A DNA stretch of 64,000 nt from Macrostomum hystrix (taxonomy: Eukaryota > Animalia > Platyhelminthes): positions 4,402,001-4,466,000 of the forward strand of contig CATNEN010000025.1 in assembly GCA_950097015.1 (NCBI GenBank), given 5' to 3'. A model generated the notes under the pieces. The model did not search any database and was not told where the DNA came from. It saw only the letters and a list, made by a program, of their open reading frames with translations. Below are positions 1-64,000 of this stretch, in pieces. How positions within the stretch are numbered: the stretch's first letter is position 1; each line of letters begins with the position of its first letter. A program made the translations under genes and the position numbers.

Positions 1-1013
1 TAGAGCTAGTTAAATCAATTCGAGCGTTTGTGGTACCTGCTTAGATTTATTAGTTAATACCATTCTGTGCTTGATTCTTTCTTTGAGATTCTTTCAGATT
101 TTTTAAATAACTGTGAATATTTTTTAGTTATTTACCATCTTTTAGAGACTAATTTTTTTATAAATTTTCGAATGATTAAGAAAATTAATTTCAAATATAT
201 ATGCATAAAATTTCTGTCCCTTATTAATTTTTAGTTCCATGAATGACCTTGTGAGTTTTAATTAGCATTTCGGCGTCACTGTCAAGATTTTAAGTGCCGA
301 ATATCAATATTATCATTGAAATGAATAGTCTATGGGCTCTGATTAAACAAACCGATAGTGGGTGCAGGTAGTATCTGTTGTGTTGTCATTCGAGTTTCGA
401 CGTCAACGTTGTTTTCCCTAATCAATCTAGCTCAGACAATTTATTCTCAGTCTCAGATCTGTTCCAAGTAAGTTAGTCGTTCGCACCCAGGCTCTGAAGC
501 GCACCCTTGGGCGCTGCGTTTTGTTACCTGAGAGCGTATACATTGTTGGTGCTGTTGTGTTGAATCTAAGTCGATTTGTTCAATTTAAGAGCTGTATCTT
601 CGTAACATTTTAACGGTGCTTTTTCCCCAATCAAAGGTAGGTAGGCTTTCTTTTTTTTCATAGCAAAGGAGCAAAGAAATATGTTACTGTAAAATATAAG
701 AACTACCGTTACATGAAGGGCTGCGGTGAGACCACATACATTAATGGTGTAGCAATGAAGAGACGGCTTCGAAGCTTTTCGTGCAGTTTACATCCGTAAG
801 GGCCAGGCCTCAAGGCACAGGGAGAGTATACACTGCCTGGCGATTAGAAAGTATATGTTCACATGCAGTGTGCCTGCTGCGTGCAATTGCATGTTACACG
901 TGCAGTTAGTTGCTTTCGGCTTAGTGAAGTGGGGCCAGAATTGCAACTTTGCTTGCAAGTAGTGGCAGCTTAAGTCACAGCAGTCTGGGGAGCTAACATT
1001 GTTTGCCTTTCAG

Positions 1014-1200
1014 ATGCTAAGCAACAACTGACAAACCTTTGCGTTGGCAAAGCTGGTGGCTTGGATTCTCTCAAGTGGCGTCTTGGCGGCTACGCCTGTG
1101 GCTTCCGCATCGAGCAGCTCGAGTGCGCCCTAGTTCAGCGGCTTCTACAGCGTAGCCGTCAGCGTCCACCTCTGATCGTCTCGTATATCAGGATCTGGTA
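1014..1200 (+). other. Possible orphan exon (62 open codons after a splice acceptor), product unknown
   Basis: ttgcctttcag acceptor at ~1003-1013, then a GC/CpG-rich open frame (AKQQLTNLCVGKAGGLDSLKWRLGG...SYIRIW*). No recognisable motif. Confidence 0.2.
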
Positions 1201-2562
1201 ATCAGGATGCTTATTAAAAATATTGCTTTACATTTTCCCATCCCAAATTCGTATTTATATAGTGACCTAAGAAAAGGTCACGCCCTTTTAAGTCTTTTAA
1301 TACAGTGAATCGCATGGCATATCAAGTTTTCTTTCGACACAGAATACTCTGAACTATATAAAAAGGGCATTCAAAACTGCTTGTCATGTAGATATGATAG
1401 CCCGGGTCATTGAGTTATCGAAAACAATTCTCACTATTATGCAAGTTGGAACCTGCAATTTTTGCCTTTATCGCGCTTTATCAGAAAGTAGATTTTGCTT
1501 TACACTTCGTGCCCAGGCTCTGGAGCGTACCATATGACGCTGCCTTTTTATATCTTGACAGTGTAGTATATAGTTGTTATATGAGTGGCTCTGTCAGAGT
1601 TTATATAGGTTCAGATCAAGGACAATTTACTCCTTGTGCATAGTGCATCTCTCAGAGAAGTCGGTAGATTTGATTCTCAGCCCAAGGGATGCTGTTTGTG
1701 ACTTTCCCTAATGATGCACTTAACCTAGCTACAAAATGGCTTCATGCAGTATCTGGGGTAGAAACTTAGATTGTTTTGGGGAGGCCGCTTAAATTTGTTC
1801 GATGCATAGGAAATTAAGCATTTCTCTTCGCGTCTCAATTTGGTCTTTGTTGCATTAAATTAGTGAGATCTTTGCCCTTGGCTGTTTCCGAAACTTTCAT
1901 TATTACAATCGTTGACTCAATCTCTTGAACTGTATTTTTTAGCTTCATAGGGATTACTGAATATTTTAAATTCCAACAAAAATTTAGTCCAGAACCGCGG
2001 TATCGATTAACTAATAATTGCATGTTAATTTTTATACTAATTAAAAGTTACTGAACTTAAGTAGTTCCCTGACCGGTAAATTATGAATCACGTGTGAAAG
2101 TTCAGATTAAAAAGTTCTGAATGATTATTTTGGTTATTGTGTTACTATCTTAAGGTCTAACGAGCTCAAAATATCGTCGCTAATACTTAATATTTTTATT
2201 CTTATTTACTTTTATATTTGAAGAAATGTACCATCGCATTTATACCTTGTGTTTAAATGTATCCTGTAGTAAAGCGCAACTAAACTTTGTTATACCCGTT
2301 CACATTTAAATTTCGAAGGTCTTGCACAACCTGGCCGCCTTGTTTAAGAATATAACGACGACGACGATTACAAATTCAAAGTTTGATTAGAGGCTCGGCT
2401 TAAATCCCAAATCTTAAGTGTTTTATCATGATGATTATTTCAAGACTTGCAGGTTTGTCAGAATGAATTCGTTAAGATGACCAGTTTAAACTATTTGTGC
2501 TAAGCCTTGCCTAGGCTAGAGTTGATGGAAACTATAGTTTATATTGTTCATTAAGCTAATTA

Positions 2563-3251
2563 TGGAAGTGCTTATTCCCACGGTCCCGTGTCGATAATTT
2601 CAATTTTATCCACACGGATCCGTGCCGATAATTTTCTGCTTATCCACACGGCAGCTTGTATGAATAGGTCTAAAACTCTTTATATAAATATGCCGTGCCA
2701 TTAATTTCAATTTTATCCACACGGTTCCATTCTTTAAAACGAGGCCCTTTCGGGTTTGAACGTTTTGTTGAACCCTCGAGCCAATAGATCGACAAAGTTG
2801 ACAGTGTGTTACGACTTACGACAGTGTTCTACATTCAACCTACACATTCATTAACCGACATTAATGTCATCCTTTTTGATTATTGTAATAACAACTTACT
2901 AAATCTTTTGTCATCGTTACGTGTTTTCATTCGAATTGTATTGACTTAAAAAAGTAAGAAGTCTATCTAAGAAAATCATACGAGTCAACCAGCAGAATTC
3001 TAGTCAGCACAGCACCAAACTCGTCACACATATTATAAATCATTTTTATTCTTTTACACTATGCATTGATAGTGTACACTATACACTATACTCTGAAGCA
3101 AAAGCTTTATGCTCAGAGAAGAATAGGTAGGGACTTGAAAGTAGACCTATTCATACAAGCTGCCGTGTGGATAAGCAGAAAATTATCGGCACGGATCCGT
3201 GTGGATAAAATTGAAATTATCGGCACGGGACCGTGGGAATAAGCTCTGCCA
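2563..3251. mobile_element. Intact MITE (non-autonomous DNA transposon), ~110-bp terminal inverted repeats
   Basis: 2563-2672 (tggaagtgcttattcccacggtcccgtg...tgaataggtcta) is the near-perfect reverse complement of 3142-3251. ATTA flanks both ends (possible 4-bp TSD). The interior is AT-rich and non-coding, and the TIRs contain TTATCCACACGG subrepeats. Confidence 0.85.
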
Positions 3252-3567
3252 ATTATTATTGCTTTTTATATTGTTGCCACTATTTTCTTCTTAAAAATCT
3301 GGCATGTGCACTATTGTTTTATAGTTATCCTCCAGTGTTGATAAATAGCTAATTTGTGAACATTGCTTGACATAGCCATTGACATAATTATAATAATAGA
3401 TTGAATACTCAAAGCATCTAGGCCTTTTTCGACCTAGGTTATTTAGCGAAAAATGACAGTGAATACTTGCTAGCTAAAATAATAGAATACTAAGTGTTTA
3501 TCACAATATCACTTAAACTAAAATGTATGATTAGTTAAGATAAAATACAAGTAGAGTGATTAAAAAA

Positions 3568-4185
3568 TGGCAGAGCTTATTCCCTTGGTCCTGTGCCAAT
3601 AACTTCAATTTTATCCACACGGATCCATGCCAATAATTTTCTGCTTATCCACATGGCAGCTTGTATGAATAGGTCTACAACTCTTTATATATGCAGTGCC
3701 GTTAATTTCAATTTTATCCACATGGAGCCATGCTGATAATTTTCTGTTTATCCACATGGCAGCTTGTATGAATAGGTCTAAAACTCTTTGTATAAATATG
3801 TCGTGCCATTAATTTCAATTTTATCCACATGGTTCTGTTCTTGAAATAAGGCCCTTTTGGGTTTGAATGTTTTGTTGAACCCTCAAGCCAATGATTAACA
3901 AAGTTGCTAGTGTGTTACGACGGTGTTCTACATTTTAACCTACACATTCATTAACCAACATTGATGTCATCCTTTTTATTTATTATATAACAACTTACTA
4001 AATCTTTTGTCATTGTTATGTGTTTTCATTTGAATTGTTATGGTGTAAAAAAGTAAGAAGTCTATCAAAGAAAATCATATGAGTCAACCAGCAGAATTCT
4101 AGTCAGCACAAAACTCATCACACATATTATACATCATTGTTATTATTTTACACTATACATTGATACTGTACACTATACACTATAG
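3568..4185. mobile_element. Second, degenerate copy of the same MITE (no right TIR, extra copy of the left-TIR subrepeat)
   Basis: Colinear with 2563-3095. Most differences are CG->TG/CA. A duplicated TIR block lies at ~3700-3790. Confidence 0.85.
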
Positions 4186-5242
4186 TTTTTAAACAGTGCT
4201 TTAAATTCTGCATAGTCCACAGTATAATAAGGTTTGTTAAATAGGAGAGAAGAGAAGAGATGCCTGCCAAACAGTAAAGCTCACATGAGCTCATTTATGT
4301 GAGTGAGCTCACATCCCAGAGCATGGTCCTAGGGACCAGTGCAGAGTTTAAGACTTGTATTGATTTCACAGCAGAAAGTAACATTTTATAATTGAATGTT
4401 TCACAAGGCCAAGATTGCAAAGCCAGGACCTTCTATTCCATATATATTGTATTTTAGTCTCTTTCAATCCTATGCAGTACTTTTGCATTTATATTGAAAT
4501 CCATTAGAATTGGTATTGGAATGTTTACAGCCTTGGTAGCTTATTGAAATTGGCCACTACACTAATTGTCCCCTAGTCCAGAAAGTGGCCTTTTCACTGA
4601 ACTAGTTTGGCATACATTTGGGTTTTCAATGTACCTGGACACTTTGTCATCTTACAACATTTTCGTCAACCAGATGACGATCTGTCCAATATCTCAGAGG
4701 GTGGGTGACAAAGTGACTTAGACTTGTGGACATTTTGTCATATATAAAACAAAAATTTTTAAAGTTAGAACAGAACCACCCCTCCCCACATCATGTTGGC
4801 ACCTATCCTTCAACTCTTATAATGAGATCAGTTTTGACACCTCTTTTTTACAATTTAGAGTATGAAGTGTGTTCATGTCTCTGCCCCATTACCCCACCCT
4901 CACTTTATTCTAAACAAAGCAAGCACAAAAGCATATCTATATCTATAACCCACCTTAATATCCCATCTATATGCCATGATCTTAGACTTAATTAGACTTA
5001 AAATAAAATATAGACCTAATAGCAATAAGAATTATTACCTTTTTAACATTAAAGAGCCCAAGAACATAGAAAAGTGAAAAGTGTGTAATATATAGGAATT
5101 AAAATATTAGGTCTCATGTTAGTTATTTTCTCTTAAAATGTAAGTCAGTTGATAAAGACAGACATCAAGAGTCATTCATGTATAAGGAGGAATAATTATT
5201 GTTAATCATAGGGGCATTATCATAATTAAAAGATATAAGTAC

Positions 5243-6080
5243 AAAAAGTTAGTTCTCGGCCACATTCATTTATTTTATGTTAGGGAAACATGTTAAGAAC
5301 AACTGATTGGAAAAGTTATATATATATATATAAACTATGGTTTTATAGCACAACCTTGATAGCACAAGTGATGAATTTAGCAAATATGTATTTAGTGTAG
5401 TTATATTATTTAGTGATAGATGGAATGTTGGACTTTCAGTGTTTCCAAACCCTATTGGAATAAATATCAAAAACTTGTAGAGGCAGGCCTGTGGTGTCAA
5501 AAATGTGGCTCAAAAGTGTGACTGGACACGCCGTGCCATGGTGCAATGCCCTGGCGATGCCTTGCAATGCAACGCCACATCAAATAAGTCCAAAAATGCG
5601 ATGGACAGTTAGACGCAATTTGTCAACTTATTCCAATAGGGTTTCCAAACTAAGCCTGAATAAAAAAAACTGAACAAAACAGTTTGAATATATGTGTATA
5701 TTTTTTTTCAATCAAAATATAAATATGAAAAGTTAGTTCTAGGCCAAATTTGTATATTTTATGTTAGGGAAATATGTTAAGAAAATGATTACTAAAAGTT
5801 ATAATGATTACTATAACCATTAGTAAAACTATGTTTATATAGCACAACCTTGATAATGTGATGAATTTATTGATTTATGGATTTTCAGTGTTTCCAAACT
5901 AAGTATGAATTAAAAATATATACAAATTATTTGTACAAATAGCTATGTAAGTAAACATAATTAAAATATAATTACAAAAAGTTAGTTCTGGGCCACATTT
6001 GTATATTTTATGTTAGGGAAATATATATATATATATATATAAACTATGGTTATATAGCACAACTTTGATAAAGTTATACA
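5243..6080. repeat. Three diverged copies of an AT-rich unit (aaaagttagttct(c/a/g)ggcca...tatagcacaacc/tttgata)
   Basis: The same motif string starts at ~5243, ~5727 and ~5977. Confidence 0.7.
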
Positions 6081-7408
6081 TTTAGTGATGGCACTATGGA
6101 AGTCAGGTTGTCAGGCCAGTGCTCAGCATTAGCAAAAATTAAAAGCAAAAAAGTTAGTGTATGTGAAAGATCATATAGCAATGGTGTTTTTTAGGCATCC
6201 TCAATTTGAGAGCTTGTTTAATAGAGTTTGTGCCGTCTGCTGCAATGTTTTTTTGACATTGTAATACTTCTTATGAAATTCTGTGTGACACTGATGTAAA
6301 TAAGGGTTTGTAAAACAACCCCAAGGTTAATAGCATTTTCGACTTGCTTCTTAAGTTTGCAAATTGCTACAGAGAGTTCTTATTTCATTTTCAGTAGGTT
6401 TCGATTTAAGAATAAGTATGTACCATCTATGATTTCCTAGTTTTTGTTATTTTTGCTAGATACTACTATCTTAGCATTATTGGATAGTAAACCAATGTGC
6501 ATATCTGGCTGATTTCTTTTGGCACACAATTCTTAGATAAGCGAATGAATGAGTGACAAATAAACTAAACGAGAGCATGGAGTGGCAAAACTTCTCATTC
6601 GACGACAGTAGCATTCCATGTCTAGTCCTATCTCTAGCCATTTTCCTATTCACTCACCGCTTTCTCTTACCCAATCCCTCATGGCTGCAGCAGCTCCTTC
6701 CTCGTCACTCTCGTTCGTTCTCTTTCTATCCTCGTGTTCCATTTCATCCTCCCTGGTTTTCATCATCCCCTCCCCCTCCCAGTTCCCTCTTAGTCTCAAC
6801 CGTCTGGCTGGGAAGAGAAGTGCTGAAAAAGAAAGGCGTGAGTTGGTGGTTTAGCCAGAGAAGAAAGTATAAGAAAAGGATAAAGCCTCGCTTATGGCGC
6901 CTTCACCGAGCGTCTAGATCAGAGTCGAATTAGACAGTTTAGAAGTGCAGAAAAGGCTTTTTTAACAGCTTTATCACGGGTAAATACCAAGTTTAATTAG
7001 TATTATAATTATATATAAATTTCTTTTTCTTGCACAACATGGCATGCAGCATTAATTAAATCATTTGATTGCAGCGGACTAGAACAGCAGCTTCGCATCG
7101 CAGACCGGCTGGGGTGGACGGCGGACCTACTGTTGTCCAGTTTGTCGTCGCCTGCTATCAGCCATCATATATAATTGGCTTCAAGGCTGCATAGCCCTTC
7201 CCGGCGCTCCAGTGACTGCTCCTTGCTAGGCGGCTATTTGGATTAATCGATGGCTATTTTCTTCTGAAATATTTGTGCTAAAGTTTGACTTAATCTAGCA
7301 GCCTCTTCATTTATCTTCATTTATTAAGAAGCATTTATTTACAACAATATTTCTAAATCGGAGCAGTATTGCCAGCTTAGTAGCATCTAATCAGTTGGCT
7401 GCTCAGAC

Positions 7409-8514
7409 ATGGCCGCAGTGGCCGCTTGGCTGCCGTTCGCCAGGGCAGCGGCAATCGGCTGGGTGCCGGTGGCCCAGGGCCCGATGCCGCCGCCTCCGCT
7501 GCGCGGCGAGGATCACAAATCTGACGAGAAGCTTGTTATCAGCGTCTCCGGGCGCAAGTTTGTCACCTGGCGCAACACGCTGGAAAAGTACCCGGACACC
7601 CTGCTTGGCAGCGACGAGAAAGAGTACTTTTACGATGAGGACAGCAAGCAGTACTTCTTCGACAGAGATCCGGACCTGTTTCGCCACATCCTGGCCTACT
7701 ACCGCACCGGCCGGCTGCACTATCCCAAGAATGAGTGCATCACAGCCTACGATGAGGAGCTGGCCTTTTTTGGGATCATGCCAGACATCATGGGCGACTG
7801 CTGCTACGAGGACTACAGAGACCGCAAGCGGGAGAACAACGAGCGGCTATTCGACGACAAAGACTCGGACGCGGAGAACGCCATGCCGCATAGTACACTG
7901 AGGGAGAAGCTCTGGCGAGCATTCGAGAACCCGCAATCCTCAACTGTAGCCCTAGTAGTTTACTACGTGACTGGTTTCTTCATTGCCGTGTCAGTTCTAG
8001 CCAACGTGTTCGAGACGGTTCCCTGTGGCGTTGAGCCGGGCACAAACTTAAACCCAGCATGCGGAGAGCGGTTCTCTGACGCCTTCTTCTGCCTGGACAC
8101 GGCCTGTGTGCTCATTTTCACCGTCGAGTACGTCGCCAGACTGTACGCTGCTCCGCAACGCATCAAGCATGTACGCGCGGTGATGAGCGTGATTGACATT
8201 GTGGCCATCCTGCCCTACTATATTGGACTATTCATGCCAGACAACAAGGACCTCAGCGGAGCCTTCGTCACGCTGAGGGTTTTTCGAGTGTTTCGTATCT
8301 TTAAGTTTTCCAGGCACTCCATGGGATTAAGGATCCTGGGCTACACACTGAAGTCCTGCGCATCGGAGCTGGGATTCCTATTGTTCTCTATGACAATGGC
8401 TGTCATCATATTCGCTACCGTTATGTACTATGCCGAAAAGAACCAACCCAAAACTGGATTTGTGTCCATTCCGGCTGCTTTCTGGTACACCATCGTAACC
8501 ATGACGACACTTGG
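7409..8514 (+). CDS. Shal: Shal/Kv4 voltage-gated K+ channel, coding exon 1 (N-terminal KChIP-binding helix, T1 domain, S1-S5, start of pore)
   Basis: [15 protein letters not shown]-terminus, T1 ([14 protein letters not shown]), S4 ([15 protein letters not shown]), pore [12 protein letters not shown]. Donor GG|GTGAGT is phase 2. Confidence 0.97.
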
Positions 8515-11500
8515 GTGAGTTTTTGTTTGCTAACTTATTATTTCGGTCGAAACATGTTTTTCGTTGTACAGTTTGTTTTTGAATTGCACGTATAAGGCTA
8601 TTTAAAATAGTTCGTGTTTGACTCTTAGCCAAAGGTTCTTAGATTTATCAGTGCAAATTAATGTGAATGCATGCATTGATAATTCACGAGTCAAGCTCTT
8701 TGCAAAATAAGAGTGCCTCTTGCACCGGCTAAGAAAGTTTTATGTGCGCGTTGCCTAGAATTCTAAATACGACTGTATCTAGCCTGAGATTTTTAAGTCA
8801 CTTTTTGCTTCCCCTATGTGTGTGACTGCGCTTTCTAGTTTTTTGCGCTTCATTTGTGTTCCAAAAACTTTTCACTTTCCAGAATTTCTTAGTCAGCTTC
8901 TGTTATTATTATTATAGAATCCACTTACGCACACCTCTTCATTCTCACCATCTGTCCCGTTAAGTATCTAGTCGATAAGCGCGTGGATGAAGGGCTTAGA
9001 AATTTAATGGGTTGATCCATCCCATCCCAGTTTCTGTTTTTTCTTTACTCACCCTTTCTTACCCTCTTCCCGCCACTCGTGTGGCTTCCCATTTTTCAAC
9101 ACCTGGCAAACTGGTGAACGATCGAATGGGAGTTTCCTCCTATTGTTCCAGTACGCATTTCCATTCTAAACAGATTTTATTCATATAGCTGCACCGACTA
9201 CATACTTAAATGAATTGATGAGATTAGCGACGAAACTAAGCATTATTTTTAATCGAAAGTCTTGGACAGTGTCCTATAAGGGCAGTGCCAAAATATTTCC
9301 CTAATCAAAATTGTGTTAAGAAAACGGGCTGAAATTTTGCTAGTTTCACTATAGGCTTTATAAGTGTGTTTGGTTAGGCTGTTAGTTTTTCCGTTCCCTT
9401 GCTGACAAGGTGTGGATTTGTCACTTTAGTCCCACGACCTCAGCGCATGTTAAGCATGATTTTCTATTGCGAGTTATAGAGAATTTTAGGATTAAAGTAC
9501 ATTGTTTTTTCTCGCTGATTGCCGCTCCCTGTGATACATTTGTTATCTGCATTGGAAAAAATAGTGCAAATGCTTTTATAATGCACTCACATGCAAACTA
9601 TAAGTCATAGATAGATTGACATCTTTAGGGAATAAAACTAACCCACTTGGCTGTAGACTGCATCAGCTATTAATGCTTGCTACTACCAATGAAAAAAGTA
9701 GTTTTTTTTATTCGTCCGTGACGTTGTTTGTACCTTTTATATGCTCATATGCCTAGTGAACTTCTATAAAGTTAAGCATATAGCCTTGGCATGTGTCAGA
9801 AAGCGCCTATTTTTTGTCCCACTGTCACTTTCTCACGGCCGCCTAAAAGAGATTAACAGTGCCCAGACATCCCTGGACTAGCTGAGCATGGAACAATGCA
9901 AATGTGGAAGGAATTTTTCTAACCTGAACTGTACAATTGCGAATGAATTCCCAGTCTGGCCGGATTGATTTGGCAGTCCGAATTATTTACAAGATGTCCC
10001 GGTCTTGTGCAGAATAAATTGTGCTGCCACACACACGACACACACGCTCCCTCCCTCTCTCCCCAAAATCCCCATCTGATCTACCTTGTGCCGGTAACTA
10101 AGCGGGGCAAATGATCAGATGAGTGTTGCGTCGTCATTCATGAGCTCCCCCCAGGACGACTAGGGAAGAATTGATGCAAATTAAATAAAGATAGAAAAAG
10201 ACTGCACTAAACAGAGCATGTCACGGTTCGGTGCGCATTCAATCAGTGTCACCAACTCTTAATTAATGCTCCACTACCTTCCTGTGGAGTAGCCGAGCGA
10301 CACGGATAGGTCTAGTTCTGCTTTGTCGTGTAGCAAATTATGAAGAGATTCATCAAGTTTTTGAAACATCGCCATTTATTGGCTACAGTGGTCCTGTGCT
10401 TTCCAATTAACCTCCATAATTTCCTTTCTGAACTTTCATTGTGTTGTGAGTGAAATTTTCGACTTGTCTGTTATTGTGTTCCTGTTCTAGTCGGAGCGGG
10501 TTAGACTTCGATACTTTTGATGGGCCACACAGCTTTCTCATGATTAGTTGGTTAGCTTTTTCACTTATTTTCATTTTAACATCTGCTTCACCTTATCGCT
10601 ACACTGGATCGCTTCTCTTTAATTAAAATCAGATTTAGTAACAATCATGCCAAATTCTAGAGCCTGTCATCTTCATTTCAGTTATTTTATGTGATTTAGA
10701 TTCGGCTGATCAAATTCAGACCGTCTGCTGTGCGTAAATTTTCACTTAGTCAGCGATCCTATTAGATGATAATTTTAGCAGTCTTGTGAGAAAGATAACT
10801 ATTTCTTAAGAACTGACCCCCAACGGACTCGGCATGGACTCTACTGGCATGTCACACGAGAGGGGGCCTGTAATTTGCATGTTCGACACTTCGTTGCAGA
10901 CAGCGTGAACGAAAACGCATCCCGACGTGGCTAGTACAGAAAAAGGCTATTTGGATTCTTTCCCCTTTTTTAATGATTCGCTGGCGTCATTGCTTAGCCA
11001 CATGCCTAATATTGGCTTCCGCGTTTGACATGCTAAATTTAATATGTTGAATTAGTGTGGGGTGGAGGCCGCACTAATGATGAAGCTAAAATATGCGGTT
11101 TGTCATTTTTTCATCATCGGTTCTCTTAAGAGAGGTTTTAGCTCTGATCAACGTAGCTCATTGCCTGCTTGTCCTGGCTATGACTATAAGCCATTTAAGA
11201 GAATAATTCTGAAATGTGCTGGAATATGTACGATTAGCTACGCTTGTATTGCGCATCTCTGTATATAATTGCAGTCTGGCTACTGTTTTAGTTTTGTATG
11301 GATTAATTTCACATGCCTTTCCCCACTAGACTCTTATTTTCGCCTCCTCAATCGTCCTTTTACTGACACTTCGATGACTGCTCAGCATATGCGGCAGTTT
11401 CGAACTTGTGCTGCTGCTGCTTCTGCTGACGCCGCCGAAATCTGCTTTAGATTGACCCTGCCAACACTGGCCTGGACTGCGCCGCATCGATTTATCGGGA

Positions 11501-13149
11501 ATCAAAACGCTTCCCTAATCTCTCTCATTTCTTCCTGCTATACCCCCGGGGCTCCTATTGCTGGCGGCCACACTTAGCCATTCCCTGACCGGCTCCACTA
11601 GCTTTCTTCATCTTTTCTCATCCTTATACCATTTTCTTGGCTCTGTGCTCTAGGCCTTCTTTCTCTATCTGTTTCTGTCTTCTCGCTGTCTTGCGCTGTT
11701 TGAGAGCCTGGCCTTGCTTGAAATAGGAGCTGAGCAGGGTAGATAGAAGCTTGCTTGCGTTTGAAATGATAAATCAGTTGGCTGCGGGTGTCTACCCCCT
11801 TCTGCCTCGATTCCCTCTGCAATCCATACCAGCTTGCTAGCTGCAGCTTCCACCGTTCCTCAGCTCAAGACAGACATTCCACCTCAGCTCCCGCCCCTAT
11901 GCCATCCAAAACAACTGCATCCCGTCCCCAATCTGAGCTCCTGACGCATTCTAGATCCCCTTCGTTTTATCCCGTCTGCTAGCATGCTGGGCTGTTTTTC
12001 TTTTCGCTTTCTTCCCCTCCGCCCTACCATTCCTGCAGCTGGTTTTCCGGGCGGCTTGCCCTGCTCTGGTCTCAGTTGCGGTTGCGGAAATCTGCTAGCG
12101 TAGAAAGCTTAGGAGAGACTCGATGCATGTCAGCGACAGAGGGTACAACAGAGTAGAAGAGAACTGATCACTTCGGATAGAAGCCTTGTCTGCGTCTAAG
12201 ATTGAGCAGTCTCGGGCTGGACATGATTGGAGGAGGGCTATTGCAGCTCCCAACAGATTTTTTTAAGGAATCCCTTAGTAAAGTGAAATCTACTTGTGCC
12301 GGCTTGATCGAAGTAAAATCAGATTTTAGACTCTAAACACAAGTCAGTTTGTTAAAATTCCACTGCTTTTAGCATCTATATTTTACTCGGGCCCATGCGG
12401 AATGTACTGCTATGTTAACATCTTTAAGACAATCTTCTCATTGAGCGTGCAGTGCGCACTGGGAATTTAATTCAGAAAGAGGAGAACCAATCCAAGTCGG
12501 GCTTGTGCACAGAAATGTCCGACAGGTTTTTTCTGCGCGCGAGCATGTTTCGCTGCATATTTGAAGCCCTAGGCGTTCATTAGGATCATTATTATTATTA
12601 TTCTTACCAGAACCCATGCGCCTTCTGGGACACACGCTAGTACTGCGTCTCCTATTCTTGCCTATTTACTTGCTCGCTTTGCCCATTCGCCCACGTTCAG
12701 CATGAATGCAATGTTTCTTTTGTCGCTGGTGTGTTTTGCCTTTGTATATACCCAGTATAGAATCTCCTCTAGACTTACACGCACCGGCTCTCCTCTGGGA
12801 TTAGTGGCGACTCTTCTATTTTGTACTCTTTAAAAATTACCCACTCCCGAAACATCCCCGACCTCTTTCTTTAAAGAAAGAATAAAATAAGATAATTATC
12901 TTAGTGCTCTTTTTATTCCCCCCAAAACCGAACTCAGATGCGAAAAGCCGCAACGTTGACTTCCTTTTATGTGCGCCGTCTGTCTTAAATTAGATTGAAC
13001 CACTTTTAAGAAAATGTGGTTTCTTTAGCAACTCGGGTAGCTTGAATTATCCTATCGTAATTTTCCTCCTAGAATGCTTAAGTCGGGAGTTTTCGTTCTA
13101 GGCTTTGAATCTCAGCCTAGAGGATTCCGTTTGCTTTAGTTCACGCTTT

Positions 13150-13305
13150 TGTGAAAATTGTCACCAGCATTTTGCTGGTGTAGAAATACAGTTGTACTCA
13201 GCCTTTGAAGGAGCGCTGCGTAATAGCTGCGGCAGTGCCAATGGCTGTACATCTGGCCCAGGGGGTAAATCTTTAGGGTGTCATTTCTTATATTATCTGT
13301 TCTTA
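13150..13305 (+). mobile_element. SINE-B 3' fragment
   Basis: gcagcc...gcgctgcgtaatagctgcggc...ggctgtacatctgg matches the 3' part of the 19608-19905 copy. Confidence 0.55.
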
Positions 13306-13373
13306 CTTAGTAATGTTTCAAAATAAAGTCATCGCAGTCAGATTTTATGCCTTTTTATGCTTCCTACCTGCAG

Positions 13374-13536
13374 CTACGGTGACATTGTGCCGTCCACAAT
13401 TATTGGTAAAATTGTCGGCGGCGTCTGCTCATTGTCCGGCGTCCTGGTCATCGCCCTGCCTGTGCCGGTCATTGTCTCGAATTTCTCGCGCATTTATCAC
13501 CAGAATCAGCGAGCGGACAAGCGCAAGGCTCAGAAG
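13374..13536 (+). CDS. Shal: Shal/Kv4 exon 2 (GYGD filter, S6, PVP motif)
   Basis: cctacctgcag|C TAC GGT GAC completes G-Y-G-D with exon 1. [35 protein letters not shown]. Donor AAG|GTAAAT. Confidence 0.96.
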
Positions 13537-14035
13537 GTAAATTTAAACGCAAATTCAACTATAGTTTTTTTATTATTATTAGACAGTGCCCTTTAGTCCT
13601 TCTTCAATCTTGATTTCTCTGGATTTTTCTATAACGAAGGATTTAACAGGTTATTCCGCTTCTGGGCTAATCCTTTTAAGCATATTTTGCTCGGCTATTT
13701 GCATGATACGATCTATTTTCCTTTCCGTGCAGTTGAAATTCGTCCCAATTCTTCCCTGGATAAGCCTTCTGTCTTTCTTGGCCGGATCCGAATTCTCATT
13801 TCCCTTTACATTGCTATCAGCCGCCTTGGCTTCCAGCTTTGTATTGCTTCTGCCTCCGCTTCTTCTCGCTTGTCCGTCTCTCTGGCTCCTCCTACGTTCT
13901 TTCCGTTTCTTCTAGCTGTCCCCGCACTTTACTAGAATTATTTAATCCATAGTAAGAATTTTACACAAACCTGATTCTTTTTTTTCAAAATATAAATGTG
14001 GGAAGCCAAGTACAAGTAATGCCTAAATTTGGGCG

Positions 14036-14306
14036 TCGGTGGCATGAGCAGTCTAACGCGTTTGCCTCTCGCACCAAGATCTCTAAGCTCGATTCTGCGG
14101 CAAGGCCACATCCATTTGGGGCTGCAGCTGCGGAGAGAAGGCTTGGGGGGCTTGTCGTGCGATTGACGCCCTTTAGGGCCAACCTCCAAGGCACAGATAA
14201 ATTTACACAGTGAAATGGGCAGAATTGTCTCGCTGGCTGCGGGTCTACTGTCACCAAATGATGTGCCATTGCCCGGTGCCCTCCTGCAATCATTATTATT
14301 AATATT
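14036..14306 (+). mobile_element. SINE-A (tRNA-derived, (ATT)n tail), internally deleted copy in Shal intron 2
   Basis: aacgcgtttgcctctcgcaccaag...gagctcgattc head; ggagagaaggcttgggggg body; gtcaccaaatgatgtgccattgc 3' end; (att)n tail. Shared with at least 6 other loci in the window. Confidence 0.85.
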
Positions 14307-14352
14307 AAGGCTTAGATTTAACCGCAATGCTAAATGTTGAATTCGCTTGCAG

Positions 14353-14598
14353 AAAGCCCGTCTTGCCCGCATCCGTATGGCTAAGAACGCCTCCGGTGCC
14401 GCTTTTATTAGCAGCAAAAAGCGGGCCGAGGAGCGACGCCGGTTACAAGAGATGGAAATCGGCGGCGTCGCTGGAGACCCCGGCAGCGCCTGTGGTGGCG
14501 TCGGTGGCGGTGAAGATTCCGGCTCGTCTATTGATAGAAAAGAAGATGTCTTCGAGTTGCAGCATCATCACTTGCTTACTTGCCTCGAGAAGACTACG
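14353..14598 (+). CDS. Shal: Shal/Kv4 exon 3 (proximal C-terminus)
   Basis: cttgcag|KARLARIRMAK...FELQHHHLLTCLEKTT|GTGAGT; conserved Kv4 C-terminal motifs, phase 0 at both ends. Confidence 0.93.
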
Positions 14599-14696
14599 GT
14601 GAGTTTGAGACACCAAGGACCTTTTTGATAGCTAAAAGTAAATCAGTATCAAACATGCTGCGTTTGACCGAATCGAAATTTCAATTGACTTTTTAG

Positions 14697-14888
14697 GAGC
14701 GAGAATTCGTCGAACTAGATCAGCTGACACATCTACCAGTGTGCAGCAGGCAGCAGCAGCCGCCTGTATCGCCAGTCGCAGGCAGCAATACTTCCGTAGT
14801 AGGCATCGAGGCCGAATCCAGTCCCGGTCCAACTAGCTGTTGCAAAAGTCGGCGCAGACGCGGCTCTCGAGAAGCCCGAACCTATTTG
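14697..14888 (+). CDS. Shal: Shal/Kv4 exon 4
   Basis: tttttag|EREFVELD (matches Kv4 D/E-REFVE). Open frame to TTG|GTAAGA. Confidence 0.8.
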
Positions 14889-15184
14889 GTAAGATATCGG
14901 TTGGCTCTTTGTATCAGTTTAGCAGTGATTATAGGAATTCGTTTTGTGCAATACTTCTATTAGATATGTTGGTAGCCAGGTCACATGTTAGTTTTCTAAT
15001 CCGGTCTTAAGCATTTTTGATAATTAAAAAATGCACCTTGCTATAGAACTTTACGCATGACTATACATTACTTCTTTTCTCGAGTAATTTTGCCCGAACT
15101 AAAACTAAAGGGTACGTTTTTCGGGTAAAACCGTCAAAACCAAAACCTCAAACCTATCAAATCAGATTTATAATAAACTGCAGC

Positions 15185-16068
15185 CCTCTCAGATCTCAAC
15201 TAGAGAAACTTGTCCTCACAGATTCTATGGGAGAAACTAGTCTAGCACTCCCAGATTCTATGGGAGAAACTCTAGTCTAGCCCTCCCAGATTCTATGGGA
15301 GAAACTCTGATCTCGCCCTCCCAGATTCTATGGGAGAAACTCTAGTCTAGCCCTCCCAGATTCTATGGGAGAAACTCTGGTCTCGCCCTCCCAGATTCTA
15401 TGGGAGAAACTCTAGTCTAGCCCTCCCAGATTCTATGGGAGAAACTCTAGTCTAGCCCTCCCAGATTCTATGGGAGAAACTCTAGTCTAGCCCTCCCAGA
15501 TTCTATGGGAGAAACTCTAGTCTAGCCCTCCCAGATTCTATGGGAGAAACTCTAGTCTAGCCCTCCCAGATTCTATGGGAGAAACTCTAGTCTAGCCCTC
15601 CCAGATTCTATGGGAGAAACTCTGGTCTAGCCCTCCCAGATTCTATGGGAGAAACTCTAGTCTAGCCCTCCCAGATTCTATGGGAGAAACTCTAGTCTAG
15701 CCCTCCCAGATTCTATGGGAGAAACTCTGGTCTCGCCCTCCCAGATTCTATGGGAGAAACTCTGGTCTCGCCCTCCCAGATTCTATGGGAGAAACTCTAG
15801 TCTAGCCCTCCCAGATTCTATGGGAGAAACTCTGGTCTCGCCCTCCCAGATTCTATGGGAGAAACTCTGGTCTAGCCCTCCCAGATTCTATGGGAGAAAC
15901 TCTGGTCTCGCCCTCCCAGATTGTATGGGAGAAACTCTAGTCTACCCCTCCCAGATTCTATGGGAGAAACTCTAGTCTAGCCCTCCCAGATTCTATGGGA
16001 GAAACTCTAGTCTAGCCATCCCAGATTCTATGGGAGAAACTCTAGTCTAGCCCTCCCAGATTCTATGG
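15185..16068. repeat. 35-bp tandem array, ~24 copies, in Shal intron 4
   Basis: Unit ccctcccagattctatgggagaaactctagtctag; tgggagaaac recurs at 15541 and 15576. Confidence 0.95.
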
Positions 16069-17127
16069 AAGACACACTCAGCGTCTGCCACTTAAATTTA
16101 AATTCGGCACGCTAATCTAGTCTTCGTAGCGCAGTTCTGTGTTGTTTAAATAGCCAATAAACCTTTTTGTGCCATGTATTGCATGTGAAAAGATCGCACT
16201 AAAATTGTTTCTAACTACGCATTCTCTTTTTTAGATAATTCACATTACGCCTTTAATCTATCCTGTTCGATAATTAATGCCGTAAATTAACTTTAGCATA
16301 CTTAGCGGCACACGCGAATGCACTCTAAAGCATTAAATCTGTAATCAGTCTAGCTTGACAGGTAAAGTACAGTACTTAGACTAGTGCTTTAAACAATTTA
16401 GCCGCCTAGCACTTTTAGAAATTAAAGACTAATTCAAGCATTTAAAGTTAAGTATGTTTACTTCTAACTCGTAGTATGCATGCGCCTTGCTGACAAAAAT
16501 TATCCATCTTAAAAATGCGCCGCTATCTTCGTTTTAAATGCAGCTTCGTCGACTAAGAGTAAGAACGTGCAAAATAAGCATTTCAATTTTTGGTGCAAAT
16601 ATTGCAGCACAAATATATGTCTTTATTAGTGTCTCAAATTTTTCTTTTGTGTAAATTTGCATAATCCTTTATTTATAAAATAGCCTGATCCCATTTTTTA
16701 TTTTTGGGTTAAATTTTTCTTAGCAATTACGTTCTTTAAGTTAATCTTTCAATTTTGTCTGGGTGAAAATGCAAGTATTGTCTGTGAATAATGTGTTCTT
16801 GTGTATAATTAACATTTCAGCTTTTGTTTGCATCCATTCATTCTTTGTCAGTTGAAGTTTTTGCTTCTAAAAGAGAAAAGTTCTAGATAAAAATGAATCA
16901 TACATTGAGCATATTAAGCATACTAAGGCTAGTTGTACACAGTTGTACACAGTTGTCCGCGGACTGTGTAGGCCGCCACGCTCAGCCAAATTTCTTTCCT
17001 TGGGCTCTCAGTCACAAGCATCTGTCGATGTGTTTCTTAACAATAATAATTTAACTAACTTGACGCCTTGATAGTCTAGATCCGTGCCTTACAATCCCAT
17101 TTTTTTGTTCATTTGTTAATTCTACAG

Positions 17128-17188
17128 CCAGACAGAAGCTGCGACAATGAGGGCGACGAGCTGACTAGAAGCAATTCTCGCAATCAAG
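17128..17188 (+). CDS. Shal: Shal/Kv4 putative exon 5
   Basis: ttctacag acceptor; PDRSCDNEGDELTRSNSRNQ; donor G|GTCAGT. Phases are compatible with both neighbours. Confidence 0.55.
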
Positions 17189-17269
17189 GTCAGTTTGTAT
17201 CAGTTTTTCAATGCTATTGTTATGATTGTGGCTTTCCGTGCTAAATTCTAAGACCGTAGTTACAAACAG

Positions 17270-17412
17270 GCTCGCACACTGAGCGCTTCAACGCGCGGAC
17301 AACAGCCGTTGTAACCATATCAGCCAACCAGGACGACGATGACGATGAGGCCGACAATGTTGAACTATACGACGCCGGGGCGTCGAGCTCCAGAGAGGAC
17401 AGTCGATTGTAA
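17270..17412 (+). CDS. Shal: Shal/Kv4 putative terminal exon
   Basis: aaacag|GC completes a phase-1 codon. The frame (GSHTERFNARTTAVVTISANQDDDDDEAD...DSRL) is open to TAA at 17410-17412. GC-rich island in AT-rich flanks. Confidence 0.55.
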
Positions 17413-19045
17413 CTGCCAATTGGCCGGCAACGAGTTTGTTTATGTAAATAGTCAATTTTCTATCTTTGTGATCGTATTTTCATGATTTTTATTATCTGGT
17501 AGCATTGAAACTATTGTTTAAGGCTACTTAAGTACTAAAAATTACTTCTAAAAAACTTCTACCTCACTCAATATCATGCGTCTCATATGTGTCTGTTGCA
17601 TGTTTTTATCTATATCGGTTAATTGTTTCAATCTGCGTTAATAATCGTGCAGTGTAATCTCTGCGAGGTACTATAATTTTTTCTGTAAATCATGCATTAA
17701 TCTTTATTGCCAAATATATTATTTATCAAAATACAGATTTAATGTCTCTACAGTACTACTTGCGGCTCTAAAAGTAGTGCTGATTGAAACTATTTTATTG
17801 CTTGTACAATGCAATGGATTTAAGTAGGCTCTGCTAGTTAAATAGTTCTTGCTTATTGAAAAACCGTAAGTATTAATTTTTTGTGTATATAGCATGCTTT
17901 CTATTTTACTGTCACTCTTATCATAACTATGTCTAGAAGCAAAATTTTCGTGGCTAACCATTCGCAATTTGAATGCCCTTTAAGTTCTGGGTTCTATCTG
18001 AAGTTTATACAAATCGTAATCAACTGATATTACTAACAGTATTTCAGGATACGTTATTTACTGCTATGCAGTTTTTGTGTTTTGTTATTTAACCAACTTG
18101 TACACTATAGGGGCTGCGTGCGACCTGCAAGTACCTGTATTAAATTATAAATTTTCCGATCCGACTTCATTAGCCAAATTCAGAACTCATGTTAACTTTG
18201 AATTTAATCAGATTTTTGTTAGTCTGAATTCACAGCTGATAATCGTACACTCCCTGCTGCTACTGCTGCTACTACTCATTTGGTGTTGTAACTATTCACG
18301 TCTATTGAATTCACTTTCCGTTATATTTGCTAGTTCTTTTTGTTATACTGTTGCTGAAAAGAATATTTTGTTTTATTATGCAGCGTTTTGCAAGTGACTT
18401 TGAATTAGCGCCCTCTTATGTAGGAAAATCGTTATCAATTCCTTTTTCATTCACATTGAGCACCCTATATCACACAATGTAAGACTAGCACATATATTTC
18501 ACATTTCCGCTTTAGGAATTACTTTTTGGGCCATTCATTATTTTTTCTACGTCTATTTCTCTAGTCTGTCTATTAAAGTTGTACACTCCGTTTTTTATTT
18601 ACGAAACATACGTATATTAGCAATCTACTTACTTTTTATACAAATGTTCTTCAAACAGAATAAATCTATTTTCGTTATTGTAAATAATTGCGTTCCTTTA
18701 ACTTTTGTGTTTATTTTTTTCATCACACAAAAGTTTCTTTTAACTATGATCCTTTGTCATACCTATTCAATATGTTAGTCTCTTCTACTATTTACACCTT
18801 GACTGGATGGTATTTTTCTCACCTATTCAAACGGTTATCTATTCATCGTTTTTTATTTCAAATATAAAAACTGTGATCGCTTGGAGTGTGCGTGCAGGTG
18901 CGCAGTCTTACAGTTTTGACTAATTTTTTAGTAAATCATTATTGATAGAAAGCCCTGCAGAGGCTTCGATAAAACCGTGTAATCAGAACAGTTATGAGTC
19001 CAATTTAAAACTTTTATAACACTTGCAGATCGATTAGAATCAGAG

Positions 19046-19547
19046 ATGGCCCAGACTCAAATAAAAAGTTTTTTTAAGGCGGTGGTGAAAGACGCCGCCG
19101 ATAAGGATAAAGAGTTGCAGTCTGAGCCAGCTGAAGAGATAAAGCAGCTGTCGGATGGTACAAAATCGGACGTGAAGCGGCCTCCTAGTGACGAGGATGG
19201 TGTAAGTGCCGACGCTGTTAAGCGTCCGCGCCTATCAATGGAGACGCCGCCTAGACCGCAGTCGCAGCCGCCGCGCCTGTCATCTGCGTCGCCGTTCGCA
19301 TCGTTCGCCGCGTCGCCATCGGCTTGTAAAGAGGAATCAGAGCCAGATTGTTGGCGCACTACCCGCCGATGTTCAGTCACTGGTGGTCGACTTTGGCATC
19401 AGCTGGCTTCAGGCGCTTAAACCTGAGCTGACGAAGGCCTACTTTGTTAAACTGGCCGACTTTGTTCGAGGCGAGAGAGCTAGCAAGACCATCTATCCGC
19501 CGCCTAGCGATGTGTTCTCCTGGACTAGAGCCTGTCGACTACAGGAG
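19046..19547 (+). CDS. UNG: Uracil-DNA glycosylase (family 1), 5' coding region; contains a frame discontinuity (cryptic intron or indel)
   Basis: MAQTQIKSFF is a PIP-box-like start and KRPRL is NLS-like in one frame. FGISWLQALKPEL...IYPPPSDVFSWT lies in another frame. Donor GAG|GTCGGT at 19547/19548. Confidence 0.85.
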
Positions 19548-19607
19548 GTCGGTATCGTCTTTTATGCTTATTATGCTTATCCTCGTGCTTTGTGTGAGAG
19601 GGTTTGG

Positions 19608-19905
19608 GGTTGTGGTTGGATTCTAGTAGTTGAAGCGTCGGACTCACGATCGGGGGTTCGATACCAGACTTCACTGGAACAATTGGTGTCCATTAGCAAG
19701 ACAATTCAGTTCACCCAGCTGTTTAATGGGAACTAGCATTAGCTGGAGTGGGTGGGTGTGGCGTCTCCAGTCCATGGACTGAACAGGCGTACGCAGCCTT
19801 TATATGCGCCGCGCAATAGCTGCGGCTTTGCTGTCGGCTGCACATCTGGGCTGATTAGGGCAGGTGAAGTCAATGATTTCTTATCTGTTAATATTATTAT
19901 CTCGC
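19608..19905 (+). mobile_element. SINE-B (tRNA-like head, central gtgtcc..gcaagaca..cacccagctgt domain) in the UNG intron
   Basis: Head ...agcgtcggactcacga...ggttcgat (B-box-like); 3' part ccagtccatggactgaacag...gcgccgcgcaatagctgcgg is shared with 47279-47400 and 54155-54390. Confidence 0.75.
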
Positions 19906-19957
19906 TATGAATTAATTCAATTCACTATAGTTGTTGATAATTAAATGGCCGTCACAG

Positions 19958-20473
19958 GTGCGAGTTGTCATCCTGGGCCAGGATCCGTATCACGGCCCGA
20001 ATCAGGCGCACGGTCTCTGCTTCTCTGTTAAACGTCCAACTATTCCGCCACCCAGCCTGCTGAACATCTACAAGGAGGTGTCTAATAATTTTCTGGACAA
20101 ATTTCAAGCGCCTGGCCACGGTGATCTGACCGGCTGGGCGGAGCAGGGCGTCCTGCTGCTCAACGCCGTGCTGACGGTTCGCCGCGGCGAGCCAAACTCC
20201 CATCAGGCCCGCGGCTGGGAGACCTTCACCGATGCTGTCATCTCAACGCTAAACGCCCGCTGCTCCAGCCTTGTATTCATCCTTTGGGGCAACTATGCCC
20301 AGAAGAAGGGTGCCAAAATAGACAAGCGCCGGCACAAGGTCATCTGCGGCGCTCACCCGTCGCCTTTGGCCGTTAATCGGGGCGGCTTCTTTGGCAAGAT
20401 GTACTTTAAAGAGGCCAATGAGTATTTAAAGTCGAACGGAAAGCCTACAATTGATTGGTGCCACTTGCCCTGA
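19958..20473 (+). CDS. UNG: Uracil-DNA glycosylase catalytic exon
   Basis: gtcacag|VRVVILGQDPYH, GLCFSV, PPSLLNIYKE, GVLLLN, FILWG and HPSPL: all family-1 UNG motifs. Confidence 0.97.
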   Translation: MRVVILGQDPYHGPNQAHGLCFSVKRPTIPPPSLLNIYKEVSNNFLDKFQAPGHGDLTGWAEQGVLLLNAVLTVRRGEPNSHQARGWETFTDAVISTLNARCSSLVFILWGNYAQKKGAKIDKRRHKVICGAHPSPLAVNRGGFFGKMYFKEANEYLKSNGKPTIDWCHLP

Positions 20474-21678
20474 CTAGTTTTTATTCTTCAGAAAGCAGTT
20501 CTTTATAATAACTGCCGCTATTTTGCGCAAAATCACCATCGAACTTTTAAATTGCCATATCAATGCTTCTAATAATTAATTCATGCTATATACTTTCGCT
20601 TTCAATTATACAATAGCAAGCATTTTCAATAGGCAGTTATAGGCTTGAAGAAAATGTAGCATTTTATTATTTTATTTATTTTCGGTTTATGATCTCTGTT
20701 GTCCTTCTACTCGCGTACCTTTATGGTGCTATAGTGCAAGTTCTCTTACAAATTTATTCGCATTTTCCCCAATTCTGATTACAGTCTTTGTGAGGAGATA
20801 ATTTACGTAACAGTCTTATAAATCACATTTACACCTTCGACAAAAAGTCAGACAAAAATTAGCTCATTAGTTAAATGCCCAATTTAATTGGAGTTTGACA
20901 TTACGCAGTTAAAGTTCCTTACCTTTTTGTTTTCTCCAGCGTATATCTTACGCTCTCATTATTTGTTTTCCCCGTGAGTCGGCTCTGAAATTAATCTAGC
21001 CAATTTCCAGTGAGCTTTTCGAGCACTTTTATTGCTAAGAAAATAGCATCGGCGTTTTCTTGTTTATGAAAGATAAACTGGCTAAAACATTTGTGACGCA
21101 TTTTGTTTTTATCATTTATTGTTGACTTAACACACATTCTACCATTTGTTTTTTAAAGCCATTATAGGTGTACTGTAGGAAACTTTATGAGAAATTATTG
21201 TCGATTTATAAACGGCAGATATTCTCGTTTAGAATAAAGAAATAGCTTTAATTATAGTAAGATGTATAAAGATACAGGAATATACAGTAGAAATTTTATA
21301 GCGTAGACCCTCGTTCGTGCCATAGGTTGGGTTCTTAATTAAACTAGCGTCCTTCTTTTCTACCAACGTTAGCTAGTGTGTGATCTAAGAACTAAGGCCA
21401 TCGGTGGCCTTGCGTCACAGTCACAAGTATCAGGGCATTATATAGAAACTCAGTACTTTGACAGACTGTAAATTGCGCAAGACCTCAAAGTACTTCGTAG
21501 ATAGGATCTCCCACAAGCACTCAGGGATTTTTTGTTTAAATAAAAGCGATGCACAACTACTAGTTTCATTTTTCTCAATAGATACTGACGCTCGACTCCA
21601 GAAATAAACCACACAATTTGATTCTTAACTGCAGCCGGCAAAGTTGTTAAACGATTCTAAGCCACCGGCTGCATTCTC

Positions 21679-23058
21679 ATGCGCACTTGTCGCCTAGGAG
21701 CAAAGACGCGTCACGTTGTACTAGTGCATGGCCTACTTGGTTGGGGCCCCGGCCAGCTAGTTCTGCCTAGCGGCGCCGTCTCCTACTGGGAGACAGCCGT
21801 AGATTCGTGCACTAACACAAGCGGCCTGACGGTGCTCGAAGCTGGAGTTGGGCCAATCAGCTCTGTGCACGATCGAGCCTGCGAGTTGTACGCTCAGATT
21901 CGCGGCCGACCAACAGACTATGGCGCTGAGCACTCAGCCAAGCACGGCCACAAACGCTGGGGCCCAGACTTTTCTGGGCGCGGCCTGCATCCAGACTGGT
22001 GCGCTGAGCAGCCTATTCATTTAGTCGGTCATTCGGCCGGCGGTAATACGTCTAGACAATTACAGCGTTTGCTAGCTGATGATTTCTGGTCTGAGGGCAC
22101 TGCGCCCAGTTGGGTGACATCGATTACCTGTCTGGCCAGTCCACTTAACGGATCACCCGCTGCTTATCTGTTTGGATGCGATCCGTCCACCGGCCATTTC
22201 CGCTGGCTGCGCGTGCTTTCTGTCCTCGGCCGATTATTGCCACGCAAGTGGACTTTGGAGCATTGGGGCCTCTCAGATGCTGATGTTGCCTATCCCTCTA
22301 AAATGCGCTCGAGCGGCCTATTTTCTGGCATTGACAATCTAGCTTATGATGTATCAATGCAAGGCTGCTCTACATCTAATTACTCTGGCCGTCTGGACGA
22401 CTGGCCGGACACTTACTACATGTCCTGCACTGCTAGGTGCACTGTGTCGAAATCGGCCGACTCATCTGTTACACCTAGCCGCAATTGTCGCTCTCTATTG
22501 TTACCCTCTTGTCGCTATCTGTGCTCGCACAAAGTGCGTGTCAATTACCAATCACAGCAGTTGTCCAACAGTGCTAAAATCGAGTATTATTGTCCGGGCA
22601 GTGATCCGGACTGGTGTCACAACGATGGCTTAGTACCTTTAGCCAGTCAGCGCTACCCGTTAGTTGGGCATCGTCAGATTGCCGGCGAGTTAAAGCTTGA
22701 CTCCATTGAACCGCCAGAGTCTGGCCGGTGGTACTACACTGATTCTGCCGAGTTGGCCGGCTTGCCTAGGCTGTCTCCCTGGGATCACGCCGATTTCACT
22801 GCACTTCGCAGTCCCTTACTGAATCTGGCACTTTCTACAGAGAGCAATATTTATCGATTTTTAAGATGTCGCCGTAGAAATAAGACAAATAACAATCCTT
22901 TAACGAACGCTTCAACGGTAGTAAACGAAGACTACAATTTGAACAGCCAGCAAGACGAAGATCCCGATGCAAACTCTGAGGCAGGTGGTAATGTGTCGCG
23001 ATGCACACAGAGGCTCTTTTATGAGCGACTCTACCGACACCTCAGCTGCCTGGCTTGA
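21679..23058 (+). CDS. Intronless alpha/beta-hydrolase lipase of the Geobacillus/Staphylococcus (family I.5/I.6)-like type
   Basis: VLVHGLLGWG oxyanion region; VGPISSVHDRACELY; DYGAEHSAKHGH Zn-site-like insertion; nucleophile GHSAG; HNDGLVP Asp; WDHADF His. Confidence 0.9.
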   Translation: MRTCRLGAKTRHVVLVHGLLGWGPGQLVLPSGAVSYWETAVDSCTNTSGLTVLEAGVGPISSVHDRACELYAQIRGRPTDYGAEHSAKHGHKRWGPDFSGRGLHPDWCAEQPIHLVGHSAGGNTSRQLQRLLADDFWSEGTAPSWVTSITCLASPLNGSPAAYLFGCDPSTGHFRWLRVLSVLGRLLPRKWTLEHWGLSDADVAYPSKMRSSGLFSGIDNLAYDVSMQGCSTSNYSGRLDDWPDTYYMSCTARCTVSKSADSSVTPSRNCRSLLLPSCRYLCSHKVRVNYQSQQLSNSAKIEYYCPGSDPDWCHNDGLVPLASQRYPLVGHRQIAGELKLDSIEPPESGRWYYTDSAELAGLPRLSPWDHADFTALRSPLLNLALSTESNIYRFLRCRRRNKTNNNPLTNASTVVNEDYNLNSQQDEDPDANSEAGGNVSRCTQRLFYERLYRHLSCLA

Positions 23059-23699
23059 AAAAAGATATTTTTTCGACTTGAGATGTTTCGTTTGGATATT
23101 TCATTATGACTTGGCTTCCAAATCCTTTTGTATTAAAAGTTTCCCTACTATTTCCTATTGTTTGCAAACAGTCTATTGACATTGAAAATGAATTTAAATC
23201 AATGCGGCTTAATTTTTGCTAGTTTTATTTTGGCCTCCTTTGGATTATTCGAAAATTATTTACTTGTGTCTTCTCGGCGTGAGCTTCTTTCTTTCATTTA
23301 TTCATTTACGTTCTTTCTAATACTTGCTTTTTGATCTTGCTTTTGACGTTCTTTCTGTGAGCATTTGTGCGCAAAATAAATCTCGAAGAGTCAAGACACG
23401 AGGTATTATTTCTTTATTTATGTATTTATTTATTTTTTTGTTACGAGTTTTTTGTTTAAAACTTTATTTTGATTATAGCCATTTTGTTTCAAGATCAGAA
23501 GTATAACTATTAGCAATGTAAATAGTTGGCGATTGTGCATTAAAGTGCTACATCGTGCATTAATTTTACTTTGCAGTCTAACCCAAACATTTTCTCTTAG
23601 CATATACTCCTTGTTACCCTGAGCTATACATCGCTTATAATATAAATTTAACAATTAAATTAAAAAAATCTTTCCTACCAACTCTTCTTTCAGTCCAAA

Positions 23700-25985
23700 A
23701 TGCCGCAATCATCATCTTCATCCGATTCGTCCGATGATGAAACAGTTAAGAAGCCAATAGCACCCGCTGGTAAAGCAGCCAAAAGTCCCGCTAAGCCCAG
23801 TGCTAGCTCAGCTGCAAAAAATCCACAGAAGCGTCCAAAGAAGCAAGAGTCGTCGAGTGATTCCGATTCTTCGGACAGCAAGCCGCCTGTCAAGAAGGCT
23901 GCGCCAGCAAAAAAGGCAGCTCCCGTACCGCAGAAGGTAGTGCCTGAAGATTCCTCTAGCGACTCGTCGTCCGAGGATGAGAAGCCACCTGCCAAGAAGT
24001 CAAACCCGGCTGCCAAGCCTGTTGCTAAGGCCCCTGCTAAGAAAAAAGACTCATCCTCGAGTGACTCTTCATCTGAGGACGAAAAGCCGCCAGCTAAAAA
24101 AGCCGCAACTGCCACACCTGTGGCTAAGCCTGTTGTAAAAACCCCTGCTAAGAAAAAGGAATCATCCTCAAGCGACTCTTCATCTGAGGACGAAAAACCA
24201 CCAGCTAAAAAGCCAGCAGCTGCCACACCTGTGGCTAAGCCTGTTGTAAAAACCCCTGCTAAGAAAAAGGAATCATCCTCAAGCGACTCTTCATCTGAGG
24301 ACGAAAAACCACCAGCTAAAAAGCCAGCAGCTGCCACTCCTAAGCCTGTCGCCAAGACCCCGGCCAAGAAAGAATCTTCGTCTAGTGACTCCTCAGAGGA
24401 TGAAAAGCCTCCAGCTAAAAAGCCAGCAGCTGCCACTCCTAAGCCTGTCGCCAAAGCCCCGGCCAAGAAAGAATCTTCGTCTAGTGACTCCTCAGAGGAT
24501 GAAAAGCCTCCAGCTAAAAAGCCAGCAGCTGCCACACCTGTGGCTAAGCCTGTTGTTAAGACCCCTGCTAAGAAAAAGGACTCATCCTCAAGCGACTCTT
24601 CATCGGAGGATGAGAAGCCGCCTGCCAAAAAACCTGTAGCTGCCACACCAACTGCTAAGCCCGTCGGTAAGGCGCCGGCCAAGAAAGAATCTTCGTCTAG
24701 TGACTCCTCGGAGGATGAGAAACCTCCAGCTAAGAAGCCAGCAGCTGCCACTCCAACGGCTAAGCCCGCTGCTAAGGCTCAGGCCAAAAAACAGGAGTCG
24801 TCCAGTGAGTCCTCTGATGATGAACAGCCCCCGGCAAAAAAGACGGCGCTTAAAGCCAATAAAAAGTCACCAGTATCCAATGAGAAGCTACCTAATGGTA
24901 AGCATTCTGCTGCCAAGCCAACCCACTGTCTTCTGTTCAGCAATCTGGATCCGTCTATTAGCCTTACCGATCTAAAAAGCTTTCTAGATGATCAGAGCAT
25001 TACTCGCACAGACGCAGGCCTAGCAAACGCTCCGATTGCAATGGTCTGCTTTGGCAGTAAGGCTGACGCTGATGCTGCCGCGTTGAAATGCCAAAATGCG
25101 TCGATTAAAAACCACCGATTTAACATTAACGCCTTGTCGGGGTCAGTTGAGCATCTACCCTCTCTACTGGGCGAAGGCGGTCCAAAGCCTACTGGACTGC
25201 CTGCCAGAGACTTTTCCCAAAAAGACAAGTCTCGCGAAGATCTACGTGGTCAGGCCCGTTCTGTCATCTTGCTGAATGTACCAGCCGACTCTGAGGAAGC
25301 CGACGTTCGCGCCGCTTTTCCTGGAGGCTCGCGCTACAATCTCAAGACTAAACCCGGATCCGACTCCGGTGTCTGTTTCGTGGACTTTAACTCCGAAGCG
25401 GAGTGCTCCACTGGATTCGACGAATTTCGTCGCGTCGGAGAGTTCGGCGGCCGTGAAGTTGCTGTGGCCTTTATTGCACCCAGGCAAGAAAGAAAGTCGT
25501 TTGGCGGCGGTGGTGGTGGCGGCGATAACCCTCCTTCAAAGACTGTTGGCGTTTTTAACCTTCCATACAGCGCTTCTGTTGATCAGTTGTGGGAGCATTT
25601 CCCAAAAGCGCAGGATTTGTTCATTCCGAAGAATGAAGAAGGTCAAAGTCGCGGATTCGCAATTGTTACGTTTGATTCAGTTGACAGCGCAAGTGAAGCC
25701 GTTAACAGTACATTAACTTTAGACGGCCGTCAGGTGCGCATCGAATACCGTGAGGATCGAAGCGGCGGTGGTGGACGCGGCGGCGGTCGCGGTGGTGGAC
25801 GTGGCGGATTCGGCGGTGGACGCGGAGGCGGCGGCTTTGGTGGCGGCCGCGGCGGTTTCGGTGGCGGTCGCGGCGGTTTTGGTGGCGGTCGTGGCGGAGG
25901 TCGCGGTGGCTTTGGCGCCTCAAAGCCTCGCGTCGAGATTAACACTGGCAAGCAGAGCCGCAAGTTAGACTCGGATTCGGACTGA
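23700..25985 (+). CDS. NCL: Intronless nucleolin-like protein
   Basis: More than ten alternating SSSDSSSEDE acidic/Ser and TPAKK/KP basic repeats; three RRM-like domains (last has TVGVFNL and RGFAIVTF); C-terminal RGG/FGG box. Confidence 0.9.
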   Translation: MPQSSSSSDSSDDETVKKPIAPAGKAAKSPAKPSASSAAKNPQKRPKKQESSSDSDSSDSKPPVKKAAPAKKAAPVPQKVVPEDSSSDSSSEDEKPPAKKSNPAAKPVAKAPAKKKDSSSSDSSSEDEKPPAKKAATATPVAKPVVKTPAKKKESSSSDSSSEDEKPPAKKPAAATPVAKPVVKTPAKKKESSSSDSSSEDEKPPAKKPAAATPKPVAKTPAKKESSSSDSSEDEKPPAKKPAAATPKPVAKAPAKKESSSSDSSEDEKPPAKKPAAATPVAKPVVKTPAKKKDSSSSDSSSEDEKPPAKKPVAATPTAKPVGKAPAKKESSSSDSSEDEKPPAKKPAAATPTAKPAAKAQAKKQESSSESSDDEQPPAKKTALKANKKSPVSNEKLPNGKHSAAKPTHCLLFSNLDPSISLTDLKSFLDDQSITRTDAGLANAPIAMVCFGSKADADAAALKCQNASIKNHRFNINALSGSVEHLPSLLGEGGPKPTGLPARDFSQKDKSREDLRGQARSVILLNVPADSEEADVRAAFPGGSRYNLKTKPGSDSGVCFVDFNSEAECSTGFDEFRRVGEFGGREVAVAFIAPRQERKSFGGGGGGGDNPPSKTVGVFNLPYSASVDQLWEHFPKAQDLFIPKNEEGQSRGFAIVTFDSVDSASEAVNSTLTLDGRQVRIEYREDRSGGGGRGGGRGGGRGGFGGGRGGGGFGGGRGGFGGGRGGFGGGRGGGRGGFGASKPRVEINTGKQSRKLDSDSD

Positions 25986-26757
25986 CCGCAAAGTGACTGA
26001 TAATATCGTCATCATAAACTATTTTTATTCGCAAATTATATTGAAATTGTATTGACACGAGGCTTGTTTCACCATCTTTTTGTTTGCGCGTCGTGATCGT
26101 GTATCGATTTTTTCCGGTTAAATAATTTTAATTGGGATTGTTAAATTGTTTATTATTTAACTTACAATCAGAAAAGGGTTCAAAACAAGTGCTTTTATCC
26201 AATATCATGGCTTGGATTATTGCAACATGGCTTAGATTATTGACAAGTGTGTATGTACATCGACAAGTACATTTTGACAAGCTAATTAGGAAGACTAATC
26301 AGAAATTAGCTAATATAAATTGTATCGTTGACCTGTTAAAGATAATTAAAAAGGTAAAAATCAATTTTTTGAGAACCGCTTTTAACCAAAAAACGAAAAT
26401 TAGTCGCTTTTTCTGTACGCTTGTGTAGGTTTCGCAAATTATTCAAAACCAGCAAGTTAATTATTATGTTAATTAATTATTGATTTCCTCCATTAATTTT
26501 GATGTTATATTTTCCGTCTAAATTTAACAGCTTGCTCGAAACGTGCTGTCTAGTTTCACTAATGTAATTTCTTTTTGGTGAACACCTGCGAAAAAAACTT
26601 TTGCACGGAGCGGCATTTTGCATTTGCACCCATACCAATTCCTGTCTAATTTAGCATCACATAATCCAACTCATTGGATTAAACTGTCTAAAAGCAGGCT
26701 TTAAATTGGTGACCATTTGACAACTTTTTTGTGCCTGTCGCAGAAGAGCAAACGCCG

Positions 26758-27260
26758 TGTATTATCTGAAGCGTTTTAAGCACTACAAGTGCTGTTGGAA
26801 TAGAAAAAACTCAAAGAATCAATCGCTTTGTCTTTCGTTTTTACTTTACTTGCTTTTTAACTCGCTGGAAATAGGCTAGGCACTAAAATTATGAACTACG
26901 ACAACAGTGGTTGGTAGATGTAGTAATGAATTAAGACTAGCTAACTATTTCTTATGCAACAAATTGAGTCCTCGCAGTAAGAGCCCGTTCATACGGCAGT
27001 GAGCCAATTCAGGCCGAGTCAAAATATATTTAAGTTTAACAGAGCGATAAGGAAGGGGGGTTGGTTAGAAGGGTAACATGTGCGCGGACTGGCCAGAGGT
27101 AAGAGATGAAACGCAGGGGAAGGAAAGAGAGACGAGGTGAGAGCCAATCAGAGCCGAGAGAGAAAATAAGGCTAATAAATAAATTGAACAGGCAGGGGGA
27201 GAGACGAGAGAGTACATTAAGAGGGCGCGTGAAATGAGAAACCAGGGAGAAGTTAATACA
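26758..27260 (-). mobile_element. 3' LTR (503 bp) of the BEL/Pao element
   Basis: The minus strand starts TGTATTA (27260) and ends TAATACA (26758), a 7-bp perfect inverted terminus. It is immediately preceded by T-run + GGGAGAG polypurine tract (27261-27274). TATA-like TAAATATA at 27025-27032. Confidence 0.85.
26954..26997 (-). other. Spliced-leader-exon-like sequence inside the LTR
   Basis: GCCGTATGAACGGGCTCTTACTGCGAGGACTCAATTTGTTGCAT; ~38/45 identical to the Macrostomum SL as I recall it (GCCGTAAAGACGGTCTCTTACTGCGAAGACTCAATTTATTGCATG). No GT donor follows. Confidence 0.75.
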
Positions 27261-27475
27261 CTCTCCCAAAAAAATACGACGTGATTTCTTTTTTTTCTCA
27301 AAGTTGAATAAAGTTAAAGTAACGAAAAGTAACGAATCGTAGATTTTGGAGCACAAATGTCTCGACTTACACTCGTAATTAGCAAAATTTGAAAAAAAAC
27401 TCAAAACCGAAAAACAGGAGCATAAGCAAAGAATAAAGTAACTAGAGATTTTCAATTGAAAGGTTAATGAAAAAA

Positions 27476-30400
27476 CTAATCAGAGATCGAGAATTCTAGT
27501 GGAACGAGAGCCTGCACGGGTCTCCTAATGCACTCCGCCCTCTGAGAGTCAGCAGACCGGGCCAAACGGACCAGGGCAGACCTGCAGACACCGTGAAACA
27601 CAAGTTTGTGGCAGTGATTGATAAGTAGACGCTCGAGCGGAGCATAGTGAGGCAAAAGGATCGGATTGTTTACTTGGAACGGCACATTGTTCGAGAGGCG
27701 GCCTCGACAACGGATGAGTCCGAAGTCGTCAATGAAAACATTAGGATTGCGACTGAGTTGAGTCGACTCAGTTTTGTTGCGTAAATGATTTAACTCTGAA
27801 GAGAAGCAGACTTCCTGATAGTCTGAGATCCAAAGATTCTGACTTTCAGTAAGTTCTTGAGCTGTGATAGGCGAAGTACGCTTGTCTCCCCCCGTGACTG
27901 ACTCTTTAATATTGTAGATGAATCGACGGACCCATGCAGTTGTCCGAAGCAGTTTTGTCCAGTTGGAAAACTTTGTCAAGTCAATGATTGACGAGATTGA
28001 CGATGGAGTCGAAATACGACCTAAATTAGTGTTCGTTTCGGCTGTCGACATTGCAGCCGAGTTAGACTCGAGTGTTTCTAGCTTCGCTGAGCTACATGTA
28101 TGTACTGTTTCTGATACTGAAGTAGCTACATGTAGAGTGAGATCGGCTTCAGATAAGACTGCATTTGTCTCCCGAACGTCTTTTTGAAGCTGCTTTTGCA
28201 GCTGCGTTTTGACCGGTGAGCGGAGGAAAGAGGGGCCGTGTAGCGACGTGTCGTTGTGAATGAACTTTTCGAGTGAGCATCCACGTGACGGCAAGTCAGC
28301 TGGGTTTCGCTCCCCAGGCACGTGAAACCATTCGGATGGCGAAGAGAGACGTCGAATTTCATTGACTCTGTTCTGAACAAACAGTTTCCTCTGTTTGGAC
28401 TCATTTTTGGTCCACTGCAAGGTGTTCATGCTGTCTGTCCAGAAGTTGCGAATAATTGACGGGAAATTCTGCGAAGTCACGTGCACCAGACGGGTCAAGA
28501 TTAATGCTGCGAGAAGCTCTAGTCGAGAAATTGACATCTGGGAGATCGGTGCAACTCGCGTTTTCGACGTCACCAGATTGGATGACGTGGAACCGTCTGT
28601 GTAGGTTGCAGTCACGTAGATGCACGCCGCAAATGCCTTATCGCTGGCATCGCAGAAGCCATGCAAGGTGATTTGGGTAGGCTTTTGAGCAGATTTAAAG
28701 AGAAACCGTGGAACTTCGAACGTATGCACTTGAAGCGATTTGAGCCACTGATTCCAGGTTTGACAAATGTCTGCGGGGATCTCTTCGTCCCAGGACAGTT
28801 TGCGAATGCACAGTTGTTGCAGGAGGCACTTTGCAAGAGTAAGAATAGGGGAAATTAGACCGAGTGGATCATACAGCTTCGCGAGAAAGGCTAGGATCGA
28901 CCGTTTAGTAGGTAGCTGAAGTGAGGCTAATTCTGCATATTGACGGAAGTCAAGAATTAGAGAATCGCGAACTGAATCCCATCGAACGCCAAGAACCTTC
29001 TCGGTATGCCCAACGTCTTCTGAGGGAACACCCGAAAGAGATGGCTGAGAGTTTGATTGCCACTGTCGCAGGTTCATTCCCGCAGACATGAAAATTGCCT
29101 TAGCTTCCTGACGCAATTGATGCGCGTCATCCACGGAGTCACAAGTTGTCAACGTACATGTCGCGGCTGAGAATTGAGGTGCTTTTAGGATATTTCGACT
29201 TTTGATAGTCTCGAGATGGTGCAGAATTGTGACTTTTAGAAGAGCTGGTGAACAGGTGAGACCGAATGGAACTCGGCAAAATCGGTACTGAACGATTGGA
29301 CCTTCACCATCGGGATTGTCCGTCTGGTGCCAAAGGAAGCGAAGATAATCTCTGTCTCCAGGATCAATCGCGACTTGAAGAAAAGCCTTTTCAATGTCCG
29401 CTTGAATCGCTACCGAGTTCCATCGGAACCGAATCAGCAGCGCCGGAATCTGTGGAAAATCATTCGGTCCGATTTGTAGAAGATCGTTAATTGAAAAGTC
29501 ACTTTTGTTCCGCTTGGCCGAACCGTCATGAACGATTCGTAGCTTTGTGTGTTCACTGTCAGATTTGGCAACACACGAGTGAGGCAAGTAGTGAACTACG
29601 GATTGTGGTTTCCGCAAGTCTGACGGGGAAACTCGTTCGATAATCCCGGAATTTTCCTGGTCAGCAAGGATGTCGTTGTACTTAGCTTGAAGAAGCGAAT
29701 CTTTGGAAAGCGTGCGCATCGTTGAACGCCATCGACTGTATGCTAGATCGAAGTGGTTATTGAGCGAAGGTTGTGCGTCTGAATGCTTCCACGGAAGCTG
29801 GACAGAGTAGCGATCGTGAGCATAGTGAGGAGCACAGTGGAAGGGCTCAACATCGTCTTTTGAACCGGGTTCAGCGATCCCTAGCGTTTCGAGCTTCCAA
29901 AAGTGGGACAGCTGTTCATCGCTACTGAATTCTTCAGTGGTGGATTTGTGAGACTAGAGCGCAGGCGGAGCCAAGTCTAGCGGAGTTTGAGGACCCGTAA
30001 GATTTTTCAGAGCTGGTGGATTTGTGAGACTCGGCACCTGCGGCCTGGTGGATTTGAATCTCAGTTTTCAGACACTTGAGGAGCGAAGCAACGAATCGAT
30101 CTCCTTGCCCATGTGACTAGCCGAGCGATGCAACTCCAAACGAAAATCAGGCGGGCAACGCTTTAGGAGGCTTGAGAGAAAGAGAGTTTCGTAGGAGGAC
30201 TCAGAGACACCTTGATTTTTAAGACTGAGAGTCGGGGCGGCAATGTCGTCATGAAAGCGTTGCAGCTCTTGCAGGGAGGTATTTGCGAGGCGGAGATCGG
30301 AGAGTTGCGACATTAGATCGCGGATGATCAGATCCTGATTGCCAAATCTCTCTTTAAGAGTGGCCAATGCCTCAGAGTAGTTGGCCGCAGTGACTGCAAA

Positions 30401-30643
30401 ACCACGAATTGAGGCTCGAGCAGAGTCAGACAGAGAGTCGAGAAGATAGTTAAATTTGTCGATATCCGAAAGAGTGGGATTTGAATCAATTGACGACGAG
30501 AACTGATCCCAGAAAGGTTGCCATTCAGAAATTGAACCCTCGAAGACTGGGATTTGCCTTTTGGGTAGTTTGATGGATGACTGCTTAACTGCTGGATGAT
30601 CGTACGACAATTTGGTGGTGTCATGAATATGAGGTGCAGTCAA
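27476..30643 (-). mobile_element. BEL/Pao LTR retrotransposon gag-pol, internally deleted
   Basis: Gag DUF1759-type (KLPKRQIPVFEGSISEWQPFWDQF), RT (KLRIVHDGS, QADIEKAFLQV), Pao RNase H/A17 (GFCDAS, SKTRVAP, RLELLAA, WTDS, NPADLPSRG), integrase Zn-finger start joined to the C-terminal RPVQALVPLE. Confidence 0.95.
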
Positions 30644-30656
30644 TTGGCTTAGCTTT

Positions 30657-30918
30657 TGTTATAATAATGAAGGCGTACTTGACGTGAATAGGCGAGGCTA
30701 TATGCCAGCTTGTATTATTCGGCTTGAAGCAAATCGAACCCTAATAGAACGACAGGCGTGGGTTATAGACTTAAAGGGATACGCCAGGTTGGGGCATAGA
30801 CAATAAACGAAGCAGCAACGCTTTTGCTAGTAATAACGTAACTAAATGACACGCGATGAACAGATAACGACTGCAGTGCAATAATGATTTATATGATACC
30901 AACTCGCACAGCATAACA
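30657..30918 (-). mobile_element. 3' LTR (262 bp) of Gypsy element A
   Basis: TGTTAT...ATAACA 6-bp inverted termini; PPT AGAAGGGGGACA directly upstream on the minus strand (30919-30930). Confidence 0.85.
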
Positions 30919-32931
30919 TGTCCCCCTTCTGATAAGAAAGGTGTGTTCTCGAGAAGAAACCAACGAGTGAGAATACATATTAGTTATAGAATGCGAATAA
31001 ACAAAACCATATAGTGCGTTGTCAGTTAGGACTCCAATTCAATTGAGATGGGACAGTAATTTATAGATCATGGCTCAAAACGATCAGGTGCGCGCCGAGC
31101 ACGCGCGCTCCTGCGCGGTGCAAATCCAGCTTCCTGTTGGTCATTCGCAGGCTGCTCCTCCTGGTCCCTGACCTCAGAAGCGGCTTCCTCCTCCTCCTCT
31201 CCAGTCCCAGGTAGCGGAGCGATTTGGTTGTTGCTCGCCAGTCGCAATTGGTCCCCAGCCAACAGCCAGGAAGTATTATGTCCTCGCGACATCAGGAACT
31301 GGGCTTGGGAGGAAGGAGCATCAGCATTGGGCTTGTAAACCACCCTGGCGCCCTGTTGAAACGTAGAGACGACTGGAACTCGAAGAGATCGTCCAAATAG
31401 CAATTCAGTCGGTCTCTTACCGCGCCACAGAGAGGAATTGCGGTGGTGCAGAAGCACTTTCTGCAAGTAGGACAGGAAGTCACAGTGAGTTAGTCGCTGA
31501 GTCCAGGCCTGTAGTGCCGTTGAGTTAGTAAGGAACGTGGCCTCTTGGGCAGTAGATTTGAGTTGTTATATAGTCGCAGCCACATAGTGCTGCCGACGTG
31601 CAGCCCAGTCATGAGCGCATTACGCAACACATACATGCCAAGAGCAGTGCACGTTGACCGTGACGCTATGCCAGCGTGGGAGGGAGAGGGCAACGCAGTG
31701 CACTACAAGGCCTTAAGGGCTCTTTTAACTGTCTGCACGGCGCGCTCCGCGGCACCGTTAGATTGTGGTGAATAGCGGGGTGATTCTAATTTGCGCGCTC
31801 CGTTTGCCTGCAGCCAGTCCAACAAAACGTCAGATGTAAATTCGGCCCCGTTATCGAAAACTACGACCTCTGGAACACCAAACCGGCAAAAAACAGTTCG
31901 GAGGCACTTCAGGACGCTTTCGGCAGATCTATCCTTTGATGGAAAGGCCTCAATCCATCCGGAAAAGGCATCGACAACTATCAGAATGTTCCCAACTCCA
32001 GGCACAAAGGCCCAATCTATGTGGATTCTCTGGAATGGGGCCGATGCCGGGGGCCAAATGTCGCGTGACTTCATCAGACGTGGCCTCAATTTAGCGCATG
32101 CATAGCACTGGCGCACAAACTCCTCCGTGTCGTGATGCATTCCAGGCCACCAGCAGGTCAGAGACAGCAGATTGTATGTCGCAGAAACTCCTAAATGAGT
32201 ATCGTAAACCGCTTTGAATGCTTCGAGGCGCAGTCGAGGCGGGATGAAGATACGCCTTCCCATGTACAACAGACCATTCTCAATCGTCAGGCGCTCAGCT
32301 ACCTTCTTGAACGGCATCTCCACTTCTGAGCAATCTTTCCAGTTTCCTGAACGGATTCTCTTCATCACCCGCTGAGTTACTGAGTCGGCAGCGAGTTCGA
32401 TAGCAATTCGCTGTGGATCTACTTTAGGGGACTCAAAGGCCACACAGTTGATGGTCGCCACGACCTCCTTTGGCTCGGAGTCCACTTTTTCAAACGGCAG
32501 GCGCGAGAGCGCATCGGCGTGTGGGATCTTTACACCGGGAAAATATTGGATTCGGAAATCAAATTGCATCAAATATAGTGCCCATCGACTGATCCTAGCC
32601 GAAGTGCTTGTAGGGATCGCACCTCCAAAAAGGCGCAGAAGTGGTTGGTGGTCTGTTTGGATTGTGAATTTTCTTCCCTGGAGGTAGTGCTTCAGGAGGC
32701 ACACCGCCCAAAATATTGCAAGGGCCTCTCTCTCGATGTTGGAGTAGTTCTCCTCAGCTTGCGAAAGCGTTCTGGAAATGAAAATTACCGGATGGTCCTC
32801 CTGCGTCAAGACGCCGGCCAGCGCTCCTTTAGATGCGTCCGTCGTCAACGTGACCTCCTTCTCCAGTGAGTATGGTTGCACTACAGGTCTCGTGGAGATT
32901 TCCCTTTTCAAGCTCTCGAAAGCTTGTCAGC
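30919..32931 (-). mobile_element. Ty3/Gypsy element A pol remnant (RNase H, integrase), 5'-truncated
   Basis: TTDASKGALAGVLTQ, YSNIEREALA, FTIQTDHQPL (RNase H); THLG..WWPGM..C..C Zn finger; RIHIDWA, VVFDNGAEF, PQSNGAAER (DDE integrase). Frame broken after 31703. Confidence 0.95.
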
Positions 32932-34920
32932 TCCTTCCTGTTGGATTTCTGAAAGGTGGGCTTGCTGCCATAGTTGCAGATAAGCAGATCATACGAATTG
33001 GGGCATGATAAAATCAATAAGCCAGTCTCCTCTAAGGTTACTATTACTACTTGCCCAAGCAGTGTTGTGCGCATTGGCGTCGCAGCCGATTAGCAGCCTC
33101 TTTTTCTCAAGGTTGCAGAAGTCTGCGAATTCCTGCATGAGCGGCGGGGGAACGTACGCCTGGATATGTAGGCAGATGTAGGCTTTCACATAAAAATGGT
33201 GAAAATACACACGTCCCTGCTACAGAACATTGGCATAATAGTGGCTGGAAGGTCATCTGCGCAGTGTTAGAGGACTTGGTAGCCACTTGGTAACCCTGTG
33301 GGTTTGCTACTGTGGGTGTACGGTTCTTGGATGAGGTAAATACCGACGGGCGAGCCTCCCATTAAGTCATTGAGGCTTGCTGAAGCCGCAAATGCGTGAT
33401 GCGGGTTAATCTGCACAGCATGCAGGTTGCGCACGCGATTTGTCACCTCAGGCGGAAAATGAAAGTATTTTGACATTGGGCATCATCCCTGGGCCGTCCC
33501 TCAGACTATTGCGCATCATCATAGATTAGAGAACGCCATTACGCGTCTTCCTCTGAGCCTACTGAGCTCCCGGAGTCCTCCCGACGGCGGCCGCCAAAAG
33601 TGTGGCGCTTCTGCCTCGGCAGGTGGAGCACCAGCTTCCAGGCACCAGCGTAGACTGCGTTGCCGCTCTTCTTGATGGCCTCTTCCCACTCGGAGGAAAG
33701 GCCCACGTAGAAGGTCTTGCCGGGTCTCTCCTTGGCCGGGACCTCCTTAAAAGCCCGGAGGCCGTCATGTGGGAGATCGGGTTTCTTGGCGACCAGCTTG
33801 GCGCGGATGTCCTTGATGGAACGGGTTCCCGAGTAAAACGCCCTGTACCTCCTGCAGGGAGGAGGCGGGCGCGCTATCTTGACAGTCATGTCAGGAACTC
33901 ACCGGATGATGAGCCGGCCAGGATGATGTTGCCGTTAGCAAAACGGATGGATTCGACCTCGATGTTGAGCTGGTCGTTATCCCACAGGAAGTCGTCAACT
34001 TTCGCAACGGCGTCTTCCAACTGGGCTTCATTCAGAGTCCCGGCCGAGGCCCGGATGCAGATCTTGTGGGCCAGCTCTTCTGCAACCTTGGCAAAGCTGA
34101 CCACATCCTTCCCTTTAGAACGCTTGGCCTCCGTGTGGGTGTTCTTGTCATCTGGCTCCTGCCTCTTGCTAGAGCGAGCATCGCAGTTACGCCGCGAGAC
34201 GAGGGTGAAGCCCTCATTGTCAACACCGCCCTAAGGGGCGGAGGCAGGTTTCCTGCAGCAGGGGTAAGGGGGGCCGCAGGGTTCGCAGCAGAGGAAACCT
34301 CCGAGTTGGAGGGCTGGGGAATTGACGGACCCCCGGCCCCAGATATTGACGGCATCCGTGCCGGATCTGGCGATTTGTTAGCGTCCATAGGCTTTGGCTA
34401 AAAAGAAGAGTGAACAATGTAGAAAGCGCATGGAAAACCGCTCGGGGGCTAGATATACCCCTAGCCAGCTTCCGAGGAAGCATCAGGCTTTGGGTGCCGT
34501 CTACTGCCAAGGATTCCTCCCTGGCAAGGCTCAGGCAGCCCCCAGTCTACACTCAGTGCAGCAAGATCAGGGGCACGGGCCGGAAGCCAGGCTAGGCCAG
34601 CAACGCCAGTTCGAGTTGACTACCAGCGTCACCAGCTTCCCATAACCGAAAACAGGTACTCCAGAACCTGTGTGGTACCAGTTGCATATGCTGACTGTCG
34701 GTGGGTGCCCGTCGCTTAGTCAGTAGACGGACACCTAGCAGCCACCAACCCGCGGGAGCACCGCGGGTGGGGCCCCGTCCCTCCGCGAAAGGGAAGAAGG
34801 AGCTTCTTCCAAAAAGAAAACGAAAAGCTGGTGGATGTCACAGGACCCCTCGGTTCGCAGACAACTTTGTCCCCACATGACCAACATATTTGTACTTTTA
34901 AAACGGCCACGTGACTTAGC
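32931..34920 (-). mobile_element. 5' portion of an APE-type non-LTR retrotransposon (R1/LOA-like): 5' UTR, frameshifted ORF1, endonuclease
   Basis: QINPHHAFAAS...LIQEPY; LIGCDANAHNTAWASSNSNLRGDWL; LLICNYGSKPTF (APE motifs). ORF1 pieces at 34388-33539. No RT is present. Confidence 0.85.
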
Positions 34921-35525
34921 CATGATTTAACCTACACTTTAGCCTCATAAACAACTTTTAAACAACATTTGAGACGCCACAGTGGTAATTAGGCAGTTTT
35001 TTAGCCGTCTATAACCCACATGAGCAACCTTGTGCTTGATGGATTCACCCCATGAATCAGATATGCAAAAATTTAAAGCTTAATTTAGTCTTAAATGATA
35101 CACCGAAAAGTGACTGCGATCATCCCTTAAAACTGCGGAACGCTACATTGTCTACTGTTGGTTTCTACTTCTATATTCGACGCAGTCGTCGGTTTCAAAT
35201 ATCAAAGTAGCGTTCTTACGCGCAAGATACTACTCATACTACAAGCCTACAGCGAATATAAATTAGAGTTAATAAGTCATACGACAAGTCAATTCGCCCT
35301 TGACGTTTTCCTCGATAACCCGTGCTACTCCATGAGCAAGCTTCCATTTTTGCTTTTGCTCCGTCAACTTTTTTGTTAAAATAATCGATTGCAAGCTCTT
35401 ATAACTGGATGTTTAGATCGTATGCTGAATACCAAGTAGACTGCGAAGAGTTCATGACATGCAAATATATGCTGGGTTGTTTAACAGAAACTTTTTTAAA
35501 ACTTGTATGAGTTTGTCGACAATTT

Positions 35526-36438
35526 TGTTACAATCGAAGTAAAAAATCGTCACTCCTTAAACAAAATTAACAAGGGTCGGCATCGAGCTTTATGTCTCCT
35601 ATTGCTGGAACAAAATTATTTCTTTCCTACATCCCGTACAGCTAGAAGAGGATCCCTGATAGTAAGGCTGGGGCAAATAGGGGAATTGTGGGGAAGAGAT
35701 GGAGGACGAGAGTCTGCAGTTTCGGAACTGGCCGCTCTCAACACGGACTCAAATCTCTTCCATCCCCTAACTCTTTCCCTCGTTTCTCGTTCCCCGGTCC
35801 CAACCTCGCATCCCAATTCAGGCCTTATCCTTCTCTCTCACGGCTCCCTCATCCTTCCTCTCCCAAACGGACGAGGCTGCGCGGCTTCCTCGCTTCAAAT
35901 TTCTGCCTCCGGCCAATCCAGGAGGCGAGGTTGGCTCCGGTTTGGATCGTACCAGGACCCCGCCTTGGCAGTTGGCAAAGGAGATGGCGAGTTGGGAGCG
36001 GGGCTGAGGGGCTGCAGATCCAGACGTTGCTCAAACACCGAGGGAGGCTGGGGATGAGGTCTCGATTGGAGAGAGTCGGTCGGTGAAACCTCCTTAAAGA
36101 AGACCATCGCAGTTTGAGAAGACCAAGTAGGAAGAGAAAGACAAGTGGATCTAAATAGGTCAATCTGTGCAAAAATATTTAGTTCGCCTGTAGATTTTAA
36201 GTTCTATAAATCGGTTGAAGTATTTGCTTCCGCAGCCGTATCGCAGCTCTTTTCATCTAGTCGATTCCTAATAACGGTAGGCTCATTTAAGCATTTTCTA
36301 ACTATTACGCTGTCATTTAAAATGCACAATGTAAAGTTAATTTCGAGTCTATGCTGACTCAATTTCAATTTTCTATGCAAATAAAATAATGTTAGAGTCG
36401 TAACTAAATCTTAAATAAAAGATCATTTAAGACTTACA
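35526..36438 (-). mobile_element. 3' LTR (~913 bp) of Gypsy element B
   Basis: Minus strand GGGGGG-TATT|TGTAAG at 36438, ending ...GTAACA at 35526; lies directly downstream of an integrase tail. Confidence 0.6.
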
Positions 36439-36443
36439 AATAC

Positions 36444-36717
36444 CCCCCAACTAGTAAGAAAAGTTACATTGTCATTAAAACGGATGCTTTTTACGGGGCG
36501 TTGTTGCACTTGCAAAACTGGGTTGACAACAGGGTTTGAATTGGCAGTCATTGAGCGCGTCTGAGGTGCAGGATCCGGTAGACAAGCCGGTTTAATGCGT
36601 TCTATCGAGACTACTTAAGGTTTGCCCTTGATCTCCAGGGTCATTGTGTCGGCGGAGCGGCGGATGACCTTGAAAGGGCCCTGACATGGTGCTTCCAATG
36701 TTTTTCTCACACCATTA
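36444..36717 (-). pseudogene. Gypsy element B integrase C-terminal (GPY/F) remnant
   Basis: Hand translation: GVRKTLEAPCQGPFKVIRRSADTMTLEIKGKP*VVSIERIKPA; one in-frame stop. Confidence 0.8.
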
Positions 36718-38063
36718 CCTCGTATAGCTGTTTGCCTGTTTACGAAATTCTACAAATCGAATTCTGCGAAACGTTTACTTAAATTATTATAATTTCATGC
36801 AGTAACATATAAATCTTTTTCTGTTTACGGTTGCCCAAAAATAAGGCGTGACAAATAAAATTTGTCACGATGGTTTTATAACCTTGTGCCTCAACTTTTA
36901 AAGCAATTTTTCGCGCCCTTATTTGCTCCGCGGCGATGTGTCACAGTATTGTTCAACCTTGTCGCATTTATTTCATTCTAATTTTCTATTTGGTTCCTCG
37001 ATTCTACTTTTATAATTGTCTTGACCATGAGTATTAGTCTTGTACTACTTATGTCTTTAGCCTGCAGGTGGTTAACCGTACTCTAACAAATCGGTGACGG
37101 TCTCAAAAGCTCAGTCTCAAACGTGAACGGGATTTGAAAAAAACCCATTACTTATGAAGAAACTGCATGCATGGCCAAGAGTGCCTTCTCCGCTTGTATT
37201 AGCCCTAGCCTCCTAGTATTCATTCGTGGGCAGGAATTGACTGTAGCCAAATTATTTTGCCCCGTCTATTTTGTTTCTCTCCTTAGCAGTCAGTGTACGC
37301 CAGCCCTTATCCGCCCTGCCCCTATCTTGCTGTGTAGTCTCTGGCAGCGCTTTGACAGGCAGGGGCCATCAGGCTTTAGCGAGAAAAAAACACGCAAAGC
37401 CAGAGTGAGTCGCTCGTTCGCCATATCCCTTCGCCATTTTCTTCTCTCCTCAGCCACTGCCTTGTCTCGCTGTCTCCATTCCCAACCGGGAATCGGGGCA
37501 ATCATTTCTAGCCTCGGGGGGAGTGGAGCCCTTGCTGACCAACAAGAAAATCTCCTATGCAGCGTGTGCTTGGGGAAACTTATGATCAGGGTCGGGCTTG
37601 GCCGGTTCTGCCGACTAAGCACGTTTCTGTTTAGACAATTCGTTTCGCTTTACCGTTTACCGCACTTCAATTCGCGGCCAACGCGACTAAAGAATTTCCT
37701 CTTCCGTGAGTATAAATCTGCTGTGAGCAGAAGTGTGGAGGGTACCGGGAGAAAATTTAGTGGAAGAAATTCAGCGCTCTAGTTTCAACTCGGCCAGTCC
37801 GTCCTGCACGCGGATCACGCGGAGAGGAAGTGCCTGGCGCAGGTGAGCAATTAAAAAAATGTGCTTTGTACTCAGATATCTGCCCCTCCTATTTCATACC
37901 ACTTAGCGTACTGAGCAAATAGTAATATATGCGAGTATTCTATAGCTTAATTATTATAAAAATTGGCCTTATGTCATCATAGGGGTCTCCTTGGAATATG
38001 GGGTCACGGTCAAATTGAAATGCACATTCGATCCGCCTTGTTTTTCAGAGTCAATCATAGAGG

Positions 38064-38444
38064 ATGGCACTGCAGCCAGGTGGATTATGCCACAATGTGT
38101 GCATCCGCTGGAGCGCAGCCAGGCTTATCTACCTGCTATCTGGCTCCTTAGTTGTCTTCGGTTTCACGGTGGAGATGATTTTCATCGGCCTGATTGTGGC
38201 GCCCTACCTGAGGGACGCTGATTTTACTCAGGCCACCTGTCGATTTAACTCCAGCCGTTACACGGGCTTCACCGACTGCCAGGACGTTAATCGGAAGCCA
38301 AACAACATATTTCCATGCCTGGAGGTGCTGGTAAATTTCAGTCCTGACAACCGCAGCTCACCAGGCCGCCTGCCTATCGAAGGCGGAATGGCCACAATCT
38401 ACACGGTGCTGTCCTACTATGAGGACTCGTCTAGCACGTCGAAG
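38064..38444 (+). CDS. BK-channel beta-subunit-like (KCNMB/CaKB family) gene 1, exon 1
   Basis: TM1, then PYLRDADFTQATC...FPCLEVLVN (compare KCNMB P-Y..W/F...C and PCL.V.V). Donor AAG|GTGAGC. An upstream non-coding exon is suggested by donor 37843 and acceptor 38047. Confidence 0.75.
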
Positions 38445-38786
38445 GTGAGCTGTTAAAACTCAGAGTCTAGCATGTCGGTAGCTCCGAGCAGACTGACTAC
38501 CTCTGCCGCGGGAGTCCAAGCGTGAATGCTTATCACCTAGTCATAGACACAACTTTTCACTCCTAATTTGACCCGCAAGTGACGCAAATACATTGCGTCG
38601 TGAGGTAGGAGAAGAGATATGAATGAATGAGAATAGTCAATCGCATTAATTAGCCACTGTTTATTAAATAGTAGTAAGACTAGTATATTCTTAAGATAAG
38701 GCAGCGAAGAAAGTAGTTAAATTTTGCCAGGCAGAAAATTTGGTTTGAAAATTGTAAGCGAAGTCTGGAGAAGAACTTTGTAGATG

Positions 38787-39150
38787 ATAATAATAATAAT
38801 AATAGTTGCAAGGAAGGCTGCAGCAATGGCACATCATTTGGTGACACTAGACCCGCAGCCAGTGAGGAGACAATTTTGCCCATTCCGCTGACTCCTGAGC
38901 ACACGCGCACACCGATACTGTACGCAGGCACACGCTCACACAGGTGTGTACATCTGCACTGACTTTCTCATCGTCAGGCAGTGTACACTTCACTGTGCCT
39001 TGAAGGGTGGCCCTCAAGGGGGTAAATCGCACGACAAGCCTCCAAGCCATAGCTGCGCCCCAAATAAATGTGGCCTCGCCGCGGAATCGAGCTCAGGGAT
39101 CTTGGTGCGAGAGGCAAACGCGTTAACCGCTCTGCCACTCACCCCCCCCC
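38787..39150 (-). mobile_element. SINE-A, full length, in the intron of KCNMB-like gene 1
   Basis: Reverse complement of the SINE-A consensus, from gggggtgagtggcagagcggttaacg to the (att)n tail. Confidence 0.9.
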
Positions 39151-39455
39151 AACTGTGTAGTAGACAAGATAGGCTATCAAACTAGCATCCAGAGAGGCGG
39201 CTGAACCTGTTATCGGACAAAACATTTTTGCAATTGTGCCATCATGTGAATTCGTATTTTCCCTTTGCACGCCTGAGCCCTCTAACAGTAAAAATAATGT
39301 TCCTGTCCTGGCAAAGAAAGAGAAAAGTGAGAAACTAAATATTCTCCCTCGGTTGTTGGAAATTGGGACTTTTGCTGAACACAGTCTCGTAAATAAGGTA
39401 TAAAAGTTATAAGTTTCGATGAAAATCAATCCCAGATCTGCAATCGTGCTTGCAG

Positions 39456-39737
39456 TGCAGCTCCCGAATCTGCTACCGCGACAGCCAGATGAATGTCAGG
39501 CAGGTAGCCAACCTGAATGTCACACTGTACAATGGCAACTCCAGCTATACCTGCTTCGTGCGCCAAGAGTGGGGCACAAACACCTTTGTTGCACTGCGCA
39601 CGAGAGAAATTAGCGAGCCGAAGGTGTTCCACTGCCTGCTGTGGCCGACGCTGGCATTCGGCCTCGGCGGGCTAATCTTCTGGAGCACCTACTGCTGCCT
39701 GGGCTGCAAGGTCTGGCCAACCCAGGTGTCTCTATGA
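39456..39737 (+). CDS. KCNMB-like gene 1, exon 2
   Basis: cttgcag|CSSRICYRDSQMNVRQV...YTCF...FHCLLWP + TM2 + YCCLGCKVW; phase 0. Confidence 0.75.
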   Translation, partial: CSSRICYRDSQMNVRQVANLNVTLYNGNSSYTCFVRQEWGTNTFVALRTREISEPKVFHCLLWPTLAFGLGGLIFWSTYCCLGCKVWPTQVSL

Positions 39738-40035
39738 GCGCGGTGCTGACACTTGTATTGTTTATATAAATAAATTGAAGCATGTTGGACACGTCCCAAA
39801 TTACGCAGCCCTAAATTATTGACCTCTGTCAGTTTTGTTATATTTTCTAATTATACTATCTCCATCCTTTGTATTTTCCTAGCAATAAACCTTATTTTCT
39901 GCTATCCCTGTGTCACTGTTAAAAGCCCGATAATGTGTGCCTATTGTACTATTGGTACCAATGTGGTATCATTGCTGACTGAACCCATATTTCATTGCGC
40001 TTTGTCAACCTGTCAGATTCTGGCATCACAGACTT

Positions 40036-41807
40036 GCTTATTTCCTAGCTTACAGGGGCGCAACTGTTGGGCTCATGCTTATTTCCTAGCTTACAGGGGC
40101 GCAACTGTTGGGCTCATGCTTATTTCCTAGCTTACAGGGGCGCAACTGTTGTGCTCATGCTTATTTCCTAGCTTACAGAGGCGCAACTGTTGGGCTCATG
40201 CTTATTTCCTAGCTTAAAGAGGCGCAACTGTTGGGCTCATGCTTATTTCCTAGCTTACAGGGGCGCAACTGTTGGGCTCATGCTTATTTCCTAGCTTACA
40301 GAGGGCGCAACTGTTGGGCTCATGCTTATTTCCTAGCTTACAGAGGCGCAACTGTTGGGCTCATGCTTATTTCCTAGCTTACAGAGGCGCAACTGTTGGG
40401 CTCATGCTTATTTCCTAGCTTACAGGGGCGCAACAGTTGGGCTCATGCTTATTTCCTAGCTTACAGAGGCGCAACTGTTGGGCTCATGCTTATTTCCTAG
40501 CTTACAGAGGCGCAACTGTTGGGCTCATGCTTATTTCCTAGCTTACAGGGGCGCAACTGTTGGGCTCATGCTTATTTCCTAGCTTACAGGGGCGCAACTG
40601 TTGGGCTCATGCTTATTTCCTAGCTTACAGGGGCGCAACTGTTGGGCTCATGCTTATTTCCTAGCTTACAGGGGCGCAACAGTTAGGCTCATGCTTATTT
40701 CCTAGCTTACAGGGGCGCAACTGTTGTGCTCATGCTTATTTCCTAGCTTACAGAGGCGCAACTGTTGGGCTCATGCTTATTTCCTAGCTTACAGGGGCGC
40801 AACTGTTGGGCTCATGCTTATTTCCTAGCTTACAGGGGCGCAACTGTTGGGCTCATGCTTATTTCCTAGCTTACAGGGGCGCAACAGTTGGGCTCATGCT
40901 TATTTCCTAGCTTACAGGGGCGCAACTGTTGGGCTCATGCTTATTTCCTAGCTTACAGGGGCGCAACTGTTGGGCTCATGCTTATTTCCTAGCTTACAGG
41001 GGCGCAACAGTTGGGCTCATGCTTATTTCCTAGCTTACAGAGGCGCAACTGTTGGGCTCATGCTTATTTCCTAGCTTACAGGGGCGCAACTGTTGGGCTC
41101 ATGCTTATTTCCTAGCTTACAGGGGCGCAACTGTTGGGCTCATGCTTATTTCCTAGCTTACAGGGGCGCAACTGTTGGGCTCATGCTTATTTCCTAGCTT
41201 ACAGGGGCGCAACAGTTGGGCTCATGCTTATTTCCTAGCTTACAGGGGCGCAACTGTTGGGCTCATGCTTATTTCCTAGCTTACAGGGGCGCAACTGTTG
41301 GGCTCATGCTTATTTCCTAGCTTACAGGGGCGCAACTGTTGGGTTCATGCTTATTTCCTAGCTTACAGGGGCGCAACTGTTGGGTTCATGCTTATTTCCT
41401 AGCTTACAGGGGCGCAACTGTTGGGCTCATGCTTATTTCCTAGCTTACAGGGGCGCAACTGTTGGGCTCATGCTTATTTCCTAGCTTACAGGGGCGCAAC
41501 TGTTGGGCTCATGCTTATTTCCTAGCTTACAGGGGCGCAACAGTTGGGCTCATGCTTATTTCCTAGCTTACAGGGGCGCAACAGTTGGGCTCATGCTTAT
41601 TTCCTAGCTTACAGAGGCGCAACTGTTGGGCTCATGCTTATTTCCTAGCTTACAGAGGCGCAACTGTTGGGCTCATGCTTATTTCCTAGCTTACAGGGGC
41701 GCAACTGTTGGGCTCATGCTTATTTCCTAGCTTACAGGGGCGCAACTGTTGGGCTCATGCTTATTTCCTAGCTTACAGAGGCGCAACTGTTGGGCTCATG
41801 CTTATTT
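40036..41807. repeat. 41-bp tandem array, ~43 copies
   Basis: Unit gcttatttcctagcttacag(g/a)ggcgcaactgttgggctcat; atttcctagc recurs at 40081 and 40122. Confidence 0.97.
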
Positions 41808-42400
41808 AGGTGCGGCTGGGCGGAGAGAAGCCTGAGCCGATCTGCAAGTGAATACTGGTTTCGGAGGTCCCCCAAAAGTCTGAGGCCAAATTTATGGCAT
41901 CAAAATAGTAGCTATGTCTTAGTTATCAAGCCCGTGTCTAGTTTTTAACATTCATTTGTTAGTTACTGTCGTTAAAAAAAGTTTTTGCACTTTTGCCACG
42001 AATTTTTTTCAGATAGCAACGGTGGCTTCAGTGGGGCGCTCTCAGCAAAGCCGCTATTTTAGCTCAGGCTTCCTGTGTCTCTGTTCTGACAAAAAGCATT
42101 CAAGGAATGGCAAAGGATAGAGAGGGATTCAGTCAAGACTGCCGAGCTAATTAATTAGATTCTCCCCAGCCTGACTTCCATTCCAGCTGACTAGGCAATC
42201 ACTTCACTCATTTCCTTTTGGACGATTTTGTGCCTAAAAATAGCGTTCACGGTGGGATTTTGCTGCACTGGGATTCCGTTTCATTTTTTGTCCACTAAAT
42301 TATCCTTTTCGTTGCTGCTTTCTCAAGGCGCTCGTTTTCTGTAACCTCTGCCACCAGGGAAGCCGTACATAGTGCACATATAGTTAGTAGAACGATTCAA

Positions 42401-42760
42401 GGGGTGAGTGGCAGAGCGGTTAACGCGATTGCCTCTCGCACCAAGGTCCATGAGCTCGATTCCGTGGCGAGGCCACATTCATTTGGGGCGCAGCCATGGT
42501 TTGGGGCTCTTGTCATGCAATTTTCACCCTTGAGGGCCACCCTCCGAGGCACTGCAGTGCGAGTGTACACTGCCTGACGATGAGAAAGTCAGTGCAGATG
42601 TACACACCTGTGTAAGCTTGTGCCTGCGTACAGTATCTGAGTGTGTGTGTGCTCATGAGTCAGCGGAGTGGCAGAATTGCATCCTAGCTGGCTGCGGGTC
42701 TGGTGTCACCAAATGGTGTGCCATTGCCTGCACAGCCCTCCTTGAACTATCATTATTGAT
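42401..42760 (+). mobile_element. SINE-A, full length
   Basis: A-box-like TGGCAGAGCGG, B-box-like GAGCTCGATTCC, conserved body, degenerate (att)n tail. Confidence 0.9.
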
Positions 42761-43823
42761 TTTTTATATTCGGTTCATTTTTACTGCCTGGCCCCTTCTG
42801 AGGCGAGAAGTATTCAGCGAAATATTCCGTCGTATCGAGGTCTCATTGACGCCTGACAGGGTTTTGAACAGGAAGAATTGAAATATCTGCTTTGTGCTCA
42901 GCAGAACCTATGCTATTGAGAATTGCAGCCTTTTTGTGAGTTCGCAATCAGAATCCAAGCTGTGTGTAAAACTATTATTAACCGTTTAGTGCACAAGTAC
43001 ACACTAAAGAGACCCTCTGAGGCCTGGGAATGGAATTGGTTAGGGGTGCTAGTTTAAAATCCTTTTTTATTGCCGACGTGTTCGGAGTGAGGGCTAACAC
43101 AACGAATTGGCTCAACAACTACTTATGATTTCCTATTTTCTAAAATGAGGATCGGTGGGAATAAAGAGATAGGAGAAAAGTGGGCCTCTTTCCGATCTGA
43201 TTTCGCCATTACGAGAGAATACCGTAAAGTCCATCATAGATCATAAATTATGCTTGAGAATAATAAGCTTAAATGAGCACACTTTTTGTGTCTCATAAAC
43301 TATTGTGACAGAATATTATGTAGCTTTCTAAAATATTTTTCGCATTCCGACCCAATTCCCGCAAAAGTGCAAACTCGAGCTCTTTAGATTTTATTTTTCG
43401 AAATTCTTACTTTCCCTGCTGAATCTCCGATCAGATCCAAGACATGGAAGCTTTTCTGTTGCTTAAAAATCTTTATTCTCTACTTCTATTAGTAGTATAT
43501 CAAAATTTCTATTAAAAAATATATATTGCTGTCCAACTTTGAACTCTTCATTAGTGCCGTTGCTGCTCTACAAACATTTTTACATTCTTGTCCTCGAAGA
43601 ATTACTGCAAATCATATGATTGTGCTGTGATCTAGTGTAGTGTAGTGTAGGGCAATTTAAACTGTTAGTTGACAAAAATTTGGAAACAGAATGCCACTAC
43701 TTGTACAATCGTATCATTCTTCATTCTTTTCGATTGAATCGAAGTTGAAAGCTGACGATGTACTCAATCTAAAACAAATCCGGCATTCAAAGCTACCAAA
43801 TAAAATTGCCGCCAACAGCCGAC

Positions 43824-45779
43824 CTGTCTCATCTCTCCCGTGTCATTTCTCCCCTGTCTCATCTCTCCCGTGTCATTTCTCCCCTGTCTCATCTCTCCCG
43901 TGTCATTTCTCCCCTGTCTCATCTCTCCCGTGTCATTTCTCCCCTGTCTCATCTCTCCCGTGTCATTTCTCCCCTGTCTCATCTCTCCCGTGTCATTTCT
44001 CCCCTGTCTCATCTCTCCCGTGTCTCATCTCTTCCCTGTCTCATCTCTCCCGTGTCATTTCTCCCCTGTCTCATCTCTCCCGTGTCATTTCTCCCCTGTC
44101 TCATCTCTCCCGTGTCTCATCTCTTCCCTGTCTCATCTCTCCCGTGTCATTTCTCCCCTGTCTCATCTCTCCCGTGTCTCATCTCTTCCCTGTCTCATCT
44201 CTCCCGTGTCATTTCTCCCCTGTCTCATCTCTCCCGTGTCATTTCTCCCCTGTCTCATCTCTCCCGTGTCATTTCTCCCCTGTCTCATCTCTCCCGTGTC
44301 ATTTCCCCCCTGTCTCATCTCTCCCGTGTCATTTCCCCCCTGTCTCATCTCTCCCGTGTCATTTCTCCCCTGTCTCATCTCTCCCGTGTCATTTCTCCCC
44401 TGTCTCATCTCTCCCGTGTCATTTCCCCCCTGTCTCATCTCTCCCGTGTCATTTCTCCCCTGTCTCATCTCTCCCCTGTCTCATCTCTCCCGTGTCATTT
44501 CTCCCCTGTCTCATCTCTCCCGTGTCATTTCCCCCCTGTCTCATCTCTCCCGTGTCATTTCCCCCCTGTCTCATCTCTCCCGTGTCATTTCCCCCCTGTC
44601 TCATCTCTCCCGTGTCATTTCCCCCCTGTCTCATCTCTCCCGTGTCATTTCTCCCCTGTCTCATCTCTCCCGTGTCATTTCTCCCCTGTCTCATCTCTCC
44701 CGTGTCATTTCCCCCCTGTCTCATCTCTCCCGTGTCATTTCTCCCCTGTCTCATCTCTCCCCTGTCTCATCTCTCCCGTGTCATTTCTCCCCTGTCTCAT
44801 CTCTCCCGTGTCATTTCTCCCCTGTCTCATCTCTCCCGTGTCATTTCCCCCCTGTCTCATCTCTCCCGTGTCATTTCTCCCCTGTCTCATCTCTCCCGTG
44901 TCATTTCTCCCCTGTCTCATCTCTCCCGTGTCATTTCTCCCCTGTCTCATCTCTCCCGTGTCATTTCTCCCCTGTCTCATCTCTCCCGTGTCATTTCTCC
45001 CCTGTCTCATCTCTCCCGTGTCATTTCTCCCCTGTCTCATCTCTCCCGTGTCATTTCCCCCCTGTCTCATCTCTCCCGTGTCATTTCTCCCCTGTCTCAT
45101 CTCTCCCGTGTCATTTCTCCCCTGTCTCATCTCTCCCGTGTCATTTCTCCCCTGTCTCATCTCTCCCGTGTCATTTCTCCCCTGTCTCATCTCTCCCGTG
45201 TCATTTCCCCCATGTCTCATCTCTCCCGTGTCATTTCTCCCCTGTCTCATCTCTCCCCTGTCTCATCTCTCCCCTGTGTCATCTCTCCCGTATCTCATCT
45301 CTTCCCTGTCTCATCTCTCCCGTGTCTCATCTCTCCCCTGTCTCATCTCTCCCGTCTTATCTCTCCTGTGTCTCATCTCTCCCCTGTCTCGTCTCTCCCC
45401 TGTGTCATCTCTCCCCTGTGTCATCTCTCCAGTGTCTCATCTCTCCAGTGTCTCATCTCTCCAGTGTCTCATCTCTCCAGTGTCTCATCTCTCCAGTGTC
45501 TCATCTCTCCAGTGTCTCATCTCTCCAGTGTCTCATCTCTTCCCTGTGTCATCTCTCCAGTGTCTCATCTCTCCAGTGTCTCATCTCTCCAGTGTCTCAT
45601 CTCTCCCGTGTCTCATCTCTCCCCTGTCTCATCTCTCCCGTCTTATCTCTCCTGTGTCTCATCTCTCCAGTGTCTCATCTCTCCAGTGTCTCATCTCTCC
45701 CCTGTGTCATCTCTCCAGTGTCTCATCTCTCCAGTGTCTCATCTCTCCCCTGTCTCATCTGTCCCCTGTCTCGTCTCTC
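43824..45779. repeat. CT-rich minisatellite: 30-bp unit (two ~15-bp halves) grading into a 16-bp unit
   Basis: tgtctcatctctcccgtgtcatttctcccc repeated, then tgtctcatctctccag repeated from ~45420. Confidence 0.97.
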
Positions 45780-45991
45780 AGCAGTCAATCCGGCTCTTTG
45801 TCTTATTTCGGACTCCCAATTTGGCAGGCAAGTTTTGCAAGTTTGCCGACCCCTCATCTAAGGGCTGATTAGGTCGGCATCAAAAGCCAACTGCCATCAG
45901 CTACGTGCCATATGTGAACTATTATCATTAAATCAAAACCGATTGAAATCCTGCCAGAGCCAGAGCCACACGCCGGCAGTTAAAACTCCAC

Positions 45992-46327
45992 ATGGCGCTG
46001 AAGCGTTGCGATCGCCTCTGCAACGCTCACGGCCTGGCTAAGCTGGTATTTCTGGCCTGCATCACACTCATTACCTGCGGCGTCATTGTTGGCACCATCT
46101 TAGTGCCGCTTATCATACTGCCCTACAGCCGGGAGAGCCAGTTCCTCGATGCCAACTGCACCTACGTGTCCGAGCGGCTCATTGCTAAGCTGCCCTGCGA
46201 GAGCAAATGCAGCAAGGATAAGAGCAGCTTCCCCTGCTATAGCATACTGGTCAGCATTAGCGAGGTCAACCGGACCGGGATGCTGTACGAGAACTTCATC
46301 ACATTCTCTGATCGACACGAGGATCAG
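45992..46327 (+). CDS. KCNMB-like gene 2, exon 1
   Basis: TM1, then PYSRESQFLDANC...KCSKDKSSFPCYSILVS...MLYEN. Donor CAG|GTTTGA, phase 0. Confidence 0.8.
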
Positions 46328-46881
46328 GTTTGAGTTTTCTGTTCAAAATCATTGAACTAATCGGTTCAGTGGCATCCTAGAGTATCTTTCGGGCTCGGCC
46401 ATAGACAGTTAACAGTAGAAAGATCATCATGAAATTATGTGAGCAGAAAAAATGGGCCGATTGGTTGAATATTTTGGGAGATACAGAGAAAAATGCGGGT
46501 ATTTGAAATACCCAGTGGTCATTCTAAGTCTGTTAAGCAACAAGAAGCGGCATAGCAGTCACGATTGCTTTCGCAAGTCTCGTCTTAGATGATCTTGACC
46601 ATAGACTATATACATAAGTCTAACAAAAGGGAGCATTTAAGAACTCGGGATCTCTCGTTGGCCAAAATGATTTGGTTATTTTTTCGTCGGAATGATGTCT
46701 ATGGTCTATGGTAAAAACCATCTATGAGACGCAGGCGAAGAAACTTGCAGTTTGCTCTTACAATGCCGCCATTGAACAAATCGGTTTGCGAGCTTTGATT
46801 GTCTATGGCACAAGTCTAAGCATGGCTTTGAATGACTTTGGTAATGACTTTGTGCCTGTTATGCTTATGCCTTAATTAAAA

Positions 46882-47278
46882 AGGGCGGATAGCTCAGTCA
46901 GCAAGGTGTCGGACTCTGGATCAGATGGTCCTGGGTTCGACTCCCGACCTAGTCTAGAACTATTCGTGCAGCCTTTGGCAAGCTGCTTTGCCCTGATGTG
47001 CACACAGTCTACTCAGCTGCAAATGAGTACCGACATTTCGTCGGGTAATAATAATTCCGGCTGGCGTGGAATAAAGCAGTTCTGTGCGGCAATTCTGTAG
47101 GGTTTGGATGCTGCCGATATGTTTGGAAAAATAAATTCCATTGCTGACACGCGGCTGTCAACCGGTGTCCGAGAGAGCCGGGGAGTACCATAGGTGTGCA
47201 GTCCCCACCTGCTAGTGTGCCTGACACAACACCTGCACTGGCCCTTGGGTCTAGTGTCAATTATTATTATTATTATTA
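46882..47278 (+). mobile_element. SINE-C (tRNA-derived head, central ggcaagctgct...cagctgcaaatgagtacc domain, (ATT)n tail)
   Basis: GGGCGGATAGCTCAG (A box) ... GGGTTCGACTCCC (B box), then a body ending in (att)6. Confidence 0.75.
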
Positions 47279-47400
47279 AGGGCTGGGTGTGGCATCCCAC
47301 AGTCCATGGACTGAACAGCCGTTCGCAGCCTTCAGATGCGCCGCGCAATAGCTGCGTCTGTGCTGTAGGCTGTACACCAATTGGCCGAGTTATAATTTGT
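47279..47400 (+). mobile_element. SINE-B 3' fragment
   Basis: gggtgtggc...cagtccatggactgaacag...gcgccgcgcaatagctgcg matches 19750-19850. Confidence 0.75.
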
Positions 47401-47438
47401 ATCCATATCAAGAGTTCTTGTTTGTCCCGCGCGTGCAG

Positions 47439-47735
47439 GTCTACCAATGCGGCACCGCTCCCTGCCTGTCCCAGGCGGCCGAGAATGTCGCCATGACAAC
47501 CAGATTCATTCGCACTCTCCGCAAGAGCCGCAGCTTCGCCTGCCATTACCGCCGGCCAGCGAAGCCTGGCGCCCCGACGCCGGTGCTTCTCCACCGGATA
47601 TTCTCTCGCCGCCAGGCCACGCACTGCGTGATCTGGCCGGCTGTGGCGGTAGCTGCCGGGCTGGCTTTGCTGTTGAGCACATACTACTGCGCTGGCTGCA
47701 CTGTGTGGACTCAAGACAAAACTGTCATAGCCTGA
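47439..47735 (+). CDS. KCNMB-like gene 2, exon 2
   Basis: gtgcag|VYQCGTAPCL...FACHY...VLLHRIFS...THCVIWP + TM2 + YYCAGCTVW. Intron position is equivalent to gene 1. Confidence 0.8.
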   Translation, partial: VYQCGTAPCLSQAAENVAMTTRFIRTLRKSRSFACHYRRPAKPGAPTPVLLHRIFSRRQATHCVIWPAVAVAAGLALLLSTYYCAGCTVWTQDKTVIA

Positions 47736-47794
47736 GGCTGCGCTGCCGATGCTATGGTTCGTCACTTTCAGCTCGCTTAATAATAAATATGACA

Positions 47795-48115
47795 ATAATA
47801 ATAATCATTGCAGGAGGGCTGTAAGCCATCATTTGGCACATCATTTGGTGACACTAGACCCGCAGCCAGCGAGGCCACATTCATTTGGGCGCAGCCGCGG
47901 AGAGAAGGCTTGGGGGGCTTGTCGTGCCATTTACGCTCTTGAGGGCCAACCTCCAAGACACAGTTAAATGTACACTGCCTGACGATGAGAACATGACGAT
48001 GCACACCTGTGTGCGTGTGTGCTCAGGAGTCAGCGGAATGGGCAGAATTGCCTCCTCGCTGTCTGCGGGTCTAGTGTCACCAATTTTGCTATTGCCCGCA
48101 GCCCTCCTTTTACTA
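47795..48115. mobile_element. Two SINE-A pieces fused back to back (minus 3' end + plus body/3' end)
   Basis: 47795-47875 is the reverse complement of the SINE-A 3' end; 47870-48115 is a plus-strand 5'-truncated copy. They join at a shared gcgagg. Confidence 0.8.
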
Positions 48116-48405
48116 TTTTTCTTTTTTGTATTAGTGATTTTATTATAATTTTCTTCGAGTTCAAAGATAAATATTATTTTCCGTGCGTGGGCGTACTTCC
48201 TCCCACTGCTTTGTTTTAATTGACGCATTAACGAATTCTCAAACATGTCCGAGGATATTTTCTATTCATAGTTCATGCGCCCACTTAACCTTTTCAAAAG
48301 GAGTATTATTGCACACTTCTGCTTTTGTTTATAGACCAATTTCTCTGTTTAAGTAAAGTCTTATAAAACATAGAGCCAATAAAAAACTACTGTCTGAAAC
48401 CACTG

Positions 48406-51400
48406 CCTTAATAAACCCACTTTCCATTCCGCTCCCCTACCTTAATAAACCCACTTTCCATTCCGCTCCCCTACCTTAATAAACCCACTTTCCATTCCGC
48501 TCCCCTACCTTAATAAACCCACTTTCCATTCCGCTCCCCTACCTTAATAAACCCACTTTCCATTCCGCTCCCCAAACTTAATAAACCCACTTTCCATTTC
48601 GCTCCCCTACCTTAATAAACCCACTTTCCACTCCGCTCCCCTACCTCGATAAACCCACTTTCCATTCCGCACCCCTGTCTCGATAAACCCACTTTCCAGT
48701 CCGCTCCCCTGTATCAATAAACCCACTTTCCATTCCGCTCCCCTACCTTAATAAACCCACTTTCCATTCCGCTTCCCTACCTTAATAAACCCACTTTCCA
48801 TTCCGCTGCCCTACCTTAATAAACCCACTTTCCATTCCGTTCTCCCCTACCTTAATAAACCCACTTTCCATTTCGCTTCCCTACCTTAATAAACCTACTT
48901 TCCATTCCGCTCCCCTACCTTAATAAACCCACTTTCCATTCCGCTTCCCTACCTTAATAAACCTACTTTCCATTCCGCTCCCCTACCTTAATAAACCCAC
49001 TTTCCATTACGCTCCCCTACCTTAATAAACCCACTTACCATTCCGCTCCCCTACCTTAATAAACCTACTTTCCATTCCGCTCCCCTACCTTAATAAACCT
49101 ACTTTCCATTCCGCTCCCCTACCTTAAAAAACCCACTTTCCATTCCGCTCCCCTACCTTAATAAACCTACTTTCCATTCCGCTCCCCTACCTTAATAAAC
49201 CCACTTTCCATTCCGCTCCCCTACCTTAATAAACCCACTTTCCATTCCGCTTCCCTACCTTAATAAACCTACTTTCCATTCCGCTCCCCTACCTTAATAA
49301 ACCCACTTTCCATTCCGCTCTCCCCTACCTTAATAAACCCACTTTCCATTCCGCTCCCCTACCTTAATAAACCCACTTTCCATTCCGCTTCCCTACCTTA
49401 ATAAACCTACTTTCCATTCCGCTCCCCTACCTTAATAAACCCACTTTCCATTCCGCTCTCCCCTACCTTAATAAACCCACTTTCCATTCCGCTTCCCTAC
49501 CTTAATAAACCCACTTTCCATTCCGCTTCCCTACCTTAATAAACCTACTTTCCATTCCGCTCCCCTACCTTAATAAACCCACTTTCCATTCCGCTCTCCC
49601 CTACCTTAATAAACCCACTTTCCATTCCGCTCCCCTACCTTAATAAACCCACTTTCCATTCCGCTTCCCTACCTTAATAAACCTACTTTCCATTCCGCTC
49701 CCCTACCTTAATAAACCCACTTTCCATTCCGCTTCCCTACCTTAATAAACCTACTTTCCATTCCGCTCCCCTACCTTAATAAACCCACTTTCCATTCCGC
49801 TCTCCCCTACCTTAATAAACCCACTTTCCATTCCGCTTCCCTACCTTAATAAACCCACTTTCCATTCCGCTCCCCTACCTTAATAAACCTACTTTCCATT
49901 TCGCTCCCCTACCTTAATAAGCCCACTTTCCATTCCGCTCCCCTACCTTAATAAACCTACTTTCCATTTCGCTCCCCTACCTTAATAAACCCACTTTCCA
50001 TTCCGCTCCCCTACCTTAATAAACCTACTTTCCATTCCGCTCCCCTACCTTAATAAACCCACTTTCAATTCCGCTCCCCAAACTTAATAAACCCACTTTC
50101 CATTCCGCTCCCCTACCTTAATAAACCCACTTTCCATTCCGCTCTCCCCTACCTTAATAAACCCACTTTCCATTCCGCTCCCCTACCTTAATAAACCTAC
50201 TTTCCATTCCGCTCCCCTACCTTAATAAACCCACTTTCCATTCCGCTCCCCAAACTTAATAAACCCACTTTCCATTCCGCTTCCCTACCTTAATAAACCC
50301 ACTTTCCATTCCGCTCTCCCCTACCTTAATAAACCCACTTTCCATTCCGCTCTCCCCTACCTTAATAAACCCACTTTCCATTCCGCTCCCCTGTCTCAAT
50401 AAACCCACTTTCCATTCCGCACCCCTGTCTCAATAAACCCACTTTCCAGAACGCTCCCCTGTCTCAATAAACCCACTTTCCATTCCGCTCCCCTGTCTCA
50501 ATAAACCCACTTTCCATTCCGCACCCCTGTCTCAATAAACCCACTTTCCAGACCGCTCCCCTGTCTCAATAAACCCACTTTCCATTCCGCACCCCTGTCT
50601 CAATAAACCCACTTTCCATTCCGCACCCCTGTCTCAATAAACCCACTTTCCATTCCGCTCCCCTACCTTAATAAACCCACTTTCCATTCCGCTTCCCTAC
50701 CTTAATAAACCCACTTTCCATTCCGCTGCCCTACCTTAATAAGCCCACTTTCCATTCCGTTCTCCCCTACCTTAATAAACCCACTTTCCATTCCGCACCC
50801 CTGTCTCAATAAACCCACTTTCCAGACCGCTCCCCTGTCTCAATAAACCCACTTTCCATTCCGCACCCCTGTCTCAATAAACCCACTTTCCATTACGCTC
50901 CCCTACCTTAATAAACCCACTTACCATTCCGCTCCCCTACCTTAATAAACCTACTTTCCATTCCGCTCCCCTACCTTAATAAACCCACTTTCCATTCCGC
51001 TCTCCCCTACCTTAATAAACCCACTTTCCATTCCGCTCTCCCCTACCTTAATAAACCCACTTTCCATTTCGCTCCCCTACCTTAATAAGCCCACTTTCCA
51101 TTCCGCTCCCCTACCTTAATAAACCTACTTTCCATTCCGCTCCCCTACCTTAATAAACCCACTTTCCATTCCGCTCCCCAAACTTAATAAACCCACTTTC
51201 CATTCCGCTCCCCTACCTTAATAAACCCACTTTCCATTTCCCTCCCCTACCTTAATAAGCCCACTTTCCATTCCGCTCCCCTACCTTAATAAACCCACTT
51301 TCCATTCCGCTTCCCTACCTTAATAAACCCACTTTCCATTCCGCTTCCGTACCTTAATAAACCCACTTTCCATTCCGCTTCCCTATCTTAATAAACCCAC

Positions 51401-53270
51401 TTTCCATTCCGCTTCCCTACCTTAATAAACCCACTTTCCATTCTGTTCTCCCCTACCTTAATAAACCCACTTTCCATTCCGCTCCCCTACCTTAATAAAC
51501 CCACTTTCCATTCCGCTTCCCTACCTTAATAAACCCACTTTCCATTCCGCTTCCCTACCTTAATAAACCCACTTTCCATTCCGCTTCCCTACCTTAATAA
51601 ACCCACTTTCCATTCCGCTCCCCTACCTTAATAAACCCACTTTCCATTCCGCTTCCCTACCTTATTAAACCCACTTTCCATTCCGCACCCCTGTCTCAAT
51701 AAACCCACTTTCCAGACCGCTCCCCTGTCTCAATAAACGCACTTTCCACTCCGCTCCCCTACCTTAATAAACCCACTTTCCATTCCGCTTCCCTACCTTA
51801 ATAAACCCACTTTCCATTCCGTTCTCCCCTACCTTAATAAACCCACTTTCCATTCCGCACCCCTGTCTCAATAAACCCACTTTCCAGACCGCTCCCCTGT
51901 CTCAATAAACCCACTTTCCATTCCGCACCCCTGTCTCAATAAACCCACTTTCCATTACGCTCCCCTACCTTAATAAACCCACTTTCCATTCCGCTCCCCT
52001 ACCTTAATAAACCTACTTTCCATTCCGCTCCCCTACCTTAATAAACCCACTTTCCATTCCGCTCTCCCCTACCTTAATAAACCCACTTTCCATTCCGCTC
52101 TCCCCTACCTTAATAAACCCACTTTCCATTCCGCTCTCCCCTACCTTAATAAACCCACTTTCCATTTCGCTCCCCTACCTTAATAAGCCCACTTTCCATT
52201 CCGCTCCCCTACCTTAATAAACCTACTTTCCATTCCGCTCCCCTACCTTAATAAACCCACTTTCCATTCCGCTCCCCAAACTTAATAAACCCACTTTCCA
52301 TTCCGCTCCCCTACCTTAATAAGCCCACTTTCCATTCCGCTCCCCTACCTTAATAAACCCACTTTCCATTCCGCTTCCCTACCTTAATAAACCCACTTTC
52401 CATTCCGCTTCCGTACCTTAATAAACCCACTTTCCATTCCGCTTCCCTATCTTAATAAACCCACTTTCCATTCCGCTTCCCTACCTTAATAAACCCACTT
52501 TCCATTCTGTTCTCCCCTACCTTAATAAACCCACTTTCCATTCCGCTCCCCTACCTTAATAAACCTACTTTCCATTCCGCTTCCCTACCTTAATAAACCC
52601 ACTTTCCATTCCGCTTCCCTACCTTAATAAACCCACTTTCCATTCCGCTTCCCTACCTTAATAAACCCACTTTCCATTCCGCTCCCCTACCTTAATAAAC
52701 CCACTTTCCATTCCGCTTCCCTACCTTATTAAACCCACTTTCCATTCCGCACCCCTGTCTCAATAAACCCACTTTCCAGACCGCTCCCCTGTCTCAATAA
52801 ACGCAATTTCCACTCCGCTCCCCTACCTTAATAAACCCACTTTCCATTCCGCTTCCCTACCTTAATAAACCCACTTTCCATTCCGTTCTCCCCTACCTTA
52901 ATAAACCCACTTTCCATTCCGCACCCCTGTCTCAATAAACCCACTTTCCAGACCGCTCCCCTGTCTCAATAAACCCACTTTCCATTCCGCACCCCTGTCT
53001 CAATAAACCCACTTTCCATTACGCTCCCCTACCTTAATAAACCCACTTACCATTCCGCTCCCCTACCTTAATAAACCTACTTTCCATTCCGCTCCCCTAC
53101 CTTAATAAACCCACTTTCCATTCCGCTCTCCCCTACCTTAATAAACCCACTTTCCATTCCGCACCTCTGTCTCAATAAACCCACTTTCCAGACCGCTCCC
53201 CTGTCTCAATAAACCCACTTTCCATTCCGCTCTTATGTCTCAATAAACCCAGTCTCTATTTCGCTCCCCT
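48406..53270. repeat. 34-bp satellite, ~140 copies, with a 1064-bp higher-order repeat
   Basis: Unit ccttaataaacccactttccattccgctccccta; diagnostic variants recur 1064 bp apart. Confidence 0.97.
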
Positions 53271-53856
53271 ATTCATATGTAATTTTTGTTACATTGTTTC
53301 CAACCCATTTAATCCGCTTATTGTTTCGTAGAGATTTTTGTATCTTTCTGATTTTTAGATATCTGTTTAATTCACTTTTGTTGGTACTAAAATCCTAAGT
53401 GAATTTAGATGCTTTGGTTTTTATTTTGCCTTTATAAGACAAATCAGTTTATGCGGACCAATTTATCCTGTTGATTGATGAGACTGTCAATCAGATAAGA
53501 ATTTGATTGAATTTCAAATAAGTAGTACTAATTGCTTAATTAGTTTGTCTGTATGTCAATCTAACTTACGTTTACCTTGGCATCAAATAAAAGCCGAAAA
53601 AGTCAAGAATGTGACATTGTCGTTTAGCATAATAACTGAAATTCGTATATTTTTTGTTTCTTCCAAAAGAACAATGAAACAGAGTGGTCGCAATGTTGAT
53701 TGCTTCAGCCAAGGTTGTTAATAATTCCGAAAAATTATTTTCGTGTTCAGTTAAAAAAATGTTCGGCAACGAGATGCAGAGTTTAACATTTAACTAGATC
53801 CGTTGCTATGCGGTTGTCACGCGGTTGCTACGCAGTTGCTATGCAACCCGTAGAAT

Positions 53857-54102
53857 TCAACGATTCATAAGCGGACGACTGAGACGCACAATGGTAGCCG
53901 TCTGGTCATAGAAGGTGCTATTGAAGAGCCTCGTAGGCGTGTCCATGAGTATCGGGTAGCTGGCGAAGCGCATCAGTTCCGGCAGAAGTTCTTCCATCTC
54001 GAGGATGGCGCGCACAATGCCATCCCAGCAGCGGCCTCGCATGATCACCACTCGGCGAGGCAGTGATTTATACAGCTCCAAGCTGCCCAGACTGATGCGC
54101 AC
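53857..54102 (-). CDS. F-box-like/unknown gene, exon 2
   Basis: Acceptor ccaacag|GTG CGC ATC at 54103/54102, phase 0; open to the stop at 53857. Confidence 0.6.
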   Translation of the reverse strand: MRISLGSLELYKSLPRRVVIMRGRCWDGIVRAILEMEELLPELMRFASYPILMDTPTRLFNSTFYDQTATIVRLSRPLMNR

Positions 54103-54154
54103 CTGTTGGCGGTGTCAAATCTGAGATTCAACTGTCTCAAGAATAAAAAATTTA

Positions 54155-54830
54155 CCAGCTATTTACCCAGCTATTTACCCAGCTATTTACCCAGCTATTT
54201 ACCCAGCTATTTACCCAGCTATTTACCCAGCTATTTACCCAGCTATTTACCCAGCTATTGCGCGGCGCATCTGAGGGCTGCGCGGGTACAGCTGTTCAGT
54301 CTGTGGACTGGTGGAAAGCCACACCGCCCTCAATTACATGAGCTGTTGCTGCTAGCCAGAGTTAAGTGTCTTCCTAAAGGACACTAACTATTCAATTGAG
54401 GGCGATGAGTCGAAGAGCGGTCTAACGCGTTTGCCTCTCGCACCAAGGTCCCTGAGCTCAATTTCACGGTGAGGCCACACTCATTTGGGGCGCAGCCGCG
54501 GAGAGAAGGCTTGGGGGCTTTTCGAGCAATTTACGCCATCGAGGGCCAACCTCCAAGGCGCAGTGAGACTGTACACTGACTGACGATGAGTAAGTCGCTA
54601 ATCGCTATGTGAGCGAGTGCCTGGGTACAGTATCTTTGTGCGTGTGTGCTCAGGAGTCAGCGAAATGGGCAGAATTGCCTCACTGGCTGTGGGTCTAGTG
54701 TCACCAAATGATGTGCCATGGCCCGCTGCCCTCCTGCAATTATTATTATTAACTATTTAAGTGAAGTCACGACTCGAACCCTCGACCTTCAAGTCGTGAG
54801 TCCGACGCTCTAACCACTAGGCCACAAGCC
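54155..54830 (-). mobile_element. SINE-B split by a SINE-A insertion, ending in a 12-bp tandem expansion
   Basis: tRNA-like head GGGCTTGTGGCCTAGTGGTTAGAGCGTCGGACTCACGA...GGGTTCGAGTC (54830-54765); body resumes ~54390; (AGCTGGGTAAAT)n at 54155-54257. Confidence 0.8.
54398..54752 (+). mobile_element. SINE-A inserted in SINE-B
   Basis: Full SINE-A flanked by taactattcaa / taactatttaa (putative TSD, one mismatch). Confidence 0.85.
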
Positions 54831-54915
54831 CTAATTAGATTTGTTATTCTTCTAAGCTAAGATAAGGCGCTAAATTGTATTCATCGTGGCCAGTATTGCG
54901 CAACCAGCGACTTAC

Positions 54916-55488
54916 CCCCGACCTGTTCATGATGGCCTGCAAGCGTCTATCGCCGCCAAACCTCTGGTTCATGTTCAGGAGCGGCATCATTAGTCGAGAG
55001 GCATCGGTGGTATTCAGAAACACGTAGAACCAGAAGTGCACTGGTAAGTCGTTCAGGTCGGTCAACTTTGAACTCACCGGCTTGTAGTTGCCGTATAATA
55101 ATGGCTCATTTTCCGCCAATTTTGTTTCGGAGTTAGCCTGTTCGTTGATTATTTCGTTCGGTCTCGGACTATCGCTCGATTTTTTTTCCTGTTTGTTCGA
55201 CTTTGCAGTTTTTGCATTTTGATTGGTTATTTGGCTGGGTCTAAGATTATCGGTCAACTTTTCTGCCTGTTCGTCCGACATTGCGGTGTTTGCATTTTCA
55301 TTGATGCTTTGACTCGGTCTAAGATTATCGGTCAATTTTTCTGCCTGTTCGTCCGACATTGCAGTGTTTGCATTTTCATTGATGCTTTGACTCGGTCTCG
55401 GACTATCGCTGATTTTTTCTGTCTGTCTGTCCGGCATTGCAGTGTCTGACTGCAGCTTCATCTGCGTCGAAGGCCAGCTCTGTGACAT
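54916..55488 (-). CDS. F-box-like/unknown gene, exon 1 (four 26-aa repeats, then an F-box-like LNDLPVHFWFYVFL segment)
   Basis: ATG at 55488; strong donor GGG|GTAAGT at 54916/54915 in phase with exon 2. The F-box call rests on a short L.DLP motif only. Confidence 0.55.
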
Positions 55489-55840
55489 TCTGATTAGCGC
55501 TAATATGCTTTAGCTAAGATCTGTCACTTCCTTAGCGCCGTCAAGATGGCTTAAAAATTTTAACCACCTGTGCTACTCATGCCACGGTATTTACCTCTGT
55601 TAGCCATAGACTATACATCGTTCCATGCGTCTAGTGTTTTAATGCCTTAGATTATAAATGTTTGTGCAGTCAAAAATTTAGGTTCATTCTTAGCTTGCTG
55701 GACGACAAAGCTTTCCAGTTTCGTGTTGACACCATGGATGAATGAATAGAATATTCATTCTATTCATTCATCCATGGTTGACACTTAGCTATCTGATTCT
55801 ATTCTATATTCTATGCCCTGTCCTGTCTCTCACTCACGCT

Positions 55841-57325
55841 ATCCCACTCCTCACATCCCCTACACCACTCCTCACATCCCCTACCCCATTAATCACATCC
55901 CCTACCCCACTCCTCACATCCCCTACCCCATTCATCACATCCCCTACCCCACTCCTCACATCCCCTACCCCATTCATCACATCCCCTACCCCACTCCTAA
56001 CATCCCCTACCCCACTCATCACATCCCCTACCCCACTCCTCACATCCTCTACCCCACTCCTCACATCCCCTATCCCACTCCTCACATCCCCTACCCCACT
56101 CCTCACATCCCCTATCCCACTCCTCACATCCCCTACCTCACTCATCACATTCTCTACCCCACTCCACACATCCCCTATCCCACTCCTCACATCCCCTATC
56201 CCACTCATCACATTCTCTACCCCACTCCACACATCCCCTACCCCACTCATCACATCCCCTACCCCACTCCTCACATCCCCTACCTCACTCATCACATCCC
56301 CTACCCCACTCCACACATCCCCTATCCCACTTCTCACATCCCCTACCCCACTCCTCACATCCCCTACTCATCACATCCCCTACCCCACTCCTCACATCCC
56401 CTACCCCACTCATCACATCCCCTACCCCACTCCTCACATCCCCTATCTCACTCATCACATCCCCTACCCCACTCCTCACATCCCCTATCCCACTCCTCAC
56501 ATCCCCTACCCCACTCCTCACATCCCCTATCCCACTCCTCACATCCCCTACCCCACTCATCACAACCCCTATCCCACTCCTCGCATCCCCTACCCCACTC
56601 CTCACATCCCCTACCTCACTCATCACATCCTCTACCCCACTCCACACATCCCTATCCCACTCCTCACATCCCCTACCCCACTCCTCGCATCCCCTACCCC
56701 ACTCCTCACATCCCCTACCCCACTCCGCACATCCCCTATCCCACTCTTCATATCCCCTACCCCACTCCTCACATCCCCTACCCCACTCCTCACATCCCCT
56801 ATCCCACTCTTCATATCCCCTACCCCACTCCTCACATCCACTACCCCACTCCTCACATCCCCTATCCCACTCTTCATATCCCCTACCCCACTCCTCACAT
56901 CCCCTACCCCACTCCTCACATCCCCTATCCCACTCTTCATATCCCCTACCCCACTCCTCACATCCCCTATCCCACTCCTCACATCCCCTACCCCACTCCT
57001 CACATCCCCTACCCCACTCCTCACATCCCCTACCCCACTCCTCACATCCCCTACCCCACTCATCACATCCCCTATCCCACTCCTCACATCCCCTACCCCA
57101 CTCATCACATCCCCTATCCCACTCCTCACATCCCCTACCCCACTCCTCACATCCCCTACCCCACTCCTCACATCCCCTATCCCACTCCTCACATCCCCTA
57201 CCCCACTCCTCACATCCCCTACCCCACTCCTCACATCCCCTACCCCACTCCTCACATCCCCTATCCCACTCCTCACATCCCCTACCCCACTCCTCACATC
57301 CCCTATCCCACTCCTCACATCCCAT
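55841..57325. repeat. 21-bp C-rich minisatellite
   Basis: Unit cacatcccctaccccactcct with variants. Confidence 0.97.
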
Positions 57326-57789
57326 ATGCTACCCCCTGCAGAAACTACTGCAGAAACAATACTATATTCAATCAAGCTCTAAAACTGATATATTTTATTG
57401 TTATCGCGAAAGCCATAAGCTGCGGTTTGTTTTTCAAGGGCCTTGACGCCGATATTTCGGCCTTTTATCTGCAAGTATCTGCAAGGCCCGTAAGCTACCT
57501 ACAATCTGTCTTTATCACCACTTTCTCCACTATTCTCCCGGAAAATGGCAACAAGAAACGATTGCAAAATAAACTTTCTACTCCGTTAGCAATTCTTGTC
57601 CATAATGGGTTTTAGAGAGCAGCTTCACACCCTTTTTGTTGCTATGACAACTAATGAAAGCGTGTAGGCTTAAATTCAATGTTGTTTAAGGATCGGGCCT
57701 AGAGAGGCTTTTGCTTTTGCTGACTCTGCGAATAAGCAAAGTGGAACCTAGGCTTTCTATTCCTCACTATTAATGCAATATTCTGCCGA

Positions 57790-59142
57790 AAGCACAGACA
57801 GACACCCAGCACAGACAGACACCCAGCACAGACAGACACCCAGCACAGACACCCAGCACAGACACCCAGCACAGACAGACACCCAGCACAGACAGACACC
57901 CAGCACAGACAGACACCCAGCACAGACAGACACCCAGCACAGAGACTCAGCACAGACAGACACCCAGCACAGACAGACACCCAGCACAGACAGACACCCA
58001 GCACAGACAGACACCCAGCACAGACACCCAGCACAGACACCCAGCACAGACAGACACCCAGCACAGACAGACACCCAGCACAGACAGACACCCAGCACAG
58101 ACAGACACCCAGCACAGACAGACACCCAGCACAGACAGACACCCAGCACAGACAGACACCCAGCACAGAGACTCAGCACAGACAGACACCCAGCACAGAC
58201 AGACACCCAGCACAGACAGACACCCAGCACAGACAGACACCCAGCACAGACACCCAGCACAGACACCCAGCACAGACAGACACCCAGCACAGACAGACAC
58301 CCAGCACAGACAGACACCCAGCACAGACAGACACCCAGCACAGACACCCAGCACAGACAGACACCCAGCACAGAGACTCAGCACAGACAGACACCCAGCA
58401 CAGAGACTCAGCACAGACAGACACCCAGCACAGACAGACACCCAGCACAGACAGACACCCAGCACAGACAGACACCCAGCACAGACACCCAGCACAGACA
58501 GACACCCAGCACAGACACCCAGCACAGACAGACACCCAGCACAGACACCCAGCACAGACAGACACCCAGCACAGACACCCAGCACAGACAGACACCCAGC
58601 ACAGACACCCAGCACAGACACCCAGCACAGACAGACACCCAGCACAGACAGACACCCAGCACAGACAGACACCCAGCACAGACAGACACCCAGCACAGAC
58701 AGACACCCAGCACAGAGACTCAGCACAGACAGACACCCAGCACAGACAGACACCCAGCGCAGACAGACACCCAGCACAGAGACTCAGCACGGACAGACAC
58801 CCAGCACAGACAGACACCCAGCACAGACAGACACCCAGCACAGACACCCAGCACAGACACCCAGCACAGACACCCAGCACAGACACCCAGCTCAGACACC
58901 CAGCACAGACAGACACCCAGCACAGACACCCAGCACAGACAGACACTCAGCACAGACAGACACCCAGCACAGACACCCAGCACAGACACACTCAGCACAG
59001 ACAGACACCCAGCACAGACAGACACCCAGCACAGACACCCAGCACAGACACACTCAGCACAGACAGACACCCAGCACAGACAGACACCCAGCACAGACAC
59101 CCAGCACAGACACACTCAGCACAGACAGACACCCAGCACAGA
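57790..59142. repeat. 17-bp/13-bp minisatellite
   Basis: Units cacagacagacacccag and cacagacacccag, interspersed. Confidence 0.97.
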
Positions 59143-59836
59143 CTGTGAAGCGGACTGGGCTAGTCAATAAGTAGCGAATGAAAAAAGAATGAACACTCGA
59201 GTTAAGCAAGCGCAATTTAACACGAAGGACTGTGATCCTCAATAATTTTAATTTCTGCCTATAGGCCAATTTTTTTTTCTGGCATTGTTCAAATAAAACA
59301 ATTTTCGCAACTCACAAATGAATATCCGATTATTAAAAAAATATTAAGTTGGAAAAATTGCTGCGATAGAGTTTAAATTGAAGAGACAAGCAACTCAAAC
59401 TCTCTCCTGAATCAGTTAAACAACAAACAAAAAATTGAAAAGCAAAATCTAAGACAGATATGTATAATCAGAGAAAAGGCTTTATATAGTACTAATGATT
59501 CGCTTGATTTAAGTAGTGTGAACGCTCACGAGTATTAATGCGAGGGGCTCATTTGTCACTGATCAAAACATTTTTGTACATAACTCTACTTTGACATTAG
59601 AGTGGCCTATATTGGACGATTTTTACAGTAGAACCGTCGCACACGTTGGAAAATCAGATGAATGTGTTTCGAAAAGCTACCTTGCCATTGTCATGACGTG
59701 TGTATAACAATTGCTGAGAAATGACAGAACAACAACTGTTTGTGGATGTGTTGCCATGGATACAAGCAGAATTATCACATACTTTAGGCGAATGAGCGAG
59801 TCAAATCCGAGTCAAAGCTACTCAGCAACAATCGCC

Positions 59837-60289
59837 TCATCGCGGAGCCCCGAAGGCGAAGCCGTCGCTGCGAACTTCTGGCAGCGAAGCGCATGAATCT
59901 TCGGCCTCTTCAGCTGCGTTGTCGTCTTCGCCGAGCTGTTCCTCGGCCCCCTCCGGATCGTCCAGATCCTCCAGATTATCCTCGTCGTCGTATTTTTGTT
60001 CCCCCGACGCGAACAGGCTCTGATAGGCGCCAACCAACTGGTGGAAAAGCGGCTGCGGCTGCTGCTGCTGCTGCGAGCAAGCAACTTCGTTGATTCCAAG
60101 CCCGGTGGATTCAACGATATGGCACCAAGGCGAACCTGCCGCATAGGACTGAATATCCAGAGGCTGCTGCTGCTGCTGCTGATGATGATGATGCTGATGA
60201 TGATGTAAAAGTAGATGTTGGTTGTCCAGCTGCCGCGGATGATGTCTAATTGGTGACGATGCAATCATCGGGATGCCATTTAGAGTTCG
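59837..60289 (-). CDS. ISL1: Islet LIM-homeobox gene, terminal exon (LIM-binding domain)
   Basis: attgcag|RTLNGIPMIASSPIRH...LDIQSY...W...FHQLV resembles the Islet GTPMVAASPERH...VEVQSYQPPW...FQQLV motif; phase 0. Confidence 0.85.
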   Translation of the reverse strand, partial: RTLNGIPMIASSPIRHHPRQLDNQHLLLHHHQHHHHQQQQQQPLDIQSYAAGSPWCHIVESTGLGINEVACSQQQQQPQPLFHQLVGAYQSLFASGEQKYDDEDNLEDLDDPEGAEEQLGEDDNAAEEAEDSCASLPEVRSDGFAFGAPR

Positions 60290-61050
60290 CTGCAATGTGG
60301 ATGTGTGTTCACACGGTCGTCAGACTCAACATTTATTCGATCTACTGACGGAACAAAAAATACTGCTGGCTGCTCTAGCGGTGAATGTTTGCCTGCTGCC
60401 TGTTAGGGACAGCGAGTTGGGAATGGTAAACTAGAAAAAGATTAGCTAATCCACCCCCCACCTCCCGCGAGAACCCCAGGTGAGCCGCAGCAAGCCTGCC
60501 CCCCGGGCTGCATGCTGCTTTTGTTTAGTCAGGCCGCTCCCCAAAGTCCCAACTTCCTTTCTGATCCCTTCACCACTTCCTTCCTTCCGCCTTGGTCAAA
60601 ACTCTCGGGAGGGGGATAATCCATTGTCACACCAACAAATAGGGATTTGAAGGCTCTTGTCAGCTGATTGCGGATATTCAGGCCACCACCTCACTCCCCG
60701 GTCTTGCAGGGAGTTTTTCGCCCTGAAGGGGAGAAGTTGCTGCCGCAAATGAGAGCTAAAAAAATACTATTCAGGATTTAATTCGTCCAGCAGGTGTTTG
60801 CCCAGCTGAATGCCCAGCGCCAGTGTCGACCGCCCAGCCAGATCGAGGCGAACAGCGCGGAATTCAGTTCCGACTATGGCGGCTCTCAGTGCCGCGGCTG
60901 TGTTTGCCTTTTGTCGAGACCTGGCTCCGTGCCCGCAGACAAAGATCAACCACCTCCCCAAGAGCACCTGCTTCAGTGAATTTGCCTATTAACTAACTGA
61001 TAAAACTCTCATTAGATCGGAATAGAACAGAACAGAAAGATATTGGTTGC

Positions 61051-61725
61051 GCTTGGTGAATGGCTGAGCGGTTTAACGCGTCTGCCTCTAGCACAATGGT
61101 CCCTGAGCTCGAATCCGCAGCGAGGCCACATTCATTTGGTGCGAAACCGCGGAGAGAAGGCTTTAGGGGCTTGTCGTGCAATTACACCCTTGAGGGCCAA
61201 CCTTATAGTTATTGTGTACTAATAATATAAATAATAATTGCTGGAGGGCTGCGGGCAATGGCACATCATTTGGTGACACTAGACCCGCAGCCAGTGAGGA
61301 GGCAATTCTACCCGTTTCGCTGACTCCTGAGCACACAGATACCGTACACAGGCACCCGCTCACACATCTGCCCTGTCTTTCTGATCGTCAGGCACTCTTT
61401 CACTGTGCCTTAGAGGTTGGCCTTCAAGGGCTTCAATTGCATGACAAGCCCGCAAGCCTTCTCTACGCGGCTGCGCCACAAATGAATGTGGCCTCGCCGT
61501 GAAATCGAGCTCAAGGACGTTGGTGCGAGAGGCAAACGCGTTAGACCGCTTTGCCACTCACCCCCCTGTGAGATTGTACACTGCCTGTGGACGATAAATT
61601 CTGGATCAGATGTACACACCTGTGTGTAAGCGTACGCCTACGTACGGTATCTGTGTGCAAGTGTGCTCAGGAGTCAGCGGAATGGGCAGAATTGCCTCCT
61701 CGCTGGCTGCGGGTCTAGTGTCACC
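61051..61725. mobile_element. Plus-strand SINE-A interrupted by a full minus-strand SINE-A (Islet intron)
   Basis: Plus 5' half 61051-61203; minus full copy ~61215-61565; plus 3' half ~61566-61725. Confidence 0.85.
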
Positions 61726-61813
61726 CATAGCAGTAAGAAAGTCAAATAAAAAGGAATTAAAATGGAATAGAGAAGACAATGAGAGAGCAGAGTAGAATCT
61801 TCAAGTGGCTTAC

Positions 61814-62076
61814 CTTCTGCTGCTGGTGCTCCATCTGCTTCATGAGCAGCTGTTTCTTCTTGTCCTTGCATCGCTTGTTCTGAAACCAGACCCGGATGAC
61901 TCGCGGACTCAGGCCCGTCATCTCGACCAGCTGCTCCTTCATCAGCGCGTCCGGCCTCGGATTCGCCGCGTAACAGGTGCGCAGAGTGTGCAGCTGCTTC
62001 TCGTTCAGCACCGTGCGGACCCGCGTGGCCTTGCTGTTGTCCTTGGCGCCGGAACCGGTGGCTTTGCCGCGCTTGA

Positions 62077-62115
<39 letters not shown>

Positions 62116-62208
62116 TGCCCCCACCACCGACAACGCCCGGCTGCGCCGTTGTTGTTGATGTGGACTCTGAGGCGGCAGTCGATTGGCTGGACGAATCGTC
62201 GTCATTAC
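61814..62208 (-). CDS. ISL1: Islet homeodomain exon
   Basis: [59 protein letters not shown] is the Islet-class homeodomain. Acceptor 62209, donor AAG|GTAAGC at 61813; poly-Gly from (GGC)n. Confidence 0.98.
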
Positions 62209-63325
62209 CTGCGCTTGTGCGGTGGTTTTGAAATTATACTTTTATTCAGTCTACGAGCTACTGTAAACATTCAAATTCGCGCCAAGAAAAAAGTCGTGAC
62301 CTTCGGAACCCGAGGACCCTATCATTATTGTTTAGTTTTCCTGCCGCCCACCCAAAAGCCATTCGTTACGAAAAGAACTCCGCGCAGAGCCAAATACGAA
62401 TGGGAAAGCAAAGCTTTCTTTGCAAAAGAAAGCTTGTCTGCTGCATGGCATCCGGGCATGCTGGTGCCCCGTCCACCTTAATCCCGGACTTAAACAACAT
62501 GCGCATCAGCAGCCGGAGCCGCCACCGCAGCCGCCGCCGCCAGGAAGTCCCGCCAGAAATGGGAAGGCCGCACAGCGAGGCTCTCAGAAACTGCATGGAT
62601 TCCCCAAGTGAAAGGAACGGGGCACATCTAGGCACATCTTGTCTTCCAACAGTCCGGGTGGTCCTGTCAAGAGGAGGCCGCGGATTCGAGTGGAGTGGGG
62701 TGGGTGAGTGGGCGTAGGCGGAGACTGCTTGGGGAATTAGTTTGACTGCAGGATGCCAGTGTGGTGTTACAAAGACTCGCAATAATCCCGGGGTAGGTAG
62801 GTAGGTTCGGCAGAACGTGTCTGTCAATCGCAGTTGTTGTGGGGTGGGTGAATTTCTGTTTGGTCAGATTAAATTATAAAATTTCATCGTTCAAAATTTC
62901 TGCTAAAACGATTCAAAACCTTCTACTTCTTCGAGTGATGAAATTTTTATTGCATCATAAATGCTTCTCTTTTGATTGATTGACCGGATCGATAGAGAGA
63001 GTGAGATCATAAGTATCGCCTCTCTAATCTAGTCACGTACTGATCCGCGGAATGCCAAGTTTGGGATAAAAGGCGCGGATTTGAATGATGGGATAATCCT
63101 TCAGCTTCTAGCTCTAGTCATATCCCTCGCTATTTCGTTCCCGATTGCTTTCGAAAACTTACTCATCAGACCCGCAACAGAGTGACACTTTTATGCATCA
63201 TGCGTGGTCCTTAAGCAAAGAGCTATTTTTGTGTTGATAATTGAATTGGCCTGACTAAAAGCCTTCATTTCAAAAAGCTGTCAGTTTTACACCTGTATGA
63301 GCCAATCAGAATCCGAATTGTTTAC

Positions 63326-63654
63326 CTGTAATCTCCTGGTGCAGCTGGTTGATTCCCAAGCGGCCGCTGCCGCTGCTGTCTCCTGGACTGCCGCCGAAGC
63401 CGCCGCCGCCAGCAGTCAGTGGCGAAGTTGTCTCGTGGGCGGCTGCGGCCGTTGTCAGCAGGGTGTCGAAGTCGGCCCGGCAGTAGATGCCGCCGTCGTC
63501 GCGTCGGACTCCGAATTCTTCGCCGGGCAGCAGCTGCCTGGAGCATGTCTGGCAGCGGAAGCAGGTCACGTGATACAGGCGGGAACAGGCCCGCATCACC
63601 GGCTCCGATCTGGAGAGGGCGACGTTGCAACTGGCGCAACGGCTGCCGAAGAGC
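63326..63654 (-). CDS. ISL1: Islet LIM2 exon (upstream exons lie beyond the window)
   Basis: ctcgccag|G LFGSRCASCNVALSRSEPVMRACSRLYHVTCFRCQTCSRQLLPGEEFG...IYCRAD. Donor G|GTAAAC, phase 1, matches the next exon. Confidence 0.95.
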
Positions 63655-63667
63655 CTGGCGAGTAGGG

Positions 63668-64000
63668 GTGAGGCAGAGTGAAGCAGAGTGAGGCAGAGTG
63701 AGGCAGAGTGAGGGAGAGTGAAGCAGAGTGAAGGAGAGTGAGGCAGAGTGAGGGAGAGTGAGGCAGAGTGAGGCAGAGTGAGGCAGGGTGAAGCAGAGTG
63801 AAGGAGAGTGAGGCAGAGTGAGGGAGAGTGAGGCAGAGTGAGGCAGAGTGAGGGAGAGTGAGGCAGAGTGAGGCAGAGTGAGGCAGAGTGAGGCAGAGTG
63901 AGGCAGAGTGAGGCAGAGTGAGGGAGAGTGAGGCAGAGTGAGGCAGAGTGAGGCAGAGTGAGGCAGAGTGAGGGAGAGTGAGGCAGAGTGAGGCAGAGTG
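63668..64000. repeat. 10-bp tandem repeat (GAGGCAGAGT)n in an Islet intron, running off the window
   Basis: Direct inspection. Confidence 0.97.

What the first reader, a model, noticed from the sequence alone, without database searches (positions are those of the whole stretch)
26954..26997. BEL/Pao LTR encodes a spliced-leader mimic at its predicted transcription start
Seen: the 503-bp LTR (26758-27260, minus) has a TATA-like TAAATATA at 27025-27032. Starting 28-35 nt downstream is GCCGTATGAACGGGCTCTTACTGCGAGGACTCAATTTGTTGCAT. Recalled, to be verified: the Macrostomum SL exon is GCCGTAAAGACGGTCTCTTACTGCGAAGACTCAATTTATTGCATG, giving ~38/45 identity. The differences look non-random. Three fall in the loop of the CCGT/ACGG hairpin, one turns a U-A pair of the UCUU/AAGA stem into U-G, and the terminal AUG that flatworm SLs can donate as a start codon becomes AUA. 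No GT donor follows, so this is not an SL RNA gene. Inference: the element transcribes a cis-encoded SL-like 5' end, so its RNA may resemble a trans-spliced host mRNA for export, translation or silencing evasion without trans-splicing. SL-targeting non-LTR elements (CRE/SLACS, NeSL) are known; I cannot confirm whether an SL mimic at an LTR start site has been described.
Basis: partly seen in the sequence, partly recalled or inferred. Interest (0 to 1): 0.88.

Follow-up and report, generated by a model that had tools for sequence, protein, structure and literature searches.

The report
Spliced-leader relic inside a retrotransposon LTR
A flatworm BEL/Pao retrotransposon carries, near the end of its long terminal repeat, a slightly mutated DNA copy of the host's 45-nt spliced leader; it is most likely a scar left when a trans-spliced element RNA was reverse-transcribed, and it now seems to serve as the repeat (R) used for strand transfer, not as a proven host-mRNA disguise.

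Summary
The 44-nt motif is real (window 26997-26954, minus). It matches the host spliced leader (SL) at 38/45 positions. I found the host SL in bona fide SL RNA genes of this genome: GTAAG donor, Sm-like site, ~11.6-kb arrays. The LTR is 321 bp here (27260-26940; 323 bp in typical copies), not 503 bp. It has TGT..ACA ends and 5-bp target duplications. The window copy is the 3' LTR of a 5'-truncated, internally deleted BEL/Pao element. The SL-like block lies 14 nt before the LTR end, next to a tRNA-Lys primer-binding site in 5' LTRs, and 31-33 nt after a TATA-like box.

Homologous BEL/Pao LTR families (fam1-3) carry the block, and a LINE copy carries the host SL at its 5' end. Similarity to the SL gene is confined to the exon. 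That fits capture from spliced RNA followed by cis inheritance.

One solo LTR is exactly the predicted product of host-SL trans-splicing onto a family variant. One LTR is a between-family hybrid with its crossover inside the block. Both suggest the block acts as R.

Younger copies have drifted away from the host SL, which argues against strict mimicry. No RNA data were available, so the TSS is untested.

This scan already reported the same scar on other DNA of this genome, and a 2025 paper notes it briefly in parasitic flatworms.

The parts
26953..26997 (-). SL-derived block (45 positions; 38 identical to the host SL exon)
26940..27260 (-). True LTR (321 bp here, 323 bp in typical copies). It starts TGT. 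The last 14 nt of this copy differ at three places from most other copies, including the terminal dinucleotide. It is the 3' LTR of the element.
   Evidence: 5-bp target duplications around solo copies
26940..26952 (-). Short U5-like tail between the SL-derived block and the LTR end. In 5' LTR copies elsewhere the primer-binding site follows directly.
27021..27032 (-). TATA-like box (TAAATATATTTT). Its first T of TATATTTT is at -31 relative to the block (-33 in most copies, which have 2 extra bases).
27261..27274 (-). Polypurine-tract-like run (TTTTTTTGGGAGAG) immediately upstream of the 3' LTR
   Evidence: similar G-rich runs, such as TTTTGGGGGGAG, precede other 3' LTRs
27476..29719 (-). BEL/Pao pol ORF (RVT_1, Peptidase_A17). 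No integrase domain was detected.
30068..30643 (-). BEL/Pao gag-like ORF (DUF1759)
26942..30618 (-). Extent of homology to a full copy on contig C39 (L069). The window copy lacks the 5' LTR and about 770 bp of leader. It also has an internal gap of about 1.1 kb relative to that copy.

Best explanation
The block is a DNA copy of the mature host spliced leader. An ancestor of a clade of BEL/Pao elements acquired it when an element RNA that had received the SL by trans-splicing was reverse-transcribed up to its 5' end. Since then it has been inherited in cis as part of the LTR, between the core promoter and a very short U5, next to a tRNA-Lys primer-binding site. It has slowly diverged from the host SL. 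In the window's family (fam1) and its non-autonomous partner (fam2) there is no other sequence between the TATA-like box and the block. The block is therefore most likely (part of) the R repeat: transcribed at both RNA ends and used for minus-strand transfer. Its homology to the host SL also lets an element RNA that is trans-spliced again complete reverse transcription. What is shown: the origin from the exon, the family-wide cis inheritance, the anatomy and the drift. What is inferred: the R role and the TSS.
For: 1. The host SL RNA gene was identified: exon, GTAAG donor, Sm-like AUAUUUUUAG, terminal hairpin, fold z = -4.0. At least 18 copies lie in ~11.6-kb arrays.

2. Similarity of the LTR to that gene starts at exon base 1 and stops at the donor. 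The upstream promoter (p about 0.04) and the U5-versus-intron comparison (p about 0.07) are not convincingly similar.

3. The LTR has at least 42 genomic matches. Its ends are TGT..ACA, and 5-bp target duplications flank at least 10 solo copies.

4. The PBS directly follows the LTR in 5' copies. It is complementary to the 3' end of tRNA-Lys(UUU).

5. The block is in both LTRs of full elements. The LTRs of the C39 copy are 100% identical over 266 bp.

6. The homologous LTR families fam2 and fam3 carry the block, and fam3 also lies next to a BEL/Pao pol. Fam3 shares the CCAACCCCCC and TATA motifs and part of U5 with fam1. Two further repeat families (fam4, fam5) also hold SL-like blocks; fam5's tail begins like fam1's U5, but neither was shown here to be an LTR.

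7. L047 is a solo LTR with target duplication AGGGC. It has the perfect 45-nt host SL joined to CATAAGAAATC.. This is exactly the product expected if the host SL were trans-spliced onto the TTTGTAG|CAT variant. That variant exists in 9 copies, and the L047 junction is unique in the genome. Its U3/SL junction is seamless, which implies homology-guided transfer onto the SL-like block at the RNA's 3' end.

8. L045 is a solo LTR with fam2 U3, including the fam2 base at -1, and fam1 U5. The crossover therefore lies within the block.

9. A LINE copy carries the host SL at its 5' end, so TE RNAs are trans-spliced in this genome.

10. PMC12582326 reports 597 SL-like loci inside LTR and LINE elements of parasitic flatworms and gives the same origin hypothesis.
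Against: - No RNA evidence was available. TSS, poly(A) site and therefore the R boundaries are unmeasured.
- The first capture needs a minus-strand transfer without R homology, which is rare.
- L045 and L047 are single copies.
- L045 could be an ancestral form rather than a recombinant.
- U5 of fam1 shows a weak (10/14) resemblance to the start of the SL intron, so capture of an unspliced SL RNA followed by loss of the donor is not fully excluded.
- No canonical poly(A) signal is evident downstream of the block.
Confidence: 0.7

Rival explanations
1. Functional mimic. The element starts transcription at the first base of the block so that its RNA looks like a trans-spliced host mRNA. This would improve export or translation, or help it escape silencing.
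For: - The TATA-like box lies 31-33 nt upstream of the block in fam1 and fam2. The real SL RNA gene has similar spacing (TATAAT at about -34).
- The block has been retained through the diversification of several families.
- The terminal AUG is lost in fam1, fam2 and fam4, which avoids an upstream start codon.
Against: - Younger copies are less host-like than older ones. Six of seven older fam1 copies keep the host bases at positions 27 and 38.
- Between the older and younger groups, the block holds 4 of about 20 differing LTR columns, so it is not more conserved than the rest.
- The most numerous fam3 subfamily is also diverged.
- In fam3 the homologous TATA box is about 70 nt upstream, so the SL would be internal to the transcript.
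- Hairpin preservation is not significant.
- There is no Sm site. By established knowledge of SL RNA maturation, no TMG cap is therefore expected.
- A cis-encoded leader involves no splicing event.
Confidence: 0.17
2. DNA-level capture of an SL RNA gene with its snRNA-type promoter into the LTR, or capture of unspliced SL RNA, followed by loss of the splice donor.
For: - TATA spacing is similar in the LTR and the SL gene.
- There is weak promoter similarity (p about 0.04).
- Fam1 U5 matches the start of the intron at 10/14 positions if three donor bases are skipped.
Against: - Neither similarity is significant once the search space is considered.
- Fam2, fam3 and fam4 tails show no intron similarity.
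- The match ends at the exon boundary in every family.
- No Sm site or intron hairpins are present.
Confidence: 0.06
3. A passive scar with no role at all, merely tolerated in U5 or U3.
For: The block drifts at about the rate of the rest of the LTR.
Against: - In fam1 and fam2 nothing else lies between the TATA box and the 14-nt tail, so some part of the block must provide R for the element to replicate.
- Young copies with identical LTRs exist.
- L047 and L045 show strand-transfer products that resolve inside the block.
Confidence: 0.07

Closest known systems
SL-like loci inside LTR and LINE elements of parasitic flatworms (Mol Biol Evol 2025, PMC12582326)
   Same: There too, partial or complete leader sequence without donor or Sm site lies inside retrotransposons. 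The authors attribute it to integration of elements whose transcripts had been trans-spliced.
   Different: That paper gives only a one-paragraph by-product of SL gene filtering. Here the case is a free-living Macrostomum-type genome. The block is placed precisely (14 nt before the LTR end, next to the PBS, 31-33 nt after a TATA box). It is shown to be cis-inherited across homologous BEL/Pao families, and there is fossil evidence that it works as R.
Relic spliced leaders in retro-copied dinoflagellate genes (Slamovits and Keeling 2008, cited in PMC12582326; recalled, not read here)
   Same: In both cases an SL sequence is fixed in genomic DNA because a trans-spliced RNA was reverse-transcribed and integrated.
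   Different: The dinoflagellate relics are in host genes, which are trans-spliced again. Here the relic is a heritable part of a mobile element's terminal repeat.
SL-gene-targeting non-LTR elements (CRE, SLACS, NeSL)
   Same: Both link retroelements to spliced leaders.
   Different: Those elements insert into SL RNA genes by a site-specific endonuclease. Here the SL copy is inside the element, the copies are dispersed with 5-bp target duplications, and the SL arrays examined were not found to be interrupted by this family.
Retroviral and LTR-retrotransposon R region
   Same: The block is a short repeat between the promoter and U5, adjacent through U5 to a tRNA-Lys PBS. Recombinant LTRs resolve within it.
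   Different: Its sequence derives from a host small nuclear RNA exon and remains homologous to the 5' end of about a third of host mRNAs. The R boundaries are not measured.

Membership tests
BEL/Pao LTR retrotransposon | Terminal repeats with TG..CA ends and short target-site duplications | tested here: met
   The LTRs are 323 bp with TGT..ACA ends. 5-bp duplications flank solo copies L003, L004, L007-L011, L016, L019 and L030. The window copy's own terminal bases are altered, and its partner LTR is missing.
BEL/Pao LTR retrotransposon | PBS complementary to a tRNA 3' end directly after the 5' LTR, and a polypurine tract before the 3' LTR | tested here: met
   TGGCGCCCGAACGGGGACT.. follows 5' LTRs and is complementary to tRNA-Lys(UUU) plus CCA. 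A G-rich tract precedes the 3' LTRs.
BEL/Pao LTR retrotransposon | Pao-type gag and pol domains | tested here: met
   DUF1759, RVT_1 and Peptidase_A17 were found in the window and in the C39 copy.
BEL/Pao LTR retrotransposon | Integrase (rve) domain | tested here: not met
   No rve or zinc-finger integrase hit was found in the pol ORFs of the window copy or the C39 copy at E <= 0.01. The family may depend on a partner element for integrase, or the domain is too diverged to detect.
SL RNA gene | GT splice donor immediately after the leader exon | tested here: not met
   The LTR has ..GCAT followed by AAGAAAT. The true genes have ..GCATG followed by GTAAG.
SL RNA gene | Sm-binding site and downstream hairpins, with a significant SL RNA fold | tested here: not met
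   These are present in L059 (fold z = -4.0) and absent from the LTR. The LTR ends 14 nt after the block and folds no better than shuffles.
SL relic from a reverse-transcribed trans-spliced RNA | Similarity confined to the exon, from base 1 to the donor, with no promoter or intron similarity | tested here: met
   Fam3 carries the perfect 45-nt exon joined to unrelated sequence.
SL relic from a reverse-transcribed trans-spliced RNA | Evidence that element RNAs are trans-spliced and then copied back into DNA | tested here: met
   L047's junction equals the predicted trans-splice product of the TAG variant. A LINE copy carries the host SL at its 5' end. There is no direct RNA evidence.
Functional mimic of a trans-spliced mRNA 5' end | Transcript begins at base 1 of the block and carries an SL-type cap | not testable with these tools
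   No RNA run was listed. Only the TATA spacing is available as indirect support.
Functional mimic of a trans-spliced mRNA 5' end | Selection keeps the block identical, or structurally equivalent, to the host SL | tested here: not met
   Younger copies differ from the host at more positions than older ones. Stem preservation gives P = 0.20.
SL-targeting non-LTR element (CRE/SLACS/NeSL) | Site-specific insertion into SL RNA genes | tested here: not met
   Copies are dispersed on many contigs with varied 5-bp target duplications.

The most novel reading that the evidence does not exclude
Using the host spliced leader as the LTR's R repeat is an adaptation to life in a trans-splicing host. Any element RNA whose 5' end is replaced by the host SL at an acceptor upstream of the PBS still carries R-homologous sequence, so it stays competent for minus-strand transfer. 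L047 is a fossil of this. The host-like leader may additionally aid translation. This would be a new way for a retroelement to neutralise, or exploit, a host RNA-processing pathway.
Probability: 0.2. Interest if true: 0.75.

Novelty: new variant of a known kind. Interest (0 to 1): 0.45.

Why it matters
SL trans-splicing can cut off the 5' end of any transcript that exposes an acceptor site. For an LTR element this removes R and should end replication. A clade of elements that has built the leader itself into its terminal repeat shows how mobile DNA and trans-splicing interact. It offers a natural marker for past trans-splicing of transposon RNA. It also matters practically: LTR-encoded leader copies can be mistaken for SL RNA genes, or for trans-spliced 5' ends, in flatworm genome annotation. 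If the block proved to be functional, it would be a new case of a retroelement borrowing a host RNA identity tag.

Tried and rejected
- **RNA evidence.** The look-up of sequencing runs listed no RNA run for a full family copy, and its single use is spent. Read laying was therefore not used, and the TSS and poly(A) site remain unmapped.
- **L088 as a chimeric retrocopy.** L088 has fam2 U3, then a host-type SL, then unrelated sequence. Its downstream 409 bp are unique in the genome, and the join is not at the exact exon end. The idea is not supported and L088 is left unexplained.
- **Fam5 'LTR pair'.** The two copies 4155 bp apart belong to a duplication at least 1 kb long, identical to the locus edges. 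They are not a demonstrable LTR pair.
- **Promoter or intron capture.** Both similarity tests were non-significant.
- **Structure-preserving substitutions.** These were not significant.
- **Rfam.** No family matched the LTR or the SL RNA. Only a U1 snRNA next to the SL gene was found.
- **M. lignano LTR sequences.** No supplementary files are held for the M. lignano LTR paper, so they could not be checked.
- **Second trans-splice fossil.** A search at the AAG|AAATC acceptor gave only one diverged hit in a different repeat, L091, which is not conclusive.
- **Procedural note.** In one search I compared majority bases of 17 younger and 7 older copies of the 323-bp non-coding LTR, only to locate the differing columns. 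The same conclusion is visible in the individual copies listed.

Full report
**1. Observation**

Reading the minus strand of window 26600-27400 shows the reported 44-mer at 26997-26954. It is preceded by TAAATATATTTT at 27032-21 and followed by AAGAAAT.., not GT. The 44-mer occurs once in the window, with none expected by chance.

A search of the whole assembly (220 Mb, 42 contigs) with 27260-26758 gave at least 42 matches, and all of them stop at query position about 319. In typical copies the repeat is 323 bp, starts TGT and ends ..AAGAAATCGTTACA. Ten or more solo copies are flanked by perfect 5-bp target duplications. In the window the repeat is 27260-26940. Its last 14 nt differ at three places from most copies, including the terminal dinucleotide.

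**2. What the window copy is**

Upstream on the same strand lie a polypurine-like tract (27274-27261), a pol ORF with RVT_1 and Peptidase_A17 (27476-29719) and a gag-like ORF with DUF1759 (30068-30643). This makes it the 3' LTR of a BEL/Pao element. There is no second LTR in the window.

I compared it with a full copy on contig C39 (L069). That copy's two LTRs are 100% identical over 266 bp. The window copy lacks the 5' LTR and about 770 bp of leader, and it has an internal gap of about 1.1 kb. No integrase domain was detected in either copy.

**3. The host spliced leader**

A pattern search for the leader core found 130 sites of two kinds.

- One kind lies in tandem arrays on contigs C15, C17 and C42, mostly 11,645 bp apart, with at least 18 listed copies. 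It reads as a textbook SL RNA gene (L059:1436-1544:-): a 45-nt exon, then GTAAG, an Sm-like AUAUUUUUAG and a terminal hairpin. The fold z-score is -4.0.
- Its last 35 nt are identical to the published Macrostomum lignano SL, whose gene also has a GTAAG donor (PMC8629364).

The LTR block matches it at 38 of 45 positions, with differences at 7, 8, 9, 14, 27, 38 and 45.

**4. The block is a family-wide, cis-inherited LTR component**

- Every near-full-length copy of the window's family (fam1, 26 aligned) carries the block at the same offset, 14 nt before the LTR end.
- Both LTRs of full elements carry it.
- In 5' LTR copies the next bases are TGGCGCCCGA... This is complementary to the 3' end of a tRNA-Lys(UUU) gene of this genome plus CCA.
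- A second family (fam2) has a 351-bp LTR, with pairs about 1.8 kb apart, so it is non-autonomous. It shares a 118-nt stretch covering the TATA box and the block at 97% identity. It has a different U5 tail, and its U3 diverges further upstream.
- A third family (fam3) lies next to a BEL/Pao pol and has at least 26 copies, some in pairs about 6.8 kb apart. Its LTR is visibly homologous: it shares the CCAACCCCCC and GTT.AA..T.AAATATA motifs and part of U5. A minority subfamily holds the perfect 45-nt host SL, and the majority subfamily holds a diverged version.
- Two more repeat families (fam4, fam5) carry their own diverged versions. Fam5's tail begins like fam1's U5, but neither was shown here to be an LTR (for fam5).
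- A LINE copy (L052) has the host SL directly in front of its endonuclease ORF.

**5. Origin**

In every family the similarity to the SL RNA gene begins at exon base 1 and ends at the splice donor. The sequence upstream of the block is not convincingly similar to the SL gene promoter (p about 0.04, driven by the TATA-like box). U5 is not convincingly similar to the intron (p about 0.07 for fam1, none for the others).

That is the signature of a copy made from a mature, spliced RNA that was reverse-transcribed up to its 5' end. It is not the signature of captured gene DNA. It agrees with the brief note in PMC12582326 that 597 leader-only loci in parasitic flatworms lie in LTR and LINE elements and may come from trans-spliced retrotransposon transcripts.

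**6. Evidence that the block acts as R (inference from genomic fossils)**

(a) In fam1 and fam2 only 27-29 nt separate the TATA-like box from the block, and only 14 nt separate the block from the PBS. The repeat needed at both RNA ends can hardly be anything else.

(b) L047 is a fam2 solo LTR with target duplication AGGGC.
- Its U3 is near the family norm, but its block is the perfect 45-nt host SL followed by CATAAGAAATCAAGACA.
- A fam2 variant with TTTGTAG before CATAAG, which creates an AG acceptor, exists in 9 copies.
- Trans-splicing of the host SL onto that acceptor predicts exactly the L047 sequence, including the 4-nt 'extra' GCAT. A homologous template switch would not produce that extra GCAT. 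The junction is unique in the genome.
- The seamless U3/SL join implies that the strong-stop cDNA, ending in the complement of the host SL, annealed to the SL-like block at the RNA's 3' end.

(c) L045 is a solo LTR with fam2 U3, including the fam2-specific base at -1, and fam1 U5. The crossover therefore lies inside the block, as expected for intermolecular first-strand transfer in R.

These are single copies, so I rate the R role at about 0.6.

**7. Tests of the mimicry idea**

In favour:
- The first T of TATATTTT is at -31 in the window and at -33 in most copies. The true SL gene has TATAAT at about -34. A start at or near base 1 of the block is therefore plausible for fam1 and fam2.

Against:
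- Older, more diverged fam1 copies (L024, L025, L027-L030) keep the host bases at positions 27 and 38, and mostly at 8 and 9. The young, numerous copies have changed them. The block holds 4 of about 20 columns that distinguish the older from the younger copies, so it is not more conserved than the rest of the LTR and is moving away from the host sequence.
- In fam3 the homologous TATA motif is 62 nt before the SL, so the leader would be internal to the transcript.
- The supposed structure-preserving pattern of the differences is not significant (P = 0.20). The hairpin folds do not beat shuffles. In the real SL RNA the exon pairs mainly with the intron.
- By established knowledge, TMG capping of SL RNA depends on Sm binding. 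The LTR has no Sm site.

No RNA data could be obtained, so a functional role is neither shown nor excluded.

**8. Relation to earlier notes of this scan**

Three earlier notes on other DNA of the same genome describe the same scar: s1-306094 (Gypsy LTRs), s1-300406 (a young non-coding LTR element, probably my fam2) and s1-291356 (a solo LTR). I reached the relic reading before seeing them. I checked the literature claim myself. I did not test the Gypsy case.

**9. Verdict**

The LTR size, the copy's status and the 'non-random differences' are wrong or unsupported.

The best reading is an anciently captured spliced leader that has become part of the R/U5 region of a BEL/Pao clade. It still interacts with the host's trans-splicing, with L047 as the fossil of that interaction. 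This is a new, better-resolved variant of a phenomenon already noted in passing for parasitic flatworms. It is of moderate interest. The adaptive version (R = SL as insurance against trans-splicing, or as a translational aid) remains an open, testable possibility.

Noticed in passing
L059:1837-1999 (-) and L059:1436-1544 (-); arrays on contigs C15, C17, C42: The SL RNA gene lies about 290 bp downstream of a U1 snRNA gene (Rfam RF00003, 151.7 bits). Both lie in a tandem unit of about 11.6 kb with at least 18 copies.
   Followed up: partly
L052 (C7:9274919), minus strand: A non-LTR (LINE) copy with an Exo_endo_phos endonuclease ORF starts with an almost perfect host SL. This suggests that LINE RNAs are trans-spliced before retrotransposition.
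   Followed up: partly
L088 (C39:11248329): A fam2 LTR with a host-type SL breaks off near the end of the leader and abuts sequence that is unique in the genome. Its origin is unexplained.
   Followed up: partly
L063 / L064 (C15:173617 and C15:175433): The two LTRs of one fam2 element differ in the 5' part of the block (host-like in the 5' LTR) and in U5. The 5' LTR is followed by a duplicated PBS. This suggests recombination or conversion after, or during, insertion.
   Followed up: no
L006 (C30:3978579-3979002): Two fam1 LTR fragments lie head to head, with an inverted PBS between them. This may be an auto-integration or rearrangement product.
   Followed up: no
L039 (C1:16047917): A dispersed SL RNA gene copy outside the arrays has an intact donor and intron, but the first 5 of its exon bases are replaced.
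   Followed up: no
window 31703-32911 (-): A Ty3/Gypsy-type ORF (RNase H, integrase zinc finger, rve) lies directly upstream of the truncated BEL/Pao fragment. The transposons are nested or adjacent.
   Followed up: no
window 23700-25985 (+), repeats 24015-24766: A 761-aa ORF has a C-terminal RRM domain and seven copies of a 111-bp (37-aa) lysine/proline/serine-rich repeat.
   Followed up: no
window 15214-16072, 40035-41807, 43823-45779, 48406-53271, 55839-57323, 57791-59143: Six long satellite arrays (periods 35, 41, 30/16, 34, 21 and 17/30 bp) fill about a fifth of the window.
   Followed up: no
window 21679-23058 (+): A 459-aa ORF has a lipase-like C-terminal domain (PF24708).
   Followed up: no
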